Source: a virus (lineage: Duplodnaviria; Caudoviricetes). From it: DNA of 64,000 nucleotides. A model generated the notes under the pieces. It ran no database searches. It was not told the origin of the DNA and saw only the letters and a program-made list of their open reading frames with translations. Of this stretch, positions 1-64,000 are shown one piece after another; within the stretch, counting starts at the first letter, position 1; every line of letters starts with the position of its first letter. The translations under genes and the position numbers were made by a program. The stretch lies in the IMG/VR virus record IMGVR_UViG_3300044630_000280, positions 2,131 to 66,130 of that record; one strand, given 5' to 3'.

Positions 1-2
1 AA

Positions 3-191
3 TTCAGAATAACAGAAAGACACACAAGTGGTTGGACTGACCCTAGAAGCCTTGCTGTTTTTGGTGGAGGTGGTGGGGGTACAATAGGCACAGGATTGAC
101 ATACCCAACACTATCACCATTCGCAGAGAGTCAACCGCCTTCGAGTGGTGAAATACTCGCTCGGACTAAGAAATTTTTAGGGCTAAAATGA
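3..191 (+). CDS. Partial (5'-truncated) hypothetical protein; contains a peptide resembling the major capsid C-terminus
   Basis: Open frame from the window edge (FRITERHTSGWTDPRSLAVFGGGGG...) ending at TGA 189-191, an ATGA overlap with the polymerase start. Confidence 0.6.
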   Translation, partial: FRITERHTSGWTDPRSLAVFGGGGGGTIGTGLTYPTLSPFAESQPPSSGEILARTKKFLGLK

Positions 192-2014
192 AAATAATTG
201 CGTTAGACTTTGAGACTTACTACGACAAAGAGTTTAGTCTATCTAAGATAACTACGGAAGAATACATCCGTGACAAACGATTTGAAACTATAGGAGTGGG
301 GATAAAGGAGGATGGAAAAGATGCTGAATGGTTTAGCGGAACACAGACCCAGATTGAAAGCTATCTCAAGTCACTCAATCTTGAACAACACCTTGTACTG
401 GCTCACAACGCTATGTTTGATGCCGCTATACTTAGTTGGCGTTTTGGGATTAGTCCTCGGGGGTGGCTCGATACGCTTAGCATGGCACGTGCACTACACA
501 CTATTGAGGTTGGTGGAAGTCTTGCTGCGCTTGCCGAATACTACGAGCTTGGTAAGAAAGGTACGGAAGTCGTCAATGCGCTCGGAAAAAGACGTGTGGA
601 CTTCACCGCCCAAGACCTAGCCCAGTATGGTGAGTACTGTAAGAACGACTGCCACTTAACACTAGAGCTATTCAAGATACTGTCACAGGGCTACGACAAG
701 GATGAGCTTAAGCTTATTGACTTAACTATACGTATGTTTAGTGAACCAGTGTTGCGGTTGAACAAAGGCATACTGACTCTGCACCTAGAAAGAGTTAAGG
801 CTGACAAAGAAGAGTTAATGAATGCAATTGACTCAGTTGGTAAAGATCAGCTTATGTCTAATGATAAGTTTGCTGAGATGTTAAGAAAGCTACAGGTTGA
901 ACCGCCTAGAAAGATAAGTGCTGCGACGGGTAAGGAAACCTATGCGTTCGCTAAGTCTGATGAAGAGTTCAAAGCTTTACTAGAACACCCAGACAGACGA
1001 GTACAAACCCTTGTAGCTGCGAGGTTAGGTGTTAAGTCTACGTTGGAAGAAACAAGAACTCAACGCTTTATTGACATTGCTGATCGTGGTTCTATGCCAG
1101 TTCCCCTACGCTACTACGCTGCCCACACGGGACGGTGGGGTGGTGACGAGAAAGTTAATTTGCAAAACCTCCCCAGAAGTTCCCCTATTAAGTTAGCTAT
1201 TACTGCACCACGTGGTTACTTAATGATTGACTCTGACTCATCACAGATCGAAGCAAGAACGTTGGCTTGGCTAGCTGAACAAGATGATCTGGTTGATGCC
1301 TTTGATAGAGGTGAAGATGTATATAAGAAGATGGCAGCTGCGATTTATAATAAAGCGGAAAATGATATTGATAAAGCGGAGAGGTTCGTTGGTAAGACAA
1401 CGATTCTTGGGGCAGGGTACGGTATGGGCGCAGCTAAGTTTCAGGCACAGCTTAAGACATTCGGGGTACAGGTTGACGAGGAAGAATGCAAGAGGATCAT
1501 ACAGGTTTATAGGGAGACTTACCCAAAGATACCCGCATTTTGGAAAGCAGCAGGTAAAGCGTTAGATTATATAAAAGACAACACACTATCTACACTAGGT
1601 CGTAACGGTGTTTTAGTAGTCGAAGGTAGTAAAGGTATCAAGTTACCTAACGGTATGTATGTCAAGTATCCTAACCTACGCAAAGTAATTAAGGATGACG
1701 GTAATACAGAAATAGTGTATGATACGAAGAAGGGTAGAGCAACTATACCTAATAGGATATACGGCGGTAAGGTAACAGAGAATGTATGCCAAGCCCTAGC
1801 AAGGATAGTTATTGGTAAGCAGATGTTGCTGATAGCTAAGAAGTACAAAGTCGTGATGACTGTGCATGATGCGATTGCTTGTATCGTACCAGAAGACGAA
1901 GTAGAAACAGCACAAGAGTTTGTTGAGTTGTGCATGAAGGTAAGACCTGATTGGGGTATGGAGTTACCCTTAAACTGTGAAGCTGGTAACGGCACAAGTT
2001 ATGGAGCGTGTTAA
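188..2014 (+). CDS. Family A DNA polymerase with 3'-5' exonuclease domain
   Basis: ExoI LDFET, ExoII HNAMFD, HTGRWGG..NLQNLPR, motif A DSSQIEAR, motif B RFVGKTTILGAGYG, motif C VHDA. Confidence 0.95.
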   Translation: MKIIALDFETYYDKEFSLSKITTEEYIRDKRFETIGVGIKEDGKDAEWFSGTQTQIESYLKSLNLEQHLVLAHNAMFDAAILSWRFGISPRGWLDTLSMARALHTIEVGGSLAALAEYYELGKKGTEVVNALGKRRVDFTAQDLAQYGEYCKNDCHLTLELFKILSQGYDKDELKLIDLTIRMFSEPVLRLNKGILTLHLERVKADKEELMNAIDSVGKDQLMSNDKFAEMLRKLQVEPPRKISAATGKETYAFAKSDEEFKALLEHPDRRVQTLVAARLGVKSTLEETRTQRFIDIADRGSMPVPLRYYAAHTGRWGGDEKVNLQNLPRSSPIKLAITAPRGYLMIDSDSSQIEARTLAWLAEQDDLVDAFDRGEDVYKKMAAAIYNKAENDIDKAERFVGKTTILGAGYGMGAAKFQAQLKTFGVQVDEEECKRIIQVYRETYPKIPAFWKAAGKALDYIKDNTLSTLGRNGVLVVEGSKGIKLPNGMYVKYPNLRKVIKDDGNTEIVYDTKKGRATIPNRIYGGKVTENVCQALARIVIGKQMLLIAKKYKVVMTVHDAIACIVPEDEVETAQEFVELCMKVRPDWGMELPLNCEAGNGTSYGAC

Positions 2015-2290
2015 ATGAAAAGCTTTAATATACCTGAAAGACTTAGACGCTTATTTGCTAGTAGAGAGGAATCAGATGGAGAACCTTACGTTACACATAA
2101 TGTAAACTCTAAAATAAGAATTCATTTACACAAGGCTATAAATGGTAGAGTTATTGAGGTTCACAGCTATAACCCCAAACCAAACTCACATGAATCAGAT
2201 TGGGATTCTGAGTTTTACCTTGTCCCTGAAGGTGAATCATTACATGCGGCTGTATCTACCGTACTAACTATGAAGAGTTTAGCATCATGA
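2015..2290 (+). CDS. Hypothetical protein, paralogue of next gene
   Basis: Abuts polymerase stop; shares NGR.IE...WD..FY.VPEGESL..A..T..T.K.LA with 2287-2574. Confidence 0.8.
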   Translation: MKSFNIPERLRRLFASREESDGEPYVTHNVNSKIRIHLHKAINGRVIEVHSYNPKPNSHESDWDSEFYLVPEGESLHAAVSTVLTMKSLAS

Positions 2291-2574
2291 TAAAACTTAT
2301 TAAAGATTTTATTTCCGCAGTGACTAGGTTGAATGAAATGCAGGTTGCGGATAGTGTCAAGCATCAAAGCCCCCACAACACTAACCCGTCACTTAAAGTT
2401 TCTTTGTATCACGGACTTAACGGTAGGATACTAGAGATAGCAACACACTCAACCGTAAACCAAGGTAGCTTTAAACATTCTGAATGGGATTTTGATTTTT
2501 ATTTTGTCCCTGAAGGTGAGTCGTTGAGTACCGCTATAGCTACTGCGTTTACATTAAAGGAACTTGCAAAGTGA
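2287..2574 (+). CDS. Hypothetical protein, paralogue of previous gene
   Basis: ATGA overlap; shared C-terminal motif. Confidence 0.8.
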   Translation: MIKLIKDFISAVTRLNEMQVADSVKHQSPHNTNPSLKVSLYHGLNGRILEIATHSTVNQGSFKHSEWDFDFYFVPEGESLSTAIATAFTLKELAK

Positions 2575-3242
2575 CAGTGCCAGCTTGGTCTTACAGCAGT
2601 ATCAAAACTTTCGATCAATGCCCTAAGAAGTACTATCACTTACGGATACTCAAAGATGTCAAAGATTCGGATACGACTGCGACAGTCTATGGTAAGGAGC
2701 TTCACACAGCAGCGGAGTTGTACATACGTGATGGTGTAGAGATACCCCCTAAGTTCAGCTTTATTAAGACGACACTTGAGGCTCTTAACAAGATCGAGGG
2801 TGAGAAGCACTGTGAGATTAAGCTAGGTGTAGCAAAGAAGGACGGAGAGTTCACACCATGTGAGTTCTTTGACGAAGATGTATGGTGGCGAGGTATAGCT
2901 GACTTACTTATTATTCAAGGTGAGAAGGCTTTCCTAGTAGATTATAAAACTAGTAAGAATGCGAAGTACGCAGATACTAAACAGCTAGACTTGCTTGCAG
3001 GTGCAGTGTTCACGCACTACCCTCAGGTCAAAACCATAAAGTCGGCACTACTATTCGTAGTAAGTAACGAGGTGGTACAGAAAGAGCATGATGCTTTATT
3101 TAGAACCGCCTATCTATCAGCGATGCAACCAGAGCTAACAAGACTGGAAGCCGCTATTAATAACGATGTATGGAACACTAATTCTGGTCCGCTATGTAAG
3201 TACTGCCCAGTCGTAGAGTGTCCGCATAATAGAAGAGGTTAA
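2571..3242 (+). CDS. PD-(D/E)XK exonuclease (Cas4/RecB-like, Fe-S cysteines)
   Basis: WSYSS...CP, G..LH, GIADLL, VDYKT, QL, C-terminal CxxCPxxxC. Confidence 0.88.
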   Translation: MTVPAWSYSSIKTFDQCPKKYYHLRILKDVKDSDTTATVYGKELHTAAELYIRDGVEIPPKFSFIKTTLEALNKIEGEKHCEIKLGVAKKDGEFTPCEFFDEDVWWRGIADLLIIQGEKAFLVDYKTSKNAKYADTKQLDLLAGAVFTHYPQVKTIKSALLFVVSNEVVQKEHDALFRTAYLSAMQPELTRLEAAINNDVWNTNSGPLCKYCPVVECPHNRRG

Positions 3243-3244
3243 TC

Positions 3245-3520
3245 ATGCCGTATGTAAACAAGAAGCGCCCTTACAAAAAAGAATATCAGCAACAGCTAGA
3301 TCGTGGTGAACATGAGACTAGAATGGATAGACAACGTGCTCGTAACGAGATGGACAAGAAGGGTATAGATCGTACAGGTAAGGACATAGATCATACTATC
3401 CCTCTGTCTAAGGGTGGCACGAACGCACCGTCTAACTTGAAACTAAAATCACCCAGTGCTAACAGATCGTTTAGTCGTAACCCAGACCATACTGTTAAAA
3501 CAAATAAACCTAAAAAATAA
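3245..3520 (+). CDS. HNH endonuclease-like protein
   Basis: DIDHTIPLSKGGTN..SNL......N motif. Confidence 0.8.
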   Translation: MPYVNKKRPYKKEYQQQLDRGEHETRMDRQRARNEMDKKGIDRTGKDIDHTIPLSKGGTNAPSNLKLKSPSANRSFSRNPDHTVKTNKPKK

Positions 3521-3521
3521 A

Positions 3522-5084
3522 ATGCAAATCGTAGATGATAAGTTGTTGGTTGTACGCACCCGTAGACCACACCTAGTAACCGAAAAGATTAAGCGTAGCA
3601 AAGTTGTACAAGTCCTAGTAGATGGGCTGCATGACGTTGCCGTTTATTGGGGGTTGAAGGAAGCACAAGACTTAGCAGGTCTAAAGATCAAGAACGTACC
3701 GTCTACGATTAACCGTGACTACGAATACCCCGGTCAGTTTAAACCGTTTGCACATCAGAAAGAAACAGCAGCGTTCCTAACCCTGCGTAAGAAAGCATTT
3801 TGTTTTAACGAGCAAGGTACAGGTAAGACCGCAGCAGTTATATGGGCGGCTGATTACTTAATGAAGCTTGGTCTTATCCGTCGTGTACTTATCATTGCAC
3901 CGCTATCTATCTTGAAGTCTGCATGGCAACAAGACCTATTTCGTTTTGCTGTACACCGTAGCTGCGAGATAGCCTATGGTAAGCGTGAGGTACGTAAAGA
4001 AATTATTAGAGGTGAAGCTGAGTTTGTAATTATTAACTTTGATGGTCTTGATATTGTTAAAGAGGACATCATAGAAGATGGTAGGTTTGATCTGATCGTA
4101 GCTGACGAAGCATCTGCTTATAAGAACATGCAGACTAACCGTTGGAAAGCATTGAAGGCTGTTACTACACCTGATACATGGCTATGGTTGTTGACAGGTA
4201 CACCGGCTGCTCAGTCACCAGTAGATGCGTATGGTCTAGCTAAGCTAGTTAATCCTGATGGTGTGCCTAAGTTCTTTGGTCAGTTCCGTGACAAGGTAAT
4301 GGAGAAGGTTGGTCAGTTCAGATGGGTTCCACGTCCTAACGCTGAGGTGATTGTCCATAATGCGCTGCAACCTGCTATTAGATTCGAGAAGTCACAGTGC
4401 CTAGACTTACCAGACGTTACGTATCTTGAACGTGAAGCACCACTTACCCCGCAGCAGAAGATGTACTACAAGACCCTAAAAGACTTGATGGTTATGGACG
4501 CGGCAGGTGAAGAGGTTACAGCTATTAACGCAGCAGTAAAGATCAATAAGCTGTTACAAATTTCAGGTGGTGCAGTTTACTCAGATACAAAAGAAGTTAT
4601 TGAGTTTGATGTTAGTAATAGACTAAATGCTGTGCAAGAAGTTATCGAAGAGTCAAGTCATAAGGTGTTAGTGTTCGTGCCTTTTTCTCATACAATTCAA
4701 TTACTTAAAGAACATTTAGCTAAGGCAAGTATCAAGGCTGAGATCATTAGTGGTCAAGTTCCTGTGAACCAACGTAACGATATTATTAAACGCTTCCAAG
4801 AACAGCAAGACCCTAAAGTGTTAATCATTCAACCACAAGCTGCATCACATGGCTTGACACTAACCGCAGCTGATACAATAATATGGTACGCACCTGTCAC
4901 CTCAGTGGAAACATACCTGCAAGCTAATGCTCGTATCAATAGACCGGGGCAAAAGAATGCAATGACTATCGTACATATTAAGGGTAGTGAAGTAGAGACA
5001 AGAATGTATAGTATGTTACGTAACAACATTAAGAATCACAATCGAATCATCGAACTCTATAAACAAGAATTATCGGAAAAGTAG
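3522..5084 (+). CDS. SNF2-family helicase
   Basis: Walker A EQGTGKT, Walker B ADEAS, LTGTP, HGLTLT, QANARINRPGQ; ATG 3522 follows the HNH stop. Confidence 0.92.
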   Translation: MQIVDDKLLVVRTRRPHLVTEKIKRSKVVQVLVDGLHDVAVYWGLKEAQDLAGLKIKNVPSTINRDYEYPGQFKPFAHQKETAAFLTLRKKAFCFNEQGTGKTAAVIWAADYLMKLGLIRRVLIIAPLSILKSAWQQDLFRFAVHRSCEIAYGKREVRKEIIRGEAEFVIINFDGLDIVKEDIIEDGRFDLIVADEASAYKNMQTNRWKALKAVTTPDTWLWLLTGTPAAQSPVDAYGLAKLVNPDGVPKFFGQFRDKVMEKVGQFRWVPRPNAEVIVHNALQPAIRFEKSQCLDLPDVTYLEREAPLTPQQKMYYKTLKDLMVMDAAGEEVTAINAAVKINKLLQISGGAVYSDTKEVIEFDVSNRLNAVQEVIEESSHKVLVFVPFSHTIQLLKEHLAKASIKAEIISGQVPVNQRNDIIKRFQEQQDPKVLIIQPQAASHGLTLTAADTIIWYAPVTSVETYLQANARINRPGQKNAMTIVHIKGSEVETRMYSMLRNNIKNHNRIIELYKQELSEK

Positions 5085-5130
5085 ATTGCATTGTAAGAAA
5101 ATGGTGTAGAATAAAATTTAGTATCAATAT

Positions 5131-5378
5131 GCATGAGGATTGGATTTGATTAAGGCAACTGGCGGGAACCACTAGCCCCAGTCCTCAGTCGTGTTGGTAC
5201 TAAGAAGCCTGAGAATTAGGAAGTTGTATTTGTTTACAGCAAAAAAGCGATGGGAATCCTTTTCCCTAGTTCTCAGACTTGTTAGACTAGCCCAGCCGGA
5301 GGTGGCGCATATAACACCGGCAGTGGGAGCTAAGCCCTTCCTTTCCGTATTTAGTAGTACTAGGCTTAGTGATCCCAC
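5131..5378 (+). ncRNA. Putative structured leader/ncRNA of four consecutive hairpins
   Basis: Stems 5134-5143/5178-5187, 5209-5220/5265-5276, 5295-5299/5317-5321, 5323-5336/5363-5378 with G-U pairs, in a 317-bp gap downstream of promoter-like TAGAAT (5107-5112). Confidence 0.6.
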
Positions 5379-5401
5379 ACCTATAATTAAAAGGAGCTGA
5401 T

Positions 5402-5803
5402 ATGGAAGATGAAGATATACCCGCCGAGAAATTGGCAAAGATTTATATTAAGATTCGTGATGCCAAATCAGAACTAGTGAAGAAGCATGACGCAGAAGTA
5501 GCCGAGTTAGATGCGCAGATGGATATGCTATCTAAGAAGATGCTAGAAATTTGCAAAGAAAACGGAGCTGATTCAATAAAAACAAGTGCAGGTACTATCA
5601 TGCGTAGTGTGTCCACAAGATACATGACGAACGACTGGGATAGCTTGTACTCGTTTATCAAAGAACATGATGCTATTGGTTTATTAGCTAAGTTTATACA
5701 CCAAGGCAACATGAAGCAGTTCTTAGAAGATAACCCTGATGTTTTTCCACCCGGCATGTTAGTTGACAGCCAATACAAAATCGTTGTGAGGAGAAGTAAA
5801 TAA
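5402..5803 (+). CDS. Hypothetical phage protein (coiled-coil N-terminus)
   Basis: Strong RBS AAGGAG; 133 aa; TAATG coupling to next gene. Confidence 0.8.
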   Translation: MEDEDIPAEKLAKIYIKIRDAKSELVKKHDAEVAELDAQMDMLSKKMLEICKENGADSIKTSAGTIMRSVSTRYMTNDWDSLYSFIKEHDAIGLLAKFIHQGNMKQFLEDNPDVFPPGMLVDSQYKIVVRRSK

Positions 5804-6705
5804 TGAGCGAAGTCTCTATTTTTAAAAACCGTGCTGTAACCGTAGGCGGTAAGAAAGCCCCTAGTGCCTTAACTCAATCGTTGATGAAGGCGAGTTCTGG
5901 TAGCCGTATCCCACGTATTTCCCCACGTAATGGTATGTTCAAGCGTATCGTTAATGGTGAAGATGTAGGTAAGCTAAAGAGTCCACTGCGTGTAGTTATT
6001 GTAGGTGTAGCACCTGCGACAGCACAGCGTACTTTCTATGCTAAGACATGGGATCCAAACGCAGAAGCAGCACCACCAGATTGCTGGACTAACGATGGTC
6101 AAAAGCCTGACGCTAGCATCAAAGCACCACAAGGTAAGAACTGCGAAACCTGCCCACAGAACGTAAAAGGTTCAGGTCAAGGTGATACTAAGGCTTGCCG
6201 TTTCAAACGTCGTATTGCTGTGATCTTGCCAGAAGAAGTTGAAGGCAATAACAGTGGTCAGATATATCAGTTTGAAGCTGCATCTAAGTCTATCTTTGGT
6301 AAGGGCAACAACCACGTCCACCCATTGAATGCTTATATCGACTACATCATTGCTAACGGTGAGGACATCGATGGTGTTGTTACTGAAATCTCTTTCAACG
6401 AGAACAATGACAACCAAAGCGTTCTGTTCCGTGCAGTTGACTTTGTATCTAGCTATCCTGAGTTAGCTGAAGTTGTGGCTAAGGCAGTTGAATCCTCAGA
6501 AGCACACAAAGCAGTTATGTTGACTGCCGGTGCTATCGACAAGGGTGAGACTGAAGTTCCTAAAGCTATCGCACCACCAGAGGTAGCCGATGAACCAGAA
6601 GAGCCAATAGCTGCACCTACTAAGCGAGTAAGTAAGAAAGCTGAAGTAAGTGAAGCACCAAAAGCTAACCTCGCAGATGTGGTTAGTGCATGGAGTGACG
6701 ACTAA
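5803..6705 (+). CDS. Putative ssDNA-binding/annealing protein
   Basis: Position in replication module, Cys cluster (DCW, CETCP, ACR), acidic C-terminal tail ending WSDD; function inferred. Confidence 0.55.
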   Translation: MSEVSIFKNRAVTVGGKKAPSALTQSLMKASSGSRIPRISPRNGMFKRIVNGEDVGKLKSPLRVVIVGVAPATAQRTFYAKTWDPNAEAAPPDCWTNDGQKPDASIKAPQGKNCETCPQNVKGSGQGDTKACRFKRRIAVILPEEVEGNNSGQIYQFEAASKSIFGKGNNHVHPLNAYIDYIIANGEDIDGVVTEISFNENNDNQSVLFRAVDFVSSYPELAEVVAKAVESSEAHKAVMLTAGAIDKGETEVPKAIAPPEVADEPEEPIAAPTKRVSKKAEVSEAPKANLADVVSAWSDD

Positions 6706-6730
6706 GTAACTGTCCCGCACGTAGCGGCTT

Positions 6731-6752
6731 GGGGGGCTTGCCCCCCTTTTTT
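6731..6752 (+). terminator. Rho-independent terminator
   Basis: GGGGGG-CTTG-CCCCCC followed by TTTTTT. Confidence 0.85.
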
Positions 6753-6766
6753 ACCCCTATAAAAAC

Positions 6767-9628
6767 ATGGCTAACTTTGACCTATTAGATACAGTACTTG
6801 CTACCGAAGGGTGGTACGCTGTTGTGGGGATTAAGGAAAAGTCAGTACTACAAGAATTAGTTCAAACTCGTGAAGAAGTAGACGCATTAGTAGCTAAGTT
6901 TCTAGCAGCAGAACGTAACGTATATTTTGGATGTGCCAAGTACGAGACGGGCGAGAACCGGAAGAAAGACAATGCTAAGTACTTCAAAGCGTTCTGGATG
7001 GACATTGACTGTGGTGCGGATAAGGCAGTACCAGACCCCACGACTGGAAAGATTGACGGCTATATAGACCAAGCTACAGGCTTAGCCGAGCTACAAAGAT
7101 TTTGCAAGACCTTAGGATTACCAAGACCAACATTAGTTAACTCAGGACGTGGTATACACGCATACTGGGTGTTGGATGAAGTTATATCAAGAGAAGAATG
7201 GGAGCCTGTATCTAACCGATTACATGCACTGTGCGACATACACGACTTGTTGGCAGACCCATCGTGCTTTGAGGCTGCGCGTATCCTGCGTATACCTGAC
7301 ACGTTAAACTTTAAAGATTCACCCCCCTCTAATGTAGAGGCACTTTCTTTGGGTAAGACCACAAGTCTTGCTCAGATGCGCGAGATACTAGGTGTGGTGG
7401 ATGAGCCTAAAAAGCTTTTCACCCCTCGCCCATTACGTCAACGTAGTGCTTTGACCATGTCCCTTATGGGTAACCGTGTGTCGAAGTTTAAGACAATCAT
7501 GATTAAGTCAGCACAAGGTCAGGGTTGTCAGCAGTTAGTGCATTGCTATCAGAACCAAGATTCCATTAGCTACAACCTATGGCGCTCGGCTTTGTCTATT
7601 GCAGCTTTCTGCGAAGAAGGAGTTAACGCTGCTCACAAGATGTCTGAGAACTATCCGGGGTATGACCCTGAGGAAGTGGAGACTAAAGTCCATGACCTAC
7701 AGCGTAACGGTGGTCCTCATTTCTGTGAGACGTTTGAGAAGGAAAACCCTAGTGGTTGCGAAGGCTGTATACACAAGGGCAAGATCAAGACCCCTATATT
7801 ATTGGGTAAAGAGATTGCACGTGATGAGCCAACAGAAGAGGGGTATGTAGTTGAGGTGGAAGCGGAGGAAGAGGAAGAAGTTGAAGAGTATGTAATCCCT
7901 ACGTATCCGTTCCCATTCTACAGAGGTAAGGCAGGTGGTATATACAAGCAAGCTAAGGATGACGATGCTGAAGATGATCTAGTCTATGAGCATGACTTGT
8001 ATGTAGTTAAGCGTATGAGAGACCCAGAGTTGGGTGAGGTTGCTTTGATGCGCCTACACCTGCCACGTGACGGTGTTGCTGAGTTTACTGCGCCACTTGA
8101 CCACATCATTGCTAAGGATGACCTACGTAAAATCTTAGCTAAACGGGGTGTAGCAGGATACCCGAAACAAATGGAACTACTAGCACAGTTTGTACTGGCT
8201 AGCATAAAAGAACTACAGCTTGAAAGAAAGGCGGAGCTTATGAGAACACAGTTTGGCTGGGCAGATAATGACAGCAAGTTTATTATTGGAGATCGTGAGA
8301 TAACAGCAGAGGGTATATTCTACAGCCCACCATCATCGCAAACTGCGGCTATAGCACACCACATGACGCAAGCCGGTACATTAGAGGGGTGGAAAGAATG
8401 CTTTAACATGTATAATCGACCCGGACTAGAACCAAACGCGTTTGCTGCGCTGACAGGATTCGGCTCTCCGTTGTTGAAGTTTACAGGGTTGAGTGGCGCT
8501 ATTGTTAATGTGATCTTCAAGAAGTCAGGCTCAGGTAAATCTACTACCTTAGCAATGTGTAACAGCATTTATGGACACCCTAGTAGGTTGATGTCTATGC
8601 CTAGGGATACAATGAATGCACGTATGCAGAAGCTAGGCGTGATGAATAACCTGCCTTTCACGATGGACGAAGTCACTAACATGAAGTCAGACGAGTTCTC
8701 GGATTTAGCCTACGCTATGTCCCAAGGGAGAGGTAAGGATCGTCAGAAATCGTCCGCCAACGAGCTGCGCCTTAACCTCACTTCTTGGCAAAACTTATCC
8801 CTTTCCAGCGCTAATGCCAGCTTCTATGAGAAGTTAGGTTCCTTAAAGGCTACACCTGATGGTGAGCGTATGCGCTTTATCGAGTATGAGATTGGCTACA
8901 GCGATGCTATATCTACCGAAGAAGGCAAGCGTGTATTTGACCATGAGCTGTTACAGAACTACGGACATGCCGGTGATGTATACACACAATGGTTAGTAGC
9001 TAACAGAGAAGAAGCTATCCGTAGCCTCCTTGAAGTACAAGCTAAGATAGATAAAGAGTTACGTCTTACCCAGCGTGAGCGTTTCTGGTCAGCAGTTGTA
9101 GCATGTAATATCACAGGTGGCTTGATTGCTAAGTCATTAGGTTTAATTGACTACGACATGAAAGCAATTTACAAGTGGGCTACTACGATGGTACGTGACG
9201 TTCGTGAAGATACTGTTGCTCCAGTTGATGACGCTTCTAATATCATTGGTGACTACATGAACCGCCACTTGCGTAACATCCTAATCGTTAACGGCGAGAC
9301 AGATGCACGTACTAAGTTATCAGCTGCACCAATACAAGAACCCTATGGTGAGTTAGTTATACGGTATGAGCCAGATACTAAGAAGATGTTTATTGTATCT
9401 AAGCACTTTAGAGATGACTGCGTAGAACGTCAGGTTAACTACAAGGACACACTAAAGCAGCTAACAGCTCGTGGTGTATACCAAGGAAGCACTACACGTC
9501 GCATGACTACAGGCACTAAGATTAAAGGACCACCTGTTCATGTCATGCAGTTTAATTGTGATACACCTGACTTCATTAGCGTGGATGATTACCTAGATGC
9601 GAATTCAGGGGATACCGTATCAAATTAA
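6767..9628 (+). CDS. Primase-helicase (primase-like N-terminus, DUF927-like helicase C-terminus)
   Basis: WMDID, SGRGIHAYW, RILRIPDTLN primase motifs; HFC..F....CEGC; Walker A SGSGKST, Walker B TMDE. Confidence 0.85.
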   Translation: MANFDLLDTVLATEGWYAVVGIKEKSVLQELVQTREEVDALVAKFLAAERNVYFGCAKYETGENRKKDNAKYFKAFWMDIDCGADKAVPDPTTGKIDGYIDQATGLAELQRFCKTLGLPRPTLVNSGRGIHAYWVLDEVISREEWEPVSNRLHALCDIHDLLADPSCFEAARILRIPDTLNFKDSPPSNVEALSLGKTTSLAQMREILGVVDEPKKLFTPRPLRQRSALTMSLMGNRVSKFKTIMIKSAQGQGCQQLVHCYQNQDSISYNLWRSALSIAAFCEEGVNAAHKMSENYPGYDPEEVETKVHDLQRNGGPHFCETFEKENPSGCEGCIHKGKIKTPILLGKEIARDEPTEEGYVVEVEAEEEEEVEEYVIPTYPFPFYRGKAGGIYKQAKDDDAEDDLVYEHDLYVVKRMRDPELGEVALMRLHLPRDGVAEFTAPLDHIIAKDDLRKILAKRGVAGYPKQMELLAQFVLASIKELQLERKAELMRTQFGWADNDSKFIIGDREITAEGIFYSPPSSQTAAIAHHMTQAGTLEGWKECFNMYNRPGLEPNAFAALTGFGSPLLKFTGLSGAIVNVIFKKSGSGKSTTLAMCNSIYGHPSRLMSMPRDTMNARMQKLGVMNNLPFTMDEVTNMKSDEFSDLAYAMSQGRGKDRQKSSANELRLNLTSWQNLSLSSANASFYEKLGSLKATPDGERMRFIEYEIGYSDAISTEEGKRVFDHELLQNYGHAGDVYTQWLVANREEAIRSLLEVQAKIDKELRLTQRERFWSAVVACNITGGLIAKSLGLIDYDMKAIYKWATTMVRDVREDTVAPVDDASNIIGDYMNRHLRNILIVNGETDARTKLSAAPIQEPYGELVIRYEPDTKKMFIVSKHFRDDCVERQVNYKDTLKQLTARGVYQGSTTRRMTTGTKIKGPPVHVMQFNCDTPDFISVDDYLDANSGDTVSN

Positions 9629-9791
9629 TTGGAAAGCATTCAAGCCGGGGACTTCGTTCTTTATCCCTTGCTTGGATACCAAAGCTGCTGAGGAAGAAAT
9701 AACCTTTGTCGTGAACCGTCTACAGATGGACGTGGTTATCAAAGTTGTAATCGAGGATGGTGTGCAAGGTGTGCGCGTCTGGCGAGTTTAG
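9597..9791 (+). CDS. Hypothetical protein
   Basis: 64-aa ORF overlapping the primase end; SFFIPC...GVRVWRV. Confidence 0.7.
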   Translation: MRIQGIPYQINWKAFKPGTSFFIPCLDTKAAEEEITFVVNRLQMDVVIKVVIEDGVQGVRVWRV

Positions 9792-9806
9792 GTTATACTA
9801 TTTTTC

Positions 9807-9886
9807 AACGGCTTTTAGTTAGCTCCTTTTAGTCGTTTATTCTCCTTCACAGAGAACTTTGCCCCCGGTACGTCCGGGGGTTTTTT
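9807..9886 (+). ncRNA. Candidate anti-RBS small RNA (three hairpins)
   Basis: TATACT at 9794-9799; stem AACGGCT/AGTCGTT (9807-9813/9831-9837) with loop containing GTTAGCTCCTTTT; second hairpin TTCTC/GAGAA; terminator hairpin. Confidence 0.65.
9861..9886 (+). terminator. Rho-independent terminator at the convergence of the replication and structural blocks
   Basis: GCCCCCGG-TACGT-CCGGGGGT then T-tract. Confidence 0.85.
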
Positions 9887-12800
9887 ATTGGGACTCTTCG
9901 TCCAACAATTTTTCAGTACGATCTTGTAGGTCAAGCAAGTCTGCAAACTTCAACTCTGGTGTGATACCTCTAACGTTACCCTGAAGTAGTTTCAAGCGGC
10001 GTTCAAAAGCTCTTTCTATATCTGCAAACTCTATGGTTAGCTCAGGGTTAGGGTACATAGAATTAAACCGTACAGCTTTATCAATCATAGCTTGGAAGCG
10101 TTCATCTTTATCTAACTCAGCAGAACGTTCAATCTGTTTAATAATATCCGCACGTTGAGTTGTAATTTTTTGCTTCGCGTTGTTGTATGCAAATATATCT
10201 TTTTGGCGCTCGGCAAGACCTTTAGTCTTATACCCCAGTGCTTGCATTGCTAACTGCGCCTTAGTAAACTCAGCAGCTTCTTTAATAATTTGCAAGCTAC
10301 CAGTACGTGCGCCCTCTTGTGTATACCTAACGTCAGTCAATAGACCACGGAACATAGCAGGTGTCCACTTCTCAAATGCTTTAACCCAATCACCATTCTG
10401 GGCATCTTTAACACCCTTAGCCCACGTATCTACCAACCCTACTGAAGCACCGCCCCAATCAACCAGAGTATCAGCTACAAAGTTACCCCAATCTGAAGGT
10501 GGAGATTCATCGGTAAACCAGAAGTCCATAGATAAGCTAGAAGATATATCGTAGCCAGTTAAGTTATCTATAGTACCCGTCAACATCAGTTCACTTAGTG
10601 GAACCCCGCCAATCGTAGGTTCGCCAAACATTTCAGGCAGCCACACGTTCTCAAAGTACTTCTTAAAATTAGTCTGCCACAACTCCAACTCATCATCGTC
10701 ATCACCAGCCATACGAATCAGATTAATCATGCCTTGTATAATACCCATGACTACGCTATACATAAACGTTCCACGGATACCAGTAAGTAACGCAGTCATA
10801 CCTAACGTACCAGTAAACGCCTTTAATGCACCCATGCGTTGTTCTTTAGGTAGGCTGCTGAAAATCTCCATGAAGTTACGACATAAAAACTCTACGTTAA
10901 ATACTTGGAACTTACGATACTGAGCCGCTACTCTAACGGGTGTACTACGCATTAATTCAGGAGTATTAGCATCACTGTAGTCAAACAAACTTTCTTTGGT
11001 GATTTCAAGGGCTAAGTCAATAGACTTATTTACACGTTTGTTGTGATCTGGTTCGCTTTTAAACTTATCCATTGCGAGACTAAACGCAGACATAAACGTA
11101 ATCTCACGGGACATACGCTCGCCAAAATGGAACGGCGCAGTCATAAGAGTTTCTACAGTGCTTATTACTGGTGAATAATTCTCGCTAGCTGTTTTCTTTC
11201 TATTAGCTAAGTCCATAGTTCTAGTAGCATCTTGGACACCACTCTCACGTAAAGCCCTAAACGCTCTAACTAAGTCTGGGTTGTTACGTACTATTGATGA
11301 CGAACCAATAGATGGAGCTGTGTAGATAACGTTACCCTTAGCATCTTTACTAGTAACCCCCACCTGCTTATACGCATCTCTTGCCATCCGCATCATTTCA
11401 GCCGTGGTCTTACCGTAGCCAAAGTGTTTCCACATGACAGGCATTGCGTGGGTAATAACGCTGAACTGTTGGGCTACAGCCGATTTAATACTTGTCATCT
11501 GCCATATAAAGGCACTCTTAGTCGCTGTGCGGGCTATCTTTTCTGCTACGGTATCCATCTCTGGAGGGTTAAGTTCTTCCTCAGCACGTGCGGCTATACG
11601 GTTTATGAACATCTCCATCCGTGCTTTATTTGGGTTCTTCTCAATAGAAGCTCTAGCACCACTAATACCATTACGAATCTTAGGCGCATACTTAATATTA
11701 GCTAGTTGGTTTGCAAACCGGTTACCCATCACGATAAAGTTACGCATAGCATCTCTGCTGTAACCAGCTGTATTTTGACGTGGCATGAACTGCTTACGGA
11801 ATGTACCTTCAGGCATAGCTACCAAGTGCATGGTAAATATGTCTTTCTTTATTTCTTCTTTAGTAGCGGTATCCGTTGCAGTAATACCATCAACCATAGT
11901 GAATAGCTTCTTTAAAATCTCACTAGACTGCATAGCTTCTCTTTGTAGAGACTGCATATCTTGACCAAGCTTGATGTCACCATCTTTAATCATTTGGTCT
12001 TTTGTACGGCGATCACCTTTCATGTTCTGTTCTTTGACATACTCATCCATTAAGAAGTCACGCTCTTGCCCCGCCTCACGCATAATAAACTGCTTGTTCT
12101 CACCCTTACCTAACGTAGCCCAGTATTTACCATAACGCATAATAGGGAAGTAAGGAGATAACTTAGCACCAGTCTCGTAAAGTTTACGTACTTCATCCAT
12201 CAACATCTGCTTAGCAGGCCCAGTTATATTTGCATTTGCAATACGCTGGTTTAATAACCCACGATACAGGTTATAGTGATCGGTATAGAAGTCACGTGCG
12301 TCTATGTATACTTGTTTAGCTTTGTCAGACAAGCTATTCCACACAGCATTTAGTTTAGCGTCAGACTTATTAACTGCTGGGTCAACCTGCGCCATAGTGG
12401 ATACGTGCATTAGATCAGATACGCGTTGTGATTCTTTACCCTTAAGCTTAACCCAACCACGGACTATATCTTCTACTTTATGGATAGTACGCATACGGAA
12501 GGCGTTCTTTTCTTCGATGCCTTTTTGTATATCGTTAATTGAGTCTTCACCTACACCAATTTCTTTTGCTATACGGTATAAGCGGTTAGTTGTAGAAGCA
12601 CGAAGCATTACATCCAGTTTTTCTGGGTTCATGTACTTCCACTTAAGCTTAATGTAATCACTCCACAGGCTAGGATCACGTGCTACTTTGGATAAAGAAC
12701 CAAGAGCGTTAAGTCTTTCTTCTGCTGTTTTACCGGCTTTTAATTTATCTATAGCTGTATCAACATCGGTTTTCTTTGACTTAGCTTTTTGTCTTAGGGC

Positions 12801-15800
12801 TGTATCAGCCATACTTAATAGCTGTTTACCACTAGGTTCTTTTGCCCCCATTATTTCGTGAGAGATAAGCACTAAATCTTTTAGACCAGACTGCACCTTA
12901 GGGTCAATACCAAACAGCTTTAATAGGATGTCAACGAACGTATCAAACCCAGAAGTCTTAGTTGTTGTGCCGGGAACTTTAGTAAGGAGAAACTCCTTCA
13001 TTGTTGGGTCAGTCAGACCGTAAGCATAGAACTCTTGGATGTCTGTGAACGCACCAGCTTTGTTTAAGTGATTAAGTTTAAAGTTACGCTCACCACGTGG
13101 CAGTGCATCAAATGCAGCCTTAGCTTTTTCCATCAACATCTGTAACTCAGCAACTGCCGATGCTAGCTTAGGCTCTACTGGCTGCCCTTGTTCTATGGCT
13201 AACTGCGCAAATGCAATCTTCTTAGACCCTGTAGCGTGCATAGCCTCATGCAAAACAATCTCAGAGTTTATACCTTGTTCATTCTCCCCATAGCTTTCAC
13301 CACGGACATAGACCATATTGTCTTTGGAGGTAGGCACAAAATACCCAACTGCGTCACTATCTAACTCAGACTTAATATCTGATGGGATGTCTTTATCATC
13401 TGACTCTACAACACGGAACCCAACAGTATTAACGGTACCTAAGTTATCAGGCTGCAACAACCTAGCCGCTAGCATTTGTTCTATCGGGTTAGCAGAACTG
13501 AGTACATGTAGCAAAGCATCTTTAAGGGTTTTAAATTTCTTAAATATTGGATCAGGTTGCATGTCTAGCTGTTGTTCAGCTTCATACGGTGTTTGCTCTG
13601 TTACTTCTGCTTTTACTGTACTGCGTGCAGCTTGTGGTTTTAACGCCGCAGCTTTTCTAGATTCGTAAACATTCTTTGCACGTGCTAGCTCCGCAGGTTT
13701 GAGTCCACGTATGTAGTCCTTAGCTAATACATAGCCAGTCTGTGGATTCTTAGATTGTGCTAGGCGGTATAACTCAGCACGCATTTGTTCAAGCTTATTT
13801 ACACGTTGCTCTTCTTTTGCATCAAGTTCTTCTTGTGTCGCAAACGTACCAAACTCTTGGCGCTGAGCAAATTTATTAGCTACATTTATTAGAGTCTTAA
13901 CATCACGGGTAAACTGATTGATCTCGTTTACTTGTTGACGACGTTCTTCTGTTGTCTTAGCAGTTTCAGACTTCTTACGACCGCCACCCGGCGCACGCTT
14001 CTTTACTTCCCTATCTACCGCTGCCTCTGACTTAGCAACTGATGTAACTTCAGGAGGCTCAACTTCAAGCTCTTCATTACGTGTAGACTCTAACTCGAGT
14101 GGAGCTGGTTCTGTTTTACTAGACGGTGTTAACGCAGCTATAGTCGCATCAACATCTTGGTCTAATGCAGATTTTATATTTATTAAAGCAGCAGAACTTA
14201 ACTTTGCACGGATTTCTTCAGGTATATTATTTACGGTTATAGTTCTTCCTGAGTCTTTAAGGAACTGTAAATCCCCCTGTAACTCTAAACGTTCGGCATC
14301 AGGTAACTCAAACCACCCACCCCTAGCTGTTTGTTCTACTTCTTTTTTATTTACTGCGGGTGCGGCTGGCTTGGGTGCTTCTTGTCTTTCTTCTTTTGCT
14401 TCGACGGCTTTAGGGGTTTCAGCGACACGTGGTGTTTCCTTTGCAGGTTGTGAAAATTCTGGTGCTCTACCATTCAGTTCTTCTAGACGAGCATAAGCAG
14501 CATCTTGGTATTCTTCAGGTGTTGGGTTTCTTGCTAATGTTTGACGTACCCAATCAGCCCCAAGTTGTACACCTAAGTCTGGGTACGCTTCACGATTAAA
14601 CGCTTGAGATACTTGAGATTGAACACGTTGTTTATTAGCATCTAATGAATCTTGCTCTCGCTCATCTCTTGAATCAAACTGTCCAACCAATCTCCGACTT
14701 GCATCCAATCCTCTAGCGATAGGTCCGCTAGTTCCTCCGGCGGGTAACTGTTGTTCGCTAGGCAATCCATCGCCATACTGATCTGTGCTAGGCTGAGTGA
14801 CAAAAGCTGGCGGCTCGGTAGTAACATTATCACCTCCTAAAATTTGTTGTTCCGCACGTTCGGCTTTCCCTTCTACAGTGCGTTGTTCATCTTCAGCTAC
14901 ATCTCTTTCTAATACTCTACCTACACGACCTACATTGCTATCCTTAAGCATTTGCTCCGCAAGCATCTGAGCATCATCCTCAGCAAACCCTTTAACCATA
15001 AAGTCTTGAGTCAGTGCTGTTAATTGTTCAGGGTCAATAGGTGTAGGTTCTGCGGCTTTTGGCGCTGTTGGCTGCGCTTGTGCTTGTGCCGCCGTCATTG
15101 CAGGTATTACTAATGTGGTTCCAGCTTCACCAGTCTTAGCTAGGGTCTTAATTAACCCACGTATATCTTTACCATGCGCACGAACTTCATCCTCTGACAT
15201 GCCAGTATTTTGCATAACAAAGTTGAGGTAGTCCGCATCGCGTTTAGATGGGTTAGGCTGCGCAGCAATATAAGCAGCACGATCAATATCGCTTTCAAAC
15301 TTTAGTTCAAACCCTTTGTCACCATAAGAATAACGAGGTTTCGCCCCAGCTAAATCTTTTGGTAGTGTTGCAGTCGGTGTTACAGGGGGTTCTGTTTCAA
15401 TACCTTCGTTACGTGCACTCTGTAAAGCCGCCAAAGGATCGACAGGTGTAGGGGCTGGAGGCTCAGTTTCTATTGCTTCGTTACGTGTTTTCTCTAGCGC
15501 TAAGTTAGTAGGTGGAGCAGGAGTTTGTGTTATAGCCCCAAGTGTTGCATCTTGGTCTGCTCTGCCAGTATAACGTTCACTATCTGGTGTTAAAGGCCCT
15601 ACCTCTACAGTACCTTCTTGTTCGTCTAAACCTTTAGTATTACTTAGTGTTTCTTTTATTCTATTTAGATCAGGTACTTCTTCTTTTTTACCCGCAAATT
15701 TACCAGTTAGAGCGCCAACACCCTTAGTGCCTGCAGTCATCATGCCGCTTTGCATCAGCGTCTGAACTGTGGTGTCTGCCATCTGCTCTAGGTAATCCCC

Positions 15801-17027
15801 GAGCGTAGCATCTTTGTTCAATCCAATAGCCGACTTATCAACGGCAAACTGCCCCGTAGTAGTAAAGTATTCGCCGGGTAGTTCTTTCTTGAGTGTGTTA
15901 CCTAAGAAGTCTTTAAGCTGGCTAGTTGGTACACCTTGTGTAGCTCTGCGGATTTGATCTAACTCAAACTTCAAACCTAAGCGTTCACCAGCAACTTCAA
16001 AGCTAGCAAACAAGCCAGCACGTGATGCAGCATCAGCACCATCTAAACCCTTAGCCCTACCCTCTGCGTACTCTTGACCAAACGAGTTTACAAACATGCT
16101 GCTAAGTACTAATGCTGAACTACCAGTCATAGCACCGCCAACCATAGCAGGTAACTGCTGAGCAATAGAACTAATAGCCCCTTCAGCCATACGACCTAGA
16201 TACTGTTTGTTCTGCCCCATTGATTGGATTTGATTGCGGGACTCAGCGGCTCTCTTAGCAAACCCTGCAGCGTATTCATCTGCACCTACTAAGTCAGAGA
16301 TAGCTTGGTTAACACCAACTGCACCTTGAATATAACCTTCCAATGCAGCTTTAGCACCACGCATACCTAGCGAAGCGTTCTCATATTTTTTCTGAGTTTC
16401 AAAATCAAACTGGCTAGGTTCTGCTACACCTTGCTGTGACATGAACTTAGACTCACCACCCGGGGCTACACCTGCTTCTGCTGCTTGTTCTGCAGCTACT
16501 GCGGCAAACTCAGGCTTCTCACCTTTAGCAATTAACTCGCGCTCACGGGCTTCTTTACGAGGGTCAAACTTTTCTAATGCTTGGTTTTGTGGTTTTGCAT
16601 AACGCTCAGCACGTTCACGGGCTATATCACCTATGACACCGGGTTGTCTTTCAAGTACTGCACGACGTGCGGGGGATGCAGCGTCATAGCTCTGTTGAAT
16701 ACTACGACGTACCTCTGGTTTAACTGGGAGAGTTGAAGTCTTATCTGGAGTGCCTTTGAACCCAGTCATCACACTACGTTCAGGTCCAGCTACCTCCATG
16801 ATAGATGAACCAAGATCACCACCCATAGCATCAGAGGTGGCGAAGTCTTCAGTAGGCTTAGCTTCTTTTTTAGCAGCTGCCTTAGATTCTGCTTTAGCTT
16901 CTTGCTTTGCCGCAGCTGGTTTTACAGACGGTAGAATATCAGTTTCGATAGCCTTAATAATATCTTCTTGTGACATATCGTCAGGAAAATTAACCTGACC
17001 TACACCCTCTACGTTTACACGTGGCAT
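9885..17027 (-). CDS. Giant (2380 aa) internal virion/ejection polyvalent protein with zincin-like HEXXH motif
   Basis: Last gene of the structural operon; VLHEAMHA...QEFYAYG; low-complexity linkers and hydrophobic segments. Confidence 0.75.
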   Translation of the reverse strand: MPRVNVEGVGQVNFPDDMSQEDIIKAIETDILPSVKPAAAKQEAKAESKAAAKKEAKPTEDFATSDAMGGDLGSSIMEVAGPERSVMTGFKGTPDKTSTLPVKPEVRRSIQQSYDAASPARRAVLERQPGVIGDIARERAERYAKPQNQALEKFDPRKEARERELIAKGEKPEFAAVAAEQAAEAGVAPGGESKFMSQQGVAEPSQFDFETQKKYENASLGMRGAKAALEGYIQGAVGVNQAISDLVGADEYAAGFAKRAAESRNQIQSMGQNKQYLGRMAEGAISSIAQQLPAMVGGAMTGSSALVLSSMFVNSFGQEYAEGRAKGLDGADAASRAGLFASFEVAGERLGLKFELDQIRRATQGVPTSQLKDFLGNTLKKELPGEYFTTTGQFAVDKSAIGLNKDATLGDYLEQMADTTVQTLMQSGMMTAGTKGVGALTGKFAGKKEEVPDLNRIKETLSNTKGLDEQEGTVEVGPLTPDSERYTGRADQDATLGAITQTPAPPTNLALEKTRNEAIETEPPAPTPVDPLAALQSARNEGIETEPPVTPTATLPKDLAGAKPRYSYGDKGFELKFESDIDRAAYIAAQPNPSKRDADYLNFVMQNTGMSEDEVRAHGKDIRGLIKTLAKTGEAGTTLVIPAMTAAQAQAQPTAPKAAEPTPIDPEQLTALTQDFMVKGFAEDDAQMLAEQMLKDSNVGRVGRVLERDVAEDEQRTVEGKAERAEQQILGGDNVTTEPPAFVTQPSTDQYGDGLPSEQQLPAGGTSGPIARGLDASRRLVGQFDSRDEREQDSLDANKQRVQSQVSQAFNREAYPDLGVQLGADWVRQTLARNPTPEEYQDAAYARLEELNGRAPEFSQPAKETPRVAETPKAVEAKEERQEAPKPAAPAVNKKEVEQTARGGWFELPDAERLELQGDLQFLKDSGRTITVNNIPEEIRAKLSSAALINIKSALDQDVDATIAALTPSSKTEPAPLELESTRNEELEVEPPEVTSVAKSEAAVDREVKKRAPGGGRKKSETAKTTEERRQQVNEINQFTRDVKTLINVANKFAQRQEFGTFATQEELDAKEEQRVNKLEQMRAELYRLAQSKNPQTGYVLAKDYIRGLKPAELARAKNVYESRKAAALKPQAARSTVKAEVTEQTPYEAEQQLDMQPDPIFKKFKTLKDALLHVLSSANPIEQMLAARLLQPDNLGTVNTVGFRVVESDDKDIPSDIKSELDSDAVGYFVPTSKDNMVYVRGESYGENEQGINSEIVLHEAMHATGSKKIAFAQLAIEQGQPVEPKLASAVAELQMLMEKAKAAFDALPRGERNFKLNHLNKAGAFTDIQEFYAYGLTDPTMKEFLLTKVPGTTTKTSGFDTFVDILLKLFGIDPKVQSGLKDLVLISHEIMGAKEPSGKQLLSMADTALRQKAKSKKTDVDTAIDKLKAGKTAEERLNALGSLSKVARDPSLWSDYIKLKWKYMNPEKLDVMLRASTTNRLYRIAKEIGVGEDSINDIQKGIEEKNAFRMRTIHKVEDIVRGWVKLKGKESQRVSDLMHVSTMAQVDPAVNKSDAKLNAVWNSLSDKAKQVYIDARDFYTDHYNLYRGLLNQRIANANITGPAKQMLMDEVRKLYETGAKLSPYFPIMRYGKYWATLGKGENKQFIMREAGQERDFLMDEYVKEQNMKGDRRTKDQMIKDGDIKLGQDMQSLQREAMQSSEILKKLFTMVDGITATDTATKEEIKKDIFTMHLVAMPEGTFRKQFMPRQNTAGYSRDAMRNFIVMGNRFANQLANIKYAPKIRNGISGARASIEKNPNKARMEMFINRIAARAEEELNPPEMDTVAEKIARTATKSAFIWQMTSIKSAVAQQFSVITHAMPVMWKHFGYGKTTAEMMRMARDAYKQVGVTSKDAKGNVIYTAPSIGSSSIVRNNPDLVRAFRALRESGVQDATRTMDLANRKKTASENYSPVISTVETLMTAPFHFGERMSREITFMSAFSLAMDKFKSEPDHNKRVNKSIDLALEITKESLFDYSDANTPELMRSTPVRVAAQYRKFQVFNVEFLCRNFMEIFSSLPKEQRMGALKAFTGTLGMTALLTGIRGTFMYSVVMGIIQGMINLIRMAGDDDDELELWQTNFKKYFENVWLPEMFGEPTIGGVPLSELMLTGTIDNLTGYDISSSLSMDFWFTDESPPSDWGNFVADTLVDWGGASVGLVDTWAKGVKDAQNGDWVKAFEKWTPAMFRGLLTDVRYTQEGARTGSLQIIKEAAEFTKAQLAMQALGYKTKGLAERQKDIFAYNNAKQKITTQRADIIKQIERSAELDKDERFQAMIDKAVRFNSMYPNPELTIEFADIERAFERRLKLLQGNVRGITPELKFADLLDLQDRTEKLLDEESQ

Positions 17028-17042
17028 ATCAGCTACCTTATA

Positions 17043-19637
17043 TTAATTACGTGGTCGTGTATAGTTAAATGACCCATCTGCATTTGGTGTTAAAGGCCCT
17101 GCTGCTGGTGGTGCTACTGGAGCTGGGTTTACCGCTGCGCCTCTAGCGGGAGGTAGTGGATTCTTAGCCTCGATCTCTCTTCTGATTCTATCTGAAACTA
17201 CTTTCCCTGCTGCCACTGGATCACGATTTTCTTTTTTAGCTAAGGCTTCAGCAGCTTGAATTTCTTTACGCCCCGGACCCATCATTGTTGCGCTAAGAAC
17301 TTCTTTATTTACTTTTTCATTTCTTTCTGCAACAGCTTTTATACGTGCCGAATCCGCATTTGCTGGGTCTACTACTGCTCCAGTTTCAGCACGTAGGGTA
17401 GCAGGAGCTGCATATACACCAGCAGCAGTTACTGTGGGTTGCATTGCATTAGCTTCTATTAATGCTTGGCGCATAGTAGAGGGGTTCTCAGGTTCACCTC
17501 TAAATACTTTCTCTGCATATAATATTTCAGCTTGCTGAATAACCTTGTCCTTGTTTGCGCCTTTAGCCACTATAAGTTCATTTTTAAGCGCTTGTATCTC
17601 AAGTTTATTTGCTGCATCCATTTGTTTGATAGATATCTCTGCACGGTGCTTTAACAACTCTTTATTAATATTGAAGTACTGTTCACCAGCTCTAGTCTTT
17701 AAGGATTCAGCTTCTTTTTCGTTACCTAATCTACGCTCGTACTCACTACGATTAACGGCACGACTAGCATCTTCCAAATCTTCCAACAATTTCTTACGTA
17801 GTTTTTTATCTTCTACATTAGCTTCAATTAGATTACCACCAGCATTAATAAACCCGTTCAAAGCTGGACCCGGAGTTCTACCCCAGTCAATTAAAAACTT
17901 AGTTAAGCGATCTTGTGCAGCTTCACGTGTTTCACCTTCAATTTTTGCTTTTCTTTCGGCTATAGCTTGCTGTTCCGCAATAGCTGGATTAATAAACCCT
18001 GCTGCTTTTCTTTCCGCATCTCTGCTAGCTATAATCTCGTTTACATTTTGTTCCGATTTAAGTTTTTCTGCATTGGCTTGAGCCTGCAGTGTTTGTTCAT
18101 ATGCTGCGTATGGATCTGCTGGTTTTACAGCTTGTGTGGCTATACCTTTTCTAGCCTCGTCAGCAACACTACCTTTTAAATCTGGGTATGGTGCATCTGT
18201 TACAGGCGGCTCTGCTGGGAATCTTGTATCCTCAGGGGTAACAGTCATCTCAGGTTTAATTACCGGAGTCGTTGGAGATTCTTTTGCTAACGCACCTAAG
18301 ATACCCTTTTTAGTGTCCTTTAAATCTTTAACTTCTTTATCTTTCTCTTTGTCTTTTTCTGGGTCATCGACTTCTTTACCTTCCTTGAAGGCAACAGCAC
18401 CACCAGCAGCCATACCCTTGATCCCGCTACGTAAGGCATTACGGCGAGCTAGTTCTGCATCAACATCTTCTCCTGTAGCAGGGTCTGTGCTTTGGTCTTT
18501 ATCTTTTTGTTCTAACTGCCCATCAGATAATTTACGCAGCATACTTGGTAGCTTAGCAGGTGGAACACCCGTAGCAATACCACCACCAGCCATTTCTTTA
18601 ACTGCACCCCCGTTAGCACCGAATGCAGACTTAGCTGTTTTATATAGTTCTAAGCCAGCACCAATACTACCCATTGCTTGTGATGCAGCTGATGGTTGCG
18701 CTTGGTACATCTGGGTAGTAGAAGCTTGCATAGGCAAACCACGTAACATGTTCGATAGAACACCCAACTGCATGAGCGGGTATTGCTGTGACGTAGCGTA
18801 ATCTTGAACAATCTGGTTGAGGCGGTTTTGTTCAAAGTCTTGTTGTGTTTTACCAACAGCTAACTGTTGACCCATTAAACCTAGTTCTTGACCGTACTGC
18901 TGCTGTCCTAATGCACCCAAAGTCTGAGCGCCTTGTAGCCCTTGACCTAAACCCTGTAAGTTTAAGTTAGCACCGAACTGCTGAGCTTGTTGAGCGTTTT
19001 GATATGCGTTTTGCATACCTTTACCGTATATGTCGCTTTGTTGCATTGCAAGATTACGTTGACGCTCTGCTTCTACAAGTGCAGAACCTGAACCACCAAA
19101 CGCACCTTGCTGTATAGCTTTAGCTTGGTTCATCTGACCTTGCATAGCTGATTGACGTGCAGCTTCACGTAGCTCAGGGGCTACTGCGCCTTCCATATAA
19201 GGAGACATGTAGGCTTGCATTGCATAAGGATTTGTAGCTTGTTGTGCGTACTGATTACCAGCTTGCATTGAACCTAAGCCAGCCATCCCTGCCATTTGGG
19301 AGCCGTATTGGGTTTGTCCGGGCAATTGGTAGTTTTGGATTCCCCGCATTGCCTGCGATTGTAGGGGGGTAAAGCCTGCAACGGTCTCACCGGAACCACC
19401 ACGCGCTTGATCGTATTGTGCATAAGATTGATATGGTTTAAACCCACGGACATTACCTTTAGCATCAAGGTCATATATTTGTTTCTCGGTCGCCTCTGTC
19501 ATCTTTGTTACATACGGCTCCAAGTACTCAGGGATATTGGATGTGTATGTAGTGCCTGTAGAGGTAGTGCCACCACCACCGCCACCGAGGTTAAACGTAA
19601 ACCACTCAGGGTTAAATAGCCATTTTAGGATGTTCAT
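17043..19637 (-). CDS. Internal virion/DNA ejection (pilot-like) protein
   Basis: Short leader then GGGGGG; Gln/Ala/Gly-rich with GAFGGS motif; position before the giant ejection gene. Confidence 0.65.
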   Translation of the reverse strand: MNILKWLFNPEWFTFNLGGGGGGTTSTGTTYTSNIPEYLEPYVTKMTEATEKQIYDLDAKGNVRGFKPYQSYAQYDQARGGSGETVAGFTPLQSQAMRGIQNYQLPGQTQYGSQMAGMAGLGSMQAGNQYAQQATNPYAMQAYMSPYMEGAVAPELREAARQSAMQGQMNQAKAIQQGAFGGSGSALVEAERQRNLAMQQSDIYGKGMQNAYQNAQQAQQFGANLNLQGLGQGLQGAQTLGALGQQQYGQELGLMGQQLAVGKTQQDFEQNRLNQIVQDYATSQQYPLMQLGVLSNMLRGLPMQASTTQMYQAQPSAASQAMGSIGAGLELYKTAKSAFGANGGAVKEMAGGGIATGVPPAKLPSMLRKLSDGQLEQKDKDQSTDPATGEDVDAELARRNALRSGIKGMAAGGAVAFKEGKEVDDPEKDKEKDKEVKDLKDTKKGILGALAKESPTTPVIKPEMTVTPEDTRFPAEPPVTDAPYPDLKGSVADEARKGIATQAVKPADPYAAYEQTLQAQANAEKLKSEQNVNEIIASRDAERKAAGFINPAIAEQQAIAERKAKIEGETREAAQDRLTKFLIDWGRTPGPALNGFINAGGNLIEANVEDKKLRKKLLEDLEDASRAVNRSEYERRLGNEKEAESLKTRAGEQYFNINKELLKHRAEISIKQMDAANKLEIQALKNELIVAKGANKDKVIQQAEILYAEKVFRGEPENPSTMRQALIEANAMQPTVTAAGVYAAPATLRAETGAVVDPANADSARIKAVAERNEKVNKEVLSATMMGPGRKEIQAAEALAKKENRDPVAAGKVVSDRIRREIEAKNPLPPARGAAVNPAPVAPPAAGPLTPNADGSFNYTRPRN

Positions 19638-20041
19638 ATACTAATCCTCATTACTTGGTGGGTGTTTTCCATACCCATTTTTTTATACATATCAACCAGC
19701 GTACCTTTAGCCCAACATTGTGCTTTAGTGGCACCATAGCTACGCATCCAATTCATTGCTTCTGCAAATACATGATCTCTTACTATCCCTTTACCACCCA
19801 TTAAATTTACATGGGCAATACGCTCACGGGGGTAGTCCATAAACTCTACAGTTACTGCACCCGTTATACCCTGCTCTGGTTCGTCCCAGACTAATAAAAA
19901 TACTTTACCTGTACGTACTGCGTATTCAACCTGCTCAATAGTAGTAGCTTCAGGCTCTAGATCAATCGCCTTTTGTAGTAAAGGTGCGGCTATAGGCCAT
20001 ACTTGTGGTAATTGGTTAGGTGTTATATGGTATAAGGGCAT
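19634..20041 (-). CDS. Putative GNAT-fold acetyltransferase-like protein
   Basis: 135 aa between ejection genes; alpha/beta pattern ending MYKKMG; fold inferred. Confidence 0.5.
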   Translation of the reverse strand: MPLYHITPNQLPQVWPIAAPLLQKAIDLEPEATTIEQVEYAVRTGKVFLLVWDEPEQGITGAVTVEFMDYPRERIAHVNLMGGKGIVRDHVFAEAMNWMRSYGATKAQCWAKGTLVDMYKKMGMENTHQVMRISI

Positions 20042-20043
20042 CT

Positions 20044-21873
20044 TTATTTAGGTAAGTGTTTAGTTGCTTTCGAGTTAACTGCGACTTTGCCTTTGCCAAT
20101 ACTTTTCTTACGATCAGCTTGGACACGTTCCATCATTTGGTAGAGCTTTCTTGCACCGGCCTCTGTAGATCCATTTCCCAACTCTGATACGATACGTGCA
20201 GGCACCACGAACTCACCATCAGCAAGACGAGCGGGCTGACGATTACCAATAGTAGCAGGGATAGAATCACTAACGCCATCACCGGGACCTTTCAATAAAC
20301 GACCACCATCGGAATAACCACCTAAGCCATACATGATACCGCCGTTTGCGGCGTAGGTTGGATATTTATCAAAATATTCTTCAATCCAAGGCGGTAATTC
20401 AGCACGACCCATACCACCAATACCAGCTATACCAAAAGTTTCAAGTCGTTTAATCATTTCTGGACTAACAGTATTTGAAGAACCGCCTTTTGAAGAACCG
20501 CCTTTTGCATAGCCTACAGCACCGCCATTAGCAGCTGCATGGAATACATTTGAGTCAGTAACGTTGGACTTAGGTAAGTCAACAGGTTTAATACCAACAC
20601 GCTTACCAATCTTTTTTAACGAAGTTAGCGAAGCATTCAGGGGGTCTTTGAGGCGTGTATCTACATCCGCATCTGTATTAATACTCTTAGCACTTTCTCT
20701 TTTAGCGTATGCATCTAGATACTCTTCGTCAGCCCTTTGTTGTTCTGCGGAACGAATACCCATCATCTGTGCATATCTCTTTGACGCATCCGAACTTACC
20801 GTTGTACCGCCTTTAGCATATCTCTGTTCGCCACTATAAGGATCAACAGGAGTGTCAATACCAGCGTTAATTACGTTGTTTTGTATTGGGCGCTGTGCCA
20901 TAGGGTTGCTATACATAGCAGTCTGTAACTGAGACTGTGGGTACATCTGGTTTGAACTCAGTGCATTTTGTGCAGACATCTGTTCAACTGCACCACCTAT
21001 ACCATAAGTTATACCGCCTTCAGCGTAAGGAGTTGGTTGGTAAATTGGGTTGTACTCAATAGTGCTAGGTTCACTAGCTTGAAACTGCGACATATTACTA
21101 CGTGCGTATTGTTTCTTTGGTGGGCCGCCAGAGCTTGGTTTAGGGGCAAGTAACGTACCTACTGCCTGCATACCAAGCGTAGTTGCTAATGGGTTGTCTT
21201 TAGCAAACTTCATCGCAGACTCAAACCCTTTTTGTAACCCGGTTGATGCAGCTTCTGACCCCGCATGTGCAATATCTACGCCGGGCATTTCAGCATAGTC
21301 CACCCCTTTTAATAAATTTGCGTTAGGGTCGATTGGGTTGCCGGGGGTGCCGAGAGTCGGTGTGGCAGGGGGAGGGGTACCGGGTGATATGCCCATAGGA
21401 GGAGCGCTGGAAGGTGCCGTATATGCACTAGTAGCCTCTGGTACTGCAGGGGGGAGGGCGGAGGGAGTGCCGGTGGATATACCCATAGGAGGAGCACTGG
21501 AAGGTGCCGCATACGAACTAGTTAACTGCCCTGCGCTGTTCGTAATCCCCGGGTTAACTGCTTGCTTAGCGACTTCTACACCTGCGCTTTTAGCAGCTTC
21601 TACACCAGCTTGTTGCGCCCCAGCTTGAATAATTCCTTGTTTACTTGCCTCTAATGCAGCTGTAGTACCGAGATTAGCAACAGTAGGAGCAGCGGCAGCA
21701 GTAGCAGCAGTGGTAGCAGCAGTGGTAGCAGCAGGGGCAGCCATAAGCAAGGGGGCGGCAGCACTAGTAACAACAGGAGCGGCGGCGGCAGTAGTAGCGG
21801 CAAGGGCAGGGGCGGCAGCGGCGGCGGCGGCGGCTTTAGCACCGGCAGCACCAATAATAGCAATTAACGGCAT
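20044..21873 (-). CDS. Ala/Pro-rich virion protein with repeated YAxGG motifs
   Basis: Poly-Ala N-terminus; C-terminal GPGDGVSDSIPA..ARLADGEFVVPA motif. Confidence 0.7.
   Translation of the reverse strand: MPLIAIIGAAGAKAAAAAAAAPALAATTAAAAPVVTSAAAPLLMAAPAATTAATTAATAAAAPTVANLGTTAALEASKQGIIQAGAQQAGVEAAKSAGVEVAKQAVNPGITNSAGQLTSSYAAPSSAPPMGISTGTPSALPPAVPEATSAYTAPSSAPPMGISPGTPPPATPTLGTPGNPIDPNANLLKGVDYAEMPGVDIAHAGSEAASTGLQKGFESAMKFAKDNPLATTLGMQAVGTLLAPKPSSGGPPKKQYARSNMSQFQASEPSTIEYNPIYQPTPYAEGGITYGIGGAVEQMSAQNALSSNQMYPQSQLQTAMYSNPMAQRPIQNNVINAGIDTPVDPYSGEQRYAKGGTTVSSDASKRYAQMMGIRSAEQQRADEEYLDAYAKRESAKSINTDADVDTRLKDPLNASLTSLKKIGKRVGIKPVDLPKSNVTDSNVFHAAANGGAVGYAKGGSSKGGSSNTVSPEMIKRLETFGIAGIGGMGRAELPPWIEEYFDKYPTYAANGGIMYGLGGYSDGGRLLKGPGDGVSDSIPATIGNRQPARLADGEFVVPARIVSELGNGSTEAGARKLYQMMERVQADRKKSIGKGKVAVNSKATKHLPK
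21388..21515. repeat. Imperfect internal direct repeat encoding APSSAPPMGIS twice
   Basis: cccataggaggagc(g/a)ctggaaggtgccg at ~21392 and ~21482. Confidence 0.75.
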
Positions 21874-22199
21874 CAGATCACCTCGTCAAGGACTTTGGGG
21901 GACTGCATCTCGGTACCCCGTAAATTATGTAAACAACATAGCACCACATCATCAGTCAAAGATACAAATACGTGCTTCTTCCCCGCCGGTACAGTCAGCA
22001 GGGCTGGGGCTACATGCCTAGAAACTTCGGCACCATCTTCCCAATATGAAACTTCACCACGTGCTACTAGAGTAATATGGTCATGCTCGTGTACATGCTG
22101 CACTGCTACAGAATGTTTGTTGTCGATAGTATAAGCTCGGACCCAAATATCATCTGCTTCGGCGAACTCAACATAGTCAGGATTTGTATTTATATGCAT
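21873..22199 (-). CDS. Cupin-fold protein
   Basis: HVHEHDHITLVARG and VPAGKKH cupin motifs; ATG 22199 is the likely start. Confidence 0.75.
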   Translation of the reverse strand: MHINTNPDYVEFAEADDIWVRAYTIDNKHSVAVQHVHEHDHITLVARGEVSYWEDGAEVSRHVAPALLTVPAGKKHVFVSLTDDVVLCCLHNLRGTEMQSPKVLDEVI

Positions 22200-22218
22200 A
22201 TTTGTCAATGATATCAGT

Positions 22219-22899
22219 TTATAGCGCGGAAACAAAGGTCATTGTGGCAACTACCGAGGCTGTTGCAGGAGTTACAACCGGGGTTGTAGTGGCAGGGAAA
22301 GTTGTTATACTAATCAGGTCGCTCTCTGTTGCCCACCATAACTCAACAAACTCATTAGCGCCTAAAGAAACAAAATAGTTCCAGCCATATATCTGATGCG
22401 CCTCATCTCCTGCCGAAGCGCTTTTACGTGCAGGTAGAGAAATAACACCCTTAGACCCCGGAATATCTATCCCTGCGCCGGGGCCATCTTGTCGTAACCA
22501 TATACTTACATCATGGATTGCGTTGTCTGTATTTTTAAATTGCGCAGACCATTGTAGATTGTAAAGCCCTGCCTTTTCAACAGTAATCCTAGACCCACTT
22601 ACTATAGATACACCACTGGCAAAATCGACAGTATCAAACGTCATAACCGTAGCGGTATCAGCTGTTGTAGTTTGTATGGTTAAATCTTGAAAAGCACCGT
22701 ACGGAGCGTAAAATTTACTACCCCCTGTAGACAAACTTAACTGCGCTGCAAGGTTATCAATGGTATTAAAGTATTGACGTAGTATGTTGTTTAGTGAGTC
22801 TAAGTACGCACGGTCATATGCAACCGGCGCAAGTGGTAGCGCTGGGGTTTTAGTTTTAGTTAACTCAACTGAGTCTGTAACAACAATACTCGTGGTCAT
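22219..22899 (-). CDS. Tail-associated structural protein
   Basis: Coupled to the 780-aa tail gene; C-terminal beta-rich domain ([11 protein letters not shown]). Confidence 0.6.
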
Positions 22900-25238
22900 C
22901 GTCTACCATCCGGTTTAACATCCATACGAGGTGTGCCTAACTGCCACTGTGTACCAACGGTGTTTGATTCAACTCTTAATGCCATCTGTCTACCACGCAC
23001 TCGAGTATAAATAATCTCAGTAAATTCTTGTACGTTATGTGTACGCACGTTGGAATAGTTTTGCGCTGTGGATACTGTAGGTGAAGTTGTAGGTCCATAA
23101 GGCGAGCCGGGATTTTGCTTAGGGCGCAACGTAAATTGAACCTGTGGGGTATCCGCTGTGTTACTTGTGTTAGACCCATCAAATGTAATGTCAGGCAGCA
23201 TTCTCCATACGAACCCATAGTTATGCCCATCACCAATATCAAAGTCCGAAGACTGGACATAAGCATTAATAGCACTTGGCGGGTTTGTTAGACCATCGTC
23301 AACAGCAGCTTCATGGAACACGATCTGATCTGTCAATGTTGCAGCTTGTGGGAACTGACGTAGTGGGCTATCTAACCAAGCAGTGCGTGACATAGTGCCG
23401 TAGTACCATACACGATCAAGGTAGTTAAATATGACATACTTATCAATCACATCTGAGTTAGCTGAGCAATAGAAGAACCATACTTCACTATACCCCTCGT
23501 TAGTGCCAGCAAAGAACTGACTAAGCTGGTTACGGTTAATGTCATCAAACACGTAAGAACGAAGTGCGCAAGGTAATGTTTCTACACGACCAGAGTATGC
23601 ATAGAATTTATCTGTACCCATCCAGTAAGTAACACCAGCCGCAGTAGCCGCAGCATTAGGAGAAGCAATAGAAATATTATCAGCTAGTAGGGTAAAGCCC
23701 CACACATTAGGTGGTCCAAGATACTGCATACCATACACAGCAGTGTCAGTCCAAACAAGAATTTCTTGACGAGTCTGTAATGCACTAACAATCTGGGAGC
23801 CATGTGAAAGTCTGTAAAAACCTGCTTGGCTTGTACCATCAGTTCTAAATGTCCAATCTGTATAACTCTCTGTGCCTGTCCAACGGATAAGCATTGGGTC
23901 CATAGTAGCCTGACCGTAGTCGTTACAGCCGAATGCAATAGTAATGCGGGATGAGTCAGAAACTAAGATTTGATTAATAACAACTGGAGCATCGGATGTA
24001 CCTGCAATTGCCACACCTGAGGCTGACGCTGTAGCCGCTATGCTTAATATATAAGTACCCGTTCTTCCGGTACCTGTACCAAATGCAGCAATCGTTGCGC
24101 CTGCTGGAATACCAGCACCAGCTATCTCCATACCAACATGTATAGCACCTTCGTACACATCTGTAACAGTGATGGTTGTAAGTGTGTTGGTAGTTGTAGC
24201 TAAGCCAGAGAAGACACCTACTGCATGTGATGGGTTGTTTGTACTAAAGTCAGGGAATAACTCAGGACCCGGTGCCCAATGGTATAGAGTGCCACCTCGT
24301 GGGCAGAACAACAAGTCTTGACCAAAGTTACTCTGGCTCCACAAACGAAGCTTAGTATTAACTGATGTAGATATTGACTGACCCCAACCAGCATAACTTG
24401 AAGCATCTTGTACGTTGATGTTGTTTGCATGCGCTACAGCAATAGTGCCATTAGTTCCACGTACGCAGCCAGTGAAGGTAAGTGAAGTTATACCTGAGTA
24501 AGTTATAAGCTCTTGTTCAATTAATATTATTCCAGATGTAGGGAACCCAGTAGTAGACTGCACTGTTATAGTAGTAGCCGAATTATTTATGCCACCAATT
24601 ACATTAATCTTAGTTGTCTCAACGTTTGTAGCCACACCACCCCATAGACCAGCGCCCCAGCCTGTTTGTGTAGAGCCTACGTCTGACGCAGTATTTAATT
24701 GATACGCTGCTTGTACTGTACCACCCCCAGTAGCGCTTGAGGTAGCCGCAGTATCCACTACGATTGAGTACGTATTTGAATCTATATAGGTTACTCGATG
24801 TTCACGATTAAACTCAGCGGCAGGTATACCAGCAAACCCCGTAGCGCCAGAGAAAGTAACAAAGTCACCTGTGATAGCACCGTGGTTAGCATCGGCTACA
24901 GTAACAACTACAGAACTATTGGTTGTAGTAAATGGGTTGGTAAGCGTAGCAAATTGGCGTATAGGGGTTACATCGTTAAACTCACCACCTAGTTCAATAT
25001 AAAACTTTGATGATGTGCCGACACCTAGCATGTTGTAGCCAGCTAGGGTTACCCAATTCCATAACGAACGTGCAGTGCCTAAGTAAGTAGTATCAGATAA
25101 AAGTCTCCACCCACCTATCTTTTCAGGATAGCCAGAACGAAACCTTATCTTGTCACAGTCATACCAGCCACCCTCGTTAGAGAGCGTAGTGCCCTCACGG
25201 TTAACCCCGGGGCGAAACTGAAGTTTTTGTAGGGGCAT
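22896..25238 (-). CDS. Tail nozzle/stabilisation protein (tail tubular B-like)
   Basis: 780 aa, beta-rich propeller-like sequence; position upstream of ejection genes as in podoviruses. Confidence 0.7.
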
Positions 25239-25246
25239 CGTGCACC

Positions 25247-25909
25247 TTAGTATTCAAATATTACAACGCCAGCAGCGCCAGCAGAACCCCCAGTACCACC
25301 ACCGCCGCCGCCATATGCTCTACCTACAGAACCAGAGGCACCGCCCCCACCCAAAAATGAGCTACCACCACTACCACCAGCAGTACCAGAGTTATAGTTA
25401 CCTGAGCCTGCATTACCACCTATATTTAAATCCCCACCTGAACCCACGCCACCAGAAGCGTTTGAACTACCTTGGGTACCGCCTGCACCTCCAGTAGCTT
25501 GGATAGTCGTGATAGTTTGGGAGCCAGAAGCAACACTTGTAGTACCACCTGCAGCACCTGCTGTTGCACCACCTGCCCCAATAGTTACAGCTAAGGTAGC
25601 ACCGGGAGTCAAACCTGTAAGTACTTTAATAGCTGTACCACCACCGCCACCACCTGAACCAGCAGTGCTCGTACTATTACCACCTGCGCCACCGCCACCA
25701 ACTACAGTGACACGCATCTTAGTAATACCCGCTGGGATAGTAAAAGTAGAAGTTGTTGTAACTACAGACATCGAAGGTATTGGGCTAACACCAGAACCTG
25801 TTACTGATATGTTACCTAGTACGTATAAATTACCTGTAACTGTCTCATCGCCATTAACTGTTTCACCGGGTGTAATAATGCCGGTAGTCCCGCTTAAAGA
25901 TATAGTCAT
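25247..25909 (-). CDS. Glycine-rich tail fibre/adhesin
   Basis: TFTIPAG...[11 protein letters not shown]...GVVIFEY. Confidence 0.7.
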
Positions 25910-25918
25910 AGTTGTTCC

Positions 25919-26650
25919 TTAGTATTTGATGCAGACCATTAAGGCGGCGTTAACTGGACGTGACTCTGTGCCAGAACCTGCAGCTTGTGTGCTAGTAGCA
26001 AAGGGTTGTTGCCCATTAGGCCAAGTAAAAGGTCCATCACACCAAGCGTTGTAACCATAACCACCACCGGTAAACGTATACACGGCATAGGCACCATGAG
26101 AGTGAGCAGGGTAAGCATCAATCTGATTAGACCCAATAGCACGACCTGAGTCTGGCACTGTACAAGTTATATTTGTAGCTGCAACTAACTGGCTAGCACT
26201 TACTGTATATACACCCACACCACCTGTAGTGCCACTAACTTGCGCAATAATTCTTGTACCTGCGGTTACACCTGTACCAGATAAAGTTTGACCTAACACA
26301 ATACGTCCTGATACAACTGCGCTAACTGTAAGAACAGTACCTGCTGCGGGGGTTGGAGTAGCTGCGTTATTAATTGTGGCTGTAACTATGGCACCTGTTG
26401 GACTAGCACTTGACCAACTACGTAAGAACTGCCCACGGAAGTCTGGTAAGTTAAATGTTGTTGACCCGTTACCAGCGCCATATACAGTGCCTATAGCTGC
26501 GAATAACTCAGCGTAGTTTGTTCTAGATATCGCTGCGCCGTTGCATTGGAACCAACCTTGTGGCGCTGTTGCATTAGCAAAGTACATAACCATACCGGCA
26601 GGTAGTGTGCCAATAATTGATCCTGTTGATCCGTTGACGACTAATGACAT
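25919..26650 (-). CDS. Phage tail-collar domain protein
   Basis: PAGMVMYFA...[43 protein letters not shown]; ends [13 protein letters not shown]. Confidence 0.88.
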
Positions 26651-26659
26651 GTTTATTCC

Positions 26660-27271
26660 TTAAGGCTTAAATTCAATCAAAGTTAGGTATGATACAGAAC
26701 TTGAATACTGCACAGCTAAAGGAGCAGAAGCGCCATTTGTTCTTGCATATACTGTATAGGTGACAGCAGATGTTGTGTTTGGGGAATCTAAGTAAATACC
26801 AGATGCAGGTCCCGCTGCAGAAGTATTTGTATTAACAGTGCTAGGTGCGTAAAACCAATTTGAGGTTACTTGAGTCGCGTCTCTATATAAAGAAAATACG
26901 GCTGTTTGGTAATAAGTACCTTGGTTAACATATACATAACCAAAGTTAGCAAGCACTAGTATTTTACTTGTGGTGGACGAAGGTGTTATTGTTCCAGTTA
27001 AAGTAGTAGAAGTCCCTGCTATAGCTGTATTAGTTATAGTCACTGGGGTACTAGTCGTTGTCTGCAAAATCTGCCTAACCCCACTCACACCACCTGTAAC
27101 CGCGCCTAGTACATTTACATTACCAGCAAACGTAACATTCTGTGCAGTGTCAATAGTCATAGCTGTAACACCACCAGCAGTTAGACCTGTCCTAATTTGT
27201 AATTCACCACTCTGGTCAGGGGTTGTTGTAAACCCAGCTGATGTACTACCTACTTTAATAATATTTGCCAT
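26660..27271 (-). CDS. Tail fibre-type protein
   Basis: TITPSSTTSKILV...YLDSPNTTSAVTY; N-terminus shared with 35450-36370. Confidence 0.7.
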   Translation of the reverse strand: MANIIKVGSTSAGFTTTPDQSGELQIRTGLTAGGVTAMTIDTAQNVTFAGNVNVLGAVTGGVSGVRQILQTTTSTPVTITNTAIAGTSTTLTGTITPSSTTSKILVLANFGYVYVNQGTYYQTAVFSLYRDATQVTSNWFYAPSTVNTNTSAAGPASGIYLDSPNTTSAVTYTVYARTNGASAPLAVQYSSSVSYLTLIEFKP

Positions 27272-27274
27272 GTC

Positions 27275-28495
27275 TTATCCTAGAATGACCCAGTTAGATG
27301 TGGTCGGTATAGTTACTACAACATCCGATGCTATCGCCGTACTTCCTACGTTTTGTTGGATGTTAACTAAGTAAGTGCCTGTATTACCACTACCTGTACC
27401 AAAAGCTGTAATAGTCGTGCCTACAGAAATGCCAGTTCCCGTAATAACTGCGCCAATATACAAATTGCCCGAAGTCACAGCGGTTACAGTTAACGTAGTC
27501 TCATTAGTCAAACCATTGTATGCAATTGAACCTGTACCACTAAATGAAGTGATAGTTACTGGGCCTGTAGTCATGGCGTTTTTGTTTGCACCAATCGTGT
27601 AGCTTGCAGTTATGTTCTGGTCGTTTTCATAGAATACTTGGTTAGCACCGCCACCTGTTGCGCCACCACCGATAGTGCTCCATGTAGAAGCATTGATGTC
27701 ATAACCTTCGTAGCGTGACAATGTGGTGTTGTAGCGGATACCTGAACCAGAGCGTTGCGCTGTTGTACCTACTGGAGTACCTAAACTGCCTGTACCATCA
27801 AAAGAACCATTACCACCAAACGTAGCATCTCCACCGACTGACAACGTGCCTTGAACTGACAGACCGCCTGATACATTATTTAACGACTCAAATATACTTA
27901 CGCCAGTGGAGAAGAACGTCATCGTCTTGCCAGCTGGGATGCGCAGTGAAGCGCTCATAGTTGTTGGAGATGATACTGTCTGGCTTATACTTACTATGTA
28001 TACACCTGCAGCACCTGTCGTACCTGATACTTGACCAATGATTCTTGTACCTGCAGTTACACCTGTACCAGCTATATTCATACCATTCGACAGCAAAACT
28101 CCTGAAGATACAGAAGCTACCGTCATTGTTGTACCAGCTATGGTTGCACTAAACGTTTGTGCAGCTACTGTTGTATTTGGTGAACTTGCTGTGGCTATGT
28201 ACGCATCGTAGTTACACGCATTGAATATTGTGTAGGTCTTAGTATATGGTGGGATATATAAAGTAAATGCAGAAGGAGCGCCAACAAGTCGAATATTAGC
28301 GAACCGGAATTCAGCACTAGCCCCATCAACAACCGCAAGGTAGTCAGTAGCAGTAGATATTGTTTTTGATGTAAAACCAACGATGGCTTGCTCTAACAGC
28401 GTACCTAAGTTAGTATTGGTAGTGTTGCCCCATACGCCCGCCTGTTCACCAGTGCCGATTAATGTAATACGTAGGTTGTTTGAAGTAGTTGCCAT
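27275..28495 (-). CDS. Tail fibre protein
   Basis: [16 protein letters not shown]-terminus; [20 protein letters not shown]; [14 protein letters not shown]. Confidence 0.7.
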
Positions 28496-28497
28496 GA

Positions 28498-28944
28498 TTA
28501 ATCCTTAGCACTTGAGAACGGTCTTGTCCCAGCTTTGTCGATAATCAGCGCCATTTTACGGGGCTTTTCATCTTTTGTATTCGGTATACTAACATGCGTC
28601 CAGCTATCAAATTCACGTATAACTTGGTCGTAGGGTAACTTAGCGTTAATTATCGCTTTGACAACTTGGTCAGGAGTCATTCCTTTTACTCTGATGTCTG
28701 CTGCCACCCCACGGCAATGCTGGCTTGTTGGTTTTCCACCAACTTTTTTGTTGGTTTCTACGCTACGATAGGCAGAATTTATACGTATCGGCATGCCTAT
28801 AGCAGCCCGAACTTCTTCGAGAAATAACGCCAAACGTCTGAGGTTCATTAATACCTCATTATCGGGGGTGTTGTCAATGCCATATCTAACTGCGGTCTCG
28901 CTTGCAGTCATTTCCTCTAGGGTAAAACTGGGAGATAAGTTCAT
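28498..28944 (-). CDS. Endolysin, peptidase M15 family
   Basis: [22 protein letters not shown] zinc-binding motifs. Confidence 0.88.
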
Positions 28945-29441
28945 TTTTTAAGCGCCATTAGTTCTGACTTATCCTTGCTGCCTTGGGATGAGCCAAAGTA
29001 ATAAGAGAGAATCTGAGTCACAGCAGCAGACAGCACACCTAATATGTAGATCAAAATATCCTTAGCTTCAGGACGTACATCTACAAAGATCAGAATAGCA
29101 AACAAAACAAACGAGGCAAGCATCACAAATATAGCCAGTGCTGGGGTTATGACCTTGTTTATCAGAGGCACATTCTCGTTAGAAGCAATGTCAACCTCAC
29201 GCTGCCTAGCACTGCTACGGTCTTTGACTTCTTGCTCAAACATAAACTCTTCGTGCTTCATTGCTGCTTCTTTTAGTGACGCAAGTTTTTCGTCTGATAG
29301 TTTGCCATCAGGTCCGGGGGTTAGGGTTATACCTAACTTTTCTTCAACGACTGCAGTGCCTTTGTCTAATACAGCGTCAACGACTTTCTGCATGCCTGCG
29401 CCTGCAAGTTGGGATAGGATTGGTACGAGTAGTGGCAGCAT
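28941..29441 (-). CDS. Holin-like membrane protein
   Basis: Two C-terminal TM helices ending YYFGSSQGSKDK; adjacent to endolysin; ATG 29441. Confidence 0.75.
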   Translation of the reverse strand: MLPLLVPILSQLAGAGMQKVVDAVLDKGTAVVEEKLGITLTPGPDGKLSDEKLASLKEAAMKHEEFMFEQEVKDRSSARQREVDIASNENVPLINKVITPALAIFVMLASFVLFAILIFVDVRPEAKDILIYILGVLSAAVTQILSYYFGSSQGSKDKSELMALKK

Positions 29442-29442
29442 A

Positions 29443-29847
29443 TTATTTCCCCGATGTAAATTGTTCTTCGCCTTTACGAACCGTAACTTTGTCGCCATCT
29501 ATTTGGACGGACATAGGATCACGATCAGCCATACGATCAAGACGTTCAATCAACTGCTTCATTACTTCAAACTCAGGCTTCTCTTCTTTGGTGCTTGAAC
29601 CTGCAATGCTATTTAACATTGAGATCAACGCAGTGAGAGACGCACCTAACAGACCCATGACCGCGGCCATCTTGCCTTCATCCAACTGCAAACTAGCAAG
29701 CACACCAATGATGACAATAATCACAATTGCTGGAAGACCGTATGTACCAATAGCTTTACCCGCAACTTCTTTTGCAGGAGACGCAGCAGTAATTCTAGCT
29801 AGTTCGGTTTGTGCTTCTAACTTGATTTTTTGTAATTCGTTTTCCAT
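29443..29847 (-). CDS. Membrane protein (lysis cassette)
   Basis: Two hydrophobic segments. Confidence 0.65.
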   Translation of the reverse strand: MENELQKIKLEAQTELARITAASPAKEVAGKAIGTYGLPAIVIIVIIGVLASLQLDEGKMAAVMGLLGASLTALISMLNSIAGSSTKEEKPEFEVMKQLIERLDRMADRDPMSVQIDGDKVTVRKGEEQFTSGK

Positions 29848-29856
29848 GTTTTACTC

Positions 29857-30219
29857 CTATGTATTAATTAATTTATCTGTGTTGTTTGGCGCAACGTCGT
29901 AGGGGGAGTTAGCATCTCCATAAATATCCCCAACTTCCCCGTTTACATCACGTAGCGCAAAGACACAGTACCAAAGCGAATCATCTTCTAACGCTATGAA
30001 GTTATGTTCGTATTCTTTCTTAATCACTATGAACGTAGGTGCAGTAAATTCTTTAGGCGCAAACCCTTCAATCTCTACTCTTACCTTACCTCGCGCTAGC
30101 AAAGATACATGGTCAAAGTCATGTTTATGCCCGTTAAAAATTTCCCCTGCTTTGGGTATGTAGTTCATCTTTACCCATATATTTCCAAAGTACCCAAGTA
30201 TTGCGGTTTCAAAGCTCAT
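29857..30219 (-). CDS. Cupin-fold protein
   Basis: HKHDFDHVSLLARG and IKKEYEH motifs. Confidence 0.75.
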   Translation of the reverse strand: MSFETAILGYFGNIWVKMNYIPKAGEIFNGHKHDFDHVSLLARGKVRVEIEGFAPKEFTAPTFIVIKKEYEHNFIALEDDSLWYCVFALRDVNGEVGDIYGDANSPYDVAPNNTDKLINT

Positions 30220-30506
30220 GGCATGGTCTCCACCGGTGTTTTAGGAATACTGGTTAATGCGCTGCCTACTTGTGCTTTTGCTTTTTGTCTTAGAAGTTCT
30301 AAATTTACTATCTCTTCACCTTGTGGGTTACGCCAAGTTTGAGAACCGTCTTCGTTAATTTCCACCACAGAATAAGGTGCATTTTGCGTAAAGTTGTTTA
30401 ATATAGATATAGCCGTGTCTGCCAAAATGTCTGTACACACTTCTAGTGTTTCCGCAGTGGTATATTCACCTGTTAGAGGGTTAAAAATTTTATATATAGT
30501 AGCCAT
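30216..30506 (-). CDS. Hypothetical protein
   Basis: 96-aa ORF tightly packed in the operon. Confidence 0.65.
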   Translation of the reverse strand: MATIYKIFNPLTGEYTTAETLEVCTDILADTAISILNNFTQNAPYSVVEINEDGSQTWRNPQGEEIVNLELLRQKAKAQVGSALTSIPKTPVETMP

Positions 30507-30511
30507 AATTA

Positions 30512-31408
30512 TTAAGAGACTGCTCCGTAAGTTGTACCTGAACCCGATCTAGTCGCAGTAAATCCGTTAAGCGCAATAGCTTTACCGCCTGCACCCCCCG
30601 CACCACTATACGTACTGCTTCCACCTGCCGCGCCCCAACCACCACCGCTACCATTAGGGTATGCATTGATAGGGGCCTGTGTTCCGGGATTTCCAGCAGA
30701 ACCGCCGGGAGCACCGGGACCACCATTGTTATACACAAGTCCGCCCGAACAACCACCCCCTGCTCCCCCACCACCGCCACCAACTGCTTGGTAATCTGCA
30801 TTAGAGGGACCCGCCGCTCCGCCTACGCCCGGCATGATGCGACCGCCGCCACCAGCAGCCAAAGTTTGACCATCAGTACCAGCAGCTCCCGGCCCACCAC
30901 CTACGCCGGGGTTGTAACCCGCGCCGGAAACACCTCGTCCACCCGCACCGCCACCCGCGCCACCGCCACCTCCAGAAGCGTCACCATACGTTCCTCCGCC
31001 GCCACCGCCACCTATGTAGCTATTATTTATAATTGTGGTGTTAACACCAAGTGATATAGCAGGGCCACCTGCTCCGGGAACAAAAGAACCCCCATTAGCG
31101 TTTGCCCCTGCGCCCCCCATACCCATAATGAAGCCACTATTAACTACAGTTACGCCTCCGGGCCAAGAACCATCTACAGTCATACCAGCAGTTGCAGTTG
31201 CTGTGGAATAAACGTAAACCCCTGTCCCTACTGTAATAACTGCGGGGAGAGTGCCGTTCCATCCGTTAGCAAGTGCCCACGTACGAAGGTTTAAGTTTGT
31301 TTGGTTAGTAGAGATAGTTTGAGTAAACGCTGCTTGTGCAGTACCCCCTCTACCGTACACACCATACGCACGGGCAGCAGCTTCACCTGTTGTGGCTAGT
31401 AATGGCAT
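30512..31408 (-). CDS. Glycine-rich receptor-binding adhesin (T-even gp38-like)
   Basis: NSGFIMGMGGAG, IINNSYIGGGGGGG, GGGWGAAGG, GGAGGKAI. Confidence 0.7.
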   Translation of the reverse strand: MPLLATTGEAAARAYGVYGRGGTAQAAFTQTISTNQTNLNLRTWALANGWNGTLPAVITVGTGVYVYSTATATAGMTVDGSWPGGVTVVNSGFIMGMGGAGANANGGSFVPGAGGPAISLGVNTTIINNSYIGGGGGGGTYGDASGGGGGAGGGAGGRGVSGAGYNPGVGGGPGAAGTDGQTLAAGGGGRIMPGVGGAAGPSNADYQAVGGGGGGAGGGCSGGLVYNNGGPGAPGGSAGNPGTQAPINAYPNGSGGGWGAAGGSSTYSGAGGAGGKAIALNGFTATRSGSGTTYGAVS

Positions 31409-31836
31409 TATGCAAACTTAACTTGAGATGCTAGAACAGTGTATGTGTTACTAGCGGTTTTTAAAATTGAGTATGTATAAACATCAATACCATTAGTGTT
31501 ACCTGCACCGGGGGCTGTACCACCTTGCCATCTAGGAGTAACCGAAGTTCCATCAATAGTTAACGCAGTTGAATAAAAAGCAGTGCCGCCTTGTGTAGCC
31601 ATAAATACTATAGTGATAGCTGAGTTATTCGCCATCAAAGAGTTCAAAGTAGTAGTACCATCGCCACGTATATTTAATGTCCAGTTACCCGAAGCATTAG
31701 TTGTGTAGTATAAAATAGATTGAGTAAGTACGTTATAGTTTACGGTACCTGTAGCAGCGGTTGCACTTACTGTTAAGTTTTCATAGATTGCTGGGAACCC
31801 AAAGAGACCAGTTGACCCACTAATTAATATAGCCAT
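31408..31836 (-). CDS. Tail fibre-associated protein
   Basis: PRWQGGTAP..GN..GIDVYTY motif. Confidence 0.65.
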   Translation of the reverse strand: MAILISGSTGLFGFPAIYENLTVSATAATGTVNYNVLTQSILYYTTNASGNWTLNIRGDGTTTLNSLMANNSAITIVFMATQGGTAFYSTALTIDGTSVTPRWQGGTAPGAGNTNGIDVYTYSILKTASNTYTVLASQVKFA

Positions 31837-31837
31837 C

Positions 31838-32350
31838 TTATACTCCTTGATCTGGGCTTAAAGGCCAGACTATGTTTTGCATTATGATTTCAACTTCAGC
31901 TACGTCAACAGCAGAGTTAATTGCAGTGGCAGTGGTTGCTGCAGTAGTTCTAATAGACTCTCTCCATGTATTCCAATCAGCAGGTACCGTCGTGCTAGTC
32001 TCTATTGCTTTTACAACCATCCAGTCCGTAGGGAGTAGTATGGCGTATGCAGCGCTGTTAATTTGTGACACACTATCAACTTTAATACCGTCTAAATCTT
32101 TTGCTGTGTTTGTATAGTTAATGTCTACTTGGTTAGTCTGTGCGTTATATACAGGCTCATCTTGGGTAACCCAGTAGTATTGGGGGTTAGCTTGTTGCCC
32201 ATACACCACATCAACCATACCTATAGCGGCTTTCTCTTCTGGTGTTGATAAGTTGCACCAATTAGAAGGGTAGAAGTTACCAGCCCACTCAAACGCTGAC
32301 CCTGTTTGGACCAACATCATAATTATTCCATCTTGAACTATTGCAAACAT
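31838..32350 (-). CDS. Tail fibre assembly chaperone-like protein
   Basis: LLPTDWMVVK..E...W..WRESIR...WP motif. Confidence 0.65.
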   Translation of the reverse strand: MFAIVQDGIIMMLVQTGSAFEWAGNFYPSNWCNLSTPEEKAAIGMVDVVYGQQANPQYYWVTQDEPVYNAQTNQVDINYTNTAKDLDGIKVDSVSQINSAAYAILLPTDWMVVKAIETSTTVPADWNTWRESIRTTAATTATAINSAVDVAEVEIIMQNIVWPLSPDQGV

Positions 32351-32352
32351 TT

Positions 32353-34743
32353 TTACCTCGCTAAAGCATTTTGGAATGGGTTCTCAGCAAATGCCATGTA
32401 TATAAATGTGTTACCTGCACCATCGTTTACGTTTATGTTTGTGGACTTAAGTCTAAACCCATTTGAAACAATATCAATTAGAGCTAAAGTCCCCTCCGCT
32501 GCCGCAGTTTCTACAAACAAATATTTATCTACTACATTAACTGGGCTTCTTGAAGTGTCAAACACAATCCAACCTCTTACAGCAGAAGACTCTTTAATCA
32601 ATATGTACCTAGGGCGAAACCCTGTTATTACAAATGGCCCGTCCGCTAATCCGGTTGATATATATCTACCAAATTTTGAATACCCCGGTACAGAAGAAAA
32701 ACAATATGCCACACCACTTGCACCATAATTTGCCGTAGTAAACCCAGAACCCAACGTAAACACAGAAGATGTTGGAGATGTGTTATTCCATGCGGTTATA
32801 TTCGCCACAACTGCGGCGGATGAATTAAGTATTACGTATGAAGTATTTCCTAACGACGTATGGTACATAATCCACGCTTGCGTACCGCTAGTTACGCTTT
32901 TCACGATAATCATATCGGGGGCTACGTTTAACCCATGCCCTATTGTGTATATACCAACAGCTTGAAAAGGGAATGTAACCGTACTAAACCCCGCAGTTAT
33001 ATTTGCGTTTACTTGCGCAGACACACTACCAGCCGTATTGGTTACTGTAGAATTTCCGCCCTTCCAATTCCATGCAACGTATGTAGCAGCATTAGTATTT
33101 AGCGCCGCCAAAGTGCCCAGAGTAAACCCACTAGAATTAAACGCAGTTAGTCCAGTTGCTTCTGTTGTTTCTGCAATGTTAGAGTTAACTACTAACTGTT
33201 TGGTCGGCCCACGTACTACATCATATTCAACATGGTTAGTACCCGCAGAGCGACTTTTAATCCATACTAAACCGGGGCTAAACGAAGCGTTTCCAATAGT
33301 GTTTACAATACTTATAGTTGCCCCTGTCCCTGTGTATAACGTAGCTGCAAATTGTGTTGCGCCGTTAGGTACCATGGAGTTACCGATGTTGTACGTGTTA
33401 AGAGGGGCATACCCCGCCGGTAATGGATACGCAAATGGTCTTTGTCCGAAGTTAAGATTCCACGTAGCGCCATTGTTTGTACCTGCGCGATATATAACAG
33501 GGGTTACTTCACCTAATGACATGCCTGTAATAGACCCCATCAGCACACCATTTTTATAGAAGTTAGCTGACCCTGCGTATGCGTTATAAGCAATACCAAA
33601 AATATCGGTAGATATAGGAGTCGTTGTATTAAACACTGTATTGGTAATCGTTGTACCCGCAACTATATACATAGCACGAAGTGCCATAGAAGTACCGTTC
33701 GACCCCCACCCAAACTCAACTGAGGTTCTTCCCGCTACCGTAGTTTCAGGAGTTTTAAACCCCATCATAAAAAAGTTATTACCTGCGTTACCGTTAGCAA
33801 ATGCTGCTAAATTACCTTCAAAATACCACTCACCTTGGTTTACTAACATCGTACCGGGGTAATAATAAGCCGCACTACCAGCTGTAAAAGCAAGTGTTAA
33901 GTTACCATTACTCCATGTTGTACCTGTTACTGTTGGGAATATATTATTTAAAGTACAGAAGTTAGCAGCATTAGGGCTAGTCCTAGTTGGTACGTCAAGC
34001 ATCGAGTCATACGTTGTGCCAGCAGCTAAAGAGATATTATTAGGTGTCCAGTTGTTACCATTACCACTAGAGTCTTTACCAATAGTAGTAGCAGTTGAAC
34101 CAGAATTATCTTGGAAATTAAGATAGAAGCCATTAGTACCATACGTACCTGTGTAATCCATAAACTGCCATACCCCCGTGTAGGGGTTGATAGAGCCAAA
34201 TGCTGTAGGAGATAGCGCTTGACCAGCAATAAAGTTTATTTCTGCTAGGTATCCATCGAGATATTGACCATTAAAATCACCTAATCTACCTATTGCGTTA
34301 ACCCAACTAGCAGTATTTGTAAAAAACCAATAACCCGCAGGTACAGAACCTGAAAAAACTTGCACTCCATTTACATAAAGAATACCATTGCCACCTGCTG
34401 TAGAAGAAAAAACAATATGGTACCAAGCAGCAGGGTCACGATATACAGCAGTAGATGTGCCAATTACACTAGTTGCGCTACCGTTTGTTAAACCAATTGA
34501 AATTTGATCGCTTGCATTAAACAAAATATATGCTGATTGAGCGCCATTTAATCGTGATGCTGCTATTACCTGTTGTACCCCTAAAGTTCCACGTTTCACC
34601 CAACAGCTAAATGTAAATGTAGTAGGGCTTGCCGAAAAAGTACGATTAAAATAAGCAGCTGCACCTGACCGCAGACGTACACTACGCTGGGCGGGGTAAA
34701 CTGGGTCTAAGGGGCTATCGCCACCATATATAAGTGTGGTCAT
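32353..34743 (-). CDS. Tail fibre protein with LamG/ConA-like lectin and SPRY-like domains
   Basis: TFSCWVKRG, YRDPAAWYHIV, GYLAEINFI, NFGQRPF, GFRPRYILIK. Confidence 0.8.
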   Translation of the reverse strand: MTTLIYGGDSPLDPVYPAQRSVRLRSGAAAYFNRTFSASPTTFTFSCWVKRGTLGVQQVIAASRLNGAQSAYILFNASDQISIGLTNGSATSVIGTSTAVYRDPAAWYHIVFSSTAGGNGILYVNGVQVFSGSVPAGYWFFTNTASWVNAIGRLGDFNGQYLDGYLAEINFIAGQALSPTAFGSINPYTGVWQFMDYTGTYGTNGFYLNFQDNSGSTATTIGKDSSGNGNNWTPNNISLAAGTTYDSMLDVPTRTSPNAANFCTLNNIFPTVTGTTWSNGNLTLAFTAGSAAYYYPGTMLVNQGEWYFEGNLAAFANGNAGNNFFMMGFKTPETTVAGRTSVEFGWGSNGTSMALRAMYIVAGTTITNTVFNTTTPISTDIFGIAYNAYAGSANFYKNGVLMGSITGMSLGEVTPVIYRAGTNNGATWNLNFGQRPFAYPLPAGYAPLNTYNIGNSMVPNGATQFAATLYTGTGATISIVNTIGNASFSPGLVWIKSRSAGTNHVEYDVVRGPTKQLVVNSNIAETTEATGLTAFNSSGFTLGTLAALNTNAATYVAWNWKGGNSTVTNTAGSVSAQVNANITAGFSTVTFPFQAVGIYTIGHGLNVAPDMIIVKSVTSGTQAWIMYHTSLGNTSYVILNSSAAVVANITAWNNTSPTSSVFTLGSGFTTANYGASGVAYCFSSVPGYSKFGRYISTGLADGPFVITGFRPRYILIKESSAVRGWIVFDTSRSPVNVVDKYLFVETAAAEGTLALIDIVSNGFRLKSTNINVNDGAGNTFIYMAFAENPFQNALAR

Positions 34744-35168
34744 TAAGATACCAAAAACGATTGTCCTTGTTGGTACAAGTTGGTTCCGTCGCTACGAAAA
34801 ATAAAATAATCCCTTGCTCCGGGGGCTGTCGATAATACTGGGGCTACAGCACCGGGCCATTTAAACACCGAGTTCCATGTCAACGTATTACTACCAGCGT
34901 TTTGTATAACTGCTAGAGCGTAGAAGGCACCATTCATCAAACCTGTAGGAGCGCCCATCGTTCTGTTAGATGATACAAAAGTAAACGTAGCTACCTGACC
35001 TAGTGTAGTGTCCCAAGCAATCGTAGCTGCATCGGTTAGCGTAGTGTTTGGTGAATATGCAGTGCCGGGGTATGCAACTTGTCGTGTGGTATTGATCTGA
35101 ATGGCATCTTGTCCACCGACTCGAATAGCCCCAGTACCATCATTGTTTGCCATAAGTGCTGCTGTCAT
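34743..35168 (-). CDS. Tail fibre-associated protein
   Basis: LTDAATIAWD...FKWPGAVAPVLST. Confidence 0.65.
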   Translation of the reverse strand: MTAALMANNDGTGAIRVGGQDAIQINTTRQVAYPGTAYSPNTTLTDAATIAWDTTLGQVATFTFVSSNRTMGAPTGLMNGAFYALAVIQNAGSNTLTWNSVFKWPGAVAPVLSTAPGARDYFIFRSDGTNLYQQGQSFLVS

Positions 35169-35171
35169 TTG

Positions 35172-35444
35172 TTACTCCTTTGGGTACTTTTCTTTTACAG
35201 CAAGGCAAGCTGCTATATAAGCATCAATTTGTGCTTGGTCACCTTTAACCACACCATCTAAATAATCTGCTATAGGTGGGTATTCAGTAGCACGAAGTAT
35301 TTTATACGCAGGGTCAATAGGTTTTGGTCTAAGCTCTTCTGCCTCTTCATCCGTGATTTCTATACAGCCTTCTGGTAGTAAATGCGCAAACGCCGCATTA
35401 TCAATAAAATGTAAATTGTTATCTAGGTCTTTATAATGTGGCAT
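35172..35444 (-). CDS. Tail fibre chaperone-like protein
   Basis: R..EYPPI.DYLD...AVKEKYPK. Confidence 0.65.
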   Translation of the reverse strand: MPHYKDLDNNLHFIDNAAFAHLLPEGCIEITDEEAEELRPKPIDPAYKILRATEYPPIADYLDGVVKGDQAQIDAYIAACLAVKEKYPKE

Positions 35445-35449
35445 ATTTA

Positions 35450-36370
35450 TTACCTCAACTCTCTAGGGTTACCCAGACCCGCTTGCGCAGATGTTGCTGA
35501 GTAGGACATATTAGGAGGGACAATAACTGTGATCTGAGTTACATAAGGTTGCGCACCTACAGTAACGGCATTAGCCCCACCAATAGTAACGGTTGTAACT
35601 TGGGTTAAGTTAGCGGTGAACGTAAATACAATTGGACGACCTGTTGTATTGTAGTATGTAACCCCTGATGTTCTAGTTACTGTCTGCCATGTTTGGCTGT
35701 AACCAAGAGAACCCATTACATCTAATGCTTGACCGCCCGCGCCTTGAATCGTGGAGGGTGCAGTAGCCCATGTTCCAGCAGTAGCCTGTGTAGATTCAAC
35801 GTAACCAACTACTCTATATGGCACATTAGTTCTTGCTGTCGTAGAGTAAATAACGTTTGCACTGTCAGCTGCACCAGCGCCACCCTCAGCGGTGGTAGAT
35901 ATTAAATTAGTCTCATCGAGTTGGTTACCACCCGCAATATTTACTACCGCTAATTCAACTGTACCTGCGTTGTCAAGAGCTAGTATAACTATCTTTGATT
36001 GTATAGCGTTAACAGTACCTAATGTAGAACCTGACGACACCGTCATTGATATGGCGTTACCAACTGTGCGTGTGTTTACAGTACCACTAGCTAGTGAAAA
36101 ACTACGAAATGATAAGTAGGTAGGATTAAGAGTAACAGTTAAAGCGTTCCCAGACACTGATGCAGTAATTGGTTGGATTTGGGGTGAGCCTGTACCTAAA
36201 ATACCACCAGATGCTGTGATAGACCCCGCTATGTTTACATTTTGACTAGCGTCAATAGTCATTGCAGTAGTACCAACACCTGTACCTGTTTTAATTTCCA
36301 ATATGCCGGTGCTATCGGGGGTAAACACACCTCCTGACGTAGCGTTACCTGCTTTTAATACTGTAGCCAT
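35450..36370 (-). CDS. Tail fibre protein
   Basis: LGYSQTWQTVTR.SGVTYYNTTGRPI C-terminal module. Confidence 0.7.
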   Translation of the reverse strand: MATVLKAGNATSGGVFTPDSTGILEIKTGTGVGTTAMTIDASQNVNIAGSITASGGILGTGSPQIQPITASVSGNALTVTLNPTYLSFRSFSLASGTVNTRTVGNAISMTVSSGSTLGTVNAIQSKIVILALDNAGTVELAVVNIAGGNQLDETNLISTTAEGGAGAADSANVIYSTTARTNVPYRVVGYVESTQATAGTWATAPSTIQGAGGQALDVMGSLGYSQTWQTVTRTSGVTYYNTTGRPIVFTFTANLTQVTTVTIGGANAVTVGAQPYVTQITVIVPPNMSYSATSAQAGLGNPRELR

Positions 36371-36379
36371 GTCTACCTC

Positions 36380-36991
36380 TTAAGTAATTACCACAAAGTT
36401 AGCACCGTCTTCTACCGTTATTGAGTACCCATTTGCTACTGTTACAGGCCCAACTAACATAGCATTATTCCCGGTTGTAACTGTTATATCTTGACTTATT
36501 GTCGCTGGATTTACAAATGGGAATGAAGCCCCACCCCCGCCGCTAGCAGCAATAGTTATGGAACCATTACCGTTCGTGATTGTGATATTTGTACCAGCAG
36601 TTAATGTTGTTTTATTTAGTGCCCCTGTAGAAGAATCACCAATTAATAATTGCCCATCCGTAAAACTATTTGTGTCAGCGCTATCTAAAAATACTGATCT
36701 TTCAGCAGGATATGTACAAAAAATAGTTACCGTTCCTGAGAAAGTTACGGCAGAACCCGAGTTGCTAGACTCAAAAACAGTTACGCGAGATAGTGTGTCT
36801 GGGCCGTTTGAGTAAAAACCATAACCAACTTCCCAATTACCACTTGCATCTGTTGCCCCATAGTACGTATTATTACCCGCACCTATTGCAGCAAAGTCTT
36901 GAAACCCCGCAACGGAACCGGACAAGTTAAATTGTGATGTATTGGGTGCCGTCCCAGTTTGTTGTATTCTATCTTTGACTACGAGTGCCAT
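36380..36991 (-). CDS. Tail structural protein
   Basis: MALVVKDRI...WEVGYG...FCTYPA. Confidence 0.65.
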   Translation of the reverse strand: MALVVKDRIQQTGTAPNTSQFNLSGSVAGFQDFAAIGAGNNTYYGATDASGNWEVGYGFYSNGPDTLSRVTVFESSNSGSAVTFSGTVTIFCTYPAERSVFLDSADTNSFTDGQLLIGDSSTGALNKTTLTAGTNITITNGNGSITIAASGGGGASFPFVNPATISQDITVTTGNNAMLVGPVTVANGYSITVEDGANFVVIT

Positions 36992-37000
36992 AATATTCCC

Positions 37001-39172
37001 TTATATCTCTAGTGCGGTATCGATCTCAGTCCAACCAGCATCAGGTTCAGTATCTATCTGCACCCACCCAGTTTCAGCCACAGTTTCTACCGGCTGCCAA
37101 CCTGTACCACCATTCGAATTAATAATCTTCCACTGTATCTTTGCCTCTACATTACCTGCAGTACCTGTTGCTGTAACACCAAGCAAATTAATAAATTGTA
37201 CGTACGCAACGTCATTGGTACTTACAGTAGCTGTTACCTCTGTTGGGAACGCTGGGAACTCAAAATCTATATCTCCTACTGTGCCTGTAGCAGTGTCACC
37301 AACTAGTGTTTGGGCAGATATAACACTACTTACAGATGTAGTTGCAGATACTCCGGTAAGGTTACGCTGTTGTAATCTACTAACATCACCCACAGTGCCA
37401 GTAGCTGTCACACCACTTAGAGCAGGGTTTTCTCTCTGTACCCTACCTACTGAACCTGTAGCTCTAACCCCTGTCAGCCCTACTGCAAAACTCGATGCTA
37501 CGTTTCCAACACTACCAGTAGCTGTTACCTTCGTTATAGGCCTAACAAGTCTAACCGTACCAACTGAACCTGTAGCTATTACTCTTGTTAAAGCTTGTGT
37601 TCTAGCCCCTAATGATACATTACGAACACTACCTGTTGCTGTGTTACCTGTAAGCGTTACTGATCTTGTTACTCTACCCGTTAAACCTACAACAGAGCCA
37701 GTAGCAGTTACTGCAGTTAATCTTGTACCACCGTTTACAAAACCTACAGAACCCGCCGCAGAATTACCTGTCAACGCAACAAACGGACCGCTCTTAACGG
37801 TACCAGCAGTGCCAATTGCAGTACGGCCTGTTAAACTTTCAACCTGACCCGCGCCAATAATAGAGCCGGGTGTACCCGCAGCTGAAACACCTGTTATTGT
37901 TCTAGGTATACGAGCAGTTATATTACCTGCAGTGCCAGTCGCGGTATTACCATTTAAGGTAAATGTACGCGCAGGTTTTATTACAGTGCCAACAGAAGTA
38001 GTAGCAGTTACACCTACCAACGCTTTACTACGGGTCGTCGTTATTGTACCTTGAGATAGCGTAGCTGTATTACCAGTCAGTCTTTGCCCACCACGAACAG
38101 TACCTACAGATCCTGTAGCACTTACACCCGACAGCGTTACGCTCTTAACACCTACAACAACGTTACCAACAGTACCATACGCAAACTCTTTCTTCAGAGT
38201 CTGACTCATTCTTGCTAACGGAGTGCCAGCTGTACCTGTTGCTATTACGGCAGTGGGGATCTCCCTATGGTCTTCGTTAGCGGTTTGTACAGAGCCAACA
38301 GCAGTTACACCAGTAATAACTCTAGTATGTATGTTGTTAGCAATTTCACCAGTATCAGTAACAGCAGAAACGCCAGTGAACGCTTGACCCCCACGTACTG
38401 TACCAACAGAACCCGTAGCAGTTACGCTTGCAAGTGTTTCACGATGGTCTTCTATTGGAGATGTAACTGTACCAAACGCTGTTACGCCAGATAGCGTAAA
38501 GGTTTTATTTTGCTGAGATATAGTTCCAACAGAACCAGTAGCAGTGTTACCTGTAATTTCTTCTAAGTTTACAGGGTTAGGTTTTCTAACCGTACTAACA
38601 GCAGACACCCCAGTCAATACAGCACCGATGGTCATCGTACCGGCAGTACCAAAAACTAATACACCACTTATTGCGGGGGTAGCGCGATACGTTATATTAC
38701 CAACGGAGCCTGTAGCCGTAACCGGGGCTGGTGTTTCTTCGTGGTCTTCAACGGGGGTTTGTACTGAACCTGTAGCAGTTACGCCAGATAAAGATAGCGT
38801 GTTGTTTGCTAAGGAAGGTGTTCCGGCTGTACCCGTAGCAGTTACGCCTGTTGGGTATACAGGTACTGCGTTGATTACTGTACCAACTGAACCTGTGGCG
38901 GTTACGCCAGATAAATCTTCACTTATCCCTTGTGCTACATCACCAACCGAACCAGTAGCAGTTTCCCCAGTTAGGTTTACAACTACAATCTGTTGATATA
39001 CTACAGTGCCAACTGAACCAGTAGCAGTAGTATCGGTGACAAAAACATCTGCCGTAACATTAACTACACCAACACTACCAGTAGCTGTAACACCAGATAG
39101 CCCAACTATAACCCCACCAGCTGCGGGCAGGGTAGAGAAGGGGGTGGCGGCGAACGAACTTATACCAAACAT
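37001..39172 (-). CDS. Repeat-rich fibre protein (about 33 copies of L(T/S)GVTATGSVG)
   Basis: Repeats counted in the translation; Trp-periodic C-terminus. Confidence 0.8.
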   Translation of the reverse strand: MFGISSFAATPFSTLPAAGGVIVGLSGVTATGSVGVVNVTADVFVTDTTATGSVGTVVYQQIVVVNLTGETATGSVGDVAQGISEDLSGVTATGSVGTVINAVPVYPTGVTATGTAGTPSLANNTLSLSGVTATGSVQTPVEDHEETPAPVTATGSVGNITYRATPAISGVLVFGTAGTMTIGAVLTGVSAVSTVRKPNPVNLEEITGNTATGSVGTISQQNKTFTLSGVTAFGTVTSPIEDHRETLASVTATGSVGTVRGGQAFTGVSAVTDTGEIANNIHTRVITGVTAVGSVQTANEDHREIPTAVIATGTAGTPLARMSQTLKKEFAYGTVGNVVVGVKSVTLSGVSATGSVGTVRGGQRLTGNTATLSQGTITTTRSKALVGVTATTSVGTVIKPARTFTLNGNTATGTAGNITARIPRTITGVSAAGTPGSIIGAGQVESLTGRTAIGTAGTVKSGPFVALTGNSAAGSVGFVNGGTRLTAVTATGSVVGLTGRVTRSVTLTGNTATGSVRNVSLGARTQALTRVIATGSVGTVRLVRPITKVTATGSVGNVASSFAVGLTGVRATGSVGRVQRENPALSGVTATGTVGDVSRLQQRNLTGVSATTSVSSVISAQTLVGDTATGTVGDIDFEFPAFPTEVTATVSTNDVAYVQFINLLGVTATGTAGNVEAKIQWKIINSNGGTGWQPVETVAETGWVQIDTEPDAGWTEIDTALEI

Positions 39173-39198
39173 GGCTTCTCCGTCCGCCTTTTCTTAAG

Positions 39199-39654
39199 TT
39201 AAGCTATATTCAATAAAGCTGTACCAGCAGCATTCGTTGGCATCACCAGTGTGAAAGTACCAGCAGTGATCGTCTGTGAGCCAAACGTATGAACACTAAC
39301 TGCTTTGTTTGTCTGTGAACTGTTATAAATTAACACAGCATCAAACGCGGTAGATAATGTCACGTTGGTATATGTGATCGAAGCTGAAGGTGTCCAGTAT
39401 GCGGTAGTACCACTGCTAGTTGGGGCAGTTGCATTAGTTACGTTCACACCGCCCGCAGTGTAGTTTGTACCGGTTACTTCACCAGTCGATGAATACACAG
39501 TTGTACCAGCGCCCAAAGAAGCGGAAGCTAAATACAAAGCTGCTTTAAATGTATCAGCTACGCCCGTACCACGAGTAGGAGCAGTACCGAAGTTGTGTGT
39601 TGCGGTCAGAATCTCGGTTTTAAACGAGGTCGTCATTGCTTGTGAATTTGGCAT
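39199..39654 (-). CDS. Structural protein, paralogue of 39871-40293
   Basis: Q.MTTSFK.E...ALY...GEV.G..YTAGG...LIYN...KAV.V..FG. Confidence 0.75.
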   Translation of the reverse strand: MPNSQAMTTSFKTEILTATHNFGTAPTRGTGVADTFKAALYLASASLGAGTTVYSSTGEVTGTNYTAGGVNVTNATAPTSSGTTAYWTPSASITYTNVTLSTAFDAVLIYNSSQTNKAVSVHTFGSQTITAGTFTLVMPTNAAGTALLNIA

Positions 39655-39667
39655 GATCTAAGTCCTA

Positions 39668-39862
39668 TTAAAAAGATGCGGCGACGGCTTCGCCCATTAA
39701 GTTAAATTTCTTCAGTGTCATGTGCACTGAGCGATGTACTAGCTCGCCGTCCAGCCAGTATTCTGTCCAGAGGACTGTCTCGTTATCGTTGTCGACAGTA
39801 CCCTCTTTTTTCTCGAGCAAAGACTCTTCCATCTCGCCCTTGGTAGTAGTTACTAATGCCAT
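39668..39862 (-). CDS. Hypothetical protein
   Basis: RBS AGGAG; EYWLDGELVHRS. Confidence 0.7.
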   Translation of the reverse strand: MALVTTTKGEMEESLLEKKEGTVDNDNETVLWTEYWLDGELVHRSVHMTLKKFNLMGEAVAASF

Positions 39863-39870
39863 TTTATCTC

Positions 39871-40293
39871 CTAAGTAAACCGCAATAGTGCGGTCGTTGC
39901 TGAATTAACAGGCATCGTTACAGTAAAAGTATTTGTCGCTGTTTTATCAGAGCCAAAGTCTAAGACTGCAACGGACTTATTGCCCTGTGTTACGTTGTAT
40001 ATCAAGGCTCCACGCGCAGTAAAAGCCGCTGGGTCCCATACTACATTACCAAAATTAACATATACTACACCCGTCGTAGGATCAGTATTAACTGAGACAC
40101 CTTCTAAAACTTGGCCTCCAGCAGTATACCCATCTCCTACGACTTCGTTATCTGTTGTGTACTCCGTTGTATTTGGACCTATCGTTGCGAAGCCTGTGTA
40201 CAACGCTATGTTTAGTGTATCCGATACAAGATTCTGCACCGCTTGGAGCATTTCTTGTTTAAAACTTGTGGTTAATGTTTGCTGTATAGCCAT
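39871..40293 (-). CDS. Structural protein, paralogue of 39199-39654
   Basis: Same motif set. Confidence 0.75.
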   Translation of the reverse strand: MAIQQTLTTSFKQEMLQAVQNLVSDTLNIALYTGFATIGPNTTEYTTDNEVVGDGYTAGGQVLEGVSVNTDPTTGVVYVNFGNVVWDPAAFTARGALIYNVTQGNKSVAVLDFGSDKTATNTFTVTMPVNSATTALLRFT

Positions 40294-40967
40294 TACGGAT
40301 TAACCTTAATCTTAGCCTGACCATCACGGTATGCGTCACCACGCTCAAGACCAGTTCCCAGACGATTCAATTGAGCCATAGCTTCATCATACTTAGCTTT
40401 GTAGAACGTCATTACGTCTTGCTCGCCCTTCATAAACACGTAGGCTTCAAGCAATGCACCGTATAACAAGACTGGGGAGTAGTTCAAACTCAACCATGTA
40501 GTACCATCATCTGCTACTGTGATCGACTCTGGGTATGCATAATAGTGTAGCTCTGCCGTATACGCAATGTCAGGTGTTGGGGCGAACATAAAGCTTAATG
40601 AGTCTTGTGGCGCATTCGCCACTACTTTAGGGCCAAACAAAGCATAGTACTTAGGTGTACCTACCTCAGTTGGGTCTGGGTAAGCAGCACGTAAGAAGTT
40701 CACATCTTTGTTCAACAAGTACTCATATCCACTTGGCGCATCTTTAATCGCCATAGAGAACGCAGACATGAAGTCACCGGGGCATGATAAGTATTGATTA
40801 CCTGCAACTAACAAACCCGTTACGTTCTTACGAAGTGGTGGAATCTGAACCGAGTTATAAATGCGCTCCTCAGCCTGCGTAATAAACGTAGGTATATAGT
40901 CTATAAACGCAGGGTCATCGTTCTGCGTATAGTTAATGATTGCATTTGTAAGTTCGGTTAGAGTCAT
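40293..40967 (-). CDS. Tail adaptor (tail tubular A-like)
   Basis: FITQAEERI...GTPKYYA...APTPD..Y..ELHY...LLYGALLEA. Confidence 0.7.
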   Translation of the reverse strand: MTLTELTNAIINYTQNDDPAFIDYIPTFITQAEERIYNSVQIPPLRKNVTGLLVAGNQYLSCPGDFMSAFSMAIKDAPSGYEYLLNKDVNFLRAAYPDPTEVGTPKYYALFGPKVVANAPQDSLSFMFAPTPDIAYTAELHYYAYPESITVADDGTTWLSLNYSPVLLYGALLEAYVFMKGEQDVMTFYKAKYDEAMAQLNRLGTGLERGDAYRDGQAKIKVNP

Positions 40968-40970
40968 CTA

Positions 40971-41240
40971 TTAACCCATCGGGCCTCGTGCCATCGTACC
41001 TTTAGTTGCTGCGCCTGTACCACGGATTTTAATACCGTCAGTCTTCACATCTTGGTTAGCAGGATTACCAGCGCTTACACGTGGTGTAGCAGTTTTCTTA
41101 GTCATCTTATCGGCGACTAGTTTGTTCGGGTCTTCCATTTTATTCATGACCATAGGGCCTCCAGACATACTGTGTGGTTTGGCATAGACAGCGGCTTGAC
41201 CCACTTCTTTACCCATAACCTTTTGTGAAAACTTAGCCAT
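40971..41240 (-). CDS. Small basic virion-associated protein
   Basis: Ends DGIKIRGTGAATKGTMARGPMG. Confidence 0.7.
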   Translation of the reverse strand: MAKFSQKVMGKEVGQAAVYAKPHSMSGGPMVMNKMEDPNKLVADKMTKKTATPRVSAGNPANQDVKTDGIKIRGTGAATKGTMARGPMG

Positions 41241-41476
41241 TACTTACCTCGGCTAGACTTATAGGTAAATGAAGAAACTTTTTGATTAGCAACTTTAGCT
41301 AAGTTACGACCCATTGTCTTCATCTGCGAATTAGTTTTACCACCTTTAGCATAGCAAGCTGCGCCGCCTTTTTTCAAAGCAAGTGCAGTTTTTTTACCAC
41401 CATGCTGCTGGGTATCGTGTTGACCGATAGCTTTCTTAATCATAGCCTTGTCTTGCTTTTTGTCCATCTTGTCCAT
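41240..41476 (-). CDS. Small basic protein
   Basis: RBS AGGAG; LKKGG and YAKGG motifs. Confidence 0.7.
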   Translation of the reverse strand: MDKMDKKQDKAMIKKAIGQHDTQQHGGKKTALALKKGGAACYAKGGKTNSQMKTMGRNLAKVANQKVSSFTYKSSRGK

Positions 41477-41485
41477 GTTTTACTC

Positions 41486-41914
41486 CTAAGTTGTCGTGAT
41501 AGTCACGGTTCCTACTGCACTTATGCTTGTTAGATAATTAGGTGTTAATCCAAAATCATTAGCGCTAGCACCACCTACTGGTCGCCAACCCCACTGAAAC
41601 ACTCGACTACCACCTTCAGGTAAACCAAACGCAGCTACAACATCTGGTGGGGCTGAAGTTAACTGCAATCCACTAAACCCAGATTGGTAATAACTGTTGT
41701 CAGGGCGTGGTTCCCGTACTGCTTGTGGGTCATCCACAGGATACATACCTAATTGTAACTGAGGTTGATCCGGTTCCCAACACGTTGGGCATACTTTAAT
41801 ACTGACTTGCTTAGTCTTAATCGTGAGCTTCTTAAGCTCTTTTAACTTGTACCTGAACCCGCAGCGATCACACTCCGCAATCGAGTTCTTGGCTGAACTA
41901 AACCTATTGCCCAT
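41486..41914 (-). CDS. Zinc-finger-containing hypothetical protein
   Basis: CDRCG...VCPTCWEP.QPQL. Confidence 0.7.
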   Translation of the reverse strand: MGNRFSSAKNSIAECDRCGFRYKLKELKKLTIKTKQVSIKVCPTCWEPDQPQLQLGMYPVDDPQAVREPRPDNSYYQSGFSGLQLTSAPPDVVAAFGLPEGGSRVFQWGWRPVGGASANDFGLTPNYLTSISAVGTVTITTT

Positions 41915-41916
41915 GA

Positions 41917-42657
41917 TTAGAAGAACATTTCACGGGGGACTAAACGATCCGCAGCTTTCTCACGATCTTCAGTAGCCGCCCATTCCCAAGCTTCATCATA
42001 CGCAGCTTTTAAACCTAGTACGCGATTTGGATCAACTTCAGGCTTCTTCATTGCAATCATGTAGGCTAAACCAGCAACCAAACAGCTTAGGAAACGGAAA
42101 GGAATGTCGATTACATTAGTACCATTACCTGCATCATAAATCCTTTTCATTCTCCAATAATAGAAAACGTAAAAGGGTTGTTCAGCAGTGCCTTGATCTG
42201 GAGCAGGCCACACGTTTATTTGGGGGTTTTTCGCTGTCGCCTCGTTGGAGCCAACCTTTTGCCCTGACTGTCTATTAATCCAGACTTGAATGGGTCTTCC
42301 CTGTGCTTCTTTGTTGGGGATGGTTGAGTACGTGGATACACTGATCCGAGTAATGTTGAGGTCTGTCTGGTTAGGACCTTGTCCGGAAAAAGTCCGAATA
42401 ACATGCTCCACCAAATCAACGGTGTCAATAGGTAGATCATATGCAGTCTGACCTTGTACTAAATTAATAGAACCTTCTTCAATCGTCCAGAGATTGATAC
42501 CACGATTAGCCCACTCAGCCGTCAAGAAGTTCATACTACGACGAGCAGTTCTGAAATCGTAACCCGTGCGTAACTCTAAGCCACAACGCTCAAAAGCCTC
42601 TTCAAATAGTTCGTTGAGGTCAGGATTAAAGCTAGTTGTAGCTGTGGTGTATGCCAT
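41917..42657 (-). CDS. Head-tail connector/adaptor-like protein
   Basis: EEAFERCG...ARRSMN....EWANRGINLWT...VWPAPD...CLVAGLAY; position inferred. Confidence 0.65.
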   Translation of the reverse strand: MAYTTATTSFNPDLNELFEEAFERCGLELRTGYDFRTARRSMNFLTAEWANRGINLWTIEEGSINLVQGQTAYDLPIDTVDLVEHVIRTFSGQGPNQTDLNITRISVSTYSTIPNKEAQGRPIQVWINRQSGQKVGSNEATAKNPQINVWPAPDQGTAEQPFYVFYYWRMKRIYDAGNGTNVIDIPFRFLSCLVAGLAYMIAMKKPEVDPNRVLGLKAAYDEAWEWAATEDREKAADRLVPREMFF

Positions 42658-42869
42658 TACATTCTTTCTAAGACTTCATATCCACGTAGCATTGTACGGA
42701 GTCTTTCAATTTCTTTGTCGCGCTCTTCCAACTTTTTGACTAAATTAGCGCTAAGGTCATATGCATCAACCAAAACTTTCATACGCTCGTTATGGTCATC
42801 CATCATCATTTGGTATAAACGCTCAGATGCTTCTATTTGCTTCTGGTAAAAGTCACTCATTGTGGTCAT
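42657..42869 (-). CDS. Hypothetical coiled-coil protein
   Basis: TAATG coupling on both sides. Confidence 0.65.
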   Translation of the reverse strand: MTTMSDFYQKQIEASERLYQMMMDDHNERMKVLVDAYDLSANLVKKLEERDKEIERLRTMLRGYEVLERM

Positions 42870-43102
42870 TATCTATACCCTGCAGTTTTTTTGGCTATGC
42901 CCTTAGGCTGCTTGACAAATTGTTTACCAGCAGCTTTACCTTGTCGCTTTGCCTTCGTTGTGGCTGCGTACTCGGCAGGGCTTAGTGCTTTTATCGCCTT
43001 TTCTGGGAGGTATCGCTCTCCTGTCTTTGACGATGGTTTTCCACTTTTGGTTCGCCACTTCTGGTCTCCCCAATCTTTAAGTGACTGTTGCGGGGCTTTC
43101 AT
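42869..43102 (-). CDS. Small basic protein (DUF5872-like C-terminal half)
   Basis: QSLKDWGDQKWRTKSGK...RYLPEKA; ATG 43102. Confidence 0.65.
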   Translation of the reverse strand: MKAPQQSLKDWGDQKWRTKSGKPSSKTGERYLPEKAIKALSPAEYAATTKAKRQGKAAGKQFVKQPKGIAKKTAGYR

Positions 43103-43103
43103 G

Positions 43104-43379
43104 CTAGTCCCTGTATCCACCACCTGCTGCTTTGTATTTCTTAGCAACAAGCTGTGCTTTACGTGCTGACCATTGCCCTGCACCTGTACCGTGGGTTGCT
43201 GCAGATTTTACTTGAGATACTATTTTCTTACGAAGTTCTGGCTTTGTATAATTGCCAGCAGCATTAACCTTCCCACCTTCTTTATACTGAGTAAAGTCAG
43301 TATCATCCCTACGGGCTTTTTTAACACCCTTAGGCATCTTAGATGGAGCGATGTCGCCCATACCTCGTGAAGCTTTCAT
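43104..43379 (-). CDS. Small basic protein (DUF5872-like N-terminal half)
   Basis: NYTKPELRKKI...GQWSARKAQLVAKKYKAAGGGY. Confidence 0.7.
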   Translation of the reverse strand: MKASRGMGDIAPSKMPKGVKKARRDDTDFTQYKEGGKVNAAGNYTKPELRKKIVSQVKSAATHGTGAGQWSARKAQLVAKKYKAAGGGYRD

Positions 43380-43525
43380 TACTTCTTACCGGTCATCTTA
43401 TTGCCGGGCATAACGATCTGCTTGCCCTTTGTTTTACCTTTGATAGCAACACCATCACGGCTAGGAGCTGCAGTTTTTACTTTGCCCATTGGGGTTGCAC
43501 CGGGTGCGTTTTTTACTTTTGCCAT
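43379..43525 (-). CDS. 48-aa basic protein missing from the ORF track
   Basis: RBS AAGGAG; MAKVKNAPGATPMGKVKTAAPSRDGVAIKGKTKGKQIVMPGNKMTGKK; TAATG coupling. Confidence 0.7.
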   Translation of the reverse strand: MAKVKNAPGATPMGKVKTAAPSRDGVAIKGKTKGKQIVMPGNKMTGKK

Positions 43526-43540
43526 GTTAATACTCCTTAA

Positions 43541-43972
43541 TTAAGCTCTTGTTTTACCACGAATTGCAATACCGTCTGCACGAGATGAAGCTGATTTTAC
43601 AGAACCACCTTTTTTGTACCCATCAAAACCATCTTTTGGCCCTATATCTTTATTTGCTTCGTCCGCAAATTGTTTTCCACTGATACCACGTTGCTTCATT
43701 TCACGATCTCTAGAACTCTTTAAAGCATCACTATACTTTCTTTGTTCTTCACGGGGTACAGGTTTAGCTGGCGATTCATCATTCTTCATACCTAAACCTT
43801 TTTTGACGAAGTCAACAGCCTTGCCGATTGCTTCACCTGTGGCTTTACGAGCAGCTTGGTTATCTTCTATTTCTTGTTTTTCGTAACGCTTACGACCTTC
43901 TTCTTGCGCTTTATCAGCAGCTGCGTTCTTTTGCTCTAGCTTGCTGCTTTCAGACTGTTTATCCTTAGCCAT
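43541..43972 (-). CDS. Charged hypothetical protein
   Basis: Ends YKKGGSVKSASSRADGIAIRGKTRA. Confidence 0.7.
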   Translation of the reverse strand: MAKDKQSESSKLEQKNAAADKAQEEGRKRYEKQEIEDNQAARKATGEAIGKAVDFVKKGLGMKNDESPAKPVPREEQRKYSDALKSSRDREMKQRGISGKQFADEANKDIGPKDGFDGYKKGGSVKSASSRADGIAIRGKTRA

Positions 43973-44163
43973 TATTTTTTCCCTTTAATTACATTTACCC
44001 AGCCTTGAACAGTTTTGGTTTCCCAAATACGAATAGCTGTCCAAATTATAGTAAACAATGCAGCAATGGCTGGTAGCGCTTCCATTAGTGTCCCTAGTAC
44101 TGTAATGACTGACAACGCATCAACTGCATGTTTAGTCGCTTCGTGATGATCTAACATTTCCAA
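43972..44163 (-). CDS. Small membrane protein (holin-like)
   Basis: Hydrophobic segment LPAIAALFTIIWTAIRIWET. Confidence 0.6.
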   Translation of the reverse strand: MEMLDHHEATKHAVDALSVITVLGTLMEALPAIAALFTIIWTAIRIWETKTVQGWVNVIKGKK

Positions 44164-44396
44164 GCCCTCAAAGATTTATTAATTCTGCTATTCGGGTCAT
44201 TTGCTGTTTTCGCAGACGTAAGTTTCTTTTTCATGCCTGACATACGGGCGCAGAACGAATCTCTCCGACTTCCGCCTTCCGGCTGGGGAGCTTTTAAATT
44301 CATTCCTTGCTTTTTCGCAGAGGCTCTCCCCTTGGCGTTCAGTCCGCCGTTGGGATTCTTGCCCTCTTTGCGCTGCCATGCAGGAGACTTAGCCAT
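44151..44396 (-). CDS. Small basic protein (DUF6321-like)
   Basis: SPAWQRKEGKNP.GGLNAKGRAS...SFCARM...SRINKSLRAWKC. Confidence 0.7.
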   Translation of the reverse strand: MAKSPAWQRKEGKNPNGGLNAKGRASAKKQGMNLKAPQPEGGSRRDSFCARMSGMKKKLTSAKTANDPNSRINKSLRAWKC

Positions 44397-44670
44397 AGAA
44401 CACCGTTACTTTAGCTGCTGTTGGTAACGTCACATGTACACTTGTGTCAAACAAAATACCTTCACCGGGAATTAAGTTTGCAAATGGATTGTTTGTATTA
44501 GCTGGGATATTAAATTGTAGGCGTATAGTGCCAGTAGCACCGCCATCACGAAAAATAATATCGCCCGCTGTACCTCCAGAAAGACATTGGTAGCCCTTAA
44601 CTCGTGTACGTCCGGTCACCATAGTGCCGGTTGCTTCGACGTGCGAAGCTTTAACGTCTGTTTGCATCAT
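44389..44670 (-). CDS. Small structural protein
   Basis: IPGEGILF...VTVFYG. Confidence 0.65.
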   Translation of the reverse strand: MMQTDVKASHVEATGTMVTGRTRVKGYQCLSGGTAGDIIFRDGGATGTIRLQFNIPANTNNPFANLIPGEGILFDTSVHVTLPTAAKVTVFYG

Positions 44671-44685
44671 AATGATGCCCCCCTA

Positions 44686-44913
44686 TTAGGCTGGTGTTAT
44701 TGTAGTAGCGTCGGAACCTCTCCAAGGAGATGCTGGAAGTACGCCTGTGCAAGTATAAATAACGCCGGTAGCCAGATCGACTACAGATTTGCCTACAGTT
44801 TTGTTTTGGGTGTTGATTACGTTACCAATAGCGCCTAATGCCGCTGCGGTTGTAGCTGGGAAGACGAATCCGTTTTGAGATACTACTGGACCCGAGAAGG
44901 TAGTTTGTGCCAT
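44686..44913 (-). CDS. Small structural (head fibre-like) protein
   Basis: MAQTTFSGPVVSQNGF; SD AAGGA before ATG 44913. Confidence 0.65.
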   Translation of the reverse strand: MAQTTFSGPVVSQNGFVFPATTAAALGAIGNVINTQNKTVGKSVVDLATGVIYTCTGVLPASPWRGSDATTITPA

Positions 44914-44921
44914 GTCAATTG

Positions 44922-44998
44922 TCCTTACATGCAAGTTAGGCGTATCTGTCTGCATGTCGTCAGCCGGGACTGTCAGATACACCGGGAACCCCGGGATG
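44922..44998 (-). ncRNA. Structured 5' leader with pseudoknot abutting the SD
   Basis: P1 GGTGTATCTG/CAGATACGCC; inner hairpin CAGT/GCTG; loop ACATGCAG pairs with TTGCATGT directly before AAGGA. Confidence 0.6.
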
Positions 44999-45003
44999 CC
45001 GTA

Positions 45004-45031
45004 GTTATACCATACTTAATAAAAAAAGCAA
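45004..45031 (-). promoter_or_regulatory. Sigma70-like promoter restarting the late operon
   Basis: TTGCTT-16 bp-TATAAC with extended TG. Confidence 0.55.
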
Positions 45032-45044
45032 GTACAATATCAAA

Positions 45045-45407
45045 ATGCCACATAAAGATATCAGCGCACGTCGGGCGACAAACCGACGACACTATGAGAG
45101 AAACAAAGCTGCTGTTATAAAAAGAAACGCTGAATTTAAGCTAGCCGCAAGGGCTAAATGGGCTGAATTTAAGGCTACACTATCCTGCACAAAATGCGGT
45201 GAAAACCACCCTGCCACCCTAGACTTCCACCACGTGGTACGTTCGCCAGACAACGTTAAAGTATATAAATTAACAGCAGATGGGGCGTATAAGAAAGCCC
45301 TAAAAGAAATAGAAAAGTGCGTAGTTCTGTGCGCAAACTGCCATAGAAAGCACCATTATGAAGAAGCTCAAGAAAAGAAAAAGGGAGCCGAAGCCCCCCA
45401 AGATTAA
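45045..45407 (+). CDS. HNH endonuclease, inverted relative to the late operon
   Basis: CTKCG...LDFHH...C..LCANCHRKHH. Confidence 0.85.
   Translation: MPHKDISARRATNRRHYERNKAAVIKRNAEFKLAARAKWAEFKATLSCTKCGENHPATLDFHHVVRSPDNVKVYKLTADGAYKKALKEIEKCVVLCANCHRKHHYEEAQEKKKGAEAPQD
45378..45398 (-). terminator. Rho-independent terminator after the acidic ORF
   Basis: Minus strand GGGGGC-TTCG-GCTCCC-TTTTT. Confidence 0.75.
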
Positions 45408-45604
45408 TGCAAGTCTTCGTCTTCGTCTTCGTAATCTTCTAACTCAACCCAATCATCTTCATCTTCGTCGAAATAGTACCAAATTGCATCTTCTTCGTCG
45501 AACCACCAAGCTACACCATCTTCATCGTACTCAACATCTTCATCTTCGTACACGTACTCTTCTTCAAACACTAACTCATCATCAATATAAATTGCGATAT
45601 TCAT
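45404..45604 (-). CDS. Hyper-acidic 66-aa protein (possible DNA mimic)
   Basis: 33/66 residues D/E, no K/R, many W/Y/F; GGAG RBS; TATAAT upstream. Confidence 0.7.
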   Translation of the reverse strand: MNIAIYIDDELVFEEEYVYEDEDVEYDEDGVAWWFDEEDAIWYYFDEDEDDWVELEDYEDEDEDLH

Positions 45605-45672
45605 AACATTTCTCCGCCAAGAAAGACAGCCACATAGCTGCATCGCTATTATAACCCGGGAATGTTACAAAT

Positions 45673-45695
45673 AAAAAAGGGGGCCGAAGCCCCCT
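45673..45695 (-). terminator. Rho-independent terminator after major capsid gene
   Basis: Minus strand AGGGGGC-TTCG-GCCCCCT then T-tract. Confidence 0.85.
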
Positions 45696-45714
45696 CTTAG
45701 TTGCCAAAACGCTA

Positions 45715-46629
45715 TTAAGCGCCTGGGGAACCAAACATACCAAGCGGATCGGACCAACCGAAAGAATAACGCTCACGTGACTTGTAGCGAACGTTACCGG
45801 TGTCAAAGTCACCGTCCATCGAGTTAGCCAATGGGCTACGTACAAAGTGCTTCATACCGTTAGGTACGTCGGTTGTTAAGAACCAAGCATTTGTATCGGT
45901 CAAGAAGTGGTTAATCGCGTAGCCTTCTGGGATTGAACCATTGTTCTTGATTGCGTTGATGTCGTTGTCAGCTGTACCAACACGGAGTTCGGTTTCTAAC
46001 AAACGAGTTGCAACGAATTGCAGTGATGGTGGAACGATCAGTTTCTTTGGCTTAGCAGCGATCAACAGACCACGTTCATCAGTCCAAGCAGCGATCTGAA
46101 TAACAGCGTTTTCCAACGAAGTTTCGTTCAAGTCTGCAGCGGTTGATGGTGTATTGCTGTTGAAGCCACCGGAAATCAAAGGATGCTGAGTAGAGAACAG
46201 AGGCACGCCGTCACCGCCGTAGTAAGCAGATGAGTTTGTGAAGCCATAGTTCAATGTGTTAGCAGCTTTAACTTGCTTGGTGTAAGCCATAGCACGAGCC
46301 AAAGATTTGGTGTAACGAGCGGACAACGAATCATACAAGTTGTCTTCGATAGCTTCTTCAGTCAAGCTGAAGCCCAAAGCGATTGTTTCGTGTGTATAGC
46401 GAGCAGTCCATGCTTCTTGTGCATTGTCATAAGCGATGGCGGAACCTTCGTTTTTAACAGGTGCAGCTGAGAAACCAGACAGCTTTGTTTCTTCTTCAAA
46501 TGAACGCTCGGAGGTCTCTGTTTCGTAGATCTCTTTGTGTTCTTCGCCGTAGCGAGCATATTCCAAACCAAACAGAGCATTTAAGCCCGGTAAGAGTTCT
46601 TTAAGTAGTTGGGCGCGTGAAATTGCCAT
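45715..46629 (-). CDS. Major capsid protein
   Basis: MAISRAQLLKELLPGLNALFG, DGVPLFSTQHP, PKKLIVPPSL, ERYSFGWSDP; strong RBS and terminator. Confidence 0.9.
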   Translation of the reverse strand: MAISRAQLLKELLPGLNALFGLEYARYGEEHKEIYETETSERSFEEETKLSGFSAAPVKNEGSAIAYDNAQEAWTARYTHETIALGFSLTEEAIEDNLYDSLSARYTKSLARAMAYTKQVKAANTLNYGFTNSSAYYGGDGVPLFSTQHPLISGGFNSNTPSTAADLNETSLENAVIQIAAWTDERGLLIAAKPKKLIVPPSLQFVATRLLETELRVGTADNDINAIKNNGSIPEGYAINHFLTDTNAWFLTTDVPNGMKHFVRSPLANSMDGDFDTGNVRYKSRERYSFGWSDPLGMFGSPGA

Positions 46630-46641
46630 GATTTAATCTCC

Positions 46642-47229
46642 TTATACACCAGTGGTGTTGTTGTACTGATGTGTATTGAGCTTAACCAGCAGTTCTACAT
46701 AGTTGCCAGAAGCCAACTGAGTTGCAGGTACTACATCAATAACACGAACAGGCAATGTGTTGGTTGTGTCTGACGAAGCTACGTCAACACCTGATCTTGA
46801 ATCACCAGTAATGGCGTTACCAGAGTTGATGATTAGAGCCATGTTAGAACCAACAACAGCACGAGTAACACCAACAGTTGATACGGTTGTGCCAGAGCTT
46901 AAAACAGCTACTTTGAACAGAGCCATAGGATCGTCAACAACATAAACGATACCGTTGGTTGCAGAAGCTGGTAAGTACTGAGCTTGTACCGTTTGACCCA
47001 ACGAGTTAGTATACTGACAGCCAACAGACACACCGCAAGGTGTACCAGCGGTACCATCAGACATTTTATCTACGCCACCAGCGGTGGTAAGATTTACCGC
47101 ATCACCAAACGCAATCGCGGCATTACCGGAAATAGCTGGGATTTGGCGAACTGCGCCTGCATATGGCATACCATCAATACGATTGATAGCAATTAGACCA
47201 TATGGAGCGCTTACAGTAGGATAAGCCAT
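46642..47229 (-). CDS. Capsid decoration/cement-like protein
   Basis: Directly upstream of the capsid gene; VVDDP.ALF motif; function inferred from position. Confidence 0.6.
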   Translation of the reverse strand: MAYPTVSAPYGLIAINRIDGMPYAGAVRQIPAISGNAAIAFGDAVNLTTAGGVDKMSDGTAGTPCGVSVGCQYTNSLGQTVQAQYLPASATNGIVYVVDDPMALFKVAVLSSGTTVSTVGVTRAVVGSNMALIINSGNAITGDSRSGVDVASSDTTNTLPVRVIDVVPATQLASGNYVELLVKLNTHQYNNTTGV

Positions 47230-47253
47230 ATTTAACTCCAAAAATAAAAAAGT

Positions 47254-47703
47254 TTATTTACCTTTACCGAACGACGTTGAGGATTTTCTCTCCGAAAAGA
47301 GTGGCATCCGTGGGTCATTCTCTCGCATCAAGCTATTGTCAACTGCTGCAGTTTGCGCATTGGTTTGTTGGTTGTAGTATTCACTACGTTGATCCACAAA
47401 TTCCGATGGTGTTTTGCATAACAATAACCCGCCAACTTCGATATTGCCTTTAAAGCGACTATCTGGGTCGACTAGCAGTTGGAACTTCGGTTGCTCTTCC
47501 ATCTTTACAGGCTCCCAACCCTCACGTAATTTCGCAGAAATGTTACGAGGGTCAGCGTTGTTAAGTGTCGAGACACGAATCCATCTATACGAGAAGCCCG
47601 GCTGCTTATCTGGTTCAGGTAGCAATTCTGCAGGTGCCCACTGCTTAGGACGCACTTGCACTTCACGGGTTTCTAGTTCACGAGTAAGTCTGGTATTAGC
47701 CAT
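47254..47703 (-). CDS. Head-assembly region protein
   Basis: YRWIRVS...KLREGWEPV...VGGLLLCK. Confidence 0.7.
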   Translation of the reverse strand: MANTRLTRELETREVQVRPKQWAPAELLPEPDKQPGFSYRWIRVSTLNNADPRNISAKLREGWEPVKMEEQPKFQLLVDPDSRFKGNIEVGGLLLCKTPSEFVDQRSEYYNQQTNAQTAAVDNSLMRENDPRMPLFSERKSSTSFGKGK

Positions 47704-48686
47704 TATTGTTTCTCCAATTTAAGAAATTCTTTAACGTATTGCTCCGGGGTAATTCTCAGCTTCTTTATCAGTGCAGTTTGCGCTGTAGTGAGCCTTACCT
47801 GTTTAGGTGCAGTACTACGTTTGGCTGATGCCACGACTGTCGTCGCTTTGCGCTGGGGTTTGGAGTCAGCTGAAATTTCATCTTCATCAGTCGCGTCGTT
47901 TGGAAACGCTTCTGGAAACCGTTTACGTATGGTGCTATCTATACGCCGGTAGTAATCATCTGTGCCCACATATTCGGGACCATATTGATTCGCAAGCTTT
48001 TCGTGAAGGCCGAGCGCCGCTTGAGTCATCTCTGGGTCTTTTTGAAACCAAGAGCTATTGCGCTCATTCCAATCAACAAATTTGGGATCAGGGGCCGATT
48101 TTCGGGTCGGTTCTGAATATGTCGGTAGTTGTACATCATTTTTTACATCTTGTAAAGTAGGTTTAAAGTCTTTAGCCTGTTCCGCCTTAAGGCTAGCCCT
48201 AGTTAGCTTCTGCTGAGCTTCCGCCATTAGGTCAGGATCACCAGACTCATACGCCTCTTTAAACTGCTTTTTTGCCATCTCAAGGTCTACGTCGGCAGCG
48301 TATTGCATGGTCGAGATGTACTCTTTCTCGCCGGTTGCCATTGTAGATTTGAGCTTTTTGTTCTCTTCAATCACCTGCTGGGCTAGACGAATAGCCTCTT
48401 CCTGCTCTCGTTGCGCCTTCTCTTTCTCACGACGTTCATCGTGATAGACCTTCTTCATCTGGAGAATGCGTTCTTTTGCTTTCGCAGAATATTCCTCTAA
48501 CTCGTCCTCTTCAATCTGTTGGACGATCTCTTTGGGCATGGGTTTATGCCCGCGATCCTCAGGTGGGGTATCATCCTCGATAGTGATCTGGAATTCTTCC
48601 GACTCATCTTGCTGCAGTGCAGCATTTGTAGCCTCATCCTTATCTACTTCATCGGGGAACTTAAATTCATGTTTTTCGAATGCCAT
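47703..48686 (-). CDS. Scaffolding protein (putative)
   Basis: Acidic coiled-coil between portal and capsid; C-terminal VRLT..Q...KKLRITPEQY. Confidence 0.65.
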   Translation of the reverse strand: MAFEKHEFKFPDEVDKDEATNAALQQDESEEFQITIEDDTPPEDRGHKPMPKEIVQQIEEDELEEYSAKAKERILQMKKVYHDERREKEKAQREQEEAIRLAQQVIEENKKLKSTMATGEKEYISTMQYAADVDLEMAKKQFKEAYESGDPDLMAEAQQKLTRASLKAEQAKDFKPTLQDVKNDVQLPTYSEPTRKSAPDPKFVDWNERNSSWFQKDPEMTQAALGLHEKLANQYGPEYVGTDDYYRRIDSTIRKRFPEAFPNDATDEDEISADSKPQRKATTVVASAKRSTAPKQVRLTTAQTALIKKLRITPEQYVKEFLKLEKQ

Positions 48687-48694
48687 GTTGTCTC

Positions 48695-49105
48695 CTATGC
48701 TCTAGAAATACCACGTGGGTCTTGGACCACAGCTTCAACCGTATCGTCATTAATGATGCGGAACTCTCTGCCGTGAATCTTCAAGCGTGTGCCTGAATTA
48801 GGACGTGCAAGCACAAAGTCACCCTGTTTACACCAAGGACCCGTAGGGAACTTCTCCTTGTCGGTGTAGCAATCAGGGCCTAACTTAACCACGAAGAACA
48901 CGGTACTTAATACCTCTTCGAAATGCTTGGTTGAGTCAGCTTTAATAATGCCGCTCTCGTACGTCTCTTCCTGCTCTGGTAGTGCTACTAGCATATGGTA
49001 ACCAGCTGGCTCTGGTAATTGACTTGCCTTTTCTTCTGCTGTTTGTGGCAGAACTGTTGCTGCTAAACTATCGGGGTTTGAGCCGATTAGGATTTCACTC
49101 ATCAA
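48695..49105 (-). CDS. groES: GroES-like co-chaperonin
   Basis: P.GYHMLV, SGII, VVKLGPDCY, GDFVL, EFRIINDD.VEAVV. Confidence 0.85.
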   Translation of the reverse strand: MMSEILIGSNPDSLAATVLPQTAEEKASQLPEPAGYHMLVALPEQEETYESGIIKADSTKHFEEVLSTVFFVVKLGPDCYTDKEKFPTGPWCKQGDFVLARPNSGTRLKIHGREFRIINDDTVEAVVQDPRGISRA

Positions 49106-49289
49106 ATTGCTCCAAGTTTTTTGCGAGGTCTATTAGGTACATCTCCACTGCAGTGAGGCCTCGAATCTCTCCGCAAATGAATTGATACTCTTCGTAGTTT
49201 TTAGCAGCTCTACCTGCTAGAGCTTCGGCTAGTTGAGCCTGCTTCTCACGTATTTGGCGTAAGACTACTTCGATTAATTTGTTGTCCAT
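49095..49289 (-). CDS. Hypothetical protein
   Basis: YEEYQFICGEIRGL; coupled to portal. Confidence 0.7.
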   Translation of the reverse strand: MDNKLIEVVLRQIREKQAQLAEALAGRAAKNYEEYQFICGEIRGLTAVEMYLIDLAKNLEQFDE

Positions 49290-51775
49290 TACTCACCTTT
49301 TTTGGGGGGTTTGTTTGGTTGTTGGTTACGTTGTTGGGAGTCACGTTGTTTCATATGTGCGGCTATACCTTGACGGAACCCTTCTGTTTCTTGCATCTTG
49401 TCCATACGTTCTTTGTCTGCAAGGTGTCTTAGCGTCATTTGTGCACCAGCGATTTCTGCTTGTGATTCGATGCGCATCTGTTCTATTGCTAACTGCTGTT
49501 GCTTCAGAGCTATATCGGCTGCATCTTTGTCTGCTTTGCGTTTTTGCTCTGCTGCTTTGATTGCCAACTCTTGCTGTTGCATTTGGATCACAGGGTCTTG
49601 AGCCTGTTGCTGCGCTTGCTGTTGTTGGGCTTCCTGCTGGTGCTGCTGTAACAACTGTTGTGATGCTTGTGCTGCACGACGTGAAATCTCGATCTCCATC
49701 TCTTTTGGTATCTCTTGATCGTCGTCCTCGTCCATCTCAGGTATCTGCATACCCATTACTTGTTCAATCTGCTTGCGGTACTCGTAACCTAAGTGCTCGT
49801 TAATATGAGCCATCATCGCCGCCGCTAATGCTGGAGCTTGTGGGTTGTTTGCTAATAGAGATTGAATTTTTGGATCTTGCATCGTGGCTTGATGAACCAT
49901 GATATGTGCTTGGTGATCCTGATAGATAAATGCTTTGACCGGTTTACCCTTGAGAATGTTTTGGTTCTCTGTTACTGGGTCACGTGGACGTATATCATCT
50001 TCCATCGGTACTAACTTAGAGTAATTCTTTATACCCAACACATCTAACATCTGACGATGTAACAGTGGTAAGTCATATAACTGTGGAGCGCCTTGTGCTA
50101 GTTGTAATGCTGCTTGATACTGAACAACCTTCTGTGACATGGTTGCTGCGTTAGGATCAGAGACTGGAATTACATCTACTTGGTCATAGTCTGACTGCTT
50201 AGCACGACGTGTACCTTGCACTGGCTCATAGCTATACTCATCTGAAGTGTAGTCACGGATAATGCCTTTGAGTAAACGTAGTTCTTCATGCAGTGCGTAG
50301 TGAATACGAGCTTGTACAGCCGACATCACTTTCAGAGTTCTTTCCAATATAGCCAGCGTTGTACCAACTGGAGAGTTGGCTGACATATCACTAACTTGTA
50401 GATCAGCAGCTGAAGCGAAACGACGGCCTTCGTCAATAATCTGGTTCATTAAGCCAGCTAATACTTGACTTGGCTCTTTATATGGCAGAGGAAGAATGTT
50501 GTCTCTGATTGAACCACTTGGTACGTCTACGTCTCTGAATTCACCCGGGGAGATTGGGGTATCGTCGCCTTTGATCCGCAACCCGCGAGACTTAAGTCCA
50601 CCCGGAAGGTTCGACAGGGTCCCTGCATCAACGAGTTGACGGAGAATGGATGTGCCTGACTTTGCAAAAGCTCCGATAAGGTGAATGAGACCGAAGCAGT
50701 AGAAACCAAAGCCCGGGATATACCCATAGTGAACGAAATGGTTGCGTTTTTGTTTGCGTTTGTCATCTGGCTCCCAATTACGACGGATAGCTAAGACCTT
50801 TTGTGATGCTTTATCGATGGTGATGACGTAAGGCAATGCTATACCTGTCTCTTCACCCTTCTTATCTTTGTCTTCGTAGCCCGGTAAGTCATAGTCCACG
50901 TGCATCTCAAGTAATCTGTAGCGAGAATCAACTGTTGCACGGAAGCCTAGCTTCTCAGCGATCTTCTTTTCTACTTCATCTAGAGTATTTGTTGGCAGCC
51001 CAAGGTCTACATCTCGGTAAAAGCCATCAACTTGCAGCTTTCTTATGTCATTCTCGGTCTTTCTCATTACGTGCGTTACACGTTCTGCAGTCTTCAGAGA
51101 CGATGCACCGTAGGGCACTACTATATCCTCTGCAGGTACGAAAATAGACATTTGACGACCAAACGAAGGGTCGTAGTACACCTTTTTGAATGCGTTACCA
51201 GCTAGACCCAAGCCCCATAACATGCGCTCATGCTCAGGTCTAAACTCAGGCATCTCTTCGGTTAAGCGATAGTTCATATCTTCCTGAACACGCTCCGCTG
51301 CTTCTTTCTTTTCTGGAGTTTCTTTACCAATAATCTTAGTTTTTACTGGACCCGCTGCTGGGAACGTCTCCATTATTGTTTCTGACTGGAACTTAACTAG
51401 AGCTTCGGACATAAGAGGGTGTGTAACTCCACAAGCGCCCGCCCACGGTTCAGTTCTTTCCTCTAACTTCATACCCAGAAGGTCTAAACCGTCTACGTAA
51501 GTTTGGATCCAATCCTTTCTACTACTAACATCGTCGTCATAAGCCTCTACTAAGTCTGAAGCGATCAGGGATAGCTCATCCTCAGTCATAAATTCAGCTA
51601 AGTTAGCATCAAAGTCCTCATCGCTATCCTCGGCTTTCTCCATGCTTATCTGCAGACCGTCTACACCTATCTCAACAGACTCTGGGTCCTCGATAGTTAT
51701 CTCTAAATCGGGTTCTTCCTGCATTGCTTGGTCGATACCTTGGGGTGCAGCGTACAAGCCTTTGTCAATCGCCAT
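49289..51775 (-). CDS. Portal protein
   Basis: 828 aa after terminase; GNAFKKVYYD, GFYCFGLIHL, Gln-rich C-terminal barrel region. Confidence 0.88.
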   Translation of the reverse strand: MAIDKGLYAAPQGIDQAMQEEPDLEITIEDPESVEIGVDGLQISMEKAEDSDEDFDANLAEFMTEDELSLIASDLVEAYDDDVSSRKDWIQTYVDGLDLLGMKLEERTEPWAGACGVTHPLMSEALVKFQSETIMETFPAAGPVKTKIIGKETPEKKEAAERVQEDMNYRLTEEMPEFRPEHERMLWGLGLAGNAFKKVYYDPSFGRQMSIFVPAEDIVVPYGASSLKTAERVTHVMRKTENDIRKLQVDGFYRDVDLGLPTNTLDEVEKKIAEKLGFRATVDSRYRLLEMHVDYDLPGYEDKDKKGEETGIALPYVITIDKASQKVLAIRRNWEPDDKRKQKRNHFVHYGYIPGFGFYCFGLIHLIGAFAKSGTSILRQLVDAGTLSNLPGGLKSRGLRIKGDDTPISPGEFRDVDVPSGSIRDNILPLPYKEPSQVLAGLMNQIIDEGRRFASAADLQVSDMSANSPVGTTLAILERTLKVMSAVQARIHYALHEELRLLKGIIRDYTSDEYSYEPVQGTRRAKQSDYDQVDVIPVSDPNAATMSQKVVQYQAALQLAQGAPQLYDLPLLHRQMLDVLGIKNYSKLVPMEDDIRPRDPVTENQNILKGKPVKAFIYQDHQAHIMVHQATMQDPKIQSLLANNPQAPALAAAMMAHINEHLGYEYRKQIEQVMGMQIPEMDEDDDQEIPKEMEIEISRRAAQASQQLLQQHQQEAQQQQAQQQAQDPVIQMQQQELAIKAAEQKRKADKDAADIALKQQQLAIEQMRIESQAEIAGAQMTLRHLADKERMDKMQETEGFRQGIAAHMKQRDSQQRNQQPNKPPKKGE

Positions 51776-51784
51776 GATTAGTCC

Positions 51785-53365
51785 TTAATAATATGCTTTA
51801 CTTCTCTGTGACTTGAAAAATTTTGGCTCGTCCGGCTCGTCACTTGGTAACCGTATGAACCCACCTTGTCTAAATCGTGCTAATGCTAGTGTTGTTGCAT
51901 CAACTAAGTCATCATGTTCGCCTGACGGGAAGGACGCAATCTCATCTACCAGCTCTTCAGCCCATCTTGTATCTGGAACCCATACTTTACCTGACGCTAT
52001 TAAGTCAGAAACTGCATTTAATCGACTAATCTTATCTTGACCTTTGCCCGGACTGAACTCCATCGCAGGTATGCCCATCGCTCTAAACTCATAAATTAGA
52101 GGAGCGCCTGAAGCTTTCTTCTCAATCAGTATGTTATCAGGTTCCCAATCTTTGTAATGCTCAAATGCCGTCTTTTTAAGCTCAATCCATTCCATTCGCT
52201 CTTTAAATGCGTTCAACAGAATGATATTTGCCTGCCCATCATCCTCATCGTTGTAAAAAATACCCCATGTTGTACACGCAGAATAGTCGGCGCGGGTGTT
52301 TTTCTCGAACGCAGTATCCCATGTTTGGAGGATGTAATCACATTGTGGGGGATGTTCACTAGGCCACTTCTTCCACCACTCTCTTTTTATAATTGCGGAC
52401 GAGTCTGAGGTGGGTTGTTGCTGATACTGAGCCATCCATTTGCCGTTCGGCAGTTCAGTATGTAGCTTTTCTAGCTCATCAATCGACCAAAACTCAGGCC
52501 AGAGGGGATTTCCAGACGGGAGAATCGCGGGAAACTCAATAACCTCCCATTCATCACCGCCCCGTGAGGCACTGGATTTAATCACTTGACCTGTTAAATC
52601 ACGTAACGACCACCTAGTCATCACGATTACGATGGATCCACCCGGTTGCAGACGCTGCCTCGGTCCGGATGTGTACCACTCATAAACCTTATCGTATATC
52701 TCTGGGTTGACTTGGGCTAGTGCAGCCTCTTGTTCACTGTGTGGGTCATCAATTATTAGGATATCTGCGCCCTTACCGGTTACAGCACCGCCCACACCGA
52801 TAGCGAAATAGTCACCACCTTTACTAGTATTCCATCGTCCTGCTGCTTTTGAGTCTGCTTGTAGTGCTAGCTCTGGGAAGATTTTTTTGTACGCTTCCGA
52901 GTCGACGAGGTTACGGACTTTTCGACCGAATCCGACTGCGAGTTCTGCTGTGTGCGACGTTTGGATAACTTTTTTGCCCGGGTATTTTCCGAGGAACCAT
53001 GCTGGGAGGAGATAGGAGGCAAATTCACTCTTGGTGTGTCGGGGTGGCATATTGATGATAAGACGCTTACATTCACCTCTAGCCACTCTTTCAAACGCTT
53101 CAGCCATTCTCGCATGATGTCTACCTCCAATAAATGTGGGCCATACTTCTCCAACAAAGGACAAGAATTTATCCTGTGCTAACTCTTTACGCTTTAATTC
53201 TTGTAGGGTCTCCAGCTCGACCAAAAGCTGACGCTGCTCCTGCTCTGACAACAGAGGGAGTATCTGGGGTATATCTTTCAACGAGACGCTACTAAGTAGG
53301 CTCTGTTTCTGGGTCTGGGTCATCTGTGCTTGGGTTTGGATCAAGCCTTGGATCTGGGTCGGCAA
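51785..53365 (-). CDS. terL: Terminase large subunit
   Basis: INMPPRHTKSE, LIIDDPH, VMTRW, WDTA, HDDLVDA; exact start uncertain. Confidence 0.92.
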   Translation of the reverse strand: MPTQIQGLIQTQAQMTQTQKQSLLSSVSLKDIPQILPLLSEQEQRQLLVELETLQELKRKELAQDKFLSFVGEVWPTFIGGRHHARMAEAFERVARGECKRLIINMPPRHTKSEFASYLLPAWFLGKYPGKKVIQTSHTAELAVGFGRKVRNLVDSEAYKKIFPELALQADSKAAGRWNTSKGGDYFAIGVGGAVTGKGADILIIDDPHSEQEAALAQVNPEIYDKVYEWYTSGPRQRLQPGGSIVIVMTRWSLRDLTGQVIKSSASRGGDEWEVIEFPAILPSGNPLWPEFWSIDELEKLHTELPNGKWMAQYQQQPTSDSSAIIKREWWKKWPSEHPPQCDYILQTWDTAFEKNTRADYSACTTWGIFYNDEDDGQANIILLNAFKERMEWIELKKTAFEHYKDWEPDNILIEKKASGAPLIYEFRAMGIPAMEFSPGKGQDKISRLNAVSDLIASGKVWVPDTRWAEELVDEIASFPSGEHDDLVDATTLALARFRQGGFIRLPSDEPDEPKFFKSQRSKAYY

Positions 53366-53900
53366 CGCCTAACTCTTCATCCAAACTATCAGTCAGTGGG
53401 GTTACATCAATAACATTGGCATTAAGTAAGCGTTTGATGCGTTCTTTGATTGCCTCTTCCAATCCTTCGGAAGTTTTGTGATTAACCGTAATCTCACTTC
53501 GTTCAGTAAACAAGCCTATGTCACTGTGCTTACCTAACAACTCCAACGCCTTTAGCTCATACCTCGTGTCACCGCAGTTGGCGATTTCCAAAAGTTTAGC
53601 CGTGATAGCTGAGCGGACTTCATTGGCATCCGCAGCTAACTTATTAGCGTAGGTCTTCAAAAATAATGATGCAGCGAAAGCAGTCTCGGGGCGTTTGAAC
53701 TCCTTAACAGCTTTTCTAGACTTAAACAAATCAACTGTCTTGTCTAGGTCGGCAGTATCGATCTCAATAGAGGAACCTAGTTCTTTCAACAGATCAGCTG
53801 TGTTGGCAGCAACGACTACTTTGTCGTGGAAGGTTTTGGCCTCCTCGGGTTCTGTTGTGTAAGGGACCGGCTTTCCCTCTGTGGGTTCGATATTAACCAT
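53292..53900 (-). CDS. Terminase small subunit (putative)
   Basis: Precedes terL; LKALELLGKH..IGLFTER. Confidence 0.7.
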   Translation of the reverse strand: MVNIEPTEGKPVPYTTEPEEAKTFHDKVVVAANTADLLKELGSSIEIDTADLDKTVDLFKSRKAVKEFKRPETAFAASLFLKTYANKLAADANEVRSAITAKLLEIANCGDTRYELKALELLGKHSDIGLFTERSEITVNHKTSEGLEEAIKERIKRLLNANVIDVTPLTDSLDEELGVADPDPRLDPNPSTDDPDPETEPT

Positions 53901-53905
53901 GCCCG

Positions 53906-53936
53906 ATTATATAGCATAAATAATAATACGTGTCAA
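53906..53936 (-). promoter_or_regulatory. Late-operon promoter, TTGACA-19 bp-TATAAT, apparently leaderless
   Basis: Perfect hexamers with 19-bp spacer; ATG 5 nt after TATAAT; no SD. Confidence 0.6.
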
Positions 53937-53945
53937 AAACGATTT

Positions 53946-54124
53946 GGGACTCCTACCCGGGGGGTGTTTCTGGGAACGATGTTGCGTAAGGTTAGCAAAA
54001 AAAGTGAAGGGGGTGGGGGTATGTAAGACAATGTTAGGGAAGTTATGGGGAGTGGTATTGGCTGTGCAGATTAGGGTGTATGTAGAACGTGGGACTCCTT
54101 CCTGCCCATGTTGGGGGGTGGGGG
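53946..54124 (+). other. G-run-rich non-coding segment between divergent late and early blocks
   Basis: Eleven runs of 3-6 G; GGGACTCCT at 53946 and 54091. Confidence 0.55.
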
Positions 54125-54260
54125 TTAGCTATGCCACCAGCTTTGCTTCGTTATGCCATACCCTCAGTTGTGACTAACGATGTTGCCTTTGCTTTTGATG
54201 TTGTCTTTGCAGGCAAGCCCCGCAGGGAAATTTTGTTCTTATTATTGCTTGCGTATCTGT

Positions 54261-54289
54261 AAGACAATTAAGCCTTTATTTGATATAGT
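54261..54289 (+). promoter_or_regulatory. Early promoter candidate
   Basis: AAGACA-17 bp-TATAGT with extended TG; a TGTAAG box overlaps the -35. Confidence 0.5.
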
Positions 54290-54295
54290 AGATTC

Positions 54296-54740
54296 ATGGC
54301 AGCAAACAAGGCGAATCACCCGCTAGTGCATAGGTGATGTAGGGTTAGTCAGTACACCGAAATAGTACTGTCAGGCTAGCGGTTCTGTAATGGGGCAAAT
54401 TTAGGCTAGTGGATATAAAGAGTATCTAGCGAAACACAAGCGGCTTATTGTATAGGGTTGCGAGATAGTGGCTAGATAACATGATGCGTGTAGAAGTGAC
54501 AACAAGATCACCGGCTCATCAATTTATATCTTGTGAGGTGCATATATAGAGTGCATTGCCTTAGGGGTAATGTAGCAGGGCTTTGTATATCGTGCCAATA
54601 ATTAGCGGTTTAGAGCCGCGTTATTAAAATCACTACATTGACGTTATTTTCGGCTTGCTTAGCAGGTGAGCCGGATAACGGGATGAGTCAAGGCGCATTG
54701 TCTAGTTCTCATCCTCTTATCAATCAAATAACGTTAAGGA
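54296..54740 (+). ncRNA. Putative large structured leader/ncRNA
   Basis: At least 8 complementary stems of 6-9 bp in 450 nt lacking a credible ORF. Confidence 0.5.
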
Positions 54741-54748
54741 AAACTATC

Positions 54749-55243
54749 ATGACAGCAAATTTACTCACTAAGTCCGAAGTCACCGAGTTAGCTAAGTCCG
54801 TTGCAGGGCGCGGCAAGTCACTCAATCGTGACATTCAGAAACTTGCAGCAATGGCAATAGGTTACGCCAACATTCATGGCGATGTAACCGTTGCTCAAGA
54901 TATATATGCACAGTTATGTGTAAACAAGGCTTTGCGCTTAAAGTCATTCGTTGCCTATTTAGAAACACATGGCAAATTAGAGTATGACAAGTCAAGCAAG
55001 AATTTTATCTACCGTAGACGTGACGATGTAGAAACAGATGTAATGTCATTGTTTATCTCGTTGTCAGATTGTCTATGGTACGAAGCGCTTAAGGAAGCTG
55101 AGCCGGTGTCAATGTATGACTTGTCCGCTAAGATTGCAGCGCTCGTCAAGCAAGCCGAGAAAATGGCAGCGCAAGAATCGACAACCGTTGCTCACCTCGA
55201 ATTATTAGAGCCACTACGTAGCTTAGTAGTAGCAACCAACTAA
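54749..55243 (+). CDS. First early gene, hypothetical protein
   Basis: AAGGA RBS before ATG 54749; DIQ....HGDVT motif. Confidence 0.8.
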   Translation: MTANLLTKSEVTELAKSVAGRGKSLNRDIQKLAAMAIGYANIHGDVTVAQDIYAQLCVNKALRLKSFVAYLETHGKLEYDKSSKNFIYRRRDDVETDVMSLFISLSDCLWYEALKEAEPVSMYDLSAKIAALVKQAEKMAAQESTTVAHLELLEPLRSLVVATN

Positions 55244-55294
55244 GGCGAAACGGGCGCAAGCCCGTCTAACGGTCAAGCCGTTACTGATGAGCCT
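55243..55294 (+). ncRNA. Type II hammerhead ribozyme
   Basis: AGGC-GAAA-CGGGC(GCAA)GCCCG-TC^-TAACGG(TCAAG)CCGTTA-CTGATGA-GCCT; full catalytic core and three stems. Confidence 0.92.
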
Positions 55295-55308
55295 AAATCT
55301 AACAATGT

Positions 55309-55669
55309 CATACAATGTAAGGGAAAGTGTTGCTTTGTAAGAAACTTTTGGTTGCTTTGTAAGAATCTTACAATACAAAACTCCCTTTAGAATCAATGGG
55401 TTAGGCTTATATGCCATACAATGTAAGGTTGTAAGAACTTTTTTAGAGTGACTTTGGGAAATTGAAGTCGATCGAAGCATCTCGCAAGTCAAGATAAGCA
55501 CAAGCCTCACGAGGGCTTAATTTCTAAAATTCTCTTACATTATTACAATATAATAGATATAGTAGGTACACCAAGCTATAACCCGCATAAACACTAGGTT
55601 TTGCTTTGTAAGAAAAAGTTCTTACAATACCCCCCGATTTTCTTACAATCTTACAATACATTTCTTACA
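55309..55669. repeat. Cluster of 12 TGTAAG/CTTACA boxes (iteron/operator-like)
   Basis: TGTAAG at 55316, 55336, 55358, 55422, 55430, 55607; CTTACA at 55367, 55534, 55621, 55642, 55650, 55664. Confidence 0.8.
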
Positions 55670-55684
55670 TTACAAGGAGCTACT

Positions 55685-55849
55685 ATGAAAGCATCAGATA
55701 TTCTCATGCTAACCGGCACTATATTGCATGTCGTGTTCTTAGTATCAGTTATATTTTTTCCAATGCCATTATTCCCTGCCGCATTGCTTACTGTGTTAGG
55801 CATAGCGTATCAGGGCTATGGTGTCTTTATGTCCTACGAAGGGAGCTAA
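55685..55849 (+). CDS. Small membrane protein
   Basis: AAGGAG RBS; two hydrophobic segments. Confidence 0.65.
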   Translation: MKASDILMLTGTILHVVFLVSVIFFPMPLFPAALLTVLGIAYQGYGVFMSYEGS

Positions 55850-55851
55850 GC

Positions 55852-56016
55852 ATGATAACGGAAGAACTGTTTAAGCAATGGGTAGGACGTGAGCCACAAG
55901 ACGATGACCTTGATCGTTGCAATTGTAGTAAGGCGGGGCAAGCAGGGCATGGGCAATGCGGTTGGAATAATAAACAGAACTTACCTGTGTTCATGGTAGG
56001 TAGTGAGGAGGTGTGA
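55852..56016 (+). CDS. 54-aa hypothetical protein (not in ORF track)
   Basis: GGGAGCTAA RBS; MITEELFKQWVGREPQDDDLDRCNC..AG..GH.QCGW. Confidence 0.65.
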   Translation: MITEELFKQWVGREPQDDDLDRCNCSKAGQAGHGQCGWNNKQNLPVFMVGSEEV

Positions 56017-56017
56017 G

Positions 56018-56179
56018 ATGGGCGAACTATTAAACAAAGCATTCATCGATGAGCTAACCGATGAGGAAGAAGCGGTACTCGCAAGGTTAGAGCAAGAGTG
56101 GCTGCAAAGATGTGCACTCGCAGAGTCAACGGAATGGCATGACCCTAAACCTATTATCAAAGCAACATCACTTAACTAG
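56018..56179 (+). CDS. 53-aa hypothetical protein (not in ORF track)
   Basis: GAGGAGG RBS; fills the gap exactly. Confidence 0.55.
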   Translation: MGELLNKAFIDELTDEEEAVLARLEQEWLQRCALAESTEWHDPKPIIKATSLN

Positions 56180-56187
56180 GAGCTAAC

Positions 56188-56478
56188 ATGGGCTGGAGAT
56201 ATGGATTAAAGCGTGAGATGTGGGGCAACACAATCGAGGGTTACAAGGTGATAGAAGTGTTTGACTTTGACCGCCCTGCATTACAGCGTTCATGGTGTGA
56301 GACCGCACCGTATAGCGACACCGAAGATGAGATGTTGACTGTGCTTGACCGCATGAAGAAAGACATCCAACGTTTCAATATTGACATCAGCACACCCGAT
56401 GTGGTCGAGGACTTAGAGCGTAGGCTGTGGTGGTGGGACGATGCACCTGCCAAGATATACCCAAGCGAGGAGGTATGA
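56188..56478 (+). CDS. Hypothetical early protein
   Basis: AGGAGCTAAC RBS. Confidence 0.7.
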   Translation: MGWRYGLKREMWGNTIEGYKVIEVFDFDRPALQRSWCETAPYSDTEDEMLTVLDRMKKDIQRFNIDISTPDVVEDLERRLWWWDDAPAKIYPSEEV

Positions 56479-56479
56479 G

Positions 56480-56698
56480 ATGCGACCATGTTTATTATGT
56501 GGCGAGGAAGAACTGTCAACTGCACGATGGGCACTAGGTTACAAGACCTGCCTACCATGTGGTGACTTAGCAGCAAAGGAAGCTAGGAAGTCGTGGACTA
56601 TCTTAACCCCGCATAAGCAGGGAGCTATGTTCTTTACGGCTGAGTCTGCGTTCGAGATGGCTAAGGGTATCAACAATAAGGGAGGGTTAATTAAATGA
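56480..56698 (+). CDS. C4 zinc-finger protein (DksA/TraR-finger-like)
   Basis: CLLCG....RWALGYKTCLPCG; GGAGG RBS. Confidence 0.65.
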   Translation: MRPCLLCGEEELSTARWALGYKTCLPCGDLAAKEARKSWTILTPHKQGAMFFTAESAFEMAKGINNKGGLIK

Positions 56699-56829
56699 CA
56701 ATGACCTGTAAGAGCGCAAGACAAAGAGTAGATAGGTTAAACAAAACGCAACAGCAACGCAGACTGTTTGACTTAGAAAAGAACCGTCGTGTGGTGCATT
56801 CAAGATGGATTAGGAGGGAGCAAGCATGA
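56695..56829 (+). CDS. 44-aa basic hypothetical protein
   Basis: ATGA overlaps at both ends; GGAGG upstream. Confidence 0.45.
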   Translation: MTMTCKSARQRVDRLNKTQQQRRLFDLEKNRRVVHSRWIRREQA

Positions 56830-57008
56830 TAGACCCGAAGTTAATAGAAGAACTGAAGTTTGTAATGGACGGCATGGCTAACGAAGCGTTCTATGAATGG
56901 GAAGAAACCCACAACGTAGAAGGTCTAAGCGATAGAGATAGGGAGCTATGGTGTGAGGGCTACAAGATAGGGCGGCTAGTAGAAAACTTTGCAAACAGGG
57001 AGAATTGA
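56826..57008 (+). CDS. Hypothetical early protein
   Basis: GGAG RBS; 60 aa. Confidence 0.6.
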   Translation: MIDPKLIEELKFVMDGMANEAFYEWEETHNVEGLSDRDRELWCEGYKIGRLVENFANREN

Positions 57009-57009
57009 T

Positions 57010-57228
57010 ATGACGTGGATAAATGTAGATGTAGATATGAGCGAGTTCAACGATGAAGAACTTGTTATTGAAATGCAAAGACGTGGCTATGTAGTGCAGG
57101 ACAGCGACGAGCCACAAGATAAGGAAGAACTGAACCGTATCTACGAAGCGTTGTATCTAGGTAAGCAGGAGGAAGCGATGCGACGCATGAAAGAATATGT
57201 TTGCAATAAGGTAGGTAGGCTGTTATAA
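57010..57228 (+). CDS. Hypothetical early protein
   Basis: GGGAG RBS; DVDMSEFNDEELV.E..RRG. Confidence 0.65.
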   Translation: MTWINVDVDMSEFNDEELVIEMQRRGYVVQDSDEPQDKEELNRIYEALYLGKQEEAMRRMKEYVCNKVGRLL

Positions 57229-57281
57229 TGTAAGACGATGTAAGAAGTATATAAACCACAACAACACAACAAGGAGCTAAC

Positions 57282-58349
57282 ATGGCTGAAATAAATTTCG
57301 GTAAGACCGTCACACTCAAACAAGCTGCGAAGATTATCGTAGCATCCCCAAAGAATCGTTACTTACTACGTGGTGAGCCGGGCATTGGCAAGTCAAGTCT
57401 AACCGCAACCCTCAAAGAATTATTACCTCGACATCACGTTGCATATATGGACGTGCCCAACATGGACTTAGGTGACATCGCCATGCCCGTAGTGGACAAG
57501 GACACCAAGACTACACGTTACTATCCCAATGCACGATTCATGTTTCACACAGGCGAGCCAGTCATTGTCAATCTTGACGAGTTCACCAAAGGCGCAGAGC
57601 CAATCAAGAACATGCTGCACCCACTACTCGAAGCACACAATCCTAGACTAGGTGACGTGCCAGTACATAACGAGTCAATCATATTCCTTACAGGTAACTT
57701 AGCAACCGATGGTGTCGGTGACAATCTCAAAGCACACAGTCTTAACCGTATCATCCCATTGAACATCGAGAAGCCGAGCTTTGAAGAGTGGGCAGAGTGG
57801 GCTATGAATCATGGCATTGCACCAGAAATCTTAGCGTTCGGTCGTATGATGCCGCAGATATTTGCAAGCTATACCGATGCAAGCCAGAAAGAAAATCCTT
57901 ACATCTACAATCCGCTTAAACCTACACAAGCATACGTATCCCCTCGTTCACTCGAACGTGCAAGTAACATCGTCAACATCAGACAGCAGCTAGATAACGA
58001 AAGCGTAATAGCTGCGCTAACAGGAGCGATAGGCGAATCAGCAGCACGTGACTTCCAAGCCTACCTCGAATACTCAGACCAACTACCTACATGGGAGTCG
58101 ACAATCAAAGACCCTAAGGGTGCGCTTGTACCTAAGTCCGCAGGTGCAGCAGCAATCGTCGTGTTCGGTGCAATCCAGAAGGTAGACAAGACTACGATCG
58201 AGCCATTCATGCAGTACTTAGAACGCTTCACCGAAGAATGGCAAGCAGCGTTCGCAATCAACATCGCTAAGTCCAAGACCAAGCAACCCGTTGCATTCAG
58301 TTGCAGAAAGTTTAGCGAGTGGGTAGCTAAGAACGAGGACTTACTGTGA
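57282..58349 (+). CDS. MoxR-like AAA+ ATPase
   Basis: Walker A GEPGIGKS, Walker B VNLDE, TGN sensor, SPRS. Confidence 0.88.
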   Translation: MAEINFGKTVTLKQAAKIIVASPKNRYLLRGEPGIGKSSLTATLKELLPRHHVAYMDVPNMDLGDIAMPVVDKDTKTTRYYPNARFMFHTGEPVIVNLDEFTKGAEPIKNMLHPLLEAHNPRLGDVPVHNESIIFLTGNLATDGVGDNLKAHSLNRIIPLNIEKPSFEEWAEWAMNHGIAPEILAFGRMMPQIFASYTDASQKENPYIYNPLKPTQAYVSPRSLERASNIVNIRQQLDNESVIAALTGAIGESAARDFQAYLEYSDQLPTWESTIKDPKGALVPKSAGAAAIVVFGAIQKVDKTTIEPFMQYLERFTEEWQAAFAINIAKSKTKQPVAFSCRKFSEWVAKNEDLL

Positions 58350-58576
58350 GAGAGCCTAGATATTTCATAGCATGGGTGAGTGAGGACAATGTAGGTAAAC
58401 CCAACATGCCATATCTAGCAGCACGTAAGGAGTATATGTACCGAGTATTCAGGGAGGACTTTGACAACAGCAATGCTGCACCTATTACAGAAGCAATGAC
58501 GTATGAGGAAGCAGAAGCAAAGAGAAAAGAAATCTTATTACTAACTAAAGGTAAGGAGCTAGCATGGATAGCATAG
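58346..58576 (+). CDS. Hypothetical protein
   Basis: GTGA overlap with ATPase stop. Confidence 0.55.
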   Translation: MREPRYFIAWVSEDNVGKPNMPYLAARKEYMYRVFREDFDNSNAAPITEAMTYEEAEAKRKEILLLTKGKELAWIA

Positions 58577-59757
58577 ACAGGGAAGAACGTAAGGTCAAGA
58601 AGGTCAAGATCAGTCTAATGCGTGAGCCTAAGTTTGCATTGTGGCAGGGCGCAATGATGATCGGCAAGACTAGCATCGAGGACGATATACCTACGGCTGC
58701 AACCAACGGTCGTGATGAGTTCTATGGGCGGGAGTTTGTTAAGGACTTGACCGAGAAGGAACTGGCATTCGTTGTTCTTCACGAATGTATGCACAAAATT
58801 TACCGGCACTTAACTACGTGGCGAAAGCTGTACGACGAGGACAAATACCTAGCTAACGCAGCTTGTGACTACGTTATTAACCTTGAGCTATTCGACATGG
58901 ACAAGGAAGGCAAGTATATCGCTAGACCTATTAAGAACGGCAAGCCGATAGGTTTACTTGATGAGAAGTATCGTGGCATGAACACCAAGCAAGTCTATGA
59001 CCTACTTAAGCAGCAGCAAGAAGAAGGCGGGGACTGTGGTTGTAACTTTGACGAGCATGACTGGGACGGTGCTGAGAACATGACCGATGCCGAGAAGAAA
59101 GAGTTGTACAAGGAAGTCGAGCAAGCTATACGGCAAGGCGCAATGACACACCAGAAACTTAATGGTAGTGGCGCAGGTGGTATGAGTCGTGAGCTAGGTG
59201 AGTTGCTTGAACCCAAAGTTAATTGGCGTGAGCAGCTACGTGAGTATGTTAAATCAATCTGTGCAGGAAAGGACGCATCATCATGGAGACGAGTAAACCG
59301 CAGGTACATTGGGCAAGACGTGTATATGCCCACGTTAATCAGCGAACGAGTAGGACACATAGTAATCGGGATAGATACAAGTGGGTCTATCGGGGGCAAG
59401 GAATTAAACGACTTCCTTTCTGAAGTCAAGGGTGTAGCTGAGGAAGTATCACCTGAGAAGGTTGACTTGTTGTATTGGGACGGGGAGGTAGCAGGACATG
59501 AAATGTACGATGCTGCAACGGTGGGTTCGATCATTGATTCTACTAAGCCAAAGGGTGGCGGTGGCACTTCACCTTCTTGTGTCAGCCAATATCTTAAAGA
59601 TAAGGGAATCAAACCAGAATGCACAATCATGCTCACCGATGGTTATGTTGGTTCGGATTGGGGTAGCGATTGGGAATCGCCAGTCCTCTGGGTTATCGTG
59701 GGTGGCAACACTGCCACAGCACCTAACGGCAAAACTATTCACATCAAGGGGAACTAA
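58564..59757 (+). CDS. Metallopeptidase plus VWA domain protein (DUF2201-like)
   Basis: TAATNG, LHECMH (HEXXH), NAACDYVIN; MIDAS DTSGS, GGGT, LTDG. Confidence 0.88.
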   Translation: MDSIDREERKVKKVKISLMREPKFALWQGAMMIGKTSIEDDIPTAATNGRDEFYGREFVKDLTEKELAFVVLHECMHKIYRHLTTWRKLYDEDKYLANAACDYVINLELFDMDKEGKYIARPIKNGKPIGLLDEKYRGMNTKQVYDLLKQQQEEGGDCGCNFDEHDWDGAENMTDAEKKELYKEVEQAIRQGAMTHQKLNGSGAGGMSRELGELLEPKVNWREQLREYVKSICAGKDASSWRRVNRRYIGQDVYMPTLISERVGHIVIGIDTSGSIGGKELNDFLSEVKGVAEEVSPEKVDLLYWDGEVAGHEMYDAATVGSIIDSTKPKGGGGTSPSCVSQYLKDKGIKPECTIMLTDGYVGSDWGSDWESPVLWVIVGGNTATAPNGKTIHIKGN

Positions 59758-59758
59758 G

Positions 59759-60007
59759 ATGAGCAAAGTCGTGGTAGAGATGGGCTATAAGTCATTCATT
59801 ATGGATACTAAAGATGGTGTAGCACTGATGGAAGTACTAGGTAAGGCTGAGATATACGAAGAGAAGTATCACAGAGATGAGGGAGCAACAGAGTCACGCT
59901 ATACATATCATGTGTACCCGATGGATGTTCGTAGTGGTATAGCTATGAGGTTGATGAGTGATGAGTTGTATAAGTTGTACAAGATAGCAGGTAAACCACA
60001 AGACTAA
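59759..60007 (+). CDS. Hypothetical early protein
   Basis: ATG follows the VWA stop. Confidence 0.7.
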   Translation: MSKVVVEMGYKSFIMDTKDGVALMEVLGKAEIYEEKYHRDEGATESRYTYHVYPMDVRSGIAMRLMSDELYKLYKIAGKPQD

Positions 60008-60031
60008 TTAAACACAACAAGGGATCTAATC

Positions 60032-60889
60032 ATGGGTATATCATCAAGCGCAGTATTGGTAGAGTTAAACGTATCTAACTGGGGTGCAAGTAAGTTAGAC
60101 CGTAACGTAGCAGATACGGTGAATGCAAATCACAACGCAGCACACGATGCAAGCAAGGTGTACAAGAATCTGACCGCAGGTTCGACACTATGTTCTGACA
60201 TCGGCAAGTACGCAGCAAAGATTCGTCTGTATCACAATGACATGACTATGCCGTGGGCATCCAAAGGTGCAAGGCTTCTACCTACGGGCTTAGTCTTAGA
60301 GTATAAGCAGCACATCAATAACATGAAGATCACATACGAAACAATGTGTAACAAGTTCTTCAATGAGTACCCGACAATCGTATCGAATGCACAGAATCAC
60401 TTAGGTGCATTGTTCAAAGCAGATGACTACCCAACGCTTGACGAGGTTAAGCATAAGTTTGGTTTCAAGATAGTGTTCTCGCCATTGCCTGAAGCAGGTG
60501 ACTGGAGATTAGATGTAGCTAACGAGGACTTGCGTGAGTTAGCCGCAAGCTATGAAGCAGACTTCAATGATCGCTTAGCCGAAGCAGTACGTGCCCCGTG
60601 GGATAAGTTGCACAAAGAATTAACAGCACTATCAACTAAGTTGAATGATGAGGGTGCTGACCCTGACAAGAAGAAACGCTATCACGACAGCTTGATTGAG
60701 AATCCTCAAGAGCTATGCCGTCTACTTACTCACTTAAATGTAACCAATGACCCTAAGTTAGAGGAAGCACGACGTGACTTAGAACGTGCGCTAGTAGGTG
60801 TAGATATCGAGGAGATCAAAGAGTACGAGACTGCACGTAGCGATGTGAAGAAGCGTGTCGATGCAATACTCGAGAAGTTCGATTGGTAA
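60032..60889 (+). CDS. Hypothetical protein (DUF3150-like)
   Basis: TMPW..KGARLLP...LGALF...DYP...LNVTNDP.L. Confidence 0.65.
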   Translation: MGISSSAVLVELNVSNWGASKLDRNVADTVNANHNAAHDASKVYKNLTAGSTLCSDIGKYAAKIRLYHNDMTMPWASKGARLLPTGLVLEYKQHINNMKITYETMCNKFFNEYPTIVSNAQNHLGALFKADDYPTLDEVKHKFGFKIVFSPLPEAGDWRLDVANEDLRELAASYEADFNDRLAEAVRAPWDKLHKELTALSTKLNDEGADPDKKKRYHDSLIENPQELCRLLTHLNVTNDPKLEEARRDLERALVGVDIEEIKEYETARSDVKKRVDAILEKFDW

Positions 60890-60912
60890 TGTGGAAGAAA
60901 AGGAGAGCTAAC

Positions 60913-61278
60913 ATGGGATACCGAAGCGATGTAGCAGCAGCTATATATACAAACGATGAAGAACACGTACCACTACTTAAGCTATGGCTAACAGCTAACT
61001 TCCCTATGAAACAGTTTGAGAAGAGTATGCGATGGTTCAAGTATGGGGTAGTAATTGAAGAGCATGATGTTAAATGGTATGACAGCTACGACGAGGTTAA
61101 GTTATTTAATGCAGCAGTTAGTAAGTTTGTAGAAGAGTTCTGTGGGGCTAAGGGAGCGTTCGATGGTGCGTATGAGTTCTTGCGTATAGGTGAGAGCGAG
61201 GATGACATAGAACATGAGTGTCATGGTGACTATGATTACTTACTTAGTTGTGAACGTTCAATTTGTATAGATGTTTAA
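60913..61278 (+). CDS. Hypothetical early protein
   Basis: MGYRSDV...VKWY...FLRIGE..DD. Confidence 0.7.
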   Translation: MGYRSDVAAAIYTNDEEHVPLLKLWLTANFPMKQFEKSMRWFKYGVVIEEHDVKWYDSYDEVKLFNAAVSKFVEEFCGAKGAFDGAYEFLRIGESEDDIEHECHGDYDYLLSCERSICIDV

Positions 61279-61289
61279 GGGAGAATAAC

Positions 61290-62171
61290 ATGAGCTATAG
61301 AAACAGTGGTATAAGCCGCTTGACTAACTATGCACAAGCGAAGGAATGGTATGAAGCAGTAGAGCCTATCAGAGGTAAAGGTAGTAACGCAGGTGTTAAG
61401 CCACTAGGACATCGTAACCGTCCGCACTTCCAAATACTCAAGGGGGCTGATGATGAGATCAAGTGTAGGTTATATCAGACTGATGTAGTTACGTTCTTTC
61501 CTGATGGTCGTATCTTTATTAAGGATGCAACCTATATCACACAAACCACAGCTAACTTTATTCAGGATGTATTGGGTATACGTGCAGCAGTACAAGATCA
61601 CGACATAGTAATTGGACTGCATGGTAATAGCTATCGCTTGCGTGATGGTATGGTGTTAGCACGTGATGAGTGTGGTTTGTTAAAGGTACTCAAGGTTGAT
61701 AAGGCTTATGTACACCAAGTTAATCGTAAGGCTATGAGTACACTACGTAAGAGTGTCAAAGACTTTATGAACTATCTCAACGGTAGCATCAAGGTACGAG
61801 ATAGAGGTTTGTTTAACGAGGAAGAGAAGATAGAGCTATTAAAGCATCTTAATCTACCTGACTATAGTTTTGGTCTTGCTTCCGTACCTACATGGCGCAA
61901 TGAGACAGATGAGTTGCGTAAAAGATTGGCGCAGTTCTTTGATATGGTTAAGAGTGGAGACATGGAGAACTGGTATAGGGCTTCTTGTTGGATGGCTTTC
62001 TCGCAATTCACGTGGATTAAAGAAATTTACCTAACACCAAAACTAGCTAAGACTACTATGGATAACTTCATAATGGCAGCGCATCCAGAAGCATTAATTA
62101 AAGTAGAAGTACCGGAAGGTACGGTTAAACGTGACCGCTACAGACTAGTAGCACTAATGAGTGGAGCTTAA
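61290..62171 (+). CDS. Hypothetical early protein
   Basis: AGGGAGAATAA RBS; long ORF. Confidence 0.75.
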   Translation: MSYRNSGISRLTNYAQAKEWYEAVEPIRGKGSNAGVKPLGHRNRPHFQILKGADDEIKCRLYQTDVVTFFPDGRIFIKDATYITQTTANFIQDVLGIRAAVQDHDIVIGLHGNSYRLRDGMVLARDECGLLKVLKVDKAYVHQVNRKAMSTLRKSVKDFMNYLNGSIKVRDRGLFNEEEKIELLKHLNLPDYSFGLASVPTWRNETDELRKRLAQFFDMVKSGDMENWYRASCWMAFSQFTWIKEIYLTPKLAKTTMDNFIMAAHPEALIKVEVPEGTVKRDRYRLVALMSGA

Positions 62172-62172
62172 C

Positions 62173-63033
62173 ATGGCATATAAATACCCGAATGTAAAGT
62201 CATCAAAATGGGATGTGGCGAAAGGTGAGCATATAGAAATAGACGTACATGAACACATGATGCCATTCATAGATGCCCTAGCCGTAAAGTATCCGCACTG
62301 GGAGTTTGTCTCCGCTAATATTAGATATACAGGCGAGGATAACAATACACCAAAAGCATGTAGCTTCAAAGTATTCAACGATGAGAACCCACGAGTAGAA
62401 ATAGGTGATGTTAAATCAAGCTACAAGTACGATAAGAATGGTAAGAACGTACCGTCGTATGTTGTGTACAACAGTAGGCTAGCAATGGACAGGGAGCGTG
62501 GGCATACATTTGAGACTATCAAGTTACCCCTAGCTATGAAAGCTGTAAATAAATACTTTAACCCTCCGCCCGTTGTAGAAGTACTTGAACATGTACTTGC
62601 ACTAGGTGTTGGGCAGTATAGACACGCAGTAGCCCACAAGGAAAGACTAGCACAAAATACAGAGTACCAGCTAGACGCATCGCAGAAGGCTTTCATTAGA
62701 GCTAATTGGGAGTCATACAAAGCTAGTGTTGATCCTACTACGTTAGAGGTAGTGGAGAGATATGAAACTCAGGTAGATGAATGTAGACGCATTGCTAATA
62801 TAGAAAACAATAATAATTTTTATGCAGTTGTCATACACAAAGATCAATATGTGGTATCCTTTAACGACAAGATAACTACCTACAATGTAAACACTATCCC
62901 GATTGAACTAAGAGCACAGCTAGGTTTACTTAAGTTAGTAGAGGAAGGTGACTTGTTAGAAGATGTAGGTGTACGTACCAAACAGGGTTTCCTAGTATTT
63001 TTACCTAAGGATAAGGAACATGAAGTGTCCTAA
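62173..63033 (+). CDS. Hypothetical early protein
   Basis: GGAGCT RBS; long ORF. Confidence 0.75.
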   Translation: MAYKYPNVKSSKWDVAKGEHIEIDVHEHMMPFIDALAVKYPHWEFVSANIRYTGEDNNTPKACSFKVFNDENPRVEIGDVKSSYKYDKNGKNVPSYVVYNSRLAMDRERGHTFETIKLPLAMKAVNKYFNPPPVVEVLEHVLALGVGQYRHAVAHKERLAQNTEYQLDASQKAFIRANWESYKASVDPTTLEVVERYETQVDECRRIANIENNNNFYAVVIHKDQYVVSFNDKITTYNVNTIPIELRAQLGLLKLVEEGDLLEDVGVRTKQGFLVFLPKDKEHEVS

Positions 63034-63340
63034 GTGTGGCGATGAGCATACTAAAGTAACGCAGACTGAGAAGCGTGGCACGGGGGTGTGGCGCAGACGC
63101 AAGTGCGTGGAGTGTAGTCTTAACTTCCAATCATTTGAGGATTTGTATACCCCCAAACAGCGGACACAGAAAGCACCTGTACTACCCAAGATGCATAGTG
63201 ATAAGAAGCAACCCGCAATGCCTAAGAAAGACAAAGAGCTAATCAAGAAACTTAAGACTGAGATTAGACATAAGAACGAAGATAGAAGAAACAAAGTATC
63301 AGACTACTATATCGAAGATGATTTCGACGATATTTATTAA
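63020..63340 (+). CDS. NrdR-type zinc-ribbon protein
   Basis: MKCPKCG...T.V......RRRKCVEC...F.SFE. Confidence 0.75.
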   Translation: MKCPKCGDEHTKVTQTEKRGTGVWRRRKCVECSLNFQSFEDLYTPKQRTQKAPVLPKMHSDKKQPAMPKKDKELIKKLKTEIRHKNEDRRNKVSDYYIEDDFDDIY

Positions 63341-63354
63341 CCAAAGGAGCTAAT

Positions 63355-63669
63355 ATGTTAACCCAGCAACAACAGATATTTTTACAAGGCGTAGCTAATC
63401 ACGGAGTAGAAGAGATCGACAAGGTAGTACGAGTACTGCGCCTAGCAACACCAGAGAAGTTCTTCCATGAGTTTAAGCGTAATGATGGTCGTGTCATCCC
63501 TGATGCCGCTATGAAAGAGCGTAAGTTCTTTGACCAACCTGCATCCCTTAGTGCAAAGAATGGTGACTATGCTAGCCACGAGGTAGACATAGTTGATGGG
63601 CATGAGCGTTCCGCAATACACGAAGCACGTTCAATCAAAATCTTACGTAGAGGGATGGGATACAAATGA
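63355..63669 (+). CDS. Hypothetical protein
   Basis: AAAGGAGCTAA RBS. Confidence 0.7.
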   Translation: MLTQQQQIFLQGVANHGVEEIDKVVRVLRLATPEKFFHEFKRNDGRVIPDAAMKERKFFDQPASLSAKNGDYASHEVDIVDGHERSAIHEARSIKILRRGMGYK

Positions 63670-64000
63670 ACGAAGAACTCGATACAGAGCTAGACCTTGA
63701 AGATGAAGATTTAGATGACAAGGAAGAGAAGCTATTCAACAAGGAGATAGAGAGACAAAAATCTTTAGCCCTTGAAGAATCTAAAGTTGCACGTGATGGG
63801 TTCATAGCGTGGTATCAAGAGACTATAGCTAAGGACGTAGCGTGGGAGCACCCTGCTACTAACTGGATGTACAACGCATGGATTGCATCACATGGTGTTA
63901 AGAAGTGGGAGTCGCAAGAGAGTATAGATAAACGCAACCAGAAGAGAACAAAGCAGAGGGAGACTGCTGCTAAGAACAAAGCACTAAGAGATAAACAATG
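63666..64000 (+). CDS. Partial hypothetical protein running off the window
   Basis: ATGA overlap; open to the window end (MNEELDTELDLEDEDL...). Confidence 0.6.
   Translation, partial: MNEELDTELDLEDEDLDDKEEKLFNKEIERQKSLALEESKVARDGFIAWYQETIAKDVAWEHPATNWMYNAWIASHGVKKWESQESIDKRNQKRTKQRETAAKNKALRDKQ

What the first reader, a model, noticed from the sequence alone, without database searches (positions are those of the whole stretch)
9794..9886. Candidate phage sRNA whose loop is antisense to a shared extended RBS of many early genes (multi-target translational shut-off)
Seen: after the replication operon come TATACT (9794-9799), hairpin AACGGCT/AGTCGTT with an exposed loop TTTAGTTAGCTCCTTTT, a second hairpin and a terminator. 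The loop segment 9818-9828 is the exact reverse complement of AAGGAGCTAAC. That sequence precedes the AAA+ ATPase start (57271-57281, 11/11) and 56188 (56178-56187, 10 nt). Near-copies precede 63355 (AAAGGAGCTAA), 58564 (AAGGAGCTAGC, one G-U), 55685 (AAGGAGCTA), 55852 (GGGAGCTAA), 60913 (GAGCTAAC), 62173 (GGAGCT) and 5402 (TAAAAGGAGCTGAT, 14 nt with G-U). A second segment, TTATTCTCCTT (9837-9847), matches AGGGAGAATAA before 61290. Late RBSs inspected (capsid AAGGAGATTA, portal AAGGACTAAT, scaffold AGGAGACAAC, 41476 AGGAGTAAAA) lack GGAGCT. Complementarity extends past the SD core (CTAAC), so it is not just generic anti-SD similarity. Inference: a middle-expressed sRNA silences a barcoded class of early mRNAs, acting as an RNA-based early-to-late switch.
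Basis: partly seen in the sequence, partly recalled or inferred. Interest (0 to 1): 0.92.

Follow-up and report, generated by a model that had tools for sequence, protein, structure and literature searches.

The report
Conserved phage small RNA masking RBSs
A short structured RNA encoded just after a freshwater phage's replication genes carries two stretches that mirror the ribosome-binding sites of nearby and other early genes and change in step with them in related phages, so it most likely switches their translation off.

Summary
Window 9792-9886 is the gap between the converging early (+) and late (-) gene blocks of a 66-kb phage. It holds a -10-like box, a hairpin with loop GTTAGCTCCTT, a second CTCC module and a one-way terminator.

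The element sits at the same place in 50 relatives. The hairpin stem co-varies, the loop core is invariant in the window's clade, and no Rfam family reaches threshold.

The best-supported targets are the two genes of the bicistronic operon 4 kb upstream, 5402-5803 and 5803-6705. The loop pairs with the first start region over 16 bp and module 2 with the second over about 20 bp. Both pairings change in step across relatives (GCTAA/TTAGC, GCAA/TTGC, GCGA/TCGC). A primase control shows no such effect.

The "many early genes" regulon is real here: 13 of 40 early against 1 of 54 late start regions. It is confined to the window's subclade. Co-variation fails in one clade and in three further genomes.

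No transcript evidence was obtained. Verdict: a new family of phage trans-acting anti-RBS small RNA, in the manner of P1 c4. The early-to-late switch is unproven.

The parts
9794..9799 (+). -10-like box TATACT, 3-6 nt after the stop codon of the 64-aa gene. It is the putative promoter of the small RNA. A weak -35-like GTGCGC lies at 9771-9776 inside the coding sequence.
   Evidence: Of 46 unique relatives, 40 keep TAnnnT at this offset, 44 match TATAAT at 4 or more of 6 positions, and 25 read TATACT. The -35 matches at 4 or more of 6 in only 8 of 46, and TGn is present in 15 of 46. The sigma-70 consensus scan finds no promoter here.
9807..9837 (+). Hairpin 1 (module 1). The stem is 9807-9813 / 9831-9837 and the loop is 9814-9830. 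The seed GTTAGCTCCTT is 9818-9828. Positions 9818-9833 pair with 5386-5401.
   Evidence: Fold. The loop core is invariant in the 19-sequence alignment. Eight of 10 stem pairs carry double changes; 82.7% of cells pair against 59.7% in shuffles (0 of 500). The 16-bp duplex with the 5402 start region has 13 Watson-Crick and 3 G.U pairs.
9834..9856 (+). Module 2, the second anti-SD stretch (TTCTCCTT core, partly inside hairpin 2 at 9840-9856). It is complementary to 5781-5802, the start region of gene 5803-6705, and to GGAGAA-type RBSs.
   Evidence: RNAduplex gives -19.7 kcal/mol and about 20 bp with the 5803 start region. Own against cross-class energy is -15.9 against -12.4 to -12.6, with 0 of 20000 and 0 of 5000 permutations as low. 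At least 8 Watson-Crick pairs occur in 4 of 40 early and 1 of 54 late start regions.
9861..9886 (+). Intrinsic terminator: an 8-bp GC stem plus a T run. The T run is on the + strand only. The stop codon of the converging 2380-aa gene is at 9885-9887.
   Evidence: It is present in 41 of 41 unique elements of relatives that have an element. L060-L062 have none.
5386..5404 (+). Start region of gene 5402-5803 (133 aa, weakly Mu Gam/Gp157-like). This is the conserved target of module 1.
   Evidence: The gene's own element gives a run of 9 or more Watson-Crick pairs in 22 of 40 unique loci, against 2.7% of 1102 cross-class pairs.
5781..5805 (+). Start region of gene 5803-6705 (300 aa; four conserved Cys and an acidic tail). 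This is the target of module 2.
6731..6752 (+). Terminator that closes the 5402-6705 bicistronic operon. It puts the targets and the small RNA on different transcripts.
57271..57284 (+). RBS and start codon of the AAA+ ATPase gene, an 11 of 11 complement of the loop. It is a lineage-specific extra target.
   Evidence: Orthologues keep GGAGCTAA down to 81% amino-acid identity and lose it at 74% or below.
56178..56190 (+). RBS and start codon of gene 56188-56478, a 10-nt complement.
63343..63357 (+). RBS and start codon of gene 63355-63669, an 11-nt complement.
58553..58566 (+). RBS and start codon of the DUF2201/VWA gene 58564-59757, a 9-nt complement.
55674..55687 (+). RBS and start codon of gene 55685-55849, a 9-nt complement.
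9597..9791 (+). Conserved 64-aa gene whose last codons overlap the putative -35/spacer of the small RNA promoter. Its function is unknown.
   Evidence: AlphaFold2 gives pLDDT 88.5. No PDB fold match has E below 0.2.

Best explanation
Window 9794-9886 encodes a small non-coding RNA of about 75-90 nt on the + strand. It is made either from its own -10-type promoter just after the 64-aa gene or as the 3' end of the primase transcript. It ends at the 9861-9886 terminator.

The RNA has two antisense modules. The loop of hairpin 1 (seed GUUAGCUCCUU) pairs with the Shine-Dalgarno sequence plus spacer of gene 5402. The stretch 9834-9856 pairs with the start region of gene 5803. These two genes form a separately terminated bicistronic operon 4 kb upstream, so the RNA acts in trans. 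Pairing covers the SD and runs up to the start codon, so the expected effect is a block of 30S binding, that is, translational repression.

In this phage and its close relatives, the two commonest early RBS extensions (GGAGCU... and GGAGAA...) match module 1 and module 2. The regulon has apparently spread to about a dozen early genes, including the AAA+ ATPase and its VWA partner.

Shown here: the anatomy, the conservation, the stem co-variation, the seed/RBS co-variation and the early-gene bias. Inferred: transcription, trans action, repression and timing.
For: (1) Position and anatomy are conserved. A long converging minus-strand ORF ends 230-320 nt after the primase gene in 43 of 47 relatives examined. 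The gap in 41 relatives plus the window shows a -10 box, a hairpin, CTCC motif(s) and a GC hairpin with T run.

(2) It behaves as an RNA structure.
- GTTAGCTCCTT is invariant in the 19-sequence alignment of the window's clade, while the stems differ.
- On a model-fitted alignment of 11 sequences, 8 of 10 stem pairs have double changes. 82.7% of cells pair against 59.7 +/- 3.6% in shuffles (0 of 500). The covariation score is 0.664 against 0.229, and 0.04-0.32 when partners are slid.
- Stems beat flank shuffles (at most 5 of 300 as stable) in 13 of 17 class-A loci.
- 33 of 210 stem pairs are G.U. The + strand folds better in 16 of 25 loci and the minus strand in 8 of 25.
- The terminator T run is on the + strand only.

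(3) The seed and the target co-vary.
- Loop/RBS pairs are GTTAGC/GCTAA(C), GTTGC/GCAAC and RRTCGC/GCGAYY in three groups.
- On the primase tree these lie along one path, TTAGC to TTGC to TCGC, mirrored by GCTAA to GCAA to GCGA.
- The 5' flank also switches together: TAAAAGGAG/CTCCTTTTA against CGAAGGAG/CTCCTTCG.
- The longest Watson-Crick run between the 5402-orthologue start region and its own element is 9 or more in 22 of 40 unique loci, against 30 of 1102 cross-class pairs (2.7%). Duplex energy is -17.5 against -13.7 kcal/mol (0 of 5000 permutations as low).
- The 5803 orthologue gives -15.9 against -12.6 (0 of 5000).
- The primase start-region control gives -7.3 against -7.6 (1711 of 5000).

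(4) It acts in trans. The terminator at 6731-6746 plus T run separates the target operon from the primase-64-aa-sRNA unit.

(5) The regulon in this genome.
- At least 8 Watson-Crick pairs to either module occur in 13 of 40 early and 1 of 54 late start regions.
- After GGAG, early RBSs continue with CT in 8 and AA in 7 of 25. Late RBSs continue with CT in 0 and AA in 3 of 15.
- With the loop of relative G001, 0 of 40 early start regions of G000 match. Conversely G001 has 3 of 46 at 8 or more pairs with its own loop and 0 with G000's.
- Orthologues of the ATPase, VWA and 60032 genes keep GGAGCTA(A/G) down to about 78-81% protein identity.

(6) The architecture is sRNA-like. Full-length but sub-threshold Rfam hits fall on the + strand to sRNAs with C/U-rich seeds: anti-hemB at 24.7 bits and PsrR1 at 23.6 bits.
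Against: - There is no transcript evidence. The only certain RNA run (X17) has contigs over 9311-9753 only, at low depth, and does not reach the element.
- The -35 is weak, and the consensus scan finds no sigma-70 promoter.
- Co-variation is not universal. In the clade of 12 loci with the CTAACAATGTTAG-type element (L029-L037, L047, L051, L058, L045), none has more than 6 Watson-Crick pairs to the 5402-orthologue RBS. In G006, G007 and G008 the loop differs (GATAGC, AGAAGC, GAAAGC) but the RBS does not follow, with 7, 8 and 7 pairs. L012, L016 and L017 in the window's own clade have a diverged RBS under an unchanged loop.
- The number of independent compensatory events is small, roughly 4-6, and the permutation tests ignore phylogeny.
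- A loose energy scan of the whole RNA against all start regions does not separate it from shuffles that keep the two CTCCTT cores. 59 of 200 shuffles give as many hits at -16 kcal/mol or below, and 37 of 200 at -18 or below.
- The broad regulon is absent outside the subclade. In 5 of 9 other genomes a late 302-305-aa gene carries AAGGAGCT(A).
- Parts of both pairing regions lie in hairpin stems.
- Gene starts come from my own heuristic caller.
Confidence: 0.62

Rival explanations
1. Non-specific anti-SD RNA. The conserved CUCCUU motifs mimic the 3' end of 16S rRNA and soak up or mask any strong SD, phage or host. The flanks carry no target information, and the flank matches are by-products of common RBS contexts.
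For: CTCC(T) is the only feature common to all element classes, including the clade without extended complementarity. The energy scan does not beat core-preserving shuffles. G006-G008 loops do not follow the RBS.
Against: Flank complementarity is class-matched: the matrix diagonal is 9-10 against 5.8-7.1 off the diagonal. Three of three changed flank positions between classes A and B are compensatory. The real flank ranks 2-4 of 1024 in G000. The loop flank GTTAG is invariant in the 19-sequence alignment of the window's clade, whose primase proteins are 59-97% identical to the window's.
Confidence: 0.15
2. Cis-acting 3'-UTR element only. The hairpins stabilise or terminate the primase-64-aa mRNA, or bind a protein such as the adjacent 64-aa protein. 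There is no separate sRNA and no pairing with start regions.
For: The element lies directly after a gene and ends in a terminator. The promoter is unproven. The 64-aa protein is tightly linked to it and conserved.
Against: This does not explain why the loop is the complement of RBSs and changes with them. It also does not explain the conserved TAnnnT box in non-coding sequence. The 64-aa fold has no significant match.
Confidence: 0.1
3. DNA-level element: a single-strand DNA hairpin used as a priming or origin signal next to the primase gene, or a duplex protein-binding site shared in inverted orientation with the RBS regions.
For: It is adjacent to the primase gene. Relatives carry a highly repeated DNA palindrome containing CTAAC/GTTAG in their early regions, and that palindrome forms 'hairpin 1' in one element class.
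Against: G.T pairs make up 33 of 210 stem pairs, up to 3 in one 10-bp stem. A T run follows the GC hairpin on one strand only. The shared sequence always includes the SD and lies at fixed spacing to start codons. The palindrome is absent from the window's genome.
Confidence: 0.05
4. Chance resemblance of a terminator-proximal spacer to common RBSs.
For: SD-like hexamers are frequent: AAGGAG occurs 18 times on the + strand of the window.
Against: The conservation, the stem co-variation and the class-matched complementarity argue against chance. Two of the 4 sense-strand CTCCTT copies in 20 kb fall inside these 93 nt.
Confidence: 0.02

Closest known systems
c4 antisense RNA of phages P1 and P7 (Citron & Schuster 1990, as described in review PMC12197685; passages seen)
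   Same: It is a phage-encoded small RNA acting in trans. Its complementary sequences are presented in loops and pair with phage mRNA around a ribosome-binding site to block translation. That it has two separate target-matching segments is my recollection.
   Different: There is no sequence or structure similarity. No C4-type family appears among the 13 Rfam matches at E up to 10. c4 controls the antirepressor/immunity region of a temperate phage. Here the targets are replication-module and other early genes of an uncultivated freshwater phage, and the RNA gene lies downstream of its targets at a converging-operon junction.
T4 RegA translational repressor and RegB nuclease (review PMC3014915; passages seen)
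   Same: The logic is the same. A phage product competes with the ribosome at the start regions of many (about 30) pre-late mRNAs, or inactivates early mRNAs at their SD.
   Different: RegA and RegB are proteins that recognise A/U-rich start regions or GGAG. Here the specificity would come from RNA-RNA base pairing.
Cis-antisense phage RNAs (P22 sar, lambda OOP; named in the reference list of PMC12197685; mechanisms recalled)
   Same: They are short phage RNAs that pair with phage mRNAs.
   Different: Those are transcribed from the opposite strand of their target and are fully complementary. This element lies 4-50 kb from its targets and shares only 9-20 nt with them.
Bacterial trans-acting sRNAs with C/U-rich anti-SD seeds: PsrR1 (RF02701), anti-hemB (RF02837), Betaproteobacteria toxic sRNA (RF02278)
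   Same: They have the same overall build, a 5' hairpin or single strand with CUCC motifs followed by a terminator. The window gives full-length alignments on the + strand.
   Different: Scores are far below the gathering thresholds: 24.7 against 49.5, 23.6 against 42, and 16.5 against 50. This is a resemblance of type, not homology.
3'-UTR-derived sRNAs with an internal promoter inside the upstream coding sequence (for example MicL and DapZ; recalled, no call)
   Same: The promoter -35/spacer lies inside the upstream gene, the sRNA shares the mRNA's terminator, and the seed is conserved.
   Different: Those are host-encoded and Hfq-dependent. The promoter here is not shown.

Membership tests
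Rfam anti-hemB (RF02837) | Covariance-model score at or above the gathering threshold (49.5 bits) | tested here: not met
   24.7 bits, E = 4.6e-4, at 9805-9888 on the + strand. There is no hit at the gathering threshold.
Rfam PsrR1 (RF02701) | Score at or above 42 bits | tested here: not met
   23.6 bits, E = 0.013.
C4 antisense RNA family of P1/P7-like phages | Match to the family's covariance model | tested here: not met
   It is not among the 13 families listed at E up to 10 for 9740-9920. That Rfam holds such a family is my recollection.
Trans-encoded base-pairing sRNA (functional class) | Intrinsic terminator at the 3' end | tested here: met
   An 8-bp GC stem plus T run on the + strand. 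It is conserved in all 41 unique elements.
Trans-encoded base-pairing sRNA (functional class) | Own promoter or defined 5' end | tested here: inconclusive
   A -10 box is conserved at 4 or more of 6 positions in 44 of 46 unique relatives. The -35 reaches 4 or more of 6 in only 8 of 46, and the consensus scan finds none.
Trans-encoded base-pairing sRNA (functional class) | Conserved single-stranded seed | tested here: met
   GTTAGCTCCTT is invariant in the 19-sequence alignment and is placed in the loop of a co-varying stem.
Trans-encoded base-pairing sRNA (functional class) | Complementarity to target start regions that is kept by compensatory change | tested here: met
   Met in two of the three main clades. 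Not met in the third clade or in G006-G008.
Trans-encoded base-pairing sRNA (functional class) | Discrete transcript and measurable repression of targets | not testable with these tools
   The RNA runs found do not cover the element.

The most novel reading that the evidence does not exclude
The phage uses an RNA-programmed 'RBS barcode'. Early genes are tagged by the 3-5 nt that follow GGAG (CUAAC or AAU...). A two-module sRNA, expressed with or after the replication genes, reads these tags and shuts off the whole tagged class while untagged late genes keep translating. Because the tag and the seed are both only a few nucleotides, the regulon can grow, shrink or be re-coded quickly. The re-coded seeds (TTAGC, TTGC, TCGC) and the subclade-specific spread to the ATPase/VWA genes would show this.
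Probability: 0.3. Interest if true: 0.85.

Novelty: new variant of a known kind. Interest (0 to 1): 0.66.

Why it matters
Base-pairing RNAs that regulate a phage's own genes are known mainly from a few temperate coliphages (the review PMC12197685 lists c4, sar and OOP; passages seen). In virulent model phages such as T4, translational shut-off of pre-late genes is the work of proteins (RegA, RegB; PMC3014915).

Here a whole family of uncultivated freshwater phages keeps a small structured RNA at one fixed genome position. I examined 50 elements. Its seeds mirror the ribosome-binding sites of replication-module genes and have been re-coded together with them.

If confirmed, this would be a new, comparatively well-supported RNA family. 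It has no Rfam entry. It would also be a natural example of seed and RBS co-evolution that can be tested directly with reporters.

In the window's lineage it may be an RNA counterpart of RegA acting on about a dozen early genes. It also warns annotators that the spacer after the SD can carry regulatory information.

My three literature searches found no description of such an element. Journals outside the held library were not searched.

Tried and rejected
Nearest known phages. There is no DNA match of 9000-11000 in the phage collection. The primase has only distant protein relatives there, the best at 31.8%. The capsid's nearest isolates are Synechococcus phage MinM2 and Planktothrix phage Pag-Yong1 at 72.5%. 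These did not appear in the primase search.

Host. A scan of genome contigs with the primase found nothing, so the host stays unknown.

Transcription. The look-up of sequencing runs and read laying on X17, X15, X16 and X18 were run. Only X17 is certain RNA. Its two contigs cover 9311-9753 at 90-99% likeness and low depth. The other three are probably DNA. Nothing can be said about a small transcript, its ends or its strand.

Rfam. There is no hit at the gathering threshold.

Structure-blind alignment. RNAalifold on a MAFFT alignment of the hairpin failed: it found 3 spurious pairs because the gaps were misplaced. I replaced it with a covariance-model alignment. That alignment leans towards the structure, so the slid-partner control is quoted.

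Energy scan. RNAduplex of the whole RNA against all start regions gives early -17.4 against late -14.0 kcal/mol (Mann-Whitney p = 1e-4). Shuffles that preserve the CTCCTT cores do as well in 59 and 37 of 200, so I do not count this as support.

Promoter for gene 5402. A conserved TATAAT-like box 5-8 nt before its SD was considered. I dropped it because the transcription start would fall inside the SD.

Small ORF on the minus strand. An 11-codon frame in the window is not kept in relatives (read). Rejected.

Function of the neighbours.
- Gene 5402 is only weakly Mu Gam/Gp157-like and below the Pfam cut-offs. It matches phrog_13900.
- Gene 5803 has no Pfam, NCBIfam or PDB sequence hit. Its AlphaFold2 model has pLDDT 69.6 and no fold match with E below 0.04.
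- The 64-aa protein has a confident model (pLDDT 88.5) but no fold match with E below 0.2.

Weak minus-strand hits of model R1 upstream of the 5402 orthologues (E = 0.57-0.95) are a conserved leader hairpin with a loosely similar loop. They are not significant.
Full report
WHAT IS THERE

The window is bases 2131-66130 of a single-contig virus record of 66,130 bases with 44% G+C. Genes on the + strand run from about 54,000 through the record's end and on to 9,791. These are the small early genes, an AAA+ ATPase with its VWA partner, family-A DNA polymerase, an SNF2 helicase and a DUF927 primase-helicase. Genes on the - strand fill 9,885-53,900, with capsid, portal, tail genes and a 2380-aa polyvalent protein.

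The finding (9794-9886) is therefore the gap where the two blocks converge. It lies between a 64-aa gene (9597-9791) that overlaps the end of the primase gene and the stop codon of the 2380-aa gene at 9885-9887.

RNAfold gives three hairpins on the + strand: 9807-9837, 9840-9856 and 9861-9881. The energy is -26.8 kcal/mol, z = -3.55, and 0 of 200 shuffles fold as well. The last hairpin is followed by a T run on the + strand only. No Rfam family reaches its gathering score. No tRNA is present.

IS IT MORE THAN CHANCE IN THIS GENOME?

I used my own heuristic gene calls: strand by block, start chosen by SD score and neighbour distance.

- GGAGCT lies within 16 nt of the start in 8 of 41 early and 0 of 54 late genes (Fisher p = 8e-4).
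- At least 8 contiguous Watson-Crick pairs to the hairpin-1 loop are found in 9 of 40 early and 0 of 54 late start regions. Six have 9 or more pairs.
- The exact 9-mer GGAGCTAAC occurs 3 times in the window: two RBSs and, on the other strand, the loop.
- CTCCTT occurs only 4 times on the sense strand of the + blocks, twice inside the element.
- I replaced the 5 nt in front of CTCCTT by each of the 1024 possibilities. The real flank ties for rank 2-4, with 5 early hits against a mean of 0.20.
- The second CTCC stretch (module 2, 9834-9856) matches GGAGAA-type RBSs. Four of 40 early and 1 of 54 late start regions have 8 or more pairs. Either module matches 13 of 40 early against 1 of 54 late.
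- After GGAG, early RBSs continue with CT (8) or AA (7) in 15 of 25 cases. Late RBSs continue with CT in 0 and AA in 3 of 15.

One check did not separate the RNA from controls. A loose RNAduplex scan of the whole RNA against all start regions did no better than shuffles that keep the two cores (59 and 37 of 200 shuffles did as well). The signal therefore lies in contiguous seed matches, not in total duplex energy.

RELATIVES

The phage collection holds no close relative. IMG/VR holds 69 loci that encode relatives of the primase, at 97% to 36% identity.

In 43 of 47 loci with enough flank, a long minus-strand ORF ends 230-320 nt after the primase gene. The last 130 nt before it in 41 relatives show the same build as the window. 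From 5' to 3' it has:
- the stop codon of a conserved gene of exactly 64 codons;
- a -10-like hexamer;
- a hairpin;
- one or two CTCC motifs;
- a GC hairpin with a T run.

Three loci at 36% identity (L060-L062) have no such element.

The -10 box keeps A2 and T6 in 40 of 46 unique sequences and matches TATAAT at 4 or more of 6 positions in 44 of 46. TATACT itself is found in 25 of 46, at 3-6 nt after the stop codon. The -35 is poor, reaching 4 or more of 6 in only 8 of 46.

In the window's clade the 11 nt GTTAGCTCCTT are invariant while the flanking stem differs (19-sequence alignment; primase identity to the window 59-97%). With the core forced open, the stems are more stable than flank shuffles (at most 5 of 300 as stable) in 13 of 17 class-A loci.

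On a covariance-model alignment of 11 sequences (10 distinct), 8 of 10 pairs show changes on both sides. 82.7% of cells pair, against 59.7 +/- 3.6% in shuffles (0 of 500). The covariation score is 0.664 against 0.229, and 0.04-0.32 with slid partners. The alignment was fitted to the structure, which favours it.

G.U pairs make up 33 of 210 stem pairs. The + strand folds better in 16 of 25 loci and the minus strand in 8 of 25. Together with the one-sided T run, this points to an RNA made from the + strand.

THE CONSERVED TARGETS

All 69 loci keep the gene order 133-aa gene, 300-aa gene, primase. In the window these are 5402-5803, 5803-6705 and 6767-9628. A strong terminator (6731-6746 plus T run) follows the 300-aa gene. 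The first two genes therefore form their own operon, and the element lies on another transcript.

The RBS of the 133-aa gene tracks the loop:
- GGAGCTAA(C/T/G) with GTTAGCTCC (window clade, L049, G009);
- GGAGCAAC with GTTGCTCC (L038, L039, L042);
- GGAGCGA(T/C)(T/C) with (A/G)(A/G)TCGCTCC (L025-L028, L035, L050).

Between the first and third state, all three changed flank positions are complementary changes. On a quick primase tree the three states lie along one path in one clade, with the first state also in the window's clade.

The 5' flank switches too: TAAAAGGAG with CTCCTTTTA in the window's nearest relatives, and (A)CGAAGGAG with CTCCTTCG(T) in L006-L010, L013 and L019. In the window the duplex is 16 bp (13 Watson-Crick and 3 G.U), joining 5386-5401 with 9818-9833.

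Numerically, the own-locus longest Watson-Crick run is 9 or more in 22 of 40 unique loci, against 30 of 1102 cross-class pairs. Duplex energy is -17.5 against -13.7 kcal/mol, with 0 of 5000 permutations as low.

The 300-aa gene's start region pairs with module 2. In the window this is about 20 bp at -19.7 kcal/mol, joining 5781-5802 with 9834-9856. This pairing also changes in step. Examples are GGAGAG with CTCTCC plus ATCAC with GTGGT in L018/L019, TCACCG with CGGTGA in L015, and CCGCCAAG with CTTGGYGG in class B. Own against cross-class energy is -15.9 against -12.6, with 0 of 5000 permutations as low.

The primase start region serves as a negative control and shows nothing: -7.3 against -7.6, with 1711 of 5000 permutations as low.

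WHERE THE PATTERN FAILS

- In the clade of L029-L037, L047, L051, L058 and L045 (12 loci), the RBS reads GGAGTGTTAG (GGAGGGTTAG in L045, GGAGCATTAG in L036). In 11 of the 12 (all but L045) the element has TAGACT, TAAACT or TACACT as its -10 box. In 10 of the 12 (all but L045 and L051) it continues with the palindrome CTAAC-N3-GTTAG (N4 in L029) and a degenerate CTCC stretch. None of the 12 exceeds 6 Watson-Crick pairs.
- In three further complete genomes the loop is GATAGC, AGAAGC or GAAAGC, but the RBS does not follow, giving 7, 8 and 7 pairs.
- L012, L016 and L017 have a changed RBS under the unchanged loop.

The independent compensatory events number only about 4-6. My permutation tests do not correct for relatedness.

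HOW WIDE IS THE REGULON?

I fetched nine other complete or large relatives whole. The rank of the real flank among the 1024 variants is 4 (G000), 20 (G005), 33 (G001), 91, 92, 116 and 164, with no hit at all in G007 and G008.

In 66 loci around the ATPase gene, GGAGCTA-type RBSs number 4, 5, 6, 4, 3, 1 and 3 in the seven closest (ATPase 74-99% identical). They occur in only 2 of the other 59. Orthologues of the ATPase, VWA and 60032 genes keep GGAGCTA(A/G) down to about 78-81% identity and lose it at 74% or below.

In 5 of 9 other genomes one late gene of 302-305 aa has AAGGAGCT(A).

The broad early-gene 'barcode' is therefore real in the window's subclade and not a family trait. One reading is that many targets hold the loop fixed in that clade, while lineages with few targets re-code seed and RBS together. 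This is inference.

MECHANISM PROPOSED

A small RNA of about 75-90 nt ends at the 9861-9886 terminator. It starts either about 7 nt after the TATACT box or by processing of the primase-64-aa transcript. It pairs in trans with start regions.

Module 1 would first contact its target through the open loop. Full pairing needs partial opening of the stems.

Because the duplexes cover the SD and reach the start codon, the expected outcome is a block of initiation, possibly followed by mRNA decay. The position of the RNA gene at the end of the replication unit would make repression follow expression of the replication genes.

Transcription, repression and timing are all inferred. The metatranscriptome data found do not reach the element.

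COMPARISON WITH WHAT IS KNOWN

The closest mechanistic precedent is the c4 RNA of P1/P7 (review PMC12197685, passages). The closest functional precedent for a multi-gene translational shut-off is T4 RegA, which acts on about 30 mRNAs, together with RegB (review PMC3014915, passages).

Sub-threshold, full-length Rfam alignments to anti-hemB, PsrR1 and the Betaproteobacteria toxic sRNA show a shared build only.

Three full-text searches gave no description of this element. I file it as a new variant of a known kind.

VERDICT

My confidence in each layer is:
- about 0.9 that this is a functional, conserved, structured + strand RNA element;
- about 0.65-0.7 that it base-pairs with the 5402 and 5803 start regions;
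- about 0.55 that it is an independently transcribed sRNA;
- about 0.3 that it acts as a general early-gene shut-off switch.

Noticed in passing
relatives G001, G002, G004-G009 (loci L143-L155, L164-L179); absent from the window's genome and G010: The 13-14-bp palindrome CTAACA-N-TGTTAG occurs 11-21 times per genome, almost all in the early region and in both orientations. Only 33 of 108 copies could start an ORF at the central NTG. One copy sits right after the -10 box of the element in the L029/L058 class. It may be an operator of an unknown regulator. Its half-site CTAAC is the spacer of the window's GGAGCTAAC RBSs. Unexplained.
   Followed up: partly
window 9597-9791 (+): This is a conserved protein of exactly 64 aa in 38 aligned relatives. 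W12, F15, S20, F22, P24, C25, R41, G58, R60, W62 and R63 are invariant. The AlphaFold2 model is confident (pLDDT 88.5, beta-alpha-beta-beta). No PDB fold match has E below 0.2. It is always directly upstream of the small RNA.
   Followed up: partly
window 5803-6705 (+): The 300-aa target protein has four invariant cysteines (C94, C114, C117, C132) and a disordered tail. There is no family or fold match. An SSB-like role is a guess only.
   Followed up: partly
window 6731-6769: A strong terminator is followed by ACCCCTATAAAAAC and the primase ATG, with no SD. Relatives likewise lack an SD there. The mRNA may be leaderless or use SD-independent initiation.
   Followed up: no
window 5085-5401, especially 5325-5333: The structured 317-nt leader before gene 5402 holds another near-copy of the target motif (GGGAGCTAA). 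It also holds a conserved hairpin whose loop loosely resembles the target. Model R1 gives weak minus-strand hits at the matching place in L003, L004, L016 and L017.
   Followed up: partly
window 17028-17050 (-): The RBS of the 2380-aa polyvalent protein gene (AAGGTAGCTGAT-ATG) is the 5402 RBS (AAGGAGCTGAT-ATG) with one extra T.
   Followed up: no
window 57201-57229 (+): This is the best sigma-70-like promoter of the early region: TTGCAA, a 17-nt spacer, then TATAAT with TG. It lies just upstream of the ATPase gene, whose RBS is the 11 of 11 match.
   Followed up: no
public runs X1-X14: The 1-kb stretch around the element is held at half or more of its sampled words by 8 DNA runs from 6 studies. 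They are labelled lake, river, freshwater or aquatic metagenomes, and one may be the source sample. A loose end in X16 shows a relative with GGAAGTTAGCTCCTTCC.
   Followed up: no

Follow-up and report, generated by a model that had tools for sequence, protein, structure and literature searches.

What is the long, heavily base-paired stretch that precedes ORF1 at the very start of the early program of an uncultivated phage? The original prediction, made for a 64,000-nucleotide stretch of phage DNA (the window, to which all positions refer), described a densely paired non-coding RNA heading the early operon, with mutually exclusive pairings near the ribosome-binding site, and proposed a large phage RNA or a switch, for example an antitermination element or a decoy RNA. 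Comparison with 12 homologues bears out a conserved, heavily base-paired non-coding RNA of about 440–450 nt on the + strand (positions 54296–54748), flanked by a sigma-70-like promoter on its 5′ side and by the ribosome-binding site of ORF1 on its 3′ side.

Position and Strand of the Leader RNA

The locus is organized as follows.

54261–54289, + strand, predicted sigma-70-like promoter from a consensus scan (−35 AAGACA at 54261–54266, TG-extended −10 TATAGT at 54284–54289)
54296–54748, + strand, whole structured leader RNA (5′ core, variable middle and 3′ platform), without an open frame or an Rfam match
54736–55243, + strand, Shine-Dalgarno sequence AAGGA (54736–54740) and ORF1 (ATG at 54749, stop at 55241–55243, 164 amino acids)

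From the position of the promoter, transcription is predicted to start near 54296. When 10 closer homologues were compared, a −10-like hexamer (TATAGT, TATAAT, TACAAT, CATAAT, or TACATT) was present at the matching alignment position in all nine rows that extend to the promoter. The promoter, the start site, and the 3′ end are predictions.

The longest stop-free stretch of 54296–54748 in the window is 45 codons, and there is no conserved open frame. A small upstream ORF of 13 codons (ATG at 54297) was dropped as a candidate, as it is deleted in L006 and L008–L010. In the helices G-U pairs far outnumber A-C combinations (136 to 11 for the 5′ core, 24 to 7 for the 3′ platform), and therefore the folded molecule is the + strand RNA. 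Judged from its sequence, the region is the untranslated leader of a predicted ORF1 transcript.

Folding Energy and Covariation

The minimum free energy of 54296–54749 is −139.6 kcal/mol, compared with −119.25 ± 6.19 kcal/mol for shuffled sequences (z = −3.29), and 1 of 100 shuffles folds as well as the native sequence. The comparative evidence is much stronger than the folding energy. RNAalifold places 101 pairs on the 12 homologues, 69 of them with compensatory changes, and the covariation term is −17.3 kcal/mol. Both checks had been proposed with the original prediction, and both come out in its favor. An equally conserved negative control, the upstream half of the intergenic region (53901–54295), gave covariation in 11 of 54 pairs and a term of only −2.1 kcal/mol. 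This upstream DNA has G-runs and a number of short direct repeats, as is typical of DNA bound by proteins.

Across MAFFT alignments that were not fitted to the structure, 90–98% of the helix cells are paired, against 37–49% in controls with the partner strand slid. For the 5′ core the value is 90.4% (37–41% when slid), and changes on both sides occur in 32 of 46 pairs, compared with 7–13 in the slid controls. The observed value was reached by 0 of 500 shuffles, a statistic that overstates independence because the homologues are related phages; the slid controls are unaffected by this. For the 3′ platform, 93.8% of the cells are paired in the nested form and 98.2% in the A:B form described below, against 40–49% when slid.

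Structure of the 5′ Core and Middle Domain

The 5′ core comprises P1–P4, about 175 nt, and the entire leader contains at least 10 helices. The parts upstream of the 3′ platform are the following.

54315–54338, + strand, P1 hairpin (54315–54320 with 54333–54338), changes on both sides in 7 of 7 pairs, 89% of cells paired
54348–54372, + strand, P2 hairpin (54348–54355 with 54365–54372), covariation in 7 of 8 pairs, conserved CGAAA-type loop
54375–54410, + strand, P3, in which P3a (54375–54380 with 54405–54410) encloses P3b (54382–54386 with 54392–54396)
54423–54478, + strand, P4 long hairpin, with P4a (54423–54430 with 54471–54478) and P4b (54440–54446 with 54455–54461)
54496–54511, + strand, P5 small hairpin (GTGA/TCAC), 71% of cells paired, covariation in 3 of 4 pairs, from an imperfect MAFFT alignment and inspection
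54535–54630, + strand, variable middle domain of type 1, with hairpins 54552–54560/54566–54574 and 54597–54608/54616–54625

The stems of the core covary freely, and its loops and junctions are nearly invariant; the conserved elements are CUAGUGCAUA, UGUAG, CGAAA, UCAGG, GUAAU, UAGG, UGG, GAA//G, and GGCUU/GGGUU. The 12-nt loop of P1 reads CGCUAGUGCAUA, within which CUAGUGCAUA is nearly invariant, and it holds a quasi-palindromic GUGCAU. In P3, the cells of P3a are 98.6% paired with covariation in 4 of 6 pairs, and those of P3b are 97.1% paired with covariation in 3 of 5. The P3b loop GUAAU is invariant, and conservation extends to the 3′ internal loop (A.A..UAGG) and to the flanks UCAGG and UGG. 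The two P4 helices (helices 5 and 6) covary in 7 of 7 and 4 of 13 pairs. Their internal loop GAA//G is invariant (GCGAAAC // GUAGUGG), P4b is rich in G-U pairs (GGCUU/GGGUU), and four G-U pairs in P4 are kept in 12–14 of 14 sequences. P5, which is preceded by a conserved GAAG and has an AAYAAGA-like loop, is the weakest helix of the leader.

Four of 12 relatives carry another module, type 2, in place of this middle domain. A second GUGCAU lies in the middle domain of the window at 54540–54545, and a similar motif is found there in most relatives but is missing in L014, L016, L022, and L023. Four further contacts were considered and dropped: a kissing interaction between the P1 loop and the second GUGCAU, where both partners are nearly invariant and quasi-palindromic; a closing helix GGCG/UGCC, weakly supported, whose changes are solely G-C to G-U and which is absent from the type 2 sequences; and an H-type pseudoknot in the type 2 module and a long-range UCAGG/CCUGA contact, each resting on too few sequences.

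When the stems of the original prediction were each examined on a 12-sequence MAFFT alignment, seven pairings were supported and three were not. CAGTAC/GTACTG, now part of P2, is paired in 86% of cells with covariation in 6 of 6 pairs. The corresponding values are 79% and 6 of 8 for TATCTAGC/GCTAGATA, 72% and 5 of 9 for TGCATTGCC/GGTAATGTA, 85% and 4 of 9 for ACGTTATTT/AAATAACGT, and 100% and 7 of 7 for GGATGAG/CTCATCC; GCGG/CCGC and its flanking AATAA/TTATT reach 79% and 75%, with covariation in 4 of 4 and 4 of 5 pairs. The local alternative CGTTAT..CGGCT/AGCCG..ATAACG is paired in 98.8% and 95.9% of cells. The stem CCGCTAG/CTAGCGG fell away (64% paired, covariation in 0 of 7 pairs), its bases being taken up instead by helix P3a and the conserved loop of P1, and ACAAGAT/ATCTTGT is paired in 48% of cells. 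The long-range pairing CCGGCTCA/TGAGCCGG is paired in 62% of cells and covaries in 3 of 8 pairs, and TGAGCCGG forms the local hairpin hp1 instead; the proposed crossing pseudoknot is therefore unsupported.

Alternative Pairing in the 3′ Platform

The 3′ platform ends one base upstream of the Shine-Dalgarno sequence and is composed of these segments.

54641–54734, + strand, 3′ platform, beginning with A (54641–54649), hp1 (54651–54657 with 54667–54673) and B (54674–54680)
54681–54734, + strand, remainder of the platform, with hp2 (54681–54687 with 54708–54714), the U-rich D (54717–54721) and C (54726–54734)

Segment B (GAUAACG) can pair either with the upstream segment A or with the downstream D, and A can pair with B or, in the closer relatives, with C. 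The A:B helix is paired in 98.8% of cells and covaries in 3 of 6 pairs, including two at positions outside B:D. The B:D helix is paired in 100% of cells. The two helices share segment B and are both conserved across 14 distinct sequences, so that mutually exclusive pairings near the ribosome-binding site, as had been proposed, are indeed present. The triple of alignment columns 34/67/112 changes jointly in 7 of the 14 sequences; this co-variation of A, B, and D consists of two "alleles" (UUAU and UUGU) and may represent one or two evolutionary events.

The minimum free energy structure is the B:D or nested state (A:C plus B:D) in 15 of 15 sequences, and the A:B state lies 0.4–10.5 kcal/mol higher. 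The Shine-Dalgarno sequence is unpaired in both modeled states (A:B and nested), which counts against the regulatory reading proposed below; the output of the switch may be translation, attenuation, or stability. Hairpin hp2 together with D was scored as terminator-like in L011 and was not so scored in the window or in L021.

Distribution and Recombination

Fifteen related loci, viral or metagenomic, carry a homologue of the leader 5′ of their ORF1 homologue, and three further loci show weaker traces; the homologue set covers one clade of about 20 contigs. With blastn, 13 of 21 loci show homologous DNA ahead of the ORF1 homologue. A covariance model of the 5′ core (R1) scores 121–181 bits in 15 sources, and weaker matches of 12–19 bits, in the position and orientation expected, occur in L012 (E = 7e-4), L013 (E = 1e-3), and L026 (E = 0.18). 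The model of the 3′ platform (R2) also matches L013, which was outside its seed (49.3 bits, E = 1.9e-9). Each model has a single match in the 64-kb window, one leader copy per genome.

The leader has no relative in Rfam 15: among 4227 models, including riboswitches, ribozymes, GOLLD, ROOL, OLE, raiA, HEARO, T-box, and 6S, none gave a match at E ≤ 10 overlapping 54296–54748, and at E ≤ 1 the leaders of 13 homologous loci had no match either, nor did a search of the entire window yield one. The prediction of a large phage RNA or switch thus stands, as an RNA of about 440 nt with covarying helices, no known family among those of Rfam, and a three-element alternative pairing just 5′ of the Shine-Dalgarno sequence. 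A GcvB match at 54131–54281 (E = 1.9), weak and upstream of the promoter, was taken as chance. Searching the intergenic region by blastn against 50,697 phage records gave no match, and neither R1 nor R2 matched the phiKMV-like phages with distant ORF1 homologues (L197–L199). Gapped motif patterns were scanned as well, returning 51 and 16 viral stretches and, in each of two scans, at least 120 genome stretches. The patterns proved too permissive for searching collections this large: apart from the ORF1-linked contigs already known, the matches failed R1 and were taken as chance, with 0 confirmed among the 45 and 12 viral loci and 0 among the 160 genome loci listed (80 per scan).

Identity to L001 is 53–63% in the leader and 85–95% in its flanks. 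Accelerated evolution of the RNA was considered and dropped, since modular recombination explains the difference better. Signs of mosaicism include a P1 common to L006 and L019 and a P4 common to L018 and L019, and the neighboring small early ORFs are equally mosaic.

ORF1 and the 3′ Boundary

ORF1 is a member of phrog_1448 (E = 6.4e-24), a phage early protein family without an assigned function. It matched no Pfam family, its AlphaFold2 model (pLDDT 79) matched no Protein Data Bank fold at E ≤ 0.001, and its Atlas neighbors are all hypothetical viral proteins. No relative was found in 185,579 prokaryote genomes, which therefore offer neither a prophage copy nor a clue to the host.

Directly after the ORF1 stop codon lies a second RNA element.

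55243–55298, + strand, predicted type II hammerhead ribozyme, with cleavage predicted after GUC near 55267–55269

Its RF02276 score is 35.8 bits, below the gathering score of 37, with E values of 6.6e-5 for a search of 3 kb and 0.0014 for one of 64 kb; the same model matches L009 (32.7 bits) and L014 (30.4 bits). The catalytic core is intact (CUGAUGA, GAAA, and the GUC cleavage triplet), and inspection by eye shows compensatory differences in all three stems (I, II, and III) among the window, L006, L007, L009, L010, L014, L016, L018, and L019. In the window and 10 loci the element just 3′ of ORF1 is a type II hammerhead; eight other loci have a terminator-like hairpin with a T-run in this place. 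Since ORF1 is followed by one or the other, the leader and ORF1 appear to be a discrete unit, which argues against a tethered antitermination RNA. The early and replication genes on the + strand span about 19 kb (54749–64000, then 1–9628), and for those downstream a separate cluster of promoter-like boxes (TACAAT/TTGTAAGA) lies at 55300–55680. The claim that the RNA heads the early operon thus holds for ORF1 and does not extend to these genes.

Proposed Function and Alternatives

We consider the RNA to be a new cis-regulatory leader or sensor for ORF1, a reading to which we assign a probability of roughly 0.5. Host RNA polymerase would transcribe the leader from the promoter at 54261–54289. 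During transcription the A:B pairing would form first, because D and C have not yet been made, and would then refold to the more stable nested state, in which the A/U-rich sequence preceding the start site would be buried. The conserved 5′ core may be a binding platform for a factor that biases the choice between the two states; this factor could be a small ligand, a protein of the host, or the product of ORF1. In this way the leader would set the amount of ORF1 early in infection. The transcript would end just past ORF1, where the hammerhead would cut it or, among other relatives, a terminator-like hairpin would stop transcription, and the structured 5′ end together with the 3′-end hairpin would yield a stable, insulated message.

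A bolder and rather doubtful version is that the 5′ core is either a sensor RNA of a new class, responding to a ligand or a protein, or a novel ribozyme, by which a lytic phage reads the state of its host in the first minutes of infection and gates the immediate-early regulator ORF1. If so, it would be a phage-borne, riboswitch-like decision device, unusually large and modular, with domains recombined among co-circulating phages.

The leader combines strong covariation, an alternative-pairing module, and a ribozyme-or-terminator 3′ boundary at the head of the early program of an abundant lineage of freshwater and environmental phages. If it senses something, it would show a lytic phage tying the expression of its early genes to the state of the host; should it bind the product of ORF1, it would give a function to the widespread phrog_1448, which has none at present.

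At 440 nt and with many invariant unpaired bases, the leader is more elaborate than known cis-regulators need, and these properties fit a stand-alone function equally well. It could be a ribozyme, an RNA-protein scaffold, or a self-assembling "ornate" RNA, merely co-transcribed or partnered with ORF1, in which the platform would serve folding or release. Besides size and the number of helices, the P1-loop GUGCAU, which could form a kissing contact, and the similar motif in the middle domain of most relatives would suit such an RNA; hp2 and the U-rich D could free an RNA of about 430 nt in some relatives, and the predicted hammerhead or terminator would define 3′ ends. However, the RNA reaches up to the ORF1 ribosome-binding site in all 15 clear cases, with A:C ending 1–2 nt away, and every copy confirmed with R1 adjoins an ORF1 homologue. 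The second GUGCAU is absent from the four relatives named above, and the window has no canonical terminator between the RNA and ORF1. We regard a stand-alone RNA as somewhat unlikely. Nothing was found in support of a decoy RNA.

That the leader is a processive antitermination element of the put or nut/boxA kind, by which polymerase would read through the terminators of a long early operon, now appears improbable. Its promoter-proximal position, the early direction, and the 19 kb of early and replication genes on its strand would agree with this; ORF1 and the terminator-like hairpin of eight relatives recall the lambda order of pL, leader, N, and tL1, and segment D of the window (CCUCUUAUCAA) loosely resembles the boxA consensus. 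The boxA reading of D was dropped, as the letters are not conserved (D is GUAUUGUC or CUAUUGUC in L008–L010). Cleavage by the predicted hammerhead right after ORF1 would sever the RNA from the polymerase, the leader is 6–7 times larger than the put RNAs, and the downstream genes have a promoter-like cluster of their own. It is very improbable that the pairings act in DNA, whether as an origin of replication, as a packaging site, or through promoter hairpins formed in single strands. The element does lie in a divergent control region beside terminase genes, and the neighboring DNA upstream has direct repeats and G-runs. Yet that repeat-rich DNA is a separate stretch without covariation, the promoter-like site points into the element and a ribosome-binding site follows it, and the excess of G-U over A-C, with some G-U pairs invariant, fits + strand RNA only.

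Comparison with Known RNAs

Like riboswitches and other sensor leaders, the RNA is a promoter-proximal untranslated leader whose core has covarying stems and invariant junctions and loops and whose platform has mutually exclusive conserved pairings by the ribosome-binding site and a U-rich tract; this core pattern also fits protein-binding RNAs and ribozymes. It differs from them in matching no known class in Rfam 15, in having about 150 nt of interchangeable sequence between core and platform, and in leaving the Shine-Dalgarno sequence free in either modeled state. The strong divergence of the core in L012, L013, and L026 would be unusual for a metabolite aptamer.

The lambda pL operon has an early promoter, a long structured leader with nutL, the N gene, and the terminator tL1, and its leader also autoregulates N translation. 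The order of early promoter, long structured leader, small early ORF, and transcript end point is the same here. However, there is no match in sequence or motif, ORF1 has no detected relation to N, a hammerhead takes the place of the terminator in half of the relatives, and the leader is twice as long and its structure far more conserved. A conserved boxA beside a hairpin, as in lambda nut and rrn boxA-boxB, was not found on comparison with the consensus, as the letters vary.

The put RNAs of HK022 are about 70 nt long, consist of two stem-loops, and act only while attached to the elongating polymerase. They too are cis-acting structured RNAs just downstream of an early phage promoter, but the present leader, with about 440 nt and at least 10 helices, is not a compact pair of stem-loops, and it is predicted to be cut off or ended after ORF1 rather than to remain tethered.

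Very large intricate RNAs with many invariant unpaired nucleotides are rare, and those solved are mostly ribozymes, riboswitches, or scaffolds; many candidate structured RNAs from viromes have already been catalogued. GOLLD, ROOL, OLE, raiA, and HEARO are free-standing genes, often beside tRNAs. The leader resembles them in its size, many helices, conserved loops, and phage or environmental occurrence, whereas none of their Rfam models matches it, and it is joined to an mRNA and restricted to a single phage clade.

For the 3′ boundary there is a closer parallel. According to Perreault et al. (2011, PMC3088659), hammerheads have been proposed to process long phage RNAs into gene-length mRNAs. 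The hammerheads considered there are, as here, of type II and intergenic in a phage transcript; the likeness is limited to 55243–55298 and does not extend to the leader. In the present relatives, as distinct from those cases as described there, a hammerhead and a terminator-like hairpin alternate at the same position.

Genome Organization

The virus record (66,130 bases, 64,000 of them in the window) was judged complete. Late and structural genes, with a portal-like protein and a 2380-aa protein among them, lie on the minus strand, and early and replication genes, including an AAA ATPase, DNA polymerase, helicase and primase, on the plus strand. A phage RNA polymerase was not seen among the scanned proteins. 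A divergent control region lies directly upstream of ORF1.

Principal genome features (handles beginning with L denote fetched related loci or phages)
53900 down to 9885, minus strand, late and structural genes
51785-53365, minus strand, large terminase, among the late genes
53901-54748, divergent control region, 848 bases
54261-54289, plus strand, sigma-70-like promoter with extended -10, from a sequence scan
54749 (ATG) to 55243 (stop), plus strand, ORF1, 164 aa
55243-55298, plus strand, predicted type II hammerhead, starting at the ORF1 stop codon (also L009 2992-3053 and L014 2999-3054)
54749 to window end, then 1-9628, plus strand, early and replication genes

The 2380-aa protein (9885-17027, minus strand) matches phrog_10089, annotated as DarB-like antirestriction, over its C-terminal third (E 3e-55), and it may be injected or virion-associated.

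The original prediction placed the transcription start of the leader near 54296. A start there, predicted from the position of the promoter, is reasonable because a -10-like hexamer also occurs at the same alignment position in all nine rows that reach the site, out of 10 closer homologues.

Comparative Evidence for a Structured Leader RNA

A densely paired non-coding RNA had been proposed upstream of ORF1. Taken alone, the 454-nt stretch folds at -139.6 kcal/mol, compared with -119.3 +/- 6.2 kcal/mol for shuffled sequences (z = -3.3), and an equally good fold was reached by 1 of 100 shuffles. Such single-sequence energies are suggestive only; the comparative evidence is decisive. The alignment of the ORF1 family (45 protein clusters) was used as a query and gave 8 viral and 13 metagenomic loci, with one contig common to both sets and two near-identical pairs. 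The DNA upstream of ORF1 was homologous by blastn in 13 of the 21 loci, and 12 sequences that align over the whole leader length were chosen. For this alignment RNAalifold predicts 101 pairs, of which 69 show compensatory changes, and gives -17.3 kcal/mol as the covariation term. The adjacent segment 53901-54295 serves as an internal control: its sequence is at least as conserved as the leader, yet covariation is found in only 11 of 54 predicted pairs (term -2.1). Compared with the closest relative (L001/L006), the flanks are 85-95% identical and the 5' core 53-63%, with successive stems altered on both sides.

A helix model was built from the alignments and tested on MAFFT alignments that had not been fitted to it. 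For the 5' core of 14 sequences, 90.4% of cells are paired; sliding the 3' partner by 1-3 columns lowers this to 37-41%. Both sides differ in 32 of 46 pairs, compared with 7-13 in the slid controls, and none of 500 shuffles reached the observed values. G-U pairs greatly outnumber A-C pairs in the helices (136 to 11 in the core, 24 to 7 in the platform), which indicates that the folded molecule is plus-strand RNA rather than minus-strand RNA or duplex DNA. No frame is open across the leader; in the window's own copy, stop-free stretches reach 45 codons at most, and no such stretch is conserved in 14 homologues. The leader is G-rich and C-poor, with a G/C ratio of 1.34-1.60 in 14 of 16 sequences.

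Architecture of the Leader

The leader consists of a 5' core, a middle domain and a 3' platform that ends one base short of the Shine-Dalgarno sequence (SD).

Predicted elements of the leader, all on the plus strand
54309-54484, 5' core, helices P1-P4
54315-20 with 54333-38, P1, 12-nt loop containing nearly invariant CUAGUGCAUA
54348-55 with 54365-72, P2, CGAAA-type loop
54375-80 with 54405-10, P3a, enclosing P3b
54382-86 with 54392-96, P3b, invariant GUAAU loop
54423-30 with 54471-78, P4a, separated from P4b by an invariant GAA//G internal loop
54440-46 with 54455-61, P4b, many conserved G-U pairs
54496-54511, P5, small hairpin 3' of the core
about 54535-54630, middle domain, two unrelated versions
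54641-54734, 3' platform, in the order A, hp1, B, hp2, D, C, then SD
A, ACGUUAUUU, first platform element
B, GAUAACG, between hp1 and hp2
D, UUAUC inside a U-rich run, 3' of hp2
C, AAAUAACGU, last platform element before the SD
54736-40, Shine-Dalgarno sequence AAGGA

Several stems first noticed in the single sequence are conserved and covarying: CAGTAC/GTACTG (P2), TATCTAGC/GCTAGATA (P4a), TGCATTGCC/GGTAATGTA, GCGG/CCGC with AATAA/TTATT, and GGATGAG/CTCATCC (hp2; 100% paired, covariation in 7 of 7 pairs), as well as ACGTTATTT/AAATAACGT, which is A:C, and a local alternative that corresponds to A:B with hp1. Others were not supported. CCGCTAG/CTAGCGG is 64% paired with zero covariation; its 5' strand is the invariant P1 loop, and the 3' strand pairs elsewhere as P3a. 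ACAAGAT/ATCTTGT is 48% paired. The long-range CCGGCTCA/TGAGCCGG is 62% paired, and TGAGCCGG forms the 3' strand of hp1.

The middle domain is of type 1 in the window and seven other sequences and of type 2 in L014, L016, L011 and L021. The type-2 module (ACCUGACUUGCUUAGGUGCAAGGU; about 445-470 in L016) could form an H-type pseudoknot in which ACCU pairs with AGGU and CUUGC with GCAAG; among these few sequences, the second stem carries a compensatory change in L011 and L021.

Alternative Pairing in the 3' Platform

Mutually exclusive pairings near the ribosome-binding site had also been proposed. The competition itself stands, and the crossing pseudoknot was dropped, since its long-range helix is unsupported. 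Across 15 sequences, 14 of them distinct, 98.8% of A:B cells and 100% of B:D cells are paired. Three of the six A:B pairs covary, and two of these lie outside the overlap with B:D. The three columns that meet at the central base of B change jointly from A/U/A to G/C/G in 7 of 14 sequences. As B pairs with one partner at a time, both states appear to be preserved. A:C is 83.6% paired and is missing from the four more distant sequences (L011, L021, L022 and L023).

The energy minimum is the B:D state (plus A:C where C exists) in all 15 sequences, with the A:B state 0.4-10.5 kcal/mol above it. Because A, hp1 and B are transcribed before D and C, A:B would form first during transcription and be displaced later. 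Neither modelled state pairs the SD; the two differ in the fate of the 30 nt of A/U-rich sequence upstream of it, with the U-rich D among them, which are either free or buried. A terminator scan scored hp2 plus D as resembling an intrinsic terminator in L011, but not in the window or L021.

ORF1 and Its 3' Boundary

ORF1 belongs to phrog_1448 and has no Pfam family match. Its AF2 model (pLDDT 79) is helical with a small β-hairpin and gave no significant PDB fold match; a protein search returned hypothetical viral proteins only. phiKMV-like podoviruses have distant homologues of ORF1 among their early genes.

The hammerhead in the window scores 35.8 bits (E 6.6e-5), just under the Rfam gathering score of 37, and its core (CUGAUGA/GAAA/GUC) is intact. 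By eye, hammerheads also follow ORF1 in L006, L007, L009, L010, L014/15, L016, L018 and L019/20 (Rfam matches in L009 and L014), with compensatory differences in all three stems. At the same position, L008, L011, L013, L021, L022, L023, L024 and L026 have a GC-rich hairpin and then a T-run, again by eye, and the terminator scan scored that of L021 on the plus strand. The element is neither clearly hammerhead nor clearly hairpin in L012 and L025. This distribution suggests that the two can substitute for each other in forming the 3' end of the mRNA for ORF1. Since the predicted hammerhead or terminator would end the RNA just after ORF1, the conserved product would be a discrete leader-ORF1 RNA, about 950 nt long and ending in a 3' hairpin. 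Hammerheads have been proposed to cut long phage transcripts into gene-length mRNAs (Perreault et al. 2011, PMC3088659), and with that role already proposed, the hammerhead in the window is an ordinary new member.

Distribution and Mosaicism

Models of the 5' core (R1) and 3' platform (R2) were searched against the fetched loci. R1 matched 15 sources at 121-181 bits, 14 of which are its own seeds, and also L020, cut off by the contig end. Weak R1 matches, placed and oriented as expected, occur in L012 (19.1 bits, E 7e-4), L013 (18.4 bits, E 1e-3) and L026 (11.7 bits, E 0.18). R2 matched L013, which is not in its seed (49.3 bits, E 1.9e-9), weakly matched L026 (E 0.08) and had no match in L012, L024 or L025. 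From these matches, the leader appears to be kept with ORF1 to about 38% protein identity, diverging considerably.

By both models the leader is single-copy in the window. It was not found without ORF1 in pattern-only viral loci (0/45 and 0/12) or in genome loci (0/160 among the matches listed), and neither R1 nor R2 matched any of three phiKMV-like phages with distant homologues of ORF1. About 570 bases without annotated gene precede the homologue g02 in one such phage, Yersinia phage phi80-18 (L197, 1284-1856), and neither model matches this stretch. The leader region is also absent from the nearest cultured relatives by terminase, all <60% identical: DSL-LC04, 023Pt_psg01, Pelagibacter phages HTVC027P and HTVC023P, and Planktothrix phage Pag-Yong1. 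ORF1 has no relatives in 185,579 prokaryote genomes, which therefore offer no prophage copy and no host clue.

To judge from the alignments, leader domains are exchanged between lineages. L006 has window-like flanks and the P1 of L019; L018 and L019 have P4 in common and not P1; and L014 combines a core equal to that of the window with a type-2 middle domain. Such mosaicism would account for the low core identity between the window and L001. The small early ORFs at 55750-57050 are equally mosaic relative to L001: between these otherwise 85-95% identical phages, identity falls to 0-50%, with indels. The early region thus shows frequent module exchange, as does the leader RNA internally.

Possible Function of the Leader

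On comparative grounds, for which the evidence is strong as regards structure, the leader is a conserved plus-strand non-coding multi-helix RNA, fused to the ORF1 ribosome-binding site, with a conserved predicted two-state element and a putative ribozyme or terminator-like hairpin as its downstream boundary. We favor a cis-acting regulatory leader, with a probability of about 0.5. The 5' core would bind some factor, which might be the ORF1 protein, a host protein or a small molecule, and in response the platform would raise or lower the output of ORF1, by way of standby-region access, attenuation at hp2-D, or stability. The large size and the many invariant unpaired bases would also suit a free-standing functional RNA, such as a ribozyme, scaffold or self-assembling RNA, but the unbroken linkage between leader and ribosome-binding site makes this a distinctly less probable reading. 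Antitermination, offered as an example in the original prediction, is improbable, given that a hammerhead or terminator follows ORF1 and that boxA-like letters are not conserved. A role at the DNA level is contradicted by the G-U excess and is very improbable.

No Rfam 15 family matches the leader, and a full-text literature search found no description of such an RNA, so it appears to be a new family of a general type that is already known, a structured leader or large non-coding RNA. In the closest survey, an IMG/VR intergenic screen by Fremin, Bhatt and Kyrpides (2023, PMC10690425), the 8,495 candidate RNAs measure 29-151 nt; its list could include individual hairpins of the leader, and the whole 440-nt unit exceeds that size range.

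DNA Elements Flanking the Leader and ORF1

The upstream half of the control region (53901-54295) is highly conserved among relatives and resembles DNA bound by proteins rather than an RNA element. The motif GGGACUCCU..GGGGGGUG occurs in it twice, as does GGGACTCCT(A/T)CC followed by G-runs (GGGGGGTG, GGGGGGTGGGGG), and the short direct repeats GATGTTGNCTTTGC, AACGATGTTGC and TGTAAGACAAT are each present twice. In L011 and L021 the G-runs are present as plus-strand C-runs. These motifs are probably sites of protein binding, such as would be found in late promoters, at an origin or in a packaging signal.

A gap of 380 bases separates the hammerhead from the next ORF, whose ATG is at 55686. Eight of the window's nine exact copies of the octamer TTGTAAGA lie in it (55300-55680), in both orientations, with the palindromes TTGTAAGAATCTTACAA and TTGTAAGAAAAAGTTCTTACAA among them. 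Read on the opposite strand, the octamer contains a -10-like TACAAT, and the cluster looks like a group of early promoters and/or operators. With such a cluster downstream of ORF1, later early genes appear to have promoters or operators of their own. Copies with one mismatch occur in the upstream control region (ATGTAAGA at 54021 and CTGTAAGA at 54257), the latter overlapping the -35 of the leader promoter, and the motif recurs 3' of the hammerhead in L006, L007, L016 and L018. Further downstream, an early gene pair (57282-59757, plus strand) encodes a MoxR-like AAA ATPase (AAA_5) and then a protein with DUF2201 metallopeptidase-like and VWA-like domains.

Follow-up and report, generated by a model that had tools for sequence, protein, structure and literature searches.

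A type II hammerhead ribozyme fused to the stop codon of the first rightward gene of a tailed phage, and its possible role in forming the 3' end of that gene's mRNA

The DNA analysed here, referred to as the window, is a stretch of 64,000 nucleotides that corresponds to bases 2131–66130 of the 66,130-nt record of an uncultivated tailed phage of roughly 66 kb (IMGVR_UViG_3300044630_000280). Genes from 9885 to 53900 run leftward and encode structural and packaging functions, including the large terminase, the portal, tail fibre-like proteins and a protein of 2,380 aa. From 54749 on, genes run rightward and encode small ORFans, an AAA ATPase and a DUF2201 protein, and rightward genes across the record ends encode a DNA polymerase, an exonuclease, a helicase and a primase. 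Because of this switch in gene orientation the gene that precedes the ribozyme described below is the first of the rightward module. The closest complete phages, as judged by the large terminase (51–59% identity), were DSL-LC04, 023Pt_psg01 and the Pelagibacter phages HTVC027P and HTVC023P. No hammerhead match was obtained in these four genomes with the class model introduced below, an emptiness that proves little, and a nucleotide search with positions 54300–56300 against cultured phages returned no match.

The first rightward gene lies on the plus strand at 54749–55243, within an open reading frame spanning 54638–55243, and encodes a protein of 164 aa that belongs to phrog_1448 (function not assigned). 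Its probable start is the ATG at 54749, which is preceded by AAGGAAAA. The protein had 45 homologues in a large protein collection and no Pfam family was found for it. Distant homologues (27–30% identity), all hypothetical proteins, are located roughly 2 kb from one end of many podophage records of 40–43 kb. We infer that the rightward module is early, a reading that this position near a podophage genome end fits. An AlphaFold2 model built from 26 sequences reached a pLDDT of 75.6 and a pTM of 0.57, and no convincing fold match to it was found with Foldseek (best E 0.54) or VIA-align (best Z 5.3). The weak Foldseek rows include several winged-helix regulators. A DNA-binding role for the modelled protein would be only a hunch.

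Upstream of the gene a sigma-70-like promoter is located at 54261–54289 on the plus strand, consisting of AAGACA, a 17-nt spacer and TATAGT, with a TG before the -10 hexamer. This hexamer is conserved among relatives, reading TATAAT in L004, CATAAT in L005 and L006 and TACATT in L003 (L-numbers denote loci of the gene family described below). Alignment of relatives further delineated a conserved, structured 5' leader of approximately 450 nt on the same strand (54296–54748, ends approximate), in which invariant islands alternate with covarying segments. RNAalifold predicted 48 pairs for 54285–54500, of which 25 show compensatory changes among 7 sequences, and no Rfam family matched the leader. 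The promoter is the probable start of a transcript that crosses the ribozyme, and the conservation of both promoter and leader makes transcription through gene and ribozyme plausible.

At its 3' end the gene runs directly into a complete type II hammerhead ribozyme of 52 nt on the plus strand (55243–55294), identified from its sequence, the Rfam model RF02276, its fold and covariation. The TAA stop codon of the 164-aa gene occupies 55241–55243, and stem II thus begins with the last A of this codon. The 5' strand of this stem (55243–55246) pairs with the 3' strand (55291–55294) to give a helix of 4 bp with an A on both flanks, A55242 of the stop codon being the flanking A on the upstream side. 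The core GAAA (G12 A13 A14 A15.1) follows at 55247–55250 and leads into stem III (55250–55265), where the hairpin at 55251–55264 with its GCAA loop is lengthened to 6 bp by the pair A55250–U55265. The cleavage triplet, of the N-U-H form, is GUC at 55264–55266, and its last base is C17 (55266) by position in the Rfam alignment. Stem I is a hairpin of 6 bp plus a U–G closing pair with a 3-nt loop (55267–55283), after which the core CTGATGA (C3–A9, 55284–55290) connects to the 3' strand of stem II. The catalytic core is thus complete, with C3 U4 G5 A6 N7 G8 A9 at 55284–55290 and G12 A13 A14 at 55247–55249, and the conserved core pairs A15.1–U16.1 (55250/55265) and G10.1–C11.1 (55291/55246) are both present. 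Cleavage is predicted between 55266 and 55267. Both the order of the elements and the minimum-energy fold place stems I and III as capped hairpins and leave stem II open, which is the type II topology. The initial annotation had described a type II hammerhead with a predicted cut after C55266, fused to the stop codon of the first gene. Each element it named was recovered in place, with core, triplet and topology all canonical, and the fusion was borne out by the last A of TAA sitting in stem II.

The same annotation had proposed a search with the Rfam family Hammerhead_II. This returned a full-length match, spanning 55243–55298 and all 66 model positions of RF02276, with an E-value of 7.8e-6 on 351 nt and 3.4e-7 over the whole 66,130-nt record, but the score of 35.8 bits fell 1.2 bits short of the Rfam gathering cut-off of 37 bits, which is a curated threshold and not a biochemical criterion. 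As the score is under the cut-off, a default Rfam scan of the window at gathering thresholds comes back empty. The shortfall is accounted for by model positions of the 3' tail and pseudoknot, which according to the Rfam alignment are absent from ribozymes of the window's class. At E <= 1 the model also matched in 6 of 14 control genomes, in no case over the cut-off; weak sub-threshold Hammerhead_II matches are common, but the match in the window is six orders of magnitude stronger. Class model R1 gave the window ribozyme a score of 71.2 bits, the window sequence being part of its training set.

The minimum-energy fold of 71 nt containing the ribozyme is exactly the three-way junction, at -22.5 kcal/mol and a z-score of -2.96. 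An equally good fold was obtained for 3 of 200 shuffled sequences, and the junction was retained when the sequence was folded in a context of 251 nt. The hammerhead is the sole RF02276 match in the 66,130-nt record and is present as a single copy and not as a cluster. No second hammerhead or other ribozyme was found in the window with Rfam at gathering thresholds, and the next best match to the class model with filters off scored just 12.7 bits. Inspection by eye of the window and its relatives revealed no pseudoknot between loop I, which is 3–5 nt in length, and the flanks, and neither a pseudoknot nor an extension of stem II was consistently found by eye in the flanks of the 8 distinct sequences described below. 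According to Perreault et al. (2011, PMC3088659), most type II hammerheads, though not all, carry a pseudoknot of at least 4 bp between loop I and the 3' tail, on which rapid cleavage at low Mg2+ depends, and many hammerheads rely on different contacts or on none at all. Given that no pseudoknot was found, cleavage of the window ribozyme could be slow unless another tertiary contact exists.

In order to evaluate conservation, 8 viral and 13 metagenome loci were gathered by means of an alignment of 26 of the homologous proteins. One locus (L014) is the same contig stretch as another (L004), so that the 22 rows including the window represent 21 independent loci. Twelve of the 22 rows, one of them the window, carry a hammerhead right after the stop codon; counted as independent loci these are 11 of 21. 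In all 12 it lies on the strand of the gene, and it starts anywhere from a 1-nt overlap with the stop codon to 14 nt past it. RF02276 at E <= 1 finds two of the four ribozyme-bearing loci among the 8 viral ones. The family contains 8 distinct ribozyme sequences, in which all 136 pair cells are standard pairs. Changes on both sides of a pair were observed for 8 of 17 pairs (2 in stem II, 2 in stem III and 4 in stem I, over the 8 sequences), including compensatory changes from G–C to A–U and from A–U to G–C in stem II of the relatives. The covariation score was reached by 0 of 500 shuffles, and sliding the register lowered pairing to 22–42%. In L006 and L007 stem III is longer. In L011 and L012, where the protein is 99% identical to that of the window, 9 of 17 stem I bases differ with all pairs intact, and the ribozyme of the close relative L002 has changed less than the sequence directly 3' of it.

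The core GAAA and the GUC triplet are each invariant in 8 of 8 family sequences, and the single-stranded core varies solely at position 7 (T or C), which is the lone N of the Rfam type II consensus line. An invariant core combined with helices that change by compensation speaks for selection on catalysis rather than on the fold alone. The score under the Rfam cut-off and the lack of a detected tertiary pseudoknot speak for a chance match, or for an inactive relic kept as a stable RNA structure; with core bases invariant over 8 diverged sequences, helices that compensate and the whole-record E-value given above, we consider either very improbable. The window element is almost certainly a real hammerhead under selection, and it very probably cleaves in vivo.

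Ten loci of the family end the orthologous gene without a ribozyme. In seven of these (L005, L008, L018, L019, L020, L021 and L023) a GC hairpin followed by a T-run is located 13–26 nt past the stop codon, as called by a simple script and not a trained predictor. The GC hairpins of L010 and L022 lack a good T-run, and in L009 nothing callable was found. A hairpin with a T-run within 100 nt was observed in 0 of the 12 ribozyme rows, and L016 and L017 carry a strong terminator roughly 100 nt downstream in addition to the ribozyme. The cleanest comparison is that of L005 and L006, which differ by the absence and presence, respectively, of a ribozyme segment of approximately 65 nt; a hairpin further downstream is common to both and has a T-run in L005, which lacks the ribozyme, only. 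No degenerate hammerhead remnants were detected in the ten ribozyme-less loci by the class model at E <= 1.

The presence of a hairpin and T-run at the same spot in relatives suggests that the mRNA of the first gene probably receives its 3' end from the ribozyme. As L016 and L017 carry both elements, and as the next gene of the window has promoter-like sites of its own, ribozyme and terminator cannot simply be equated. In L021–L023, moreover, the next gene, whose product starts with MKAS, begins only about 10–25 nt from the hairpin. Downstream expression in these loci must cross the hairpin, and the site is on that account an inter-cistronic 3'-end or attenuation point and not a full stop.

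A maximum-likelihood tree was calculated from 21 proteins (the duplicate L014 excluded) and rooted at its midpoint only. All 11 ribozyme loci fell within one group of 13 rows with a support of 89/96 (not starred), the ribozyme-less members of which are L005 and the long-branch L009, and ribozymes were found in none of the 8 rows outside this group. The simplest reading of this distribution is gain of the ribozyme in one clade. For two ribozyme subtypes the stem III 14-mer recurs without a mismatch inside hairpins of ribozyme-less loci, namely those of L010 and of L019 and L020. Stem III may descend from an old terminator hairpin; the identity may also be due to chance among GC hairpins with tetraloops.

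The window ribozyme was further placed within a wider class of phage hammerheads. A pattern combining the core motifs with the first two pairs of stem I was found in at least 122 stretches of a viral contig collection, of which 80 loci were taken. The counts that follow hold among the matches listed, and the open frames in them run from stop to stop and are not gene calls. Of 92 pattern matches in the 80 loci, 89 form all three stems, and stem II is exactly 4 bp in 71 of the hammerheads listed. An upstream open frame of at least 60 codons on the same strand was present for 83 of the 89 listed. Among these 83 the ribozyme starts within -3 to +5 nt of the upstream stop codon in 57 cases (69%); the same criterion applied to random positions in these loci gave 4.0% of 2,568. 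The commonest spacings among the matches listed were a 1-nt overlap (19), a 2-nt gap (12) and no gap (7). Part of this abutment stems from phage genome compaction. The next open reading frame follows at a median of 30 nt downstream (n = 83, among the matches listed). In the 34 listed cases with intergenic slack of more than 100 nt, 20 ribozymes lie within 5 nt of the upstream stop and 9 within 30 nt of the downstream start.

Sequence features of the window ribozyme recur in the class. Among the matches listed, the 4-bp stem II is preceded by an A in 67 of 71 and followed by an A in 52 of 71, and the first base of loop I is T in at least 90% of 76 aligned class sequences. Stems I and III are paired in 97.5–99.8% of the cells of that alignment, stem II pairing being imposed by selection of the sequences, and the core GAAA occurs in 76 of 76, where it was fixed by the search pattern. 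A PHROG match at E <= 1e-5 was obtained for 10 of the 57 abutting upstream frames among the matches listed. Most of the abutting upstream frames are small ORFans, the reality of which rests on positional statistics. The RF02276 cut-off was reached by 2 of 25 pattern matches in 20 other viral loci, and 4 more were found at E <= 0.1. These results suggest that tight abutment to a stop codon is a general property of the window's hammerhead class and that standard Rfam annotation misses most of its members, both of which matter for the annotation of phage genomes.

Abutment of this kind raises the question of whether translation and cleavage are coupled. A ribosome terminating on the window's first gene would cover the flanking A55242 and the stem II base A55243 and could melt the ribozyme, so that cleavage would track the state of translation. 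The 1-nt overlap of stop codon and stem II, the commonest arrangement of the class, is in line with such a switch, as are the A that almost always precedes stem II and the persistence of tight abutment in intergenic regions that are roomy. The abutment is however inexact, with gaps of 0–14 nt within the gene family itself, and genome compaction together with an A-R ribozyme start that is compatible with TAA or TAG could yield the pattern without any coupling. We regard a translation-coupled switch as improbable.

Downstream of the ribozyme, 12 TGTAAG/CTTACA sites lie at 55316–55669 within longer direct and inverted repeats, that is, 12 of the 41 sites of the window in 354 nt. The repeats are inverted and direct, 9–19 nt in length, and overlap sigma-70-like hexamers, and the cluster probably represents operators and promoters for the next genes. 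Within it, at 55501–55519 on the plus strand, a GC hairpin with a T-poor, A/T-rich run behind it was identified by eye as a weak terminator candidate; it is identical in L002, and a terminator scan reported its palindrome on the minus strand only. The next gene (55685–55849, plus strand) is a conserved downstream neighbour that encodes 54 aa starting with MKAS. It begins 390 nt past the ribozyme and is preceded by promoter-like sites at 55534–55563 and 55621–55649.

The ribozyme is located 22 nt upstream of the first site of this dense cluster. From its place immediately upstream, the initial annotation had raised the idea that cleavage creates a defined RNA end for replication at a putative origin marked by TGTAAG. 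The chemistry of the cut does not suit such a role. The upstream product carries a terminal 2',3'-cyclic phosphate (PMC6765202), which by inference cannot be extended by a polymerase, and the downstream product has just a 5'-OH at the cut. Nor is the adjacency of ribozyme and cluster conserved: L005 has the cluster without the ribozyme, in L011 and L012 the distance between the two is 83 nt greater owing to an insert flanked by a 5-nt repeat, and in L016 and L017 a strong terminator lies in between. The sites also overlap sigma-70-like hexamers, and their inverted repeats are typical of operators. On these grounds we find the origin idea scarcely credible.

The ribozyme could also serve mainly the downstream RNA, by stripping off leader and first gene and by insulating or stabilising the message with a 5'-OH and the stem I hairpin. 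Given the short distance to the next frame in the wider class, cleavage there would define the 5' end of the next cistron, and the type II topology supplies both products with a terminal hairpin. The next gene of the window, which is 390 nt away and preceded by a weak hairpin and promoter-like sites, could however be expressed without read-through, and where intergenic room exceeds 100 nt the listed ribozymes hug the upstream stop (20 of 34) and not the downstream start (9 of 34). A role centred on the downstream RNA therefore appears unlikely to us.

The reading that we prefer is that of a functional hammerhead that forms the 3' end of the first early transcription unit and uncouples this unit from what follows. 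We assign this statement as a whole, role included, a probability of roughly 55%; the specific role, 3'-end formation with uncoupling, is favoured by a similarly narrow margin. The transcription unit would consist of the promoter near 54261–54289, the structured leader of approximately 450 nt, the 164-aa gene and the ribozyme at its 3' end. In the folded RNA the 2'-OH of C55266 would attack the next phosphate and the RNA would be cut 23 nt past the stop codon. The upstream product would be approximately 970 nt in length if transcription starts near 54296 and would end in the GC-rich stem III hairpin with a 2',3'-cyclic phosphate, and the downstream product would start with a 5'-OH and the stem I hairpin, as the type II topology leaves a terminal hairpin on each cleavage product. 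In this manner the first-gene mRNA would gain a protected 3' end of its own while the polymerase continues, and its fate would be uncoupled from that of read-through RNA into the operator/promoter region and the next genes. The ribozyme would then be the counterpart, free of host factors, of the hairpin and T-run of the relatives.

Transcription across the ribozyme, cleavage in vivo and effects on stability or expression are all deduced from sequence here. Among sequencing runs searched for positions 54300–55800, none of RNA was listed. Separation of the leader and first-gene RNA from the downstream RNA, as put forward in the initial annotation, is nevertheless plausible in light of the shared strand in 12 of 12 rows, the conserved promoter and the terminator-like hairpin in relatives. 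With the next gene 390 nt away and equipped with promoter-like sites of its own, uncoupling may matter less than protection of the 3' end. A broader and rather doubtful proposal, that we put forward tentatively, is that hammerheads of the window's class are stop-codon-coupled, host-independent modules for ending messages, whose placement on the stop codon would physically tie termination of translation to the RNA cut, and that in the family of the 164-aa gene one such module took the place of an ancestral intrinsic terminator, whose hairpin may have been recruited as stem III. What gives the family its value is that one gene is closed by a hammerhead in some loci and by a terminator-like hairpin in others, with L005 and L006 as a clean natural comparison. 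This makes it testable whether the ribozyme makes and protects an mRNA 3' end while transcription continues.

Several known systems resemble the arrangement proposed here. The early polycistronic transcript of phage T7 is cut by RNase III between cistrons and the upstream mRNAs keep stabilising 3' hairpins. Distant homologues of the window's upstream gene are found near one end of T7-like and phiKMV-like genomes. At the RNase III sites of T7 however a host enzyme cuts, whereas the cut in the window would be made by the RNA itself and would leave different end chemistry. The intrinsic terminators of the orthologous gene are like the ribozyme in their place and in the GC-rich hairpin that ends the mRNA. 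They differ in that they stop the polymerase, whereas the ribozyme would cut the RNA and let transcription go on, in the T-run, none of which follows stem III of the ribozyme, and in the resulting end, which is a 3'-OH for the terminator and a cyclic phosphate for the upstream product of the ribozyme.

Among hammerheads outside phages, that of the rodent CLEC2 3' UTR sits between the stop codon and the mRNA 3'-end signal (PMC6765202) and is thus likewise placed after a stop codon. It is eukaryotic and discontinuous, and as described in the same review it lowers expression by removing the poly(A) signal, while the window's ribozyme would be expected to create a protected end. The same 2019 review describes the roles of bacterial and phage hammerheads as largely elusive, and no statement that phage hammerheads abut stop codons or replace terminators was found in the literature, of which coverage was incomplete.

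The closest parallel is that of the natural type II hammerheads, which are common in bacteria, often near prophage genes, and occur in intergenic regions of phages (Perreault et al. 2011, PMC3088659). As phage type II hammerheads have been known since 2011, the window ribozyme is another example of a described class. In Desulfovibrio vulgaris, in vivo cleavage was shown for three type II hammerheads associated with prophages (Olzog et al. 2021, PMC8782182), and the end chemistry reported for hammerheads, a 2',3'-cyclic phosphate upstream and a 5'-OH downstream (PMC6765202, PMC8782182), is that assumed above. The Rfam type II model has a stem II of 2 bp and a pseudoknot of loop I with the 3' tail, whereas the window has a 4-bp stem II flanked by A and no pseudoknot was found in it; known type II hammerheads can also be clustered, whereas that of the window is a single copy per genome. 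In the core, the triplet, the permuted topology and the co-directional setting among phage genes the two are alike, as they are in the proposed role of transcript cutting, it having been suggested that type II hammerheads of phages and prophages process long transcripts into gene-length mRNAs (PMC3088659).

The leader of the first rightward gene (164 aa), which extends for roughly 450 nt on the + strand (window 54296-54748) behind a promoter at 54261-54289, is, judged by comparison with its relatives, a conserved structured RNA. Covarying segments were observed to alternate with invariant islands along its length, and between 54285 and 54500 compensatory changes were found in 25 of 48 predicted pairs across 7 sequences. 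Comparison of the leader with Rfam families returned no match, and its novelty may exceed that of the hammerhead ribozyme located on the stop codon of the same gene.

Downstream of the ribozyme, TTGTAAGAA/TTCTTACAA sites form a dense cluster in both orientations (55316-55669). The cluster includes a 19-nt unit present three times, together with two near-perfect palindromes, and its sites overlap with sigma-70-like hexamers. Similar sites were also observed 3' of the relatives of the 164-aa gene in four other contig loci (L004, L005, L013 and L015). The clustered sites are probably operators for a phage regulator.

Compared to the window, an insertion of 83 nt lies immediately 3' of the ribozyme in two more related loci, L011 (2051-2133) and L012 (1132-1214); it has a 5-nt direct repeat (AGCCT) at its borders and contains a hairpin. 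A perfect 14-nt palindrome, TGCAATATATTGCA, is found just 3' of the ribozyme in L003 (about 3052-3075) and, in identical form, just 5' of it in L013 (about 1057-1070). As the palindrome follows the ribozyme in one locus and precedes it in the other, the two shuffle as separate small modules.

Two further features of the window were recorded. G is unusually frequent in the non-coding stretch 53900-54260, where several runs reach 5-6 G; this stretch separates the leftward packaging genes from the early promoter and may contain the ends of the genome or a site for packaging. At 9885-17027 on the - strand, a gene situated among virion genes encodes a protein of 2,380 aa that carries an LPD39 domain as well as a DarB-like antirestriction region (phrog_10089) and is likely an ejected polyvalent protein.

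Among phage hammerheads of type II, those whose stem II has 4 bp and an A on both flanks are numerous, as seen in 80 viral contig loci (L024-L103). In one of these, L027, the segment 275-344, about 350 nt upstream of the hammerhead, weakly matches the HDV-like ribozyme family RF02682 (36.8 bits against a cut-off of 44). Among the matches listed, 11 of 89 hammerheads, including those in L025, L028, L031, L036, L038, L044 and L054, carry the core sequence CTGAYG in reverse complement immediately 3' of stem II, and this copy covaries with the Y of the core. Such a segment, absent from the hammerhead of the window, could form an alternative hairpin masking the catalytic core, which could represent either an off state or a lock that sets in after cleavage.

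Among the matches listed, the ribozyme starts at -3 to +5 nt from the upstream stop codon in 57 of the 83 cases with an upstream same-strand open frame of at least 60 codons, compared with 4% for random positions. Most phage hammerheads of the 4-bp-stem-II class escape the gathering cut-off of the Rfam family Hammerhead_II (RF02276), which was reached by 2 of the 25 pattern matches listed.
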